This document shows, piece by piece, positions 1-32,000 of a stretch of DNA of 32,000 bases (positions are counted from its first letter, which is position 1; each line of letters opens with the position of its first letter). This DNA is from Candidatus Saccharimonadota bacterium (GTDB lineage: Bacteria > Patescibacteriota > Saccharimonadia > Saccharimonadales > UBA4665). Location: NCBI GenBank assembly GCA_016699955.1, contig CP064993.1, positions 450,001 to 482,000 of the forward strand, in the 5' to 3' direction. A program made the position numbers and the translations under genes. The notes beneath the pieces were generated by a model. The model saw only the letters and a list, made by a program, of their open reading frames with translations. It did not search any database and was not told the DNA's origin.

Positions 1-2
1 GT

Positions 3-212
3 TTTATCAACCCGTGGCTGAACATCATTGTCGGATCAAAATTGCAAGAACGCAAAGCCTACATCGGTGACGAGTCTTTTGCATGGGGCAAGTTCGTCTA
101 TGTGTTTATTAATTTCCTCATGGTGCTTCTGGCAATCTATCTGCTCATAAAATTGTTTAAGCTCGATAAACTAGATTTGCCAAAAGAAGTGAAGCCCAAG
201 AAGTCAAAATGA
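3..212 (+). CDS. mscL: MscL large-conductance mechanosensitive channel, C-terminal part (5' end outside window)
   Basis: Frame 3 is open from the window edge to TGA 210-212. Translation ...ESFAWGKFVYVFINFLMVLLAIYLLIKLFKLDK...KPKKSK has the MscL TM2 pattern (G-x-F-x-INFL-x-AIYL-x-K) and a basic tail. It is absent from the ORF track because it has no start. Its stop overlaps the msrB ATG (ATGA). Confidence 0.7.
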   Translation, partial: FINPWLNIIVGSKLQERKAYIGDESFAWGKFVYVFINFLMVLLAIYLLIKLFKLDKLDLPKEVKPKKSK

Positions 213-604
213 CATCCCAGGTGAATCCTAACCTTTCTGATGAACAAAAACGGGTGCTGTTTGAGCAAGGAACCGAACTGCCAGGGAGTGGTTTGTTACT
301 GGACGAATCACGGCGCGGAGTGTATGGCTGCGCAAACTGTGGTGCTCTGCTGTTTCGAAGTGAGTCGAAGTACGAATCGGCCACGCCTGGTCTAGTTGGC
401 TGGCCAAGTTTTGCGGAAGCTGCCAGTAATGAAGCGCTTATACTGGCGCCAGACACGTCACTGGGTATGCCGCGCACCGAGGTAACTTGTGCGAAGTGTG
501 GTGCCCACCTTGGACACCTTTTTACCGGCGTCGACGACCATCCGTCGGGAAACCACTTTTGCATTAACTCCTGCGCGCTTAATTTTAAAGAAAAGTTGGG
601 ATGA
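209..604 (+). CDS. msrB: Peptide-methionine (R)-S-oxide reductase MsrB
   Basis: 131-aa ORF with two CxxC zinc pairs (CANCGALLF, CAKCGAHLGHLF) and the catalytic GNHFCINS motif of SelR/MsrB. Confidence 0.93.
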   Translation: MTSQVNPNLSDEQKRVLFEQGTELPGSGLLLDESRRGVYGCANCGALLFRSESKYESATPGLVGWPSFAEAASNEALILAPDTSLGMPRTEVTCAKCGAHLGHLFTGVDDHPSGNHFCINSCALNFKEKLG

Positions 605-774
605 TAGCATACATTATGTAACTGCTCACACCCTCCTGGTATCTGTTAAGTAATTACACAAGTGTAAAATCGCATAAATGCTAACAGATAAGGCAGTTTA
701 GCGTAGGCAAGTTGTTGACCAATTATCACCTCTGTTTTTGAGGCAGTGAGCAATTACTACATCTTGAATTCGAC

Positions 775-2063
775 CTCCAAGTGCAACAAACCAAAACTAT
801 CCCCTCAAAAAGTAGGACATTAGCTTCTCGTCTGCCTTGTCTCTAGAATTAGGTGTGTTCAGCAACTAATAATCGATGAAAGGAGACAGCTAATGTCCTA
901 TCGTCATCTTATCTCAGATGACCGTGTTGTCATAGCAACACTACTGCAAGAACACAGAAACCAAAGCTATATCGCCAGTAGGATTGGCGTCAATCGTTCG
1001 GCCATCAGTCGTGAGCTGGCTCGCAACAAAACACGAGACAAACCAGTCCAGATACCACTGCCCAAACGCCCGACCATTCTCGACAAAGACTGCCGCCATG
1101 CCCGAGGTAGCGGTCTCGCCCAGGACAAATACGAAGCAGGAGAAAATTACTGCAGCGCAGTACGCGAAGTTCATCTTGCCAACCGTTTCTATGAGCCGCG
1201 CAGTGCCCAGCGTGCTGCAACCACACGACGTTTGAATGCAAACCAAAGCCGGCTGCGGTTGGCATACCAGTCTGGCGACTGGCTCGAACAGTACGTCAGA
1301 CATCGTCTACTCAAAAATGAGTGGTCACCCGAGCAGATTGCCGGTGGCTTAAGACGAAACTACGGTATTGTACTTCACTGGCAAACCATTTACGACTATA
1401 TCGATCTTTGCTCCAACAAAACAGATAAGAAACAGCTTCAAAAGCACCTTCGGCGCGGCGGCAGACCGTACCGTCATCACGGTACGAACGAACGCATCAA
1501 GGCTAGGCAGAAAGCTCTGCCGCCAATTCAGAGCCGTGACGCAGTGATTGAACAGCGAACTCGTCTAGGTGACTTCGAAGGCGACACAATTGTTGGGTTG
1601 GACACTAGAGACCGAATCGCCACCCACGTTGATCGAACAAGTGGGAGTGTCTGCTCGGGTTAGTACTTGGCTATGACGCACGTAAGATAGCTGACGACAC
1701 CGCTAAGCGGCTGAAACAATATGCACAGTCCGGGCTCCCATCCGGACTGTTACATATGACCGTGGTACCGAGTTTGCCGAGTATGAGCGTCTGCGAAACA
1801 ATGCTGCCATAGCTGTGTACTTTGCTGATGCCTATACGCCATCACAGCGTGGCAGTAATGAAAATCTAAACAGCCTTGTCCGCCAATACTACCCAAAACG
1901 ATTCGACTTTAAGACGATTACCCCAAGACAACTCAAAGTCGTAGAAACCAAGCTTAACAACCGTCCAAGAAAACGATACAATTTCCGCACGCCTATTCAG
2001 CAGAGATACTACGTACAGGCAAGACAGTTAGCCGGTTTTGTTGCACTTCGGGATAGAATGTAG
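775..2063 (+). mobile_element. IS30-family insertion sequence, decayed (transposase frameshifted)
   Basis: Imperfect terminal inverted repeats: aagtgcaacaaacc (779-792) versus the reverse complement of ggttttgttgcactt (2034-2048), which is aagtgcaacaaaacc. They enclose ~1.27 kb carrying IS30-type transposase pieces. Exact ends are approximate. Confidence 0.7.
893..2063 (+). pseudogene. IS30-family DDE transposase, broken by at least two frameshifts
   Basis: N-terminal HTH (IASRIGVNRSAISRELARN), then WSPEQIAG and DFEGDTIVG (first D) in frame 2, ending at 1663. A middle piece (LVLGYDARKIADDTAKRLKQYA) reads in frame 1. TYDRGTEFAEY (second D) and SQRGSNENLNSLVRQYYPK (E) read in frame 3 (1815-2063 ORF). 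The SD AAGGAG lies before ATG 893. Confidence 0.85.
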
Positions 2064-2160
2064 GCATTATTCATTTACATACTACGTATAGAGTGGTATA
2101 AATATCATTAGGTAAACAACGTAACGATCTTGCTGCGTTAAAAACTTTAGGGGAGATTTT

Positions 2161-3864
2161 ATGAAGCGTATAGTCACTATTTTTGTCAGTATTTTACTAA
2201 TGGTGGCCGCGGCATTTGGCATGAATTCCTATGTCAGCGCATTGGGACCAAACTTAGTACCTAACCCTTCAGTTGAAAGTGGAACGGTTGGCTCGCCCTC
2301 GTCTTGGGCTAGTGGCAAATGGGGCACTAACACGACGACATTTTCGCATAAAGTAGGTGGACATACTGGCTCATACGCTCTGAATATTAAGATGACAGCT
2401 CATACCAGTGGCGATGCGAAATGGTATTTTACTCCCGTCAATGTAACTCCGAATACTTCATACACTGTGAGTAACTGGTATCAAAGCACCACACCTACAA
2501 CCGTTGCAGCGGTAGTTACTTCCACAACAGGTGCTGTCAGTTATATATCTCTCGGTACACCTGCCGCCAGCGCGACCTGGAAACAAAATTCTTACACATA
2601 TGTCACTCCTGCTAACGCTGCGAAAATGACGATTTATCATTTCATTGAAAGTGTCGGCGAGTTGACTGTCGATGATTATAGCGTGGCGACAACCGACACC
2701 ACTCCTCCGCCTCCACCACCTCCTGTAACAACCAATTTGATTGCGAATCCTTCACTAGAAACATCCGCCAATGGAACTTCCCCAAATTACTGGTATTACA
2801 GCAAATGGGGCACCAATACCACTAGTTTCAAATATGCCACGATCGGCCATACTGGCAGCCGCAGTGCCGAGATCACTACGACAGCCTTTTCAAACGGTGG
2901 CAGTCACTGGATGTACGACAGTATTGCTGTCACACCGGGTAAAGTATATGAGTTCAGCCACTGGTATAAGTCATCCGTTATGACACCGATGTATATTCGT
3001 TTGACTATGCAAGACGGCAGTGTAAAAGAAACCTGGTTGGGCGACGCGCAGGCTAGCTCCAGCTGGACGCCATATAGTACGAGAATAACTGCACCAGCGA
3101 ACGCCAGTCGCATCGCGGTTTTCCAGAGCTTGAGAACCGTCGGCACTTTAGCTACTGACGACTACTCATTTAGAGAAGTGACACCGGTTCCCTACAGCCG
3201 CGCGATTGTCAGTGTGTCGTTTGATGACGGCTGGGCAAATCAATACACAGCAGCTCGACCAGTGCTTAACGGACTTGGCTTCAAATCTACCTTCTACGCT
3301 ATATCAGGTACACTTAACACGACGTACTATATGACAGGCGCTCAGGCCAAATCGCTACACACTGACGGACATGAAATTGCATCACATTCGGTGACACACT
3401 CGAATTTCACGAATTTGTCAGCTACTCAGATGACTAACGAATTTGCGAACAGTCAGATAGCCCTGCAAAACCTTCTTGGAGCCCCTGTTACCAGTTTTGC
3501 CTATCCATACGGAGCGTACACAACCGCCAATCTCAATACCGGCAAGACGTATTACAATAACCAAAGAAGTATAGACCCAGGTTATAACTATAGAGACGCT
3601 ATTGATGCTACCAAACTCAAGGCAATTGTCGTAACCAACGCTATGACCACGGCGGAAGTGCAAAACTTGATAGACAACGCCATTGCTCAAAAATCATGGC
3701 TCATACTTACGTACCACGAAATTGCGACCAGCCCTGTCATACCAAGTAACACCGCGGGTATGGTGACGCCTGCCAATTTCAACCTGCACATGAATTACCT
3801 CAAAAACAAAGGTGTTTCAGTCCAGACTGTTAAATCTGCCCTAGCCGAAGTACAGGCGCAGTAG
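2161..3864 (+). CDS. Secreted polysaccharide deacetylase (NodB/CE4 domain) with two tandem N-terminal carbohydrate-binding-like modules
   Basis: Signal peptide (MKRIVTIFVSILLMVAAAFG...VSA). Two paralogous ~150-aa modules (NLVPNPSVESG...SNWYQS and NLIANPSLETS...SHWYKS) are joined by a P7 linker (2704-2724). C-terminal NodB motifs are SFDDGW, HSVTH, FAYPYG and LILTYHEI. SD GGGGAG lies upstream. Confidence 0.9.
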   Translation: MKRIVTIFVSILLMVAAAFGMNSYVSALGPNLVPNPSVESGTVGSPSSWASGKWGTNTTTFSHKVGGHTGSYALNIKMTAHTSGDAKWYFTPVNVTPNTSYTVSNWYQSTTPTTVAAVVTSTTGAVSYISLGTPAASATWKQNSYTYVTPANAAKMTIYHFIESVGELTVDDYSVATTDTTPPPPPPPVTTNLIANPSLETSANGTSPNYWYYSKWGTNTTSFKYATIGHTGSRSAEITTTAFSNGGSHWMYDSIAVTPGKVYEFSHWYKSSVMTPMYIRLTMQDGSVKETWLGDAQASSSWTPYSTRITAPANASRIAVFQSLRTVGTLATDDYSFREVTPVPYSRAIVSVSFDDGWANQYTAARPVLNGLGFKSTFYAISGTLNTTYYMTGAQAKSLHTDGHEIASHSVTHSNFTNLSATQMTNEFANSQIALQNLLGAPVTSFAYPYGAYTTANLNTGKTYYNNQRSIDPGYNYRDAIDATKLKAIVVTNAMTTAEVQNLIDNAIAQKSWLILTYHEIATSPVIPSNTAGMVTPANFNLHMNYLKNKGVSVQTVKSALAEVQAQ

Positions 3865-3944
3865 GCTATAAGCCTCGGTTTGAAAATACACTAGCGTACA
3901 TCGCTGACGATAAAAGGCCATCGAATTCGTCCTGCTAAGACTTT

Positions 3945-4359
3945 AATTTACGGCTTAAGAACAAATCCGGACTGCTATTAGCCCATAAAATATAAATAAC
4001 GGACAGCCATGGCCCGTCGTATATCCTAAAAGCATGGTAAATGGCTCAAAGAACAAGACAGTGTGACAAAGCAATACCCACACCAGCGAACCAGACGAGC
4101 CTACTTCAGCCTAGTCAGAAACCTGCCTTACTTGTTCACGTACCAAGCAGATTACCTACAGGAATACACGACAGAAACTGGCAAGAAAGTAGCCAATACT
4201 ACTAGCCCATTAGACGGTAGATTTGGTGTTTGGAAGGACAAGCTAATACCACATCGAGGCTGCTCGAAACAACGTACTATTACGATGCTTTGTAGTTTCT
4301 TCTCTGGGAGAACAGATTAGAGGAGCAGTCCAGATTTGTTCTTAAGCCGGAAGTAAATA
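3945..4359 (+). mobile_element. Miniature IS relic (MITE-like) bounded by 26-bp inverted repeats
   Basis: cggcttaagaacaaatccggactgct (3951-3976) matches the reverse complement of agcagtccagatttgttcttaagccg (4324-4349) at 25 of 26 positions. The flanking atttac extends the match with a small indel. The interior holds only a transposase C-terminal fragment that ends exactly at the right repeat. Confidence 0.6.
4063..4320 (+). pseudogene. Transposase C-terminal fragment (family uncertain)
   Basis: 85-aa ORF with a GTG start. LPYLFTY...ANTTSPLDGRFGVWKDKLIPHRGCSKQR resembles the conserved T-N-x-L-E/D-G...K...H-R-G C-terminal block of several DDE transposase families (IS256/IS1249- or IS1595-like). 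The catalytic N-terminal two thirds are missing. Confidence 0.4.
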
Positions 4360-4408
4360 GTAGTGAGCTTAGTGTTTGCTGAGACATTAACTACCGAACC
4401 GCAGCTTG

Positions 4409-4478
4409 GTGTAAAACCATTGTAAGCGCCAACAGGCGCTAGCGAACGAGAGCGAAGCCTAAAGGGGCGGGTTATATA
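4409..4478 (+). repeat. Dispersed intergenic repeat, copy D
   Basis: gtgtaaaaccattgtaagcgcc...agcgaacgagagcgaagcctaaaggggcgggttatata shares three modules with the other copies: the 5' module (GTGTAA..ACC..TGT.AGCG), the central GAGCGA block and the GGGTTAT terminus. These match copies at 25501-25587, 21152-21240 and 8958-9066 (reverse). Confidence 0.6.
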
Positions 4479-4663
4479 AGCAGCGAACTCCTGGCCGGAC
4501 ATGTTACTAATAGCAAAGGATAGAATCATCTTAGTCCACACCAAGAACAAGGGCTGAAACAAATAATAGTTTTTGATATGTATACATCCCTATGTAAGCA
4601 AAAAATCAGAGTAACTTAGTTGATAATACGACAACAGTCTGGCATATTACATATATAATTATT

Positions 4664-5773
4664 ATGAACAAACCGATTCACACTGAACGACTCATCGCAC
4701 CGCCCGAGTCATCCTTACGGGCGGGGCTAGCTGATTTTTTTAAGTACTTAGGAGCATTCGTTGTTAAAGGGGCTGTCACAGTTAACGCGGTAAACCTGGC
4801 GCTAACTGGGTCTGTTGAAGGCATGTTGCTTGCCGACCAAGAGCTTGTGCTATTACATCATGACTGCCCTAGCCCCTCAGCAGCAGCAATTCAGGAGGTG
4901 GAGGGTTTATTCCCACCGTCAAAAAGTATACGGCCGTTTCGTAGTGCTGACAGTTATGGCCTTCATTATGCAAGCCCTGAGCTAAGACAGATGGCTTCGG
5001 ATTTACGCAAGGCTGCCGCCGATCCAACTGTTTCATTTGAAGATTTTGAGCATCTCGCTCAAGCGATTGATAAAGCATATGGCATCGTGCTTACTGTGCC
5101 CCGCGATGAATCATTCAGAGATTTGTATAAAGCTGTTAATCTAGCCGATGAAGAACAGCGTAAAGCTATCAAAACAGCTATTGTAAATCATGCCGATGGG
5201 CTTGTTGGGAAGTCGCATGAATTTTGGGACTACGTAGGGGCTAAGGAGGTTCGTTTCGCAGTGCCTAACAACCCCAAAGCCGTTTCGTACATTGATCCTC
5301 GGCGAGCGGGTTTTATAGTACTTGGACCTAGTACAGTCGCTGGAGACTTTAGACACGAGTCGGGGCATATAGCTGACAGATACTTCTGTCAGTCCTTTGG
5401 GTCGATGTTTGCCGATCCGGCTTTTACAACGTTGAATACCCAAGGTTATGATGAGGCATCTGAGACCGGTGGTTCAACAATTAGCCCAGGTAAAGTTTAT
5501 ATTGTAAAAGATAACTCGCCCATTTTTAATATACAAGATGTTCGACCGAATACAGTTAGTGTATACGCCAGCAAAAATGTTGTTGAAGACAAGGCAGAGA
5601 CGTTTTCCGCCGTTACTAGCTCCGCAGACTGGATGTCGTTTGTGCTACAGCAAGGCGGGCCTACCCTACGGCATAAAGGTGTAAATATTTTCGCTAAGAT
5701 GTACGAGCATAACCCACAGCTAGTTAAGTATTATGCCAATCAGCTTGCAAGATTGAATGCTGGAGCTGACTGA
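4664..5773 (+). CDS. Hypothetical zincin-like metallopeptidase (HExxH)
   Basis: 369-aa ORF. HESGH (in FRHESGHIADRY) plus a downstream VVEDKAETFSAV, resembling the E-D-x-A-E-x-F third-ligand helix of several zincin families. No signal peptide recognised. Confidence 0.6.
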   Translation: MNKPIHTERLIAPPESSLRAGLADFFKYLGAFVVKGAVTVNAVNLALTGSVEGMLLADQELVLLHHDCPSPSAAAIQEVEGLFPPSKSIRPFRSADSYGLHYASPELRQMASDLRKAAADPTVSFEDFEHLAQAIDKAYGIVLTVPRDESFRDLYKAVNLADEEQRKAIKTAIVNHADGLVGKSHEFWDYVGAKEVRFAVPNNPKAVSYIDPRRAGFIVLGPSTVAGDFRHESGHIADRYFCQSFGSMFADPAFTTLNTQGYDEASETGGSTISPGKVYIVKDNSPIFNIQDVRPNTVSVYASKNVVEDKAETFSAVTSSADWMSFVLQQGGPTLRHKGVNIFAKMYEHNPQLVKYYANQLARLNAGAD

Positions 5774-5886
5774 CAACAAAATACGACGTAAAGGTCTGTC
5801 CGCTGAATCCAAACTCGATCTCAAAAGCAAGTGGACTTCAGGTATCCGGGTAAGACTGAAGTTCCATAACGTAACGCGGTTTTGGC

Positions 5887-6225
5887 TTAGCACTCTTCGT
5901 GGTATTTGTTGCCCCAGGCGGCCATGGTCTGTAAGACTGGCACGAGGTCGTAGCCCTTGGCTGTAAGTGTGTATTCGGTGCGTGGAGGCACTTCAGCATA
6001 AGTTTTTTTTGTGACGACACCGTGAGTTTCGAGAGCCTCGAGGCGCTGGCTAAGGGTGCGTGGGTTAATTGTACCGACGGATTTTTCGAGCTCCCCAAAT
6101 CTTTTGGGTCCTGCGTAAAGGTCGCGGATGATAAGAGCGGTCCATTTTTGTCCAATAACACGCAGCGCTGAGGCGATGCATCCGATCTGTGGTTCTAGGT
6201 TGGTAAATGTAGGTTGACTAGTCAT
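5887..6225 (-). CDS. HxlR-family winged-helix transcriptional regulator
   Basis: CIASALRVIGQKWTALIIRDLYAGPKRFGELEKSV..INPRTLSQRLEALETHGVV...YTLTAKG is the canonical HxlR pattern. I prefer ATG 6225, which has GGAG 6 nt upstream, over the TTG at 6237 that opens the ORF track entry. Confidence 0.9.
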   Translation of the reverse strand: MTSQPTFTNLEPQIGCIASALRVIGQKWTALIIRDLYAGPKRFGELEKSVGTINPRTLSQRLEALETHGVVTKKTYAEVPPRTEYTLTAKGYDLVPVLQTMAAWGNKYHEEC

Positions 6226-6298
6226 TGTTTGCTCCAAAAAGGTTTCTTGGCTTTGCTCGAGATGACATTTCTGTGAATCGTAGAAATGGCACTTTACT

Positions 6299-6348
6299 TT
6301 GTATAGTTATAAACGTATACTTACTATATAAAGTATATCATAAGGAGG
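6299..6348 (+). promoter_or_regulatory. Candidate promoter, operator and SD for the FMN-reductase gene in the divergent hxlR spacer
   Basis: TTGTAT (6299-6304), a 17-nt spacer, then TACTAT (6322-6327). Inverted hexamers tatagt (6302-6307) and actata (6323-6328) flank a gtatac palindrome (6315-6320). SD AAGGAGG at 6342-6348. Confidence 0.35.
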
Positions 6349-6356
6349 AGTAAAAG

Positions 6357-6926
6357 ATGAAATTAGGCATAATCGTTGGTTCAGTACGTCAGGGGCGTGT
6401 CAGTGGGAACATGGCAACTTGGGTTGCGAATGCAGCAAAGGCATATGAAGGTGTAGACGTAGAGGTTATCGATCTTCTTGACTACAAACTGCCAATGTTT
6501 GACGAGGCAGTTTCACCTCAGTACAATCCTGACCGCAAGCCGGAGGGAGAGGCTAAGAAGTGGCTCGATGTTCTCGCACGTCAGGAGGCTTATGTTATTG
6601 TAACTCCAGAGTATAACCGTTCAATTTCTGGTGCCTTAAAAAATGCTCTGGACTATGTGGCGTACGAAATGGCAAAGAAACCAGTCGCCTTGGCTTCACA
6701 TGGTTCAACCGAAGGAGCACAAGCAGTGGCCCAGCTCCGGGGTATTTTAGCCGGCGTATTAGCCGTGGCAACTCCCGTATTTGTTGGCTTACCGTACATG
6801 GATGCTCAGAATATGAAAGAAGACGGTACTTTTGAGGATGCTGGTAGCTACCGTGCCGGTCAGCTGAAGGCCGCTCTTGATGATGTAGTGTGGTATGGGA
6901 ATGCACTCGCCGCTGCACGTAAATAA
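6357..6926 (+). CDS. NAD(P)H-dependent FMN reductase family oxidoreductase
   Basis: MKLGIIVGSVRQGR...YVIVTPEYNRSISGALKNALDY is the FMN_red signature. Strong SD. Divergent from an HxlR regulator, a common pairing. Confidence 0.88.
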   Translation: MKLGIIVGSVRQGRVSGNMATWVANAAKAYEGVDVEVIDLLDYKLPMFDEAVSPQYNPDRKPEGEAKKWLDVLARQEAYVIVTPEYNRSISGALKNALDYVAYEMAKKPVALASHGSTEGAQAVAQLRGILAGVLAVATPVFVGLPYMDAQNMKEDGTFEDAGSYRAGQLKAALDDVVWYGNALAAARK

Positions 6927-6940
6927 ACTTGACTAAGAAA

Positions 6941-7003
6941 AGAACCTCCGACCGCTGTCTTTTTCCTGGACGACCCTGAAGACAGCTAGGGTTCTTTCGT
7001 TAT
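6941..7003 (+). terminator. Possible intrinsic terminator or hairpin after the FMN-reductase gene
   Basis: agaacc (6941-6946) pairs with ggttct (6989-6994), and gctgtc (6954-6959) pairs with gacagc (6981-6986). A T-rich tail ttcgtt follows. The stem is imperfect with a large loop. Confidence 0.3.
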
Positions 7004-7028
7004 TCGAGGTTATATCCCGTTCTATCTC

Positions 7029-7057
7029 TTAACTCTTATATCATAACTCTGTATACT
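7029..7057 (+). promoter_or_regulatory. Predicted promoter of orn
   Basis: TTAACT (7029-7034), a 17-nt spacer, then TATACT (7052-7057). Only 10 nt separate it from ATG 7068, and there is no SD. Confidence 0.5.
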
Positions 7058-7067
7058 CAGAAGTAAT

Positions 7068-7643
7068 ATGAGTGAGATTGACAAAAAAGTACTGCCGACT
7101 CGACTGTTGTGGGTAGATCTAGAAATGACTGGGCTCGATGCGTCGCAAGATGTCATTCTCGAGGTAGCCGCGGAGGTGACAGATTTTGAGCTCAATACGC
7201 TTGAGACGTATGAGGCAATAGTGGCGCAGCCAGCTGAGATTGTTGTTGCTCGGATGCAAAAAAACTCGTGGTGGCGGGGGTATCCCGAAAACCGTGATGA
7301 ATTTATCCGGAAAACGAGCGATGAAAAAACAGCAAAACCAAGTTATATCATCGAGCAAGAGCTGGTGGCGCTCATAGAGCAACATTTTGGCGCCGAACCT
7401 GCCGTTCTCGCAGGCAATAGCATATATAACGACCGCAAATTCATTGCGCGGTACTGGCCGAAACTTGATTTGAAACTGCACTACCGTATGCTCGACGTGA
7501 GTGCCTGGAAAGTGTTCATGCAGGGACGGTTTGGCGTAAACTACGAGAAAGCAGACGTGCATCGTGCTCAAGAGGATATACAGGCATCTATTGCTGAGCT
7601 CCAAAACTACCTCGAGTGGTTCGATAAGCGGCAGATATTTTGA
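7068..7643 (+). CDS. orn: Oligoribonuclease (DEDDh 3'-5' exoribonuclease)
   Basis: LLWVDLEMTGLD, GNSIYNDRKFI, HYRMLDVS and HRAQEDIQASIAEL align with the Orn motifs Exo I-III. Confidence 0.92.
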   Translation: MSEIDKKVLPTRLLWVDLEMTGLDASQDVILEVAAEVTDFELNTLETYEAIVAQPAEIVVARMQKNSWWRGYPENRDEFIRKTSDEKTAKPSYIIEQELVALIEQHFGAEPAVLAGNSIYNDRKFIARYWPKLDLKLHYRMLDVSAWKVFMQGRFGVNYEKADVHRAQEDIQASIAELQNYLEWFDKRQIF

Positions 7644-8314
7644 GTCGTGAGCCAAGCATTAAAGCAGTCGTTTTTGACCTCGACGGGACGCTGCTAAATA
7701 CGTCGGAGCACGTTTTGCAGGCCTTTGAACATGTCATGCGCGAACATGGTGAGACACAGGAGCGTCAGGCCATCATCGAGGCAATTGGACCACCGCTGCT
7801 TGAGTGTTACCAGCAGCTTCTGCCGAGCCATGATCCAGAAAAGTTGGCTCATCGTCATCATGAACTCCAACAGTCCAAAGAATTTCTTGCACTGGTAGAA
7901 GAATACGTGGGTATGCGGCAAACGCTGGCAGTGCTTCGCGATGCAGGCATAAAAACGGCTGTTTTTACGAACCGTTGGCGCAGGGGAGTTAATTTGTTGT
8001 TTCAGGAGCTCGGGCTAGGGCCGGAGTTCGACATTGTCATTTCACCGGATGAGCTGAAATGCGGCAAACCTCACCCCGAGGGCTTGTTGCTGATTGCTTC
8101 GGAGCTCAGTATTCCGCCTCATGCTTTGGCAATGGTCGGGGATCTACCGGTCGATATAAAAGTAGGCAAGAATGCTGGGGCGGGGATAACGATCGGTATA
8201 ACGCACGGCTTTGGTTCGCGAGAAGAGCTTGAAGCAGCCGGGGCAGATTATATCGTTGATTCACTGGCGGAGCTGGGTAAGCTAATCGAAAGGCTCAATG
8301 ATGGCAAGCGTTAA
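7640..8314 (+). CDS. HAD-family hydrolase (phosphoglycolate phosphatase-like)
   Basis: VVFDLDGTLLNT (motif I), FTNR (motif II), KPHPEGL and VGDLPVDIKVGKNAG (motifs III/IV). The TTG start overlaps the orn stop. Confidence 0.85.
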   Translation: MSREPSIKAVVFDLDGTLLNTSEHVLQAFEHVMREHGETQERQAIIEAIGPPLLECYQQLLPSHDPEKLAHRHHELQQSKEFLALVEEYVGMRQTLAVLRDAGIKTAVFTNRWRRGVNLLFQELGLGPEFDIVISPDELKCGKPHPEGLLLIASELSIPPHALAMVGDLPVDIKVGKNAGAGITIGITHGFGSREELEAAGADYIVDSLAELGKLIERLNDGKR

Positions 8315-8942
8315 AGCGATACTGTTTGACTTAGATGGGACGCTCCGGGATACCAAAGATATCATCATTGAGGGGTATATGCATGCTGTCGAGAGGCACA
8401 GTGGATACCGGCCTTCACTGGAAGAACTGCAACCGTATATTCACCACCATACAGAGGTACACAGAGGTCTTTCGTCGGAAGTTGACTATGGCGACTGGCT
8501 TGAGACGTACCGGTTAAAAATTGAGGGTGCCTGGAGGGACTCGCCGTTCTTTGAACATGCCGAGGCGGTGTTAGAAGAGCTAAAAATGGCAGGATATCGG
8601 CTGGCAGTCGTGACCTCAGCTGACTACGATCGAACGATTGAATACCTGAGCTACCGGAATGTTGACCAGTTTTTTGAAGTCGTCGTTGCGATGCGCGAAG
8701 GTTTTAGGCCGAAACCGGCGCCCGACATGATGGTGGAGGCGTTACGACAGCTTGGTTGTAAGCCAGGTGAATCAATTACGGTTGGCGATATGGTTACCGA
8801 TTGCCAAGCGGCCAAAGCAGCCGGTATTCCATTTGTTGGTATTACCCACGGCTTTGCCTCGCGTGAAGAACTTAGTGCAATCGGCGCGGATTACCTAGTT
8901 GATTCGTTGGCAGAAATACCCGCACTGCTCACGCAGCGCTAG
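8298..8942 (+). CDS. HAD-family hydrolase, tandem paralog
   Basis: ILFDLDGTLRDT, VVTSA, KPAPDM and VGDMVTDCQAAKAAG. The C-terminus GITHGF.SREEL...GADY.VDSLAE is shared with the upstream gene. It overlaps that gene by 17 nt. Confidence 0.85.
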   Translation: MMASVKAILFDLDGTLRDTKDIIIEGYMHAVERHSGYRPSLEELQPYIHHHTEVHRGLSSEVDYGDWLETYRLKIEGAWRDSPFFEHAEAVLEELKMAGYRLAVVTSADYDRTIEYLSYRNVDQFFEVVVAMREGFRPKPAPDMMVEALRQLGCKPGESITVGDMVTDCQAAKAAGIPFVGITHGFASREELSAIGADYLVDSLAEIPALLTQR

Positions 8943-8957
8943 CGCTATACTCGACTT

Positions 8958-9066
8958 ATAAAACCCGAACCCGGCGTATGCGAGCACCACTCCTTAAGGC
9001 TTCGTTCTCGCTCCCTGGATGTCTGAACGCGTGAAGAGTGGTGCATACTCCGGGCTGGGGTTATAC
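8958..9066. repeat. Dispersed intergenic repeat, palindromic copy C (long hairpin)
   Basis: The arms aacccgaacccggcgtatgcgagcaccactc (8962-8992) and gagtggtgcatactccgggctggggtt (9036-9062) are reverse complements, with about 24 paired positions and a 3-nt bulge. Read on the minus strand, it aligns with the copies at 25501-25587 and 21152-21240 (GAGCGAG...TACGCCGGGTTCGGGTT). Confidence 0.7.
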
Positions 9067-9073
9067 TAAGCTT

Positions 9074-10297
9074 ATGTATAGGGCAGGAGAGCGTCCTCGT
9101 AGGTATAGAAGGCAACTTTTAATTGCGGTTGGGGCCGTGTTTGTTGGTACGGCTGGGTGCGCTGCGGCTTATCGCTTTACCCCGCAGCAACCACCACCCT
9201 GGAATGCACCACAGCTTAAATCAAAGGCGTATGTTACGACAGTCAGCTCGAACGTACTTTTTACCGGCAATTCATATTTTAGTCGCTACATAAACGATCA
9301 CGCTATGAAAAGCGAGCTCAAGTATGCCTATCCATTTTCCCGTCTCAGTGAATTCCACCGTGAGCAGTACGATGAATGGGTGACTGGGCTCGAATGCCCC
9401 ACGGTCGCTGGTTTGCAACAAACCTCGGCACAGGAAGACGCAACGCTGTCATTCAACTGTAATCCGCAGTATTTGCCTGAGCTAGTAAAGTGGTTTGGCG
9501 TTGTGACGCTGGCAAATAACCATACTGACAACCAAGGCGCTGCCGGTTTTACGGAAACAAAAATGCATTTGGAGGAAAACAACATTCAATATTTCGGCCA
9601 CCCTGACCCGCGTGAGCTCGAAGACATTTGTGAGGTCATATCGCTGCCCGCCACTGTAGCTACCAGTGACAAAAAAACGACAAAAGGCTTTTTGCCCGTT
9701 GCCATGTGCGGCTATCATGGGTTTATACGTCTACCGCTGCCTGACTCTATCGCAGTAATGAAAAAGTACAGTACATACATGCCTGTCATTGCTATGCCGC
9801 ATGCTGGTACGGAGTATCGCTCTAGCCCTGAGAGGGTGAAGGTAGACCTTTATCGTTCTATGATAGATAATGGCGCAGACATGGTGCTGGGAGACCATCC
9901 GCACGTTGTGCAGCCGAGTGAGGCATACAAAGGCCATCCCATCTTCTACTCTATGGGCAACTTTATTTTTGACCAGCAGGTCGCACCAGAAATGACTCGT
10001 TCGGCGGCCATAAATGTCAAGTTTACAGTAAACGGCGCTGATGCAGCTCAACTGAACAAGTGGCTTGCAGTTGGCAAAATGTGCAACGCATATCATGATG
10101 ATTGTCTTGCGAGAATACAGCAAGCCGGCTTACAAAAATTGCCCTATAACTTCATGTTCGATATTATCGGCAGCGATGACCTGGGCTACATAACAAAACC
10201 AGCATCTTCTGAGGTGCAAGCCGGCATATTACAGCGTCTCAACTGGGAGCAGGTAAAAACCCAGCTTCAGCCGCCATATTTTGCGAATAGCAAGTGA
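9074..10297 (+). CDS. CapA/PGA_cap-family metallophosphoesterase-like protein, membrane anchored
   Basis: N-terminal TM segment (LLIAVGAVFVGTAG). ANNHTDNQG and GDHPHVVQP...FYSMGNFIFDQ are CapA-family motifs. I prefer ATG 9074 over 9038 because 8958-9066 is a repeat element. Confidence 0.82.
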   Translation: MYRAGERPRRYRRQLLIAVGAVFVGTAGCAAAYRFTPQQPPPWNAPQLKSKAYVTTVSSNVLFTGNSYFSRYINDHAMKSELKYAYPFSRLSEFHREQYDEWVTGLECPTVAGLQQTSAQEDATLSFNCNPQYLPELVKWFGVVTLANNHTDNQGAAGFTETKMHLEENNIQYFGHPDPRELEDICEVISLPATVATSDKKTTKGFLPVAMCGYHGFIRLPLPDSIAVMKKYSTYMPVIAMPHAGTEYRSSPERVKVDLYRSMIDNGADMVLGDHPHVVQPSEAYKGHPIFYSMGNFIFDQQVAPEMTRSAAINVKFTVNGADAAQLNKWLAVGKMCNAYHDDCLARIQQAGLQKLPYNFMFDIIGSDDLGYITKPASSEVQAGILQRLNWEQVKTQLQPPYFANSK

Positions 10298-10347
10298 TTT
10301 TAGATTCTGTCTTTCATCTTATGCCAAGTATCTTCTATACTACTGCC

Positions 10348-10692
10348 ATGACACATAAGGAAGTAGAAGAGTATTTGCTTAGCATGCCTAACAGCTACCT
10401 AGACTATCCATTTGGCGAGGGAGTTGCCGTGTACAAGGTGGGCGATGCGACTAGAGCAAAAGAAGGTAAGATGTTTGCGCTGATTGCGGAGGGTAAAACT
10501 CCACTCAACTTGAGCCTGAAGTGCGATCCTCAACTCGCCGAGGTGCTGAGAGAAAAGTACGAAACGGTGTTACCGGGCTATCACTTAAACAAAAAACATT
10601 GGAACACTCTCGTTCTGTCTGGCCAACTACCCAAAGAAGAAATCCTAGGACTTATTCGCCACAGCTACCAACTCGTTACAGGGGTAAATTAA
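10348..10692 (+). CDS. MmcQ/YjbR-family protein
   Basis: YLDYPFGEGVAVYKVG..KMFALI...LNLSLKCDP...LPGYHLNKKHWNTL matches the YjbR/MmcQ pattern. ATG 10348 is preferred; the ORF is open from 10294. Confidence 0.82.
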   Translation: MTHKEVEEYLLSMPNSYLDYPFGEGVAVYKVGDATRAKEGKMFALIAEGKTPLNLSLKCDPQLAEVLREKYETVLPGYHLNKKHWNTLVLSGQLPKEEILGLIRHSYQLVTGVN

Positions 10693-10745
10693 CCTAGTAG
10701 ATGGTGAGTCTGACGTCTGGGGTTTTGCCTAAAACCGGTAAACGG

Positions 10746-11450
10746 TTATCGACTTTGCAAGGTTTTTGCTTGGTCGTAGAGTACCTTACCAGAATCAAAA
10801 CTTTGGCGGAGAAGCTCCCTGAGCTTTTGATTATTGGTGCTTTTGTAAATATCTTGAACATCGCTCAAATATGTTTCAAGCTCAGCGGTGAGCACTTTGT
10901 GTAGTGCCGCATCGAATGTACTAGTTGCCTTGGCTGCATCTAAAGTTTTATCTGTGGCAGGGTCTTGTTTGAGATTCATTTGCTTCAAATCCAAATCAGC
11001 CCCTGTATCATTTATGTACTCAGTTAGTTGGGATAGACTTGTGCTAATGCTTAGCTCTGTGGTGTAGCAAAATCCTTTTGTGTCCTCGGTAGCCGCTTGC
11101 CGTTCACAGAGCGCTGCAATGCGAACAATTTCTTGTTGCTGCTGAGCAATACCAACGAGGTTAGTAGAAGAAGTCCCTTTTGGCAGAAGCATTACAACTA
11201 CCATACCCACGACTAGTATGATGCTCGCAATAACCACTGTTATAAGCAGGAGTTTTTTTGTTTGGCTGCGACCGCTTAGACTCGATTTGTGACTTGAGCC
11301 CTGCGGGTTTACGATAAAATCGTATGGGTTTACCGCCGCGGGAGGTGTTTGATTATATGATGGTGCGATTTGCTGCGTCGACCCATAGCTGGGGTATGCC
11401 GGCGGCGCCGGCGGCGACTGCCCATAATTTGGTTCTTTTGGATTCATCAT
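10746..11450 (-). CDS. Hypothetical single-pass membrane protein with a Pro/Tyr/Gln-rich N-terminus
   Basis: 234-aa ORF. The disordered N-terminus (PPAPPAYPSYGSTQQ...NPYDFI) is followed by one TM helix (LLLITVVIASIILVVGMVVVMLL), then a helical ectodomain. No family recognised. Confidence 0.7.
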   Translation of the reverse strand: MMNPKEPNYGQSPPAPPAYPSYGSTQQIAPSYNQTPPAAVNPYDFIVNPQGSSHKSSLSGRSQTKKLLLITVVIASIILVVGMVVVMLLPKGTSSTNLVGIAQQQQEIVRIAALCERQAATEDTKGFCYTTELSISTSLSQLTEYINDTGADLDLKQMNLKQDPATDKTLDAAKATSTFDAALHKVLTAELETYLSDVQDIYKSTNNQKLRELLRQSFDSGKVLYDQAKTLQSR

Positions 11451-11528
11451 GCTTATGGTACGGGAGTTCAGAGGTAACAGTCAAGGCACAAGACGTTTGC
11501 GTGGTATTTTAATCTGTAACGCTTGCCT

Positions 11529-11556
11529 AACTACAAACTACTAACTACTATCTACT
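11529..11556 (+). repeat. Degenerate heptamer tandem array abutting the dnaG start
   Basis: aactaca (11529-35), aactact (11536-42), aactact (11543-49), atctact (11550-56). Embedded candidate promoter: TTGCCT (11523-28), 17-nt spacer, TACTAT (11546-51). Confidence 0.5.
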
Positions 11557-11562
11557 ATATAG

Positions 11563-13344
11563 ATGGATGCAAAGGAAGAGGTACGGGAGCGGCTGGCGAT
11601 AGAAGACGTTATTGGTGAATACGTCCAGCTTAAGCGTGCCGGGCGGACATGGAAAGGCCTCAGTCCATTTACCAGTGAGAAAACGCCGAGCTTTGTGGTG
11701 AGCCCAGACAAACAGATATGGCACGATTTTAGCAGTGGTCGCGGTGGTGATATTTTTACATTCATCCAGGAAGTTGAAGGCGTTGATTTTGTTGGCGCGC
11801 TTGATATTTTAGCTCGCCGCGCTGGAATTGACCTTGAACAATACCGTCAGGTAGGGGTGAAAGGCCCAACTTCACAAACTAAGGAGCGCCTGTATGAGGC
11901 AAATGAATGGGCATGCAAGTTTTACCAAATGCAGTTTAGTAAAAATATAACTGCACTGCAGTACGTACTACGGCAGCGGGAGTTTACGAAAGAAACCGCC
12001 CTCCAGTGGCGGCTGGGATACTCGCCGAACACTGGTCGGGCACTACTGGATTTTCTGCTGGGTAAAGCATTCACTGAGAAGGAAATCAAATTGGCGGGAC
12101 TGACGAGCCAGGCGTACCGCGGTGGGTTGCAAGATATGTTCCGCGGGAGGCTTATGATCCCATTGTGCGACCCGCAGGGGCGAGTAGTTGGCTTTACGGC
12201 ACGTCTGCTCGACGATGACCCCGCTGCGCCAAAGTACATCAACACTCCGGGAACGCCACTTTATGATAAAAGCCGACACATTTTTGGGCTGCATTTTGCG
12301 AAAGAAGCCATACGCAAAGGAAAATACGCAGTACTCACCGAAGGTAATCTTGACGTTATACAGAGCCACCAAGCGGGTGTAAGGCAAGTAGTGGCGACGG
12401 CTGGGACGGCGCTAACCGAACCAAACCTTAAGGCACTGTCGCGTTTGTCGGGTGACATACGTCTGTGTTTTGACGCCGATAAGGCTGGTCTAGCCGCAAC
12501 CGAGCGGGCAATACCTATCGCCGGGAAAGTGGGAGGCATACAGCTCAGTGTTATCAATATACCGAGCGGTAAAGACCCAGATGAACTCATTAAACAAGAT
12601 GTGCAGGTTTGGCAAAGTATCATCGAGCAACCACACTACGCGGTGGATTGGCTGATAGATCGCTACGGTTCGATATTGGATCTCTCTACGGCACTCGGCA
12701 AGCGTGAGCTGAGCGATGTCGTGTTGCGTGTTGTGAGACAATTGCCTGATAAAGTTGAACAAGATCACTATGTTGCTCGCCTGGCCGGGCTACTACAAGT
12801 GAGTAAAGAGGCGCTTGCAACCAAGCTCGCTAGTACGCCTGACGAAACTGGACCGGTGCGCCGTCGGGCATCCCAGGTGAAACTCACCCCTGTTGAAAAA
12901 GCCATCTCAGACAAAGTGAAAACAGAAGAACACCTTATGGCACTCACGCTCATGAAGCCAAACCTGCGCACCATGTTGTACCCACTCGACCCTGATATGT
13001 TCACTGATGACGATGCCCGACATGCTTTTGAGTTTCTGGCCAGTCACCCCGAGTTTGACGGGAGTGATCAAGACGAGGTGCAACAGATTGCAGAGTATGC
13101 TAAAATATTGTCATTAGTCTATGAGACGCTGTATCAGGATATCGAGCCGCTCGAGCTTCGAGCCGAAGCGAAACGTTTGCAGGCTGCGCTGATACACCAA
13201 TATGTGAAAATGCAAAAACAAAAGCTGAGCGCAGCATTGCAAACAGCCAATTCCGAGGAAGAAAGCGAATTGCTTAAACAAGCACGCGACCTCGACCATT
13301 TATTACGAATAGAGCAAGGAGACACGAGTGGCACCGAAATATGA
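11563..13344 (+). CDS. dnaG: DNA primase DnaG (zinc-ribbon ligands absent)
   Basis: EKTPSFVV...GRGGDIFTF (zinc-binding-domain scaffold), the TOPRIM segment (VLTEGNLDVIQSHQAG...CFDADKAG) and a C-terminal helicase-interaction region. Followed directly by rpoD. Confidence 0.95.
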   Translation: MDAKEEVRERLAIEDVIGEYVQLKRAGRTWKGLSPFTSEKTPSFVVSPDKQIWHDFSSGRGGDIFTFIQEVEGVDFVGALDILARRAGIDLEQYRQVGVKGPTSQTKERLYEANEWACKFYQMQFSKNITALQYVLRQREFTKETALQWRLGYSPNTGRALLDFLLGKAFTEKEIKLAGLTSQAYRGGLQDMFRGRLMIPLCDPQGRVVGFTARLLDDDPAAPKYINTPGTPLYDKSRHIFGLHFAKEAIRKGKYAVLTEGNLDVIQSHQAGVRQVVATAGTALTEPNLKALSRLSGDIRLCFDADKAGLAATERAIPIAGKVGGIQLSVINIPSGKDPDELIKQDVQVWQSIIEQPHYAVDWLIDRYGSILDLSTALGKRELSDVVLRVVRQLPDKVEQDHYVARLAGLLQVSKEALATKLASTPDETGPVRRRASQVKLTPVEKAISDKVKTEEHLMALTLMKPNLRTMLYPLDPDMFTDDDARHAFEFLASHPEFDGSDQDEVQQIAEYAKILSLVYETLYQDIEPLELRAEAKRLQAALIHQYVKMQKQKLSAALQTANSEEESELLKQARDLDHLLRIEQGDTSGTEI

Positions 13345-13431
13345 TGATAAGGCAAAGTTTGTGCAAGCGAGAGCGACTTTATTAGAGAAGGCGAAAAAGC
13401 TGGAAGTATCGAAGCAAAAGAAATCTCGGAC

Positions 13432-14439
13432 TTGCTTCCCGACACGCCTGTAAATGTGGAAGCGCTAGATGCGCTGTACACCGAGCTGACGGAGGCGGGC
13501 GTAGATGTCATAGCACCGGAAGAGCCGGCTTTGACCGACCTCAGTGACGAGTGGCTCATCGAAGAAGAGGAAGAAATTGTACTTGAGGATCAGACATATC
13601 TCGATGATATTGCCGATGATTCGGTGCGGCTGTACTTGCGTGAAATTGGTAAGATTCCACTGCTAAACGCTGAGGAAGAATTGGCGCTGGCGCAGCGCGT
13701 TGTTGCTGGCGAAAAAGAGGCCAAAGACCAGATGGCGGAAGCAAATATGCGGCTTGTAGTTTCAATTGCTAAGCGCTATGTTGGTCGGGGGCTTGATTTA
13801 CTTGATCTCATTCAAGAAGGCAACACGGGGCTTCTGCGCGCAGTCGAGAAATTTGACCCAGATAAAGGGTTTAAGTTTAGCACGTATGCTACCTGGTGGA
13901 TTAGGCAGGCAATTACCCGTGCCATAGCTGACCAAGCCCGCACCATTCGCATACCGGTACACATGGTCGAAACCATCAACAAGCTGCTCCGCACGCAGCG
14001 TCGTTTGACCCAGGAGTACAACCGCGAGCCAACCAACGCCGAGATTGCCCGCGAAATGGAAATCGACGAAGCAAAAGTTGAGCATATTATGAAAATTAAG
14101 CAGGATATTTCTTCACTCGACGCCAGCATACGCGACGACGAGGAAGAGTCAGTCCTCTCCGACTTTATCGAAGACGAAGACACGATCACGCCCGAAGAAT
14201 CGGCCACAGGGCAGTTGCTAAAAGAGCAAGTAAAAGACATGCTGTCGGCGTTGACCGAACGCGAGCAGAAAATTCTCAAACTCCGTTTTGGCCTAGAAGA
14301 CGGCAAGCAGCACACCCTTGAAGAGGTGGGGCAAGAGTTCTCGGTTACCCGTGAGCGCATACGACAAATCGAAGCTAAGGCTCTCGCAAAACTCCGCAAG
14401 CACAAAGACGCACGCAAACTACACGACTATATCAAGTAG
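13432..14439 (+). CDS. rpoD: RNA polymerase primary sigma factor RpoD/SigA (contiguous ORF; the true 5' end probably lies in another frame from GTG 13328)
   Basis: [77 protein letters not shown] and [24 protein letters not shown] cover regions 1.2-4.2 of group-1 sigma factors. See the finding on the 5' frame split. Confidence 0.95.
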
Positions 14440-14455
14440 AAGGGGGTCAAGAAGT

Positions 14456-14737
14456 ATGGGACGAAAAAAATATCTACTGTTCGCGGGAATTTGTTTTGTG
14501 TTAGCAGTTATATTTATCCCCACATTCTTAATCGGGGTCAGTATCATTGTACCTGTTTTCTTATGGCTCGGTATCTTTTTTGTCATCAAATGGTTTAGTG
14601 ATAGGGCACAAAACCCGAGACCAGAGGAGCAGGTACCTGACACCCCGTACCCGAGCATACGACAAGACAATGGCGCTGTGCCCCGACGCATAAGCAAGAC
14701 ATCCAAAACAATTGATTCCAAGGTTAAGCAAAGTTAG
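14456..14737 (+). CDS. Small membrane protein (two predicted TM helices)
   Basis: ATG 14456 is preceded by AAGGGGG. MGRKKYLLFAGICFVLAVIFIPTFLIGVSIIVPVFLWLGIFFVIKWF is followed by a polar tail. The upstream part of the track ORF (14318-14455) overlaps rpoD and is discounted. Confidence 0.6.
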   Translation: MGRKKYLLFAGICFVLAVIFIPTFLIGVSIIVPVFLWLGIFFVIKWFSDRAQNPRPEEQVPDTPYPSIRQDNGAVPRRISKTSKTIDSKVKQS

Positions 14738-14814
14738 TACGGGCTCCAGTTTCCCCCTGGCCTAAATGTTTGACGCCGTGTTACACTTGAAAAGTAGTAT
14801 TTAAGGGAGGAAGT

Positions 14815-16419
14815 ATGAAACTTTTTGGTGCATCGCTCGTGACGCTCGGGCTAATTTTTTCTTTTGTATTTTTCATAATTGTACTCATTTTGCTCCAGCA
14901 GGACGCAATGAATGTTTGGCTGGCGATGGGCCTCACGGTTGTGTTCAACTTCATCATGTGGCTGGTCGGGCCATGGGTAACGGACTGGATTAATAAGTTT
15001 TTCTATAAAGTTGAGTTTTTGACTCCGGAGCAGGTTGCGCAGCGGTATCCGACAATTGCACCTACGATTCAGCAGGTGAGTAGTGAGTACAATTTTAAAT
15101 ATCCAAAAGTCGGGATAATACCAGATAACAACCCGACAGCCTTTTGCTATGGGAGCGGGCGATATAACTCACGGCTGGTTGTGACACAGGGTCTTTTTAA
15201 ATACCTAAACGAGGGCGAACAGCGCGCGGTCGTAGCACACGAAATGGGACACATTGTGAACCGTGACTTTATTGTGATGATGGTTGCGAGTACGCTGGTT
15301 CAGCTGCTGTACGAAATGTATTATTGGCTTACGAGGAGTAAGGGCGATAGAAAAAATAATCTGGCGGCGATTGGGTTTATTGCCTATATCCTGTATGTAA
15401 TCGCCTCATATTTGCTACTTTATCTGAGCCGGACGCGTGAGAAACTCGCAGATATCTTTGGCGCTCAGGTTGCTGATCCTGAAGATCTCAGTAATGCGCT
15501 TATAAAAATAGCCTACGGCATTGTGAGCGAGGAAGACAGCGGTGCAACAACCAGACTACTGCACAGTACTCGGCACATGGGGCTGGTCGATGTTAAAGAT
15601 GCCAAACATGCTGGTGGTGTTTCATACATCACGAACAACGACAGCCAGGCCGTTACAGAAGCAATGCTCTTTGACGCCTACAGCCCATGGGCGAAACTGA
15701 TTGAGCTGAACTCTACGCATCCGTTGACAGGCAATCGCATAAAGGCACTGAGCAAGATGCCAAGCAAATCTGGCCGTCCGTTTAGTTACAACGTAGAAGC
15801 AGCGGCCAGTCGAGTAATGCTCGATAAGCGGCGACTGTGGAATGTGCTTTGGAGCGATCTTGCTGTCATGGGCATGCCCTACGCCGTGGCTATTGCGGTA
15901 GGACTTGTTTCTAGGAACTGGGGTATTGGTATTGCGACATTTGGAATCGCGCTTGTGTTAAAAACCATGTACAGGTACCCGAGCGGCACCCCAGCACAAA
16001 CCTCGGTGCTTGGTGAGATGCGCAACCCATACGCATCTCCGCTTAGAGGTAAATACGTGTCTTTGCAGGGTGCGGCCGTTGGTCGCGGTGTTCCTGGCTT
16101 TGTTTTTGGCGAGGACTTGATGTATCAAGACAAAACGGGACTGATTTTTATGGATTACCACTCTGCCTTCAGTTTTTTTGGGAACATATTTTTTGCGCTG
16201 AAAAAGGTAAAAAAGTTGCTCGGTCAACCCTCGGTTGCAACGGGCTGGTTTTACAGAAGTATTGCATCGTCCTTGATATTGCGCCGAATAGACGTAGACG
16301 GGCAGCCAAAGCCCATACGTAGTCGTCGACGTGAGTGGTCTTTTGTCTGGGCTTTTTTGCTCATAGCGCTCGGCGTCTTCATCGCCATCCTACAAACAGG
16401 TTCCAGTAGCACCCTGTAG
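14815..16419 (+). CDS. M48-family (HtpX-like) zinc metalloprotease with extended multi-TM C-terminal region
   Basis: N-terminal TM helices, NPTAFCYG, and the HExxH motif in VVAHEMGHIVNRD. SD GGGAGG lies upstream. At 534 aa it is much longer than typical HtpX. Confidence 0.87.
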   Translation: MKLFGASLVTLGLIFSFVFFIIVLILLQQDAMNVWLAMGLTVVFNFIMWLVGPWVTDWINKFFYKVEFLTPEQVAQRYPTIAPTIQQVSSEYNFKYPKVGIIPDNNPTAFCYGSGRYNSRLVVTQGLFKYLNEGEQRAVVAHEMGHIVNRDFIVMMVASTLVQLLYEMYYWLTRSKGDRKNNLAAIGFIAYILYVIASYLLLYLSRTREKLADIFGAQVADPEDLSNALIKIAYGIVSEEDSGATTRLLHSTRHMGLVDVKDAKHAGGVSYITNNDSQAVTEAMLFDAYSPWAKLIELNSTHPLTGNRIKALSKMPSKSGRPFSYNVEAAASRVMLDKRRLWNVLWSDLAVMGMPYAVAIAVGLVSRNWGIGIATFGIALVLKTMYRYPSGTPAQTSVLGEMRNPYASPLRGKYVSLQGAAVGRGVPGFVFGEDLMYQDKTGLIFMDYHSAFSFFGNIFFALKKVKKLLGQPSVATGWFYRSIASSLILRRIDVDGQPKPIRSRRREWSFVWAFLLIALGVFIAILQTGSSSTL

Positions 16420-17195
16420 TGTCAGATACATTCGACTCTCAACCCCTTGGTGCAATCTTTGATGTAGACGATACATTGCTGGATAACTATCCCAAGCAGC
16501 ACAAGTATGGGTTACATGAGTATGCACGCTTGCTCGCTATGCGGGAAATTGGCAATAAGTATGGCTTGCGGCAGCTTGCAGAACTTAGCGAAGAGCAAAA
16601 CAGAACGGTGCTCGCGCGGGCGTACGAACACAGCATAGAGGGTAACATTTGGCAGCTTTTTTATGAGTTTGGTTTGGTCGGCACCCCAATAATAGAGCAC
16701 GAGCATGCTTTGCTAAGAGAAGTTGCTGTTCGGAAGCATGAGCTTTACGAACCGGTGTTGCGTGAGTTTGGGGCACCACTGCCGAAAGCGGTTGAGTTTG
16801 TGCGGGCAGTCTATGTTTTGACTAATGGCAAAATTGCCATTGCGAGTGGTGCGCGCAGGGCAGACGTAGCTGCTTTTTTGCAGATGAGCGGCATGGAGGC
16901 TTTATTTGAAAACCGAAGGGTAATTGCGCGGGAAGATTTTGCCCAAGCCAAACCCAATCCCGAATCTTTCGAAAAAGCGTTTCAATCGCTTGATTTGCCC
17001 GACAAACAGAGAGGTTTGGTACTAGCATTTGAAGACGACCCAAAGGGAGTTACTTCGGCTAAACAAGCGGGGTTATGTGTGTGTGCTATTACCTCTCGTT
17101 TTGACAGGACTGCGTTGTTAAATGGTGAGTGCGCCCCTGACCTTATTCGCGAAAGTTACGTCGACTTCGCAACCACGCTTGGCATATTGTTATAG
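16419..17195 (+). CDS. HAD-family hydrolase
   Basis: IFDVDDTLLDNY (motif I), IASGA (motif II), KPNPESF and FEDDPKGVTSAKQAG (motifs III/IV). The GTG start overlaps the preceding TAG. Confidence 0.8.
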   Translation: MSDTFDSQPLGAIFDVDDTLLDNYPKQHKYGLHEYARLLAMREIGNKYGLRQLAELSEEQNRTVLARAYEHSIEGNIWQLFYEFGLVGTPIIEHEHALLREVAVRKHELYEPVLREFGAPLPKAVEFVRAVYVLTNGKIAIASGARRADVAAFLQMSGMEALFENRRVIAREDFAQAKPNPESFEKAFQSLDLPDKQRGLVLAFEDDPKGVTSAKQAGLCVCAITSRFDRTALLNGECAPDLIRESYVDFATTLGILL

Positions 17196-17219
17196 CGCCA
17201 TCAGGCGTTAGCTGGTTGG

Positions 17220-17780
17220 TTAGACTAAGCTTTTTTGTATAATAATATCGAGTTGAGCGTATGTCTCTTCCGGTGCGTTATCGTTTAGCACAGTGTAATC
17301 AGCATTGGCTATAGGACCGCCTTTTTCAATATTTTCGATCTCGGCATACTCACGGGCAGTGGCCTGCTCTTCGTTAAGCGGGCGAACTGGACGACTAGCA
17401 AGTCGCGCATGACGAAGTTTGCGCTTGGCTGCTACGGCTATGACCAAGATGTTATCGCCGTATTTTTCCTTGAGAAGCTTGTATTCACTCCAACTGTATA
17501 GTCCATCGGCAACAATAACCTCATTGCCAGCGGTAGCCAATTCTTCTATCTTAGGGATCATTCTTTTTGCCATCACCGCTGGACCTTCGCTAGCACGCAG
17601 GGCTTCGCGCACCATTCTTTCATTCACTTCATTCACTTCAAGGTCTCGAGCTTTAACCTCGTCTACTGTGATCCCACCAAAATATACACTTGGCCAGCCC
17701 TTTTTCTCCAAATATTCAACACAAAGTCCTTTGCCAGCTCCAGGCATTCCTACCAGCGCAATTATTTTTACACCATTCAT
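17220..17780 (-). CDS. P-loop nucleotide/nucleoside kinase-like protein (dephospho-CoA kinase / UPF0200-like)
   Basis: Walker A VGMPGAGKG near the N-terminus, about 186 aa long, with the overall pattern of small NMP-kinase-fold proteins. Substrate cannot be assigned. TACAAT (17793-17788, minus strand) lies 7 nt before the ATG. Confidence 0.7.
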   Translation of the reverse strand: MNGVKIIALVGMPGAGKGLCVEYLEKKGWPSVYFGGITVDEVKARDLEVNEVNERMVREALRASEGPAVMAKRMIPKIEELATAGNEVIVADGLYSWSEYKLLKEKYGDNILVIAVAAKRKLRHARLASRPVRPLNEEQATAREYAEIENIEKGGPIANADYTVLNDNAPEETYAQLDIIIQKSLV

Positions 17781-17801
17781 ACGAAGTATTGTACCAGTTT
17801 G

Positions 17802-20621
17802 CTAAACTCTTTGCAGGTGTTTGCGGACTGTTTCGTGGCCGTGTCGGCTAAAGAGGGTGGCACGCGAGTGGTGCCCAGCGTGCAGGTGCAACTCGCGGAC
17901 AAATATAAAAATGACTGCCGCCAAAATGGCACAGAGCCAGTCCATAACGCCGAGCGGTGCGCTGCCGAAGTAGGTGTTTACGGGGCTGTAGATGATGAGC
18001 GAAACAAGCACTAGTGACAGTGCGTAGGCACCCCAGAGAGCGCGGTTGTGAAACTGGTACCGTGTAAAAAGGCCATGTTCGCTGCGCCGTTGCAAAATAT
18101 TAGCTAGCTGACAAAGCACAATGGTGAGGTACGTCATGCTCGTTGCCGCCATATGCAAGTCGCTGCCGGGTTCAATGAACGAAGCGGCGACGCCATTGCG
18201 CCAGTAGAACAGCAGGTAATTAGCAAAGGCTAGGCCACCCATCAGCACGCCTGCCCACACAAAATCGGTTATACTGACGCGGTTTAAAATGTGATGTTTC
18301 AAATTGCGTGGAGCTTCGCGCATAAGTTTTCCTTCGGCTTTATCACGACCAAGTGCCGCAAGGGGGAATATCTCCGCTATAAGGTCGATGGCGAGTATCT
18401 GCATGACCGTAATGGCGAGCGGTACATGAAACAGTGCTGCCGCAGCTAGGCTAGCGAGGTTGGCGGCAAGTTCGGCATAGTTGCTCGTAAAACAGCTGAC
18501 GGTTCCTTTTTGGATGTTGCGGAAAATGGTTCGCCCTTGTTGGACGGCACCGACCAGTGTGTGGAAGCTATCGTCTAGTAGTACGATATCGGCCGACTGT
18601 TTCGCCACGTCTGTGCCAGTGACGCCCATAGCAACACCTATATCGGCGCGTTTCAGAGCCGGCGCGTCATTTATGCCGTCGCCCGTAACGGCTACTACAA
18701 AGCCACTTTTTTGGGTGAGTTCGACAATACGCAGCTTATCTTCCGGCGCGACTCTGCTAAAGATGGTGCCACCGCGGCGCACGTGCTGCAAAATCTGCTC
18801 GTCGCTCAAGCCTGGCAAGTCTTCGCCTGCCACGACAACCAAGTGCTCAGGTTTATCGGCAAGCTTTGCTCGCACGGCAATCGCCCGGGCAGTCGCAGCA
18901 AAGTCGCCCGTTATGATAGATATTGCCATGTGAGCTTGTCGGGCAGCAACCATTGCAGCGGGGACCTCTTCGCGCAGCGGATCAATCATGCTCACCATGC
19001 CGAGGAAGGTCAGGTCTTGCTCAGCAATCTCCAGTGGTTGTTTGGTAGCGTCGAAGTCTTTTGGCAGCTCGCGGTAGGCAAGGGCAAGGTTCCGCTGGGC
19101 GTGCGTGGCGTGCGTTTCGTGGTACTCCAGCAGCCGCTTTCTGTCGTTTGCAGTCAGCTTGCGAGTTAAGCTGTGATCCCAGAGGCTTGTCGACAGCTCA
19201 ACAATGCTTTCCGGTGCACCTTTTACAAACAAGTACTGTTTGCCGTTATACTCACGCACACTACTCATGCGTTTGCGGGCAGAGTCAAAGGCGTACTCTT
19301 TACTCTCGGGGTGGACTTTATTTAGTTCGAGTGGGTCAACGCCGCCTTTCCGCGCAAGCGTTATGAGTGCCCCTTCTGTGGGGTCGCCTATGACGTGCCA
19401 CGTACCATGTTCATCGTCCGGCGGATTTACTTGGGCGTTACTGGCGAGAGCGGCGGCCTCAAATACAATACGTAGTTCCTCGAGCGTTTTACCTGGGATA
19501 GCTTTTCCGCCTATGTTCACGACAACCCCATTTGCTTCATAACCAGTACCTGTGACGGTGTATTCGGTCTTGCCGACGAGCAGCTGCTCTACGGTCATTT
19601 CGTTTTTTGTCAGCGTGCCGGTTTTATCGGTGAGGATAACGTTGGTCGCGCCCAGTGTTTCCACGGCGCTCAGTTTTTTCACGAGTGCCCGGGCGCGGGC
19701 AAGCTGTCCGGCAGCTCCGGCCAGCGCCGTGTTTATTTCTGCCGGTAAGCCCTGCGGAATCATAGAACTGGCAATGCCAATCGCGAAGAGCACAGCGTCT
19801 TTTATGCCGAGGTCAGCCGCAATAGCTATTGGCAGGAGAATGACACACAGTATGATGGTTCCCCAAGTGACTTTGGTAGCAATATTATTCATCTCCAGTT
19901 GCAGTGGGCTGAGCGTTTTTTTCGTTTCTTGGCTAAGGCTGGCGATACGGCCGAGTTCGGTGTGCATCCCAGTCGCAACGACCACGCCGTAACCTACGCC
20001 CGTCGCAACTGTTGTTCCCATATAGACAAGATTTTGACGCGAAGAAAGCGGCACATTGGAAGTAATAGCGTGCTTAAACTTGCGGGTAGGATTGCTTTCC
20101 CCGGTGAGAGCAAAGTCGTTTGTGCTCAGTTCATCCTCACTTAGGACACGGAGATCGGCCGGAACGCTATCGCCAGCCTCTATTCTCACCACGTCGCCGA
20201 CAACCAGCTCCGACGAAGCGATTTCTAGTTCTTTGCCACCGCGCAGCACTTTTGCTTTTGCGACGACCAGTTTTTCTAGGGATTCGATGAGCTTTTCGGC
20301 ATTGTACTCCTGGAGGTAGCCAATCATGGTGTTGAAAAACACGAGTGCCAGCAGCACACTCCCCGCGCGTTTGTCGCCGAGGTAAAAAGCCAGCACCGAG
20401 CTGGCTACGAGTAGTAAAATCATAAAATCTTTAAATTGACGCAAGTAAGCCAAGAACCGTGATTCTCTTTTTTTGACATTTAGCGCATTTGGCCCAAACT
20501 GCTCGTATCGTTCGGCCGCTTCGGCCGCCGAGAGACCGCGTTCGGTGCTATGTACCTGCGCTAAAACCTCATCGAGACTAAGCCGATAATAATGAAGATG
20601 CGTGTCTTCCACTCGTTCCAT
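17802..20621 (-). CDS. Cation-transporting P-type ATPase (type II-like)
   Basis: N-terminal cation-ATPase domain (GLSAAEAAERYEQFGPNAL), TGES, DKTGTLT, KGAPE and TGDGINDAPALKRADIGVAMG, with 10 TM-like segments. I prefer ATG 20621 (MERVED...) over the TTG at 20669. Confidence 0.94.
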   Translation of the reverse strand: MERVEDTHLHYYRLSLDEVLAQVHSTERGLSAAEAAERYEQFGPNALNVKKRESRFLAYLRQFKDFMILLLVASSVLAFYLGDKRAGSVLLALVFFNTMIGYLQEYNAEKLIESLEKLVVAKAKVLRGGKELEIASSELVVGDVVRIEAGDSVPADLRVLSEDELSTNDFALTGESNPTRKFKHAITSNVPLSSRQNLVYMGTTVATGVGYGVVVATGMHTELGRIASLSQETKKTLSPLQLEMNNIATKVTWGTIILCVILLPIAIAADLGIKDAVLFAIGIASSMIPQGLPAEINTALAGAAGQLARARALVKKLSAVETLGATNVILTDKTGTLTKNEMTVEQLLVGKTEYTVTGTGYEANGVVVNIGGKAIPGKTLEELRIVFEAAALASNAQVNPPDDEHGTWHVIGDPTEGALITLARKGGVDPLELNKVHPESKEYAFDSARKRMSSVREYNGKQYLFVKGAPESIVELSTSLWDHSLTRKLTANDRKRLLEYHETHATHAQRNLALAYRELPKDFDATKQPLEIAEQDLTFLGMVSMIDPLREEVPAAMVAARQAHMAISIITGDFAATARAIAVRAKLADKPEHLVVVAGEDLPGLSDEQILQHVRRGGTIFSRVAPEDKLRIVELTQKSGFVVAVTGDGINDAPALKRADIGVAMGVTGTDVAKQSADIVLLDDSFHTLVGAVQQGRTIFRNIQKGTVSCFTSNYAELAANLASLAAAALFHVPLAITVMQILAIDLIAEIFPLAALGRDKAEGKLMREAPRNLKHHILNRVSITDFVWAGVLMGGLAFANYLLFYWRNGVAASFIEPGSDLHMAATSMTYLTIVLCQLANILQRRSEHGLFTRYQFHNRALWGAYALSLVLVSLIIYSPVNTYFGSAPLGVMDWLCAILAAVIFIFVRELHLHAGHHSRATLFSRHGHETVRKHLQRV

Positions 20622-20662
20622 GCCTATAAGTATAAGCTTTTTCCCCTGTAACCGTAAGGGTA

Positions 20663-20691
20663 TTGACAAACCGAGTAAATAGTACTATACT
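20663..20691 (+). promoter_or_regulatory. Near-consensus sigma-70-type promoter
   Basis: TTGACA (20663-20668), exactly 17 nt, then TATACT (20686-20691). A ~25-nt leader with AAGGAAG precedes ATG 20723. Confidence 0.65.
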
Positions 20692-20722
20692 TCTGTTAGA
20701 AATATTACATAAAAGGAAGAAT

Positions 20723-20908
20723 ATGCGACAAAATCCATTCTTTAAAATGAACCCAGAGGAACAACGAATAGCTGCGAAAGCATTCGAGGCAATGCATCCC
20801 ATATTAACTTTCGAAGAATACACAGCTTTCATGCGCCCACAAGCTAGGCGAAGATTTGGCAGCTGGCGTCCCCGCTGTAGCTGCAACGGTAACTTCAACT
20901 GTTTCTAG
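20723..20908 (+). CDS. Small hypothetical protein (61 aa) with a Cys-rich C-terminus
   Basis: ATG follows an SD-like AAGGAAG and the consensus promoter. MRQNPFFKMNPEEQRIAAKAFEAMHPILTFEEYTAFMRPQARRRFGSWRPRCSCNGNFNCF. No family recognised. Confidence 0.4.
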   Translation: MRQNPFFKMNPEEQRIAAKAFEAMHPILTFEEYTAFMRPQARRRFGSWRPRCSCNGNFNCF

Positions 20909-21151
20909 TGAGGTACTTGCGCATGGTGTAACAAATGTTACTGACGGCGCTCCCTCCGCTCCAACGCAACAGGTGCGTACAATTTCTCGTGGCACAATAC
21001 CGGCACCTAACCCAGACTTTCGCCTGGGTTAGTCCGTAAGTGAAGAGTACCAGCGTACACGTGTTTTACTTCACGCTTTGCCAAATTTTGGCACTAAACA
21101 CGGTACCCGGGCTGGTAGGGTGTTTAGGGTTTGCGTATTAATCTCAGCTCG

Positions 21152-21240
21152 GTGTAGGCGCCACTACTAGCGGTTTAGGCGTTAGGCGAGCGAGCCGGCT
21201 CCTTAATAACTGAGCGTTTACGCCTCGTTCAAGTTTTTAT
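21152..21240 (+). repeat. Dispersed intergenic repeat, copy A
   Basis: In my hand alignment with 25501-25587, 62 of about 85 columns are identical (gtgta.g..cc.ct..tagcgg..ttaggcg.tagg.gagcgagcc...ataact...ttacgcc..gttc..gtt). Confidence 0.7.
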
Positions 21241-21417
21241 GCTCATGTATTTTTTCCGTTCCAGTACATCGTCTGCGCCTCTTTACTGTGCTGCTGCGAT
21301 ACCGCTCCTTACGCTTTTTGAGGAGAAGATGCGTGATGTGAGCTTTTGGAACGCGAAATGTGTGACAGATAAAGCCTGAGCCGACATACCGACAAAAGTC
21401 GAGTATACTTGAAGTAT

Positions 21418-24063
21418 ATGAAGAAACGTTTAGCTATCATCGACGGCAAGTCTGTTTTTTACCGTGGGTACTATGCTATGCCTAATTTAAGCACTAAAGA
21501 TGGTACCCCGACTGGTGGGGTGTTTGGGTTTGCTACTATGGCGCTGGAGGTTATCAAACGGCTCAAGCCTGATTACGTGGCAGTGGCGTGGGATAAGCCC
21601 AAGACAAACATCCGCTCACGGCTCGCGATATACCCTGAGTACAAAGCTGGTCGCAAGCCAGCCCCACCCGATTTTTACGAACAAATTCCGGTGTTGCACG
21701 AACTACTCGAAGCCTTTGGCTGGCCGTTATATGAGCTAGATGATTACGAGGCAGATGACATTATGGCCACCTTGGCCGTCAAGGCAGCCAAAAAAGACAT
21801 TGAAACGCTGCTTATTACCTCAGATATGGACGCACTACAGTGTGTTGGTTCGCACACGAAGATGTTTCGGCTCAAGAAGGGTTTGAGTGACATTGAATTG
21901 TACTCGCCAGAGTCATTTACGGCAAAATACGCTATTGAACCTGAACAATTTTTGGACCTTAAATCACTAAAAGGCGACTCATCCGATAACATTCCGGGTG
22001 TGCCGGGGATAGGCGAAAAGACAGCCATACAACTACTGCAAGACTACAAAACTCTCGACGGTGTGTACGAAAACCTGTGGCAGGTTAAAGACTCGGTACG
22101 TAAAAAACTTGAGGCAGGCAAGAAGAGTGCCTACATGAGCAAAAAGTTGGCAGCGCTTTGGACGGACGCTCCGGTGCCGCTTGATTTGGAGCGCATGGAT
22201 GGGCACGTCGGGGCAGACGCCGAACGGATTTTGCATTTGTTTGAAAAGCTTGAGTTTCGCTCGCTTGCCCGGCAAGTTCCTGAGGTGCTTCATGTGGATT
22301 TGTATAATCATGAATCGGGAATTATGAATCAGGGAATTAAGGTCGGAGAAAACCGGATTATTGATACCGAGGTTAAGCTCGCCGAAGTAAAAATGCCATC
22401 TCGGGCGGAAGTAGTAGTTTATGGTCGCTCGGCAGGCGTGGCTGGCCGCGATCCTAGGGTACTGATTGTGTCGGCTGACGACAAACTTACCTACGCCTTT
22501 GACCTAAGCAAAATATCGCTTAACGCGCACCTCTTAACTCTTATCTCTGAAGCAAAGCTTGTGGGATACGACGTGAAATCCAGCTTGAAGACACTGCTTG
22601 GTATGGGTGTAACCGAGCTTCCGGAGGTGGCTCATGACGTGCTTGTAGCAGCATTTATACTAAATAGTCTGATACGCGCACAGTCTCTCACCGACTTAGC
22701 CACAGATGTGCTGGGCTACGAGGGATCTTCTTTTGAAAATTTGAGTGACGAGGAGTTACTTGGGCGGGGTGCAGAGATTGCAGCCGTCACGCGGGCAATA
22801 ATGGCACGGCAACGTTCAGAAATGGCTGAAAATACTACATTTCAAAGTCTTAACTCTACTGTAGATATGCCGGTAATTCCGGTGCTTGCGCGTATGGAAT
22901 ACACCGGAATACAGTTGGATACGCTGTATCTTGCCCAGTTTTCTGAACAAATTGAAGACACTATATCTGACCTTGAACAAGAAATTTACGGGCACGCCGA
23001 CCATGAGTTCAATATCGCCAGCCCAGCACAGCTCGCAGATATTCTGTTTGTAAAACTTGGGTTGCCAACCCAGGGTATTAAGCGAGGTAAAACTGGTTAC
23101 AGCACGGCGGCAAGCGAGCTCGATAAACTTCGTCCGGCACATCCCATCATTGACCTCATCAGCCAGTACCGCGAAGTGACAAAGCTCAAAAACACGTACG
23201 TCGATACGCTGCCTAAACTGGTTGATGGTCATGGCCGCGTACATACCACTTTCAACCTTACTATTGCTCAAACGGGACGGCTCAGCAGCACTGACCCGAA
23301 CTTACAAAACATACCAGTGCGCACCGAGCTTGGTAAACACATACGGGCTGCATTTGTAGCGGGGAAGGGCAGAAAGTTTGTCAGTGCCGACTACAGCCAG
23401 TTTGAGTTGCGGCTGGCGGCAGCCATGAGCGGAGATAGTGAGATGGTAGATATGTTTAATCGTGGGGCAGACATACATGTTCAGACCGCTGCGCAAATAT
23501 ATGGGCGTAGTCCCGAAGACGTTACAAAACAGATGCGCTCAGCGGTAAAAGCCATAAACTTTGGTGTGCTATACGGTATGAGTCCGCACGGGCTTGCGGC
23601 GGCTACGGGCATGACGTTTGGCCAGGCAAAAGTATTCATTGATGAGTACTTCAAGCTGCGGGCGCCTTTGCTTGGCTATCTCGATGGGCTCAAAGAGCAG
23701 GCACGCAAAGACGGTTATGTCGAAACACTACTTGGGCGGCGGCGGCCGATGCCGGACATCCATTCGTCTAATTTTGTTGTTCGACAGGCCGCCGAACGCG
23801 CCGCCATGAATATGCCTATACAGGGCACAGAAGCAGATCTGATGAAGCTAGCGATGGTTGCGGTGGACAAAAAATTGGCGGCGAATGTTCCGAGTGCTCA
23901 GCAACTTTTGCAAATTCACGATTCTATACTCATTGAATGCGCCCAAGAAGATGCAGAAACAGTTGCCGGGATACTCAAAGCAACTATGGAGGCCATCCGT
24001 CCAGACCTTTCGGTCAAACTTGCCGTCGATACCTCTATAGGCGACAACTGGGGCGAACTTTAG
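21418..24063 (+). CDS. polA: DNA polymerase I (5'-nuclease + vestigial 3'-5' exo + polymerase domains)
   Basis: 5' nuclease (LAIIDGKSVFYRGYYA, GDSSDNIPGVPGIGEKTA). Polymerase motif A (FVSADYSQFELRLAA), motif B (RSAVKAINFGVLYGMS) and motif C (LLQIHDSILIE). The Exo I position reads VVVYGRSAG with no D-x-E. I prefer ATG 21418; TTG 21409 opens the ORF. Confidence 0.96.
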   Translation: MKKRLAIIDGKSVFYRGYYAMPNLSTKDGTPTGGVFGFATMALEVIKRLKPDYVAVAWDKPKTNIRSRLAIYPEYKAGRKPAPPDFYEQIPVLHELLEAFGWPLYELDDYEADDIMATLAVKAAKKDIETLLITSDMDALQCVGSHTKMFRLKKGLSDIELYSPESFTAKYAIEPEQFLDLKSLKGDSSDNIPGVPGIGEKTAIQLLQDYKTLDGVYENLWQVKDSVRKKLEAGKKSAYMSKKLAALWTDAPVPLDLERMDGHVGADAERILHLFEKLEFRSLARQVPEVLHVDLYNHESGIMNQGIKVGENRIIDTEVKLAEVKMPSRAEVVVYGRSAGVAGRDPRVLIVSADDKLTYAFDLSKISLNAHLLTLISEAKLVGYDVKSSLKTLLGMGVTELPEVAHDVLVAAFILNSLIRAQSLTDLATDVLGYEGSSFENLSDEELLGRGAEIAAVTRAIMARQRSEMAENTTFQSLNSTVDMPVIPVLARMEYTGIQLDTLYLAQFSEQIEDTISDLEQEIYGHADHEFNIASPAQLADILFVKLGLPTQGIKRGKTGYSTAASELDKLRPAHPIIDLISQYREVTKLKNTYVDTLPKLVDGHGRVHTTFNLTIAQTGRLSSTDPNLQNIPVRTELGKHIRAAFVAGKGRKFVSADYSQFELRLAAAMSGDSEMVDMFNRGADIHVQTAAQIYGRSPEDVTKQMRSAVKAINFGVLYGMSPHGLAAATGMTFGQAKVFIDEYFKLRAPLLGYLDGLKEQARKDGYVETLLGRRRPMPDIHSSNFVVRQAAERAAMNMPIQGTEADLMKLAMVAVDKKLAANVPSAQQLLQIHDSILIECAQEDAETVAGILKATMEAIRPDLSVKLAVDTSIGDNWGEL

Positions 24064-24725
24064 TGAACCTGTACTCTCCTAGTGAAGAATTTGGACTTAG
24101 TTTGTTGCGGGGTACCGACTGCTCTGTTCTGAGTATAGGTATTTCCACTGCAGGTGCCTCGGAGATTAGAATGGCCCAAAAAGAAAGTGGTAGACATATT
24201 ATTGCCACAACCATTGATAAAACTGGCGCAGAACAAACGATTAAAACCATTGCTAGCGCGGGTTTTAGTGACCAAATAGAAGTAAGAGTTGAGGATATAG
24301 CAAGTAGTGAACTGCCATACGAGGCTGAAAGTTTTGATTTTGTTTACGCGCGTCTCGTTCTCCATTATCTTACAAGGCAACAACTTGAGATAGCGATAAA
24401 GAATGTCAGCCGTATTATTCGTAAAACAGGGGTGTTTTATATTGTAGTTCGTTCAACGCAGTGCATTGAAGCGAAAGACCCTAGCTCTGTTTTTGATCCA
24501 GAGACTTGCCTAACGACATATAAAACGATTGATTATCCGCATGCAACCGCTCAACGATATTTTCATTCAGATGGATCAATTTCTGACGTGCTCCAGCGAC
24601 ACGGCTTCGTGGTTCAGTCAATTAGTCATGTTTCAGAAGCGCTTGCCCCTGGTTTTGAACGCGATAAGCTTGCATCTCACAAGGACGATCTTATACAAAT
24701 TAGTGCAAGCAAGTCTGATGTTTGA
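24063..24725 (+). CDS. Class I SAM-dependent methyltransferase (small-molecule type)
   Basis: VLSIGISTAG (motif I variant), an acidic residue after beta-2 (ATTID), and FDFVYARLVLHYL with IIRKTGVFYIV (post-I to III). No DNA-methyltransferase motifs (DPPY/NPPY/PC-Q). GTG 24063 overlaps the polA stop by 1 nt. The track ORF upstream part (23937-24062) lies inside polA. Confidence 0.78.
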   Translation: MNLYSPSEEFGLSLLRGTDCSVLSIGISTAGASEIRMAQKESGRHIIATTIDKTGAEQTIKTIASAGFSDQIEVRVEDIASSELPYEAESFDFVYARLVLHYLTRQQLEIAIKNVSRIIRKTGVFYIVVRSTQCIEAKDPSSVFDPETCLTTYKTIDYPHATAQRYFHSDGSISDVLQRHGFVVQSISHVSEALAPGFERDKLASHKDDLIQISASKSDV

Positions 24726-24755
24726 TATGATGGCGAATTATAGGGTATAAGTTAT

Positions 24756-25325
24756 GTGTTTTTGGCGGCAAGGCTTATGATATTTGCTAGAGAAAGTTTG
24801 GTTCTGGGGGCGGCGGTTATGGTGCCGGTGCTGTGGTATGTGTTTCGTCGAGAGCGGTTTGGGAAGTTTTGGTCTATAAGCTTGCACGCTTCGGCGCACT
24901 CCGACAGCACTAAGGCTTTTGGCACCGGACTTCTGGCTGCGAGTGTACTACTGGCGGTGTACTTTCAAAGTTGGCTTATACCAAAGTACGATTATGGCTG
25001 GCCAATTCGTTTGGCACTCTGGGCAGCAGTAGTTTGTTTAGTGTGCCTGGCGCTTGTGCCACACTATGAGGGCAGATGGCAGGGCAGGGTGCACGCGTTC
25101 ACTTCGTGGGTAATGGTGGTGCTGATGTCGCTGACGCTGCTACTGCAAGCTGTTTATAGCTGGTATGCAGCGGAAAGCTTACTGGCCCTCGCAGGGTTTA
25201 TTGTGCAAATGACGTTACTCGCAGTTTTTTACGGTGTACAAGGGATGTATGCAAAGTTTGCACTATTTCAAGGTATGTATATATCGGTCTATTTTTTGTG
25301 CATTGGAGTCCTTGGTTATATCTAA
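24756..25325 (+). CDS. Hypothetical multi-pass membrane protein
   Basis: 189-aa ORF with about 5-6 hydrophobic helices. The start is uncertain (GTG 24756 or ATG 24777). Confidence 0.65.
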   Translation: MFLAARLMIFARESLVLGAAVMVPVLWYVFRRERFGKFWSISLHASAHSDSTKAFGTGLLAASVLLAVYFQSWLIPKYDYGWPIRLALWAAVVCLVCLALVPHYEGRWQGRVHAFTSWVMVVLMSLTLLLQAVYSWYAAESLLALAGFIVQMTLLAVFYGVQGMYAKFALFQGMYISVYFLCIGVLGYI

Positions 25326-25331
25326 CCCTAG

Positions 25332-25501
25332 CTTAAGACGTATTGCAAAATAACCCCGCAGTCCAGGCGGTGCTCTTGTTGCCTCACACTGAGTCAAAGC
25401 CTCCTCACCGTAATCCCCGGTTACGCTTCGTCTTCTTTGATCACCGTGGAACAACAATCACCACGTTCTGATTCTACGGGTTATTTTGCAGAGGTCTTAA
25501 G
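25332..25501 (+). other. 170-nt rod-like imperfect hairpin (candidate structured RNA or palindromic repeat element)
   Basis: Six nested helices: 25332-39/25494-501 (8 bp), 25345-56/25478-89 (12 bp), 25369-72/25459-62, 25376-81/25452-57, 25394-99/25435-40, 25409-13/25421-25. The outer arms end in AAAATAACCCC/GGGTTATTTT, like the termini of the repeat family. Confidence 0.55.
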
Positions 25502-25587
25502 TGTAAGTACCGCTGTTAGCGGCCTTAGGCGATAGGTGAGCGAGCCCGTCGCTTTATAACTCGGTGCTTACGCCGAGTTCGGGTTAT
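25501..25587 (+). repeat. Dispersed intergenic repeat, copy B2
   Basis: gtgtaagtaccgctgttagcggccttaggcgataggtgagcgagcccgtcgctttataactcggtgcttacgccgagttcgggttat. Local hairpins ccgct/agcgg, gagcga/tcgctt and actcgg/ccgagt. Aligns with 21152-21240, 4409-4478 and the minus strand of 8958-9066. Confidence 0.7.
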
Positions 25588-25613
25588 CTAGCCATGCTGC
25601 TAGAATGTAAGGC

Positions 25614-26513
25614 ATGAGCAGAATGTGGCAGCGGTTTGGGGATTATCGGGCGCGGAAGCAACAGAGTGGTGCTTTGACGCTTTATCAGGACGTCCAGCAA
25701 TCGCTTCGCAATGAAGTGCCAATTGCTTCGCGGCGGTGGCGTGGGCAGTCAGACGTTCAGTACTTGAAACCACTTATCGAACAAGCAAAAATTGAAGCAA
25801 ACGAAACACAAAACTCAGATGCACTCAGCGGGGCAAAGGCATGGCACTGGTTGCGAGTCCTCGTTCTGCAGGCTCCCCAAGCTGCAATGGCGCAGGGGCA
25901 GATGGACAAACACCAGCACGGCTTCTCGGCGCGCGGGAACCGTTTATTCGAGCTCATAGACTTCAACGACGCATTCGTTTCGACAGTGCTTGCCCTCGAT
26001 GAACCGCTTCTCACGGGTTTTTCAGATGAAGCCAAGAGGCTGATGGACTGGTTTTGTAAGCGAGTAGGGGTGCACGGCTTCTCGGCCGAACAATACGAAG
26101 CTATTGTGCAGGGGCTTGGACGGGAAATCGCCGTGTTTTTAGGGGTGCAAAAGGAAGGTTTCGAAGCGCATATGACCTCTCGTGCTAGTGATGCTCTCGG
26201 CATTGACATGGTTATTACCGATCCGCAGACCAAAAAAGTGGTTAATATCGACTGCAAGGCGCCCTCGGCGTATCGCCACCGTATTTATGATTTATTGCGC
26301 GAAGGGAGGCTGAGCGGGGAGGAAGTTACAGCGGCTGAGGCACTTGGCTATATTGCCGGGCTGAATGGGCGCGGTAGCGACAGGACAGAAGTTGTTTTGT
26401 GGCGAATTGAGCGAGAGAGATACGGAAACATCACTGGTTTCAGCTTTGCAGATCCGAGTGAGCTTGGCCGCACCATTCGCGCTATACTGGATACATATGG
26501 AACAACAAAATAA
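25614..26513 (+). CDS. Hypothetical protein with a C-terminal Mrr-cat-like (PD-(D/E)xK restriction-endonuclease fold) motif set
   Basis: GREIAVFLGVQKEGFEAHMTSRASDALGIDMVITDPQTKKVVNIDCKAP parallels the Mrr-cat pattern (E...GF.......D..GID...[~13]...(D/E/Q)xK). The N-terminal ~165 aa are unrecognised. TAGAAT (25601-06) lies 7 nt before the ATG. Confidence 0.55.
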   Translation: MSRMWQRFGDYRARKQQSGALTLYQDVQQSLRNEVPIASRRWRGQSDVQYLKPLIEQAKIEANETQNSDALSGAKAWHWLRVLVLQAPQAAMAQGQMDKHQHGFSARGNRLFELIDFNDAFVSTVLALDEPLLTGFSDEAKRLMDWFCKRVGVHGFSAEQYEAIVQGLGREIAVFLGVQKEGFEAHMTSRASDALGIDMVITDPQTKKVVNIDCKAPSAYRHRIYDLLREGRLSGEEVTAAEALGYIAGLNGRGSDRTEVVLWRIERERYGNITGFSFADPSELGRTIRAILDTYGTTK

Positions 26514-26772
26514 GTACATTATGAATGAAGAGCTGACGCGGCAATTAATTCGGCAGCTAAAGGTGATCAATTTTTGGATAACTTTATTCGGCACCATGGT
26601 TGTTATTACACTGCTGATTTTAGGATTTCTTGTCTTCAAGATGGTCACATTTGTCCAAAGCACAGAGCAAAAGGTAACTGACCTCCGCAACAAAACAACT
26701 CAAACGCTCAACGTCAAAGACGACTTGTGTAAAAACAGCCTCCTAGGTAGCAGTAGCTACTGCAAAAAATAG
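26497..26772 (+). CDS. Small single-pass membrane protein, translationally overlapping the upstream gene
   Basis: ATG 26497 (or 26521) lies within the last 17 nt of the upstream gene. One TM helix (INFWITLFGTMVVITLLILGFLVF). The C-terminal tail has two Cys. Confidence 0.5.
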   Translation: MEQQNKYIMNEELTRQLIRQLKVINFWITLFGTMVVITLLILGFLVFKMVTFVQSTEQKVTDLRNKTTQTLNVKDDLCKNSLLGSSSYCKK

Positions 26773-26885
26773 ACACACCCCAACACTCCGTTCGCTTTTT
26801 GTACGCGTCAGGGTCCGTCCTTGACGCAGAGATTTGACAAGTAAGTTGTGGCATGGTACCTTGTTATAGAAAGGTAGCTTTAAAC

Positions 26886-27227
26886 ATGTCTGATTTGAAA
26901 ATAGTAGATGACAGTTTTGCCTCGTTGCGAAAAGGGTTGCTTGAGTTTGCTGTACTGAGCGTGATTTCTCGTCATGAAGCCTACGCCGCAGATATTCTCG
27001 AAAGTCTAAGCGATACTGCTTTTGCAACGAGTGAAGGTACCTTGTACCCATTGCTATCGCGCCTAAAACGGGAGCAATGGGTAGCGTATAAGTGGGCAGA
27101 AAGTGAAACCGGACCGCCCAGGAAGTACTACCAATTAACAGCGGCCGGAAGGACACGACTAAACGAGCTGCATGCATATTGGCAAGATTTATACATAAGT
27201 TTAGAGCAACTAGGAGGAAAACGATGA
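26886..27227 (+). CDS. PadR-family transcriptional regulator
   Basis: LRKGLLEFAVLSVIS...AYAADILESL.......SEGTLYPLLSRLKREQWV...ESETGPPRKYYQLTAAG is the PadR winged-helix signature. The alternative start is ATG 26853. Confidence 0.9.
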   Translation: MSDLKIVDDSFASLRKGLLEFAVLSVISRHEAYAADILESLSDTAFATSEGTLYPLLSRLKREQWVAYKWAESETGPPRKYYQLTAAGRTRLNELHAYWQDLYISLEQLGGKR

Positions 27228-28306
27228 AAAAGGTAATTAGTATTAGTTTGGCGGGAAGGTCGTATCAGGTCGAGGAAGAAGGCTATAGCCAGCTAGAGGG
27301 TTATTTAAGCGACGCTGAAAAACGGCTCAAAAACAATCCTGACAAAGAAGACATTATGGCTGATATTGAGCAGTCCATTGCAGACAAATGCGCCGTATCG
27401 CTTACAGCTGGGAAAAATGTAATTGCAGCCGGTGTCGTGGAAAAGGCGCTGGCTCAAGTCGGGACGGTAGAGGGCGGCTCGGAGGATGAGGTTAGAGAGA
27501 GCGAATCCGTTTCCGACAACCCTCGCAAGCTGTACGCTCTTCCAAAGGAAGGAGAAATAGCTGGTGTTTGTGCGGGGCTTGCGGCCTATTTTACGGTTGA
27601 CGTTACAATTATGCGTCTTTTATTTGTGCTTCTCCTTTTCTTGACGCAAGGGTTAATGATTCTTGTGTACTTTGCCATGGCTATTGCAATGCCAGCAGCA
27701 AAAACACCTGAAGCAATCGCAGAGGCGCATGGCAAGCCTGGGACCGCAAAAGAAATAGTCGATAAAGTAAAGCAAGCAGCAACAGATGCAGATTTGGTTA
27801 CAAAAATTGGGACGGTTATTTCTCTGGTTGGAAAATCAGTCGCGCTAGTACTGATGACCGTTTTTGCGGCGGGGTTCGTAGCAGTAACGGTAGTTTGGGT
27901 ATGGCTGCTCTGGGCAATCGGTCTCGGTACGCTACAGTTCTCTGACCAGCTTGCTGTTCTGAATGGATGGAAACAGGTGGTTTTTGCAACGGCGGTGTAT
28001 GTGGTGGTCGCCCTGCCTATTTTTGTCTCTGTGCGAGCCATGCGTAAGGTTGCTAACCGTGAAAAAGAGATACCCGGAATCAATACCAATATTGCGAACA
28101 GTACAATCGTTGTGGGGATTGTGCTCGCAGCGGTCACTGTCTTTGCTTTCACTAGCACCTATGCGCCGCGTGTGCAGGATTACGCAGATACACACGGTGG
28201 CTACCTACAAATAGGGGAGCACAAGGTATGCGCCGATGAAAATAAATGCGGTGACAGCGCGCAGTACTTGAAAGCACACCCCGAGTACAGGGATGAAAAT
28301 CTTTAA
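27224..28306 (+). CDS. PspC-domain membrane protein
   Basis: SD AGGAGG; the ATG overlaps the padR stop (ATGA). LYALPKEGEIAGVCAGLAAYFTVDVTIMRLLFVLLLF is a PspC domain, followed by several TM helices. PadR + PspC-domain pairs are a known arrangement. Confidence 0.85.
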   Translation: MKKVISISLAGRSYQVEEEGYSQLEGYLSDAEKRLKNNPDKEDIMADIEQSIADKCAVSLTAGKNVIAAGVVEKALAQVGTVEGGSEDEVRESESVSDNPRKLYALPKEGEIAGVCAGLAAYFTVDVTIMRLLFVLLLFLTQGLMILVYFAMAIAMPAAKTPEAIAEAHGKPGTAKEIVDKVKQAATDADLVTKIGTVISLVGKSVALVLMTVFAAGFVAVTVVWVWLLWAIGLGTLQFSDQLAVLNGWKQVVFATAVYVVVALPIFVSVRAMRKVANREKEIPGINTNIANSTIVVGIVLAAVTVFAFTSTYAPRVQDYADTHGGYLQIGEHKVCADENKCGDSAQYLKAHPEYRDENL

Positions 28307-28318
28307 ATTACGCAAGTA

Positions 28319-28347
28319 TTGCAAAACTAAACCAATTATGCTATAAT
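28319..28347 (+). promoter_or_regulatory. Near-consensus promoter abutting the start codon of the 28357 gene
   Basis: TTGCAA (28319-24), a 17-nt spacer, then TATAAT (28342-47). Only 9 nt separate it from ATG 28357, and there is no SD. Confidence 0.6.
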
Positions 28348-28356
28348 GCTTGTATT

Positions 28357-28947
28357 ATGGTGAGTGACAGTCCGCGTATTATCAGAATAGTAGTGTTTCT
28401 ACTGGTCATTATTGGGCTTATTTGGCTGATAGTATTTCTTTTTAGCAAGGTTCTAAGTGGAGGTAACCAAACGGCGCCGGTTACAACAACTCAGCTTAGT
28501 TCATATGCTCGGAGTGGCACAAGTGTCGAACTAATGACTGACGGACCAATTGTTGTAAACCAAGAACATAGAAGTATTCGGATAACCGTTGAAGCGGCAC
28601 AGAGCAAGATAGAGCTTATTAGCGGCTACGAAGGGCAAGTCATTCGCCAAGAGGTATTCCCTAATACGCAAGAGGGGTATTTAAGCTTTTTGAAGGGGCT
28701 TGACACTCTAGGCTATACCAAAGGAAATAAAACGGCGCTCAAGGATGAGCGGGGGCAGTGTCCGCTCCAGAGTCGCTACGTATACTCCCTGAAGGACAAT
28801 GGCAGCGATGTCGTTAGATATTGGTCAACATCTTGTGGAACGGGCAACTTTGGTGGCAACCGAATATCAGTGCGAACGCTTTTTCAACGTCAGATACCAC
28901 CTAAAGTCTATAATGAATTTATGCGCGGTTTCTCGGCGCGGTCTTAG
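28357..28947 (+). CDS. Hypothetical membrane-anchored protein
   Basis: 196-aa ORF with an N-terminal TM anchor (IIRIVVFLLVIIGLIWLIVFLF) and a soluble domain with two Cys. No family recognised. Confidence 0.7.
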   Translation: MVSDSPRIIRIVVFLLVIIGLIWLIVFLFSKVLSGGNQTAPVTTTQLSSYARSGTSVELMTDGPIVVNQEHRSIRITVEAAQSKIELISGYEGQVIRQEVFPNTQEGYLSFLKGLDTLGYTKGNKTALKDERGQCPLQSRYVYSLKDNGSDVVRYWSTSCGTGNFGGNRISVRTLFQRQIPPKVYNEFMRGFSARS

Positions 28948-29068
28948 CGGACAGTTTTTTCTACTGGGAAAAACGACTGGTTTGAAATCGGTAAGCCTGG
29001 TCAGGGTAGCTTTCGGTCACTTGTAGCGAGATGTAGTGCTTAGGCATAGCAAGGGTTACAATGTTAGC

Positions 29069-29644
29069 GTGAGTATACGCGCAATTATCTTCGATCTATA
29101 CGGTGTGTTAGGCCTAAATGGCTGGCAAAGCTTTAAGGCGCATCATTTTAGCACAAGGCCTGAAGAGTGGGAACGGCTAAGGGCGCTCGGGCAACGCGTT
29201 GACGCCGGACTTGAAGACCAGGATACATTTGTTGCAGCGGTTGCTCGGGTGACTGGCGAGGAGCCAGCGGCCGTACGCTACCAGTTTGAGCATACAACAC
29301 TAAACTCTGAGCTCCTTGACTACATTAGTGATGTGCTTAAGCCTGACTACAAAATTGGTCTACTGAGCAACGCAAGTTATGATGTGTTTGATAGCCTTTT
29401 TTCTCACGACCAACTAGAATTATTTGATGAAGCCATGAGCTCGTTCCATGTCGGGCTGACAAAGCCGAACCCACGTATGTTCCGCCTCATGTGCGAGCGT
29501 TTGGGTGTTGACCCTACGCAAGCAATTATGATTGACGACCAGCAACGTCACATTGATGCCGCTGGCAAAATGGGGTTAAAAACAGTGCTTTATACCTCTG
29601 TTGAACAGACTAAACGGGACGTAAACAGACTATTGTCATCATGA
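29069..29644 (+). CDS. HAD-family hydrolase (IA-like; motif I is D-L-Y)
   Basis: IIFDLYGVL (motif I), LLSNAS (motif II), KPNPRMF and IDDQQRHIDAAGKMG (motifs III/IV). I prefer GTG 29069 because 28989-29062 resembles the intergenic repeat and TACAAT (29057-62) sits 6 nt upstream. The ORF is open from GTG 29036. Confidence 0.78.
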   Translation: MSIRAIIFDLYGVLGLNGWQSFKAHHFSTRPEEWERLRALGQRVDAGLEDQDTFVAAVARVTGEEPAAVRYQFEHTTLNSELLDYISDVLKPDYKIGLLSNASYDVFDSLFSHDQLELFDEAMSSFHVGLTKPNPRMFRLMCERLGVDPTQAIMIDDQQRHIDAAGKMGLKTVLYTSVEQTKRDVNRLLSS

Positions 29645-30225
29645 TAAAAGCAATTCTTTTTGACTGTTTTGGTGTTGTGTTGACCGATGCACTGCAGCAA
29701 ATACGCGCTGATCTTGAGCGCGTCGACCCTGAGGGCGCAAAAGAGGTCGCCGGGCTTGTCGCGGCAAATAATCGTGGCCTGTTACACCCCGCGGAGTCAA
29801 ATGAACGAATAGCACACATATTGGGGCTGAGTACAGAGGAGTTTCGCGGGCGAGTAGCAGAAGGTGAGGTACGCAACGAGCAACTTTTATCGTATATACT
29901 TAAGCTTCGTAAAACCTATCTCACTGCTATGTTGAGCAATATTGCGGGCAGTAGTCTGCGCCGCCGCTTTCCGGACAATGAACTGAATATATACTTTGAT
30001 AAAATTGTTGCTTCCGGCGATATTGGCTACGCCAAGCCAGAGCCAGAAGCGTACGAGTTTGCTATACAGGCACTTGGCGTACTGCCGAGTGAATGTGTGT
30101 TTATTGACGACCGAGATCATTTTTGTAGTGCAGCGCAAGCTCATGGCATGAAAGCTATAGTGTATACAGATTTTGCTCAATTTAAGCATGAGCTCGAGCA
30201 CATTTTAGCAAATACGAAAGACTAG
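29641..30225 (+). CDS. HAD-family hydrolase, tandem paralog (motif I is D-C-F)
   Basis: ILFDCFGVV, MLSNIA, KPEPEAY and IDDRDHFCSAAQAHG. The ATG overlaps the upstream stop (ATGA). Confidence 0.83.
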   Translation: MIKAILFDCFGVVLTDALQQIRADLERVDPEGAKEVAGLVAANNRGLLHPAESNERIAHILGLSTEEFRGRVAEGEVRNEQLLSYILKLRKTYLTAMLSNIAGSSLRRRFPDNELNIYFDKIVASGDIGYAKPEPEAYEFAIQALGVLPSECVFIDDRDHFCSAAQAHGMKAIVYTDFAQFKHELEHILANTKD

Positions 30226-30441
30226 TTTTTTCTCTGTTGCGGCTGCTTTTTGTAAGGCAGGGGCATTTAGGCGTAGCGTGCCGATAAGGGCGGCACTGCG
30301 AGCCGCAATGAGTAGGGTGCGTGGCTGCACGGTTACCTGGACTTCGTGGTCGTAGTGTCGCCGTACATAGTCTTTGATTGCGCGTACCTCAGGCGGCATA
30401 TCAAAATCTTTTTTACTGAGTATGTCTGCAATTTCATCCAT
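30205..30441 (-). CDS. Small hypothetical protein (78 aa)
   Basis: ATG start with its own predicted promoter. The pattern VQVTVQPRTLLIAARSAALIGTLRLNAPALQKA is loosely reminiscent of DUF721-type proteins (low confidence). Its 3' end overlaps the convergent HAD gene by 21 nt. Confidence 0.5.
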   Translation of the reverse strand: MDEIADILSKKDFDMPPEVRAIKDYVRRHYDHEVQVTVQPRTLLIAARSAALIGTLRLNAPALQKAAATEKKLVFRIC

Positions 30442-30449
30442 GGGGATAT

Positions 30450-30478
30450 AGTATATAGAGTTAAGAGTTAAGAGTTAA
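30450..30478 (-). promoter_or_regulatory. Predicted minus-strand promoter built partly from the heptamer array
   Basis: On the minus strand: TTAACT (30478-30473), a 17-nt spacer, then TATACT (30455-30450), then 8 nt to ATG 30441. This is the same TTAACT-17-TATACT architecture as the orn promoter. Confidence 0.5.
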
Positions 30479-30505
30479 GAGTTAAGAGTTAAGAGTTAAG
30501 GGTTT
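30457..30505. repeat. Heptanucleotide tandem repeat (AGAGTTA)x6 plus one degenerate unit
   Basis: Six perfect AGAGTTA units at 30457-30498, followed by agggttt (30499-30505). The array ends 4 nt before the mutM ATG (30510). Confidence 0.95.
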
Positions 30506-30509
30506 AGGT

Positions 30510-31385
30510 ATGCCAGAGTTACCAGAAGTTGAAACTGTGCGTCGTGGCCTAGAGAAGCTCATTGTTGAGCGGTGCGTAGAAAGCGTAACTTGTATAGATT
30601 CTCCAAAGAGCTTTCCAAACGTACCTAGCGAAGTGAAGCGTTTTCTGGTTGGCGCAAAGGTGATAGCTGTACGTCGGCGAGCAAAAGTGCTGATGATTGA
30701 TCTTTCTTCTGGCTACACGCTGGTGACGCATTTGAAGATGACAGGGCAGCTTGTCTTTGTTGGCGAGCAGCGTTTTGGCGCCGGACACCCAAATGATAGT
30801 CTCGTTGCTCGGCTACCAGACAAAAGTACCAGAGTAGCTTTGGTTTTCCTAGGCGAAAGTCATCTGTATTTTAACGATTTGCGTAAATTTGGCTGGATGA
30901 AGCTTTTACCTACGGCAGAAGTAGCTAACCTTGCATTTATGCAAAAAGTTGGGCCAGAGCCACTGGAAAATTCGTTTACGGGCGATGTTCTATACGAGCG
31001 GCTGCAGCGGCGGAAGAACACCACCATAAAGGCTGCATTACTCGACCAGACTGTTCTGGCGGGTGTCGGGAATATTTATGCAGATGAGTCATTGTGGGCA
31101 GTAAAGTTACATCCGGCAACTCTTGTGAAAAATGTACCTAAAGCATCGGTAAAAAAATTGGCTATAGCAATTAAGGCTGTGATGAATTTGAGTATAGAAA
31201 AGGGCGGCAGCACGGATAAAAACTATGTCAATGCCGAAGGCAAGAAAGGCAGCTACCTTTCATTTGCAAATGTGTTCCGCCGCGAAGGCCAACCGTGTCC
31301 ACGTTGCGGCTCAACTATCAACAAAATTCGTGTCGCCAGCCGTGGTACCCACATTTGCTATTCATGTCAGATTATTGACAAATAA
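30510..31385 (+). CDS. mutM: Formamidopyrimidine-DNA glycosylase (Fpg/MutM)
   Basis: N-terminal MPELPEVETVRRGL (catalytic Pro2/Glu3), H2TH region (LLDQTVLAGVGNIYADE) and C-terminal zinc finger CPRCGSTI...HICYSCQ. Confidence 0.95.
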   Translation: MPELPEVETVRRGLEKLIVERCVESVTCIDSPKSFPNVPSEVKRFLVGAKVIAVRRRAKVLMIDLSSGYTLVTHLKMTGQLVFVGEQRFGAGHPNDSLVARLPDKSTRVALVFLGESHLYFNDLRKFGWMKLLPTAEVANLAFMQKVGPEPLENSFTGDVLYERLQRRKNTTIKAALLDQTVLAGVGNIYADESLWAVKLHPATLVKNVPKASVKKLAIAIKAVMNLSIEKGGSTDKNYVNAEGKKGSYLSFANVFRREGQPCPRCGSTINKIRVASRGTHICYSCQIIDK

Positions 31386-31438
31386 ACATAAGTGTGATAA
31401 CCTTTATCTAGAACTAACCAAAATATAGTATTATCATC

Positions 31439-32000
31439 ATGTCAGAAAATAACACTCCGTTAGCGGTAAAAGGCATTGCAGCTGCAGCTAGTCTAGGTAT
31501 TTTCCTCAGTGGATGTACTGAAGGTTCTTCTGTATCTTCCGATGTAGCTACCTCTAGACCAAGCGATGGACATGTCCTATATGTTGGTGAAGGTTCTGCG
31601 TCTCCTACCGATACCCTCGCAAACCAGCTTGCACAAACACAAGCTATGCGCGCAAAAACAATGGAAAAAGGAGCTGACCTAGCGGCACTTGAGGCTAACA
31701 CGGGCACTTTAGCGGTAGGGGCGGCGGCTCTTAAAAAGACAATCCAGTTTAAGATGGCAGAAAAGACGTTACCGTTTCCGGATCAGTCACGGTATGACAA
31801 AACTATGATAGACAACATCCAATTTCAAAAGGCATCAAATCAAATCACCGACCCTGATATTCGGAAATCATACCAAGAAATCTTCAAAAGCGGTATTGTT
31901 ACGAAAGTTTTAAATGGCGTGAGGTTTGATGATATAGAACAAGACGAAGCTCGTGCATCACTGGATAGTGTGGAGCCCAAATTATCGGAAAAATATTCAA
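31439..32000 (+). CDS. Putative lipoprotein, N-terminal part (3' end outside window)
   Basis: ATG 31439 opens a frame with no stop up to the window edge (187 codons checked by hand). It is not in the ORF track because it is unterminated. Signal peptide with lipobox LGIFLSGC. TATAGT (31424-29) lies 9 nt before the ATG. Confidence 0.7.
   Translation, partial: MSENNTPLAVKGIAAAASLGIFLSGCTEGSSVSSDVATSRPSDGHVLYVGEGSASPTDTLANQLAQTQAMRAKTMEKGADLAALEANTGTLAVGAAALKKTIQFKMAEKTLPFPDQSRYDKTMIDNIQFQKASNQITDPDIRKSYQEIFKSGIVTKVLNGVRFDDIEQDEARASLDSVEPKLSEKYS

What the first reader, a model, noticed from the sequence alone, without database searches (positions are those of the whole stretch)
25332..25587. Spacer before the Mrr-like gene holds a 170-nt rod-like hairpin plus a unit of a dispersed repeat family
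The 288-bp ORF-poor spacer has two parts. The first (25332-25501) can be drawn as six strictly nested helices totalling about 41 bp, with the outer 8-bp and 12-bp helices perfect. Its arm ends read AAAATAACCCC...GGGTTATTTT. The second (25501-25587) is an ~87-nt unit that recurs at 21152-21240 (62 of ~85 aligned columns identical by hand), at 4409-4478, and inverted at 8958-9066. Shared modules are a 5' GTGTAA..ACC..TGT.AGCG, a central GAGCGAG and a 3' GGTGC..TACGCCG.GTTCGGGTTAT. AAAATAACCCC (25347-57) could pair either with 25478-87 or with the second GGGTTAT at 25581-87, so alternative folds are possible. Four or more copies in 32 kb, all intergenic, is a high density for a compact genome. 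It suggests a REP/MITE-like element or a small-RNA family.
Basis: seen in the sequence. Interest (0 to 1): 0.7.

Follow-up and report, generated by a model that had tools for sequence, protein, structure and literature searches.

The report
Nested mobile hairpin repeats in Saccharibacteria
The spacer holds two small non-coding mobile DNA elements, one inserted inside the other, in a tiny-genome Saccharibacteria (TM7) bacterium: a new local repeat family, but of an ordinary, well-known kind.

Summary
Window 25332-25501 folds into a long rod-like hairpin (z about -7 on either strand). The adjacent ~87-nt unit recurs at 21139-21240 (+), 8957-9064 (-) and, in decayed form, at 4396-4480 (+).

The unit is itself a ~100-108-nt imperfect palindrome with TAACCC...GGGTTA ends. 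Its first 15 nt lie left of the hairpin, at 25323-25337. The 158-160-nt hairpin, flanked by CTTAAG on both sides, is therefore inserted into the unit's left arm.

The window is from a Candidatus Saccharibacteria MAG (locus tags IPL85_). In the closest relative retrievable (CP064992.1) the same two genes are ~22-26 nt apart. Removing 25325-25590 (one copy of the direct repeat TATCTA plus everything between the copies) gives a site that aligns without gaps to that relative.

Neither element has a significant match in about 1.6 Mb from 86 loci of other Saccharibacteria, in Rfam, or in the phage, plasmid or E. coli collections. Pattern scans of viral contigs (both elements) and of JGI metagenomes (unit only) found only chance matches.

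Best reading: two nested MITE-like non-autonomous transposable elements of a lineage-specific, ERIC/Correia-like kind. A role as structured RNA is possible for the unit but not shown.

The parts
25323..25337 (+). Left arm (5' 15 nt) of unit copy D: TAACCCTAGCTTAAG. It is separated from the rest of the unit by the hairpin insertion, and the TAA stop of gene 24756-25325 overlaps its first 3 nt.
   Evidence: nhmmer places model positions 2-26 at 25311-25336 and positions 25-128 at 25498-25598, colinear and abutting. The reconstructed unit folds at -45.4 kcal/mol, z -4.2.
25338..25495 (.). Rod-like hairpin element, 158 nt (160 nt if the GAC/GTC ends are counted). It is MITE-like, with ~24-nt terminal inverted repeats GACGTATTGCAAAATAACCC / GGGTTATTTTGCAGAGGTC. 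It is single-copy in the window.
   Evidence: Folds. It is absent from the three other unit copies. It shows no similarity to the units beyond ATAACCC.
25332..25337 (.). Left copy of CTTAAG flanking the hairpin. It is a candidate target-site duplication; because the sequence is palindromic, the register (TTAA, TTAAG or CTTAAG) is ambiguous.
   Evidence: Read directly from the sequence. Removing 25338-25501 restores the unit's left arm in register with the other copies, apart from a 1-nt indel.
25496..25501 (.). Right copy of CTTAAG flanking the hairpin.
25502..25586 (+). Remainder of unit copy D: the rest of the 5' arm, the central GAGCGAG core and the 3' arm ending in GGGTTA.
25319..25324 (.). 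Left copy of the direct repeat TATCTA flanking unit D. This is equivalent to a 2-nt TC duplication outside the TAACCC/GGGTTA inverted repeats.
   Evidence: Deleting 25325-25590 gives GGTTATATCTAG-CCATGCTGC-TAGAAT, which aligns without gaps to L081 (TGA-GCGTACTGG-TAGAAT).
25585..25590 (.). Right copy of the direct repeat TATCTA.
21139..21240 (+). Unit copy C, upstream of the polA promoter. Its hairpin is decaying (z -0.7).
   Evidence: CM 95.6 bits; BLAST E 6e-11 to copy D; fold.
8957..9064 (-). Unit copy B, the best-preserved palindrome: TATAACCCCAGCCCGG...CCGGGTTCGGGTTTTATA, flanked by TA/TATA. Its end plus the flank form TATACT 7 nt before the likely ATG at 9074.
   Evidence: CM 91.6 bits; fold -46.4 kcal/mol, z -5.3; sequence.
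4396..4480 (+). Unit copy A, degenerate. It lacks about 24 nt of the 3' arm and sits next to an IS256-like remnant.
   Evidence: nhmmer E 1.5e-23 as a member of the model, and BLAST E 1.6e-4 to copy B. The structure model misses it.
21007..21032 (+). Mini-hairpin TAACCCAG-N8-CTGGGTTA(G) with the same termini as the unit. It may be an internally deleted copy.
   Evidence: Fold z -4.0. The CM hit is weak (6.8 bits, E about 10), so this is suggestive only.

Best explanation
The spacer contains two nested, non-autonomous transposable elements (MITE-like).

First, a ~100-nt imperfect-palindrome unit inserted at the stop codon of gene 24756-25325, 9 nt upstream of the -10 box of gene 25614-26513. 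The unit has TAACCC...GGGTTA termini, and the insertion left a short flanking duplication (TC, or TATCTA counting the terminal TA). This unit belongs to an older family diverged to 62-73% identity, with four copies in this 32-kb window.

Later, an unrelated ~160-nt rod-like element with ~24-nt near-perfect terminal inverted repeats inserted at a TTAA/CTTAAG site in the unit's left arm.

Both were presumably mobilised in trans by transposases encoded elsewhere in the genome; this step is inferred, not shown. The family is confined to this Saccharibacteria lineage as far as could be tested. Any present function is secondary: a long hairpin in 3' UTRs, or a TATA-type end that can contribute a -10 box as at 9061-9066.
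For: Shown:
(1) Four related copies with significant pairwise similarity.
(2) Each full copy is an imperfect palindrome with inverted-repeat ends starting TA. 85% of cells pair, and 6 pairs carry compensatory changes, against 2.2 +/- 1.2 in shuffles and 1-2 in slid controls.
(3) The hairpin splits the unit model colinearly and is flanked by CTTAAG on both sides.
(4) Empty site. In CP064992.1 (L081) the orthologous genes are ~22-26 nt apart, versus 288 nt here. Removing 25325-25590 aligns without gaps to L081 and keeps the conserved TAGAAT-N7-ATG. Four more relatives' loci (L097-L100) carry neither element.
(5) Decay expected of non-functional relics. Copy A lost its 3' arm, copy C folds no better than shuffles, and the rod of copy D is predicted not to form once the hairpin is present (pair probabilities near 0; the composite structure is 14.5 kcal/mol worse than the MFE).
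(6) The window holds other transposable elements: an IS30-family element at 768-2059 and an IS256-like remnant at 3943-4357.
(7) The anatomy matches the published description of bacterial MITEs: under 200 bp, terminal inverted repeats, TA at the termini, target-site duplication, and transcripts that form long stem-loops (PMC2229807).
Against: No cognate transposase or full-length parent IS with matching ends was found. The IS30 element's ends resemble the hairpin's ends only at chance level.

The hairpin is single-copy in all sequence available, so its mobility rests on one insertion context.

The duplications are short, and their register is ambiguous because TA and CTTAAG are palindromic.

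Only 32 kb of the host genome could be examined. The nearest relatives are about 17% diverged in protein, so the insertions cannot be dated and no unit-only intermediate was seen.

Compensatory changes, and somewhat better folding on one strand, could mean selection on an RNA structure.
Confidence: 0.68

Rival explanations
1. The unit is a family of functional structured RNAs. Examples would be a 3'-UTR stabiliser or terminator, an RNase III/E target, or a multi-copy small RNA. Its rod is kept by selection at the RNA level. Its MITE-like features reflect its origin, or are incidental.
For: Six base pairs show compensatory double changes among three copies (5 of 500 shuffles reach this; slid controls give 1-2). 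Every copy folds better on the same strand even after shuffle correction: z -4.2 vs -2.7, -0.7 vs +0.5, -5.3 vs -4.1, -2.1 vs -1.0. On the consensus structure there are 16 G-U cells against 4 A-C cells. The central GAGCGAG is conserved in all copies (GAACGAG in copy A). Three of four copies follow a gene in sense orientation. ERIC and Correia elements are precedents for MITEs acting on mRNA (PMC2229807, PMC2649163).
Against: Only three full sequences are available, so the statistics are weak. The G-U count is biased, because the structure was predicted on that strand. One copy is inverted relative to both neighbouring genes. No listed promoter-like site precedes any unit in its own orientation, and no terminator-like site overlaps a unit. 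Copy C's fold is not better than shuffles, copy A lacks an arm, and the rod of copy D is destroyed by the hairpin insertion. There is no Rfam match, no conservation in 86 loci of related genomes, and no RNA data.
Confidence: 0.2
2. The units are site-specific recombination sites of the attC/integron-cassette type, or other protein-binding palindromes, rather than transposable elements.
For: They are imperfect palindromes of about 100 nt placed directly after ORFs. The structure is better conserved than the sequence of the stems. The polA-to-g299 interval holds different accessory genes in different relatives.
Against: The window has no integrase and no cassette array. By inspection of the sequence, only the left end of copy D fits the RYYYAAC/GTTRRRY core-site pattern, so the ends as a set do not. 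The gene preceding unit D is present in L081 without any unit, so gene and unit are not one cassette. One copy lies between divergent housekeeping genes, the P-type ATPase and polA.
Confidence: 0.04
3. The features are chance similarity, or an assembly artefact: a fold-back chimera in a long-read MAG.
For: The MAG comes from long-read sequencing, an inference from the IPL85_ locus tags and the 1.21-Mb contig. The relative from the same project shows frameshifted genes.
Against: Pairwise E-values go down to 6e-11 within the window, and the three-block pattern has 0 expected hits. The hairpin arms are imperfect, with bulges and mismatches, unlike an artefactual perfect fold-back. The insertion boundaries are clean, with duplications.
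Confidence: 0.03

Closest known systems
ERIC / IRU (enterobacterial repetitive intergenic consensus, 127 bp)
   Same: It is an imperfect palindrome of about 100-127 nt that is strictly intergenic. It has TA at the termini and short duplications. It occurs in either orientation, is co-transcribed with neighbours as a long stem-loop, and some copies carry internal insertions (PMC2229807).
   Different: There is no sequence similarity: no BLAST hit in 5,426 E. coli genomes. The phylum is different (Saccharibacteria). The terminal motif TAACCC and the core GAGCGAG are unique. No effect on mRNA has been tested here.
Correia / NEMIS elements of Neisseria (CREE)
   Same: It is a MITE with terminal inverted repeats beginning TATA and a TA duplication. 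Its ends can create -10 boxes next to genes, and its transcripts form RNase III-sensitive hairpins (PMC2649163, PMC2229807). Copy B's end forms TATACT 7 nt before an ATG.
   Different: There is no sequence relationship, though this was judged by eye against remembered Correia ends, not by a search. No IHF site was identified. Copy number is unknown, and promoter creation is inferred from one junction only.
YPAL / RU-2 of Yersinia (168 bp)
   Same: For the hairpin, the size is similar (about 160-170 bp) and the fold is a long stem-loop. YPAL insertions are reported at or next to regions of dyad symmetry (PMC2229807). Here the target is another palindromic element.
   Different: YPAL has internal rather than terminal inverted repeats and duplications of 3-26 bp. 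The hairpin has terminal inverted repeats and a 4-6-bp palindromic flank. No sequence comparison with YPAL was possible.
REP/BIME elements mobilised by RAYT transposases
   Same: These are dispersed extragenic palindromes in compact intergenic regions.
   Different: REPs are 20-40 nt, lack TIR-plus-duplication anatomy and come with a RAYT gene. Units here are about 100 nt with inverted-repeat ends and flanking duplications, and no Y1-transposase domain was found among the ORFs scanned.

Membership tests
Bacterial MITE (criteria as in PMC2229807) | Short (under about 200-300 bp), non-coding, several dispersed copies | tested here: met
   The unit has four copies of 85-108 nt in 32 kb. The hairpin is 158-160 nt but has only one copy in the window.
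Bacterial MITE (criteria as in PMC2229807) | Terminal inverted repeats | tested here: met
   Unit: TATAACCCCAGCCCGG vs the reverse complement TATAAAACCCGAACCCGG in copy B, and TAACCC/GGGTTA in copy D. Hairpin: about 24 nt with 2-3 mismatches.
Bacterial MITE (criteria as in PMC2229807) | Target-site duplication and an empty site in a relative | tested here: met
   TATCTA (or TC) flanks unit D, TA(TA) flanks copy B and CTTAAG flanks the hairpin. The reconstructed empty site aligns without gaps to L081, and four further relatives' loci lack both elements. The register of the duplications is ambiguous.
Bacterial MITE (criteria as in PMC2229807) | Cognate autonomous IS or transposase with matching ends | not testable with these tools
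   The host genome outside the window could not be retrieved. The IS30-family and IS256-like elements in the window do not share ends with either element above chance.
ERIC / other E. coli intergenic repeats | Sequence similarity to the family consensus | tested here: not met
   Copy B gives no blastn hit in 28 Gb of E. coli genomes at E <= 0.01.
Any Rfam RNA family | Covariance-model match | tested here: not met
   There were 0 hits at gathering thresholds. At E <= 5 there were only two chance snoRNA hits, both elsewhere in the window.
Integron attC site | R''/R' core sites (RYYYAAC...GTTRRRY), cassette arrays, a nearby integrase | tested here: not met
   Only the left end of copy D fits the core-site pattern (inspection). 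The window has no integrase and no array. The upstream gene exists without the unit in L081.
Independent small-RNA gene | Own promoter and terminator, discrete transcript, conservation in relatives | tested here: inconclusive
   No listed promoter-like site precedes any unit in its own orientation, and no terminator-like site overlaps a unit. There are no homologues in 86 loci of related genomes. Transcripts cannot be tested with these tools.

The most novel reading that the evidence does not exclude
The ~100-nt unit is a MITE-derived structured RNA module that a streamlined CPR bacterium has domesticated. It would act, for example, as a 3'-UTR hairpin that terminates or stabilises transcripts, or as an RNase target. 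Its rod would be kept by compensatory evolution, and one strand would be the functional one.
Probability: 0.2. Interest if true: 0.5.

Novelty: new member of a known kind. Interest (0 to 1): 0.3.

Why it matters
Saccharibacteria and other CPR bacteria have ~1-Mb streamlined genomes with very short spacers. A lineage-specific burst of small palindromic mobile elements, nested in one another and sitting beside promoters of leaderless genes, shows that such genomes still host active non-autonomous transposons.

The family gives strain-level markers. It also flags insertion-tolerant sites, which may help the genetic manipulation of Saccharibacteria now becoming possible. It does not by itself open a new kind of mechanism.

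Tried and rejected
- Rfam at gathering thresholds and at E <= 5 gave nothing relevant. There are no tRNA or tmRNA genes.
- Retrieval of the host genome by exact protein look-up failed three times. The genome-contig scan returned only other species; the best polA match is 87% amino-acid identity.
- Unit HMM and covariance-model searches of 81 Saccharibacteria loci (1.53 Mb), plus an HMM search of 5 further loci, gave no hit.
- Pattern scans of viral contigs gave 9 chance hits for the unit core and 0 for the hairpin ends.
- Two scans of JGI metagenome contigs, both with unit patterns, gave 0 hits, then 6 chance hits in contigs of 64-72% GC. The hairpin was not scanned there.
- blastn against plasmids, phages and E. 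coli genomes gave no match.
- Hairpin ends vs IS30 element ends: I noticed a resemblance (GACCTC..TGCAA.A.AACC), but its score is below random background in the window, so I rejected it.
- Hairpin vs unit: no homology beyond the shared ATAACCC.
- Promoter and terminator scans: counts near shuffle expectation around copies 21139 and 25323; none of the listed sites supports a unit as its own gene.
- An empty site for copy C could not be reconstructed, because that spacer is not alignable to relatives.
- Considered and dismissed without a dedicated test: CRISPR (no array); DGR template/variable repeats (no reverse transcriptase, differences not adenine-specific, indels present); a DNA-uptake sequence (ATAACCC is enriched, 8 vs 2.7 expected, but mainly inside these elements).

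Full report
**1. What is in the sequence**

The spacer between ORF 24756-25325 and ORF 25614-26513 is 288 nt.

Window 25332-25501 folds into a single nested rod. As RNA the + strand gives -59.2 kcal/mol (z -7.2) and the - strand -71.5 (z -6.9). As DNA it gives z -6.2. No shuffle out of 200 did as well in any of these tests. The outer helices are CTTAAGAC/GTCTTAAG (8 bp) and TTGCAAAATAACCC/GGGTTATTTTGCAG (14 bp, one of them G-U).

The ~87-nt unit that follows is significantly similar to three other places in the window:
- 21152-21235: 73% identity over 85 columns, E 6e-11.
- 8957-9048, inverted: 62% over 92, E 1e-3.
- 4397-4470: linked through the 8958 copy, 67% over 76, E 1.6e-4.

A three-block pattern hits exactly three copies, with none expected by chance.

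**2. Corrected anatomy**

An HMM built from the copies matches the 25501 copy in two colinear pieces. Model positions 2-26 map to 25311-25336 and positions 25-128 to 25498-25598. The unit's left end therefore lies on the other side of the hairpin.

Joining 25323-25337 to 25502-25586 gives a 100-nt sequence that aligns end to end with the other copies, apart from one indel. It folds as one rod (-45.4 kcal/mol, z -4.2).

The unit is thus itself an imperfect palindrome of 100-108 nt. It has TAACCC...GGGTTA ends, inverted-repeat arms (for example TATAACCCCAGCCCGGAGTATGC / GCATACGCCGGGTTCGGGTTTTATA in copy B) and a conserved central GAGCGAG.

The hairpin (25338-25495) is flanked on both sides by CTTAAG, and the other three copies lack it. 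It shows no similarity to the unit beyond the heptamer ATAACCC. The simplest reading is that it inserted into the unit's left arm with a 4-6-bp duplication. The register is ambiguous because CTTAAG is a palindrome.

**3. Organism and comparison with relatives**

PolA (21418-24063) is closest to Candidatus Saccharibacteria MAGs; the best match is 87% amino-acid identity. The downstream 299-aa protein is identical to IPL85_02455 of a Saccharibacteria MAG with a 1.21-Mb contig. That genome could not be retrieved.

The closest retrievable relative is CP064992.1 (L081), whose ortholog of the 299-aa protein is 83% identical. It has the same two genes ~22-26 nt apart.

Deleting 25325-25590, that is, one copy of the direct repeat TATCTA plus everything between the two copies, gives:

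...GGTTATATCTAG CCATGCTGC TAGAAT GTAAGGC ATG

This aligns without gaps to L081:

...GGCTATATGTGA GCGTACTGG TAGAAT ATAGGCA ATG

The deletion also restores a stop codon. The -10-like TAGAAT/TACAAT box 7-8 nt before the ATG is shared by most relatives, which suggests leaderless mRNAs.

Four further relatives' loci (L097-L100) lack both elements. So unit plus hairpin is a discrete 266-nt insertion relative to the ancestral arrangement, made in two steps.

**4. Distribution**

Neither element has a significant match in any of the following:
- 1.53 Mb from 81 other Saccharibacteria loci (unit: nhmmer and covariance model; hairpin: blastn).
- Five more orthologous loci.
- Plasmids, phages and E. coli genomes, searched with the spacer or with copy B.

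Pattern scans of IMG/VR viral contigs gave only chance matches for both elements. The two scans of JGI metagenome contigs used unit patterns only, and also gave only chance matches.

The motif TAACCC-N(5-200)-GGGTTA occurs 3 times in this 32-kb window, against 4 times in 1.53 Mb of relatives. The family appears specific to this lineage. Its genome-wide copy number is unknown.

**5. Structure, conservation and decay**

On the three full copies the consensus rod has 35 pairs, and 85% of cells are paired. Six pairs carry changes on both sides, against 2.2 +/- 1.2 in shuffles (5 of 500 reach six) and 1-2 in slid controls.

Each copy folds somewhat better on the same strand after shuffle correction, and G-U cells outnumber A-C cells 16 to 4. 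The latter count is biased by how the structure was derived.

Against strong constraint:
- Copy C folds no better than shuffles (z -0.7).
- Copy A lacks about 24 nt of the 3' arm and is missed by the structure model.
- In copy D the hairpin insertion is predicted to abolish the unit's main helices. Their pair probabilities are near 0, and the composite structure is 14.5 kcal/mol worse than the MFE.

Promoter-like sites are not enriched over shuffles around copies C and D (7 vs 5.7 +/- 2.4). In the stretch holding copies A and B there are more than expected (14 vs 6.4 +/- 2.9), but none lies beside a unit. No listed promoter-like site precedes a unit in its own orientation, and no terminator-like site overlaps one. 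Three of four copies are in sense orientation after a gene; one is inverted.

**6. Mechanism**

Most likely (about 0.68), both elements are MITE-like non-autonomous transposons.

Shown: multi-copy (unit only), terminal inverted repeats starting with TA, flanking duplications, an empty site in relatives, nesting, and decay of some copies.

Inferred: mobilisation in trans by a transposase elsewhere in the genome. The two IS-type elements in the window are an IS30-family element (768-2059, split transposase) and a 415-nt IS256/IS1249-like remnant with 34-nt inverted repeats (3943-4357). Neither shares ends with the unit or the hairpin above chance.

Secondary effects are plausible but untested. 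As long hairpins right after stop codons, the units may behave as 3'-UTR structures. At copy B the element's end plus the flank form TATACT 7 nt before the likely ATG at 9074.

The main rival (about 0.2, and not exclusive) is that the unit is a domesticated structured RNA. attC-like sites and artefacts are unlikely.

**7. Comparison with known families**

The anatomy fits the published description of bacterial MITEs: under 200 bp, terminal inverted repeats, 5'-TA-3' termini, target-site duplication, and long stem-loop transcripts (PMC2229807).

The unit most resembles ERIC/IRU in size and whole-length palindromy, and Correia elements in its TATA-type ends that can create -10 boxes (PMC2649163). 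The hairpin most resembles YPAL-type 168-bp elements, which insert at or near dyad symmetries (PMC2229807).

There is no sequence membership in ERIC or in any Rfam family. A literature search found no description of MITEs in Saccharibacteria. A large MITE survey does not mention Patescibacteria.

**8. Verdict**

This is a real, lineage-specific pair of nested small mobile elements: a new member of a known kind. Interest is modest (0.3). It would rise to about 0.5 if the unit proves to be a domesticated RNA module in a CPR genome.

Noticed in passing
window 30457-30504, 11527-11557, 7023-7057: Heptamer tandem arrays lie directly upstream of gene starts. AGAGTTA x6.9 precedes the Fpg-like gene at 30510, and CTAACTA x4.4 precedes dnaG at 11563. 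Inverted TAACTCT-like matches precede the RNase_T-like gene at 7068. They may be promoter-associated or phase-variable repeats.
   Followed up: no
window 768-2059: An IS30-family element with 23-nt terminal inverted repeats. Its transposase is split into two ORFs (893-1663 and 1815-2063), either by a frameshift or by an assembly error.
   Followed up: partly
window 3943-4357: A 415-nt element bounded by 34-nt inverted repeats (88% complementary). It contains only a C-terminal fragment of an IS256/IS1249-like transposase (ORF 4063-4320). It looks like an internally deleted IS and sits immediately upstream of unit copy A.
   Followed up: partly
window 21007-21032: A perfect 9-bp hairpin, CTAACCCAG-N8-CTGGGTTAG, whose termini are the same as the unit's. 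It overlaps a stop codon. It may be an internally deleted unit copy (z -4.0; CM hit only 6.8 bits).
   Followed up: partly
The only hit is a sub-threshold match to the restriction-endonuclease-like domain PF18741 (E 0.086). It belongs to a family of 251 mostly unnamed homologues; those that carry a name are hypothetical proteins of Saccharibacteria/Patescibacteria.
   Followed up: partly
window 24063-25614; L081, L097-L100: The interval between polA and the 299-aa gene is a variable slot. Different relatives carry different accessory genes there: methyltransferase, DUF998 membrane protein, NUDIX, YafQ-like toxin, deaminase, HATPase.
   Followed up: no
window 21381-21420, 25598-25616, 9061-9076, 20663-20725: Several genes have a -10-like box (TATACT or TAGAAT) only 6-9 nt before the ATG, with no Shine-Dalgarno sequence, which suggests leaderless mRNAs. 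The small ORF at 20723-20908 instead has a near-consensus promoter (TTGACA-17-TATACT) plus an AAGGAAG ribosome-binding site.
   Followed up: no
window 1-11000: The first ~11 kb of the window has no synteny with the closest relatives' polA neighbourhoods. It carries both IS-type elements and two of the four unit copies, so it may be a variable region or island.
   Followed up: no
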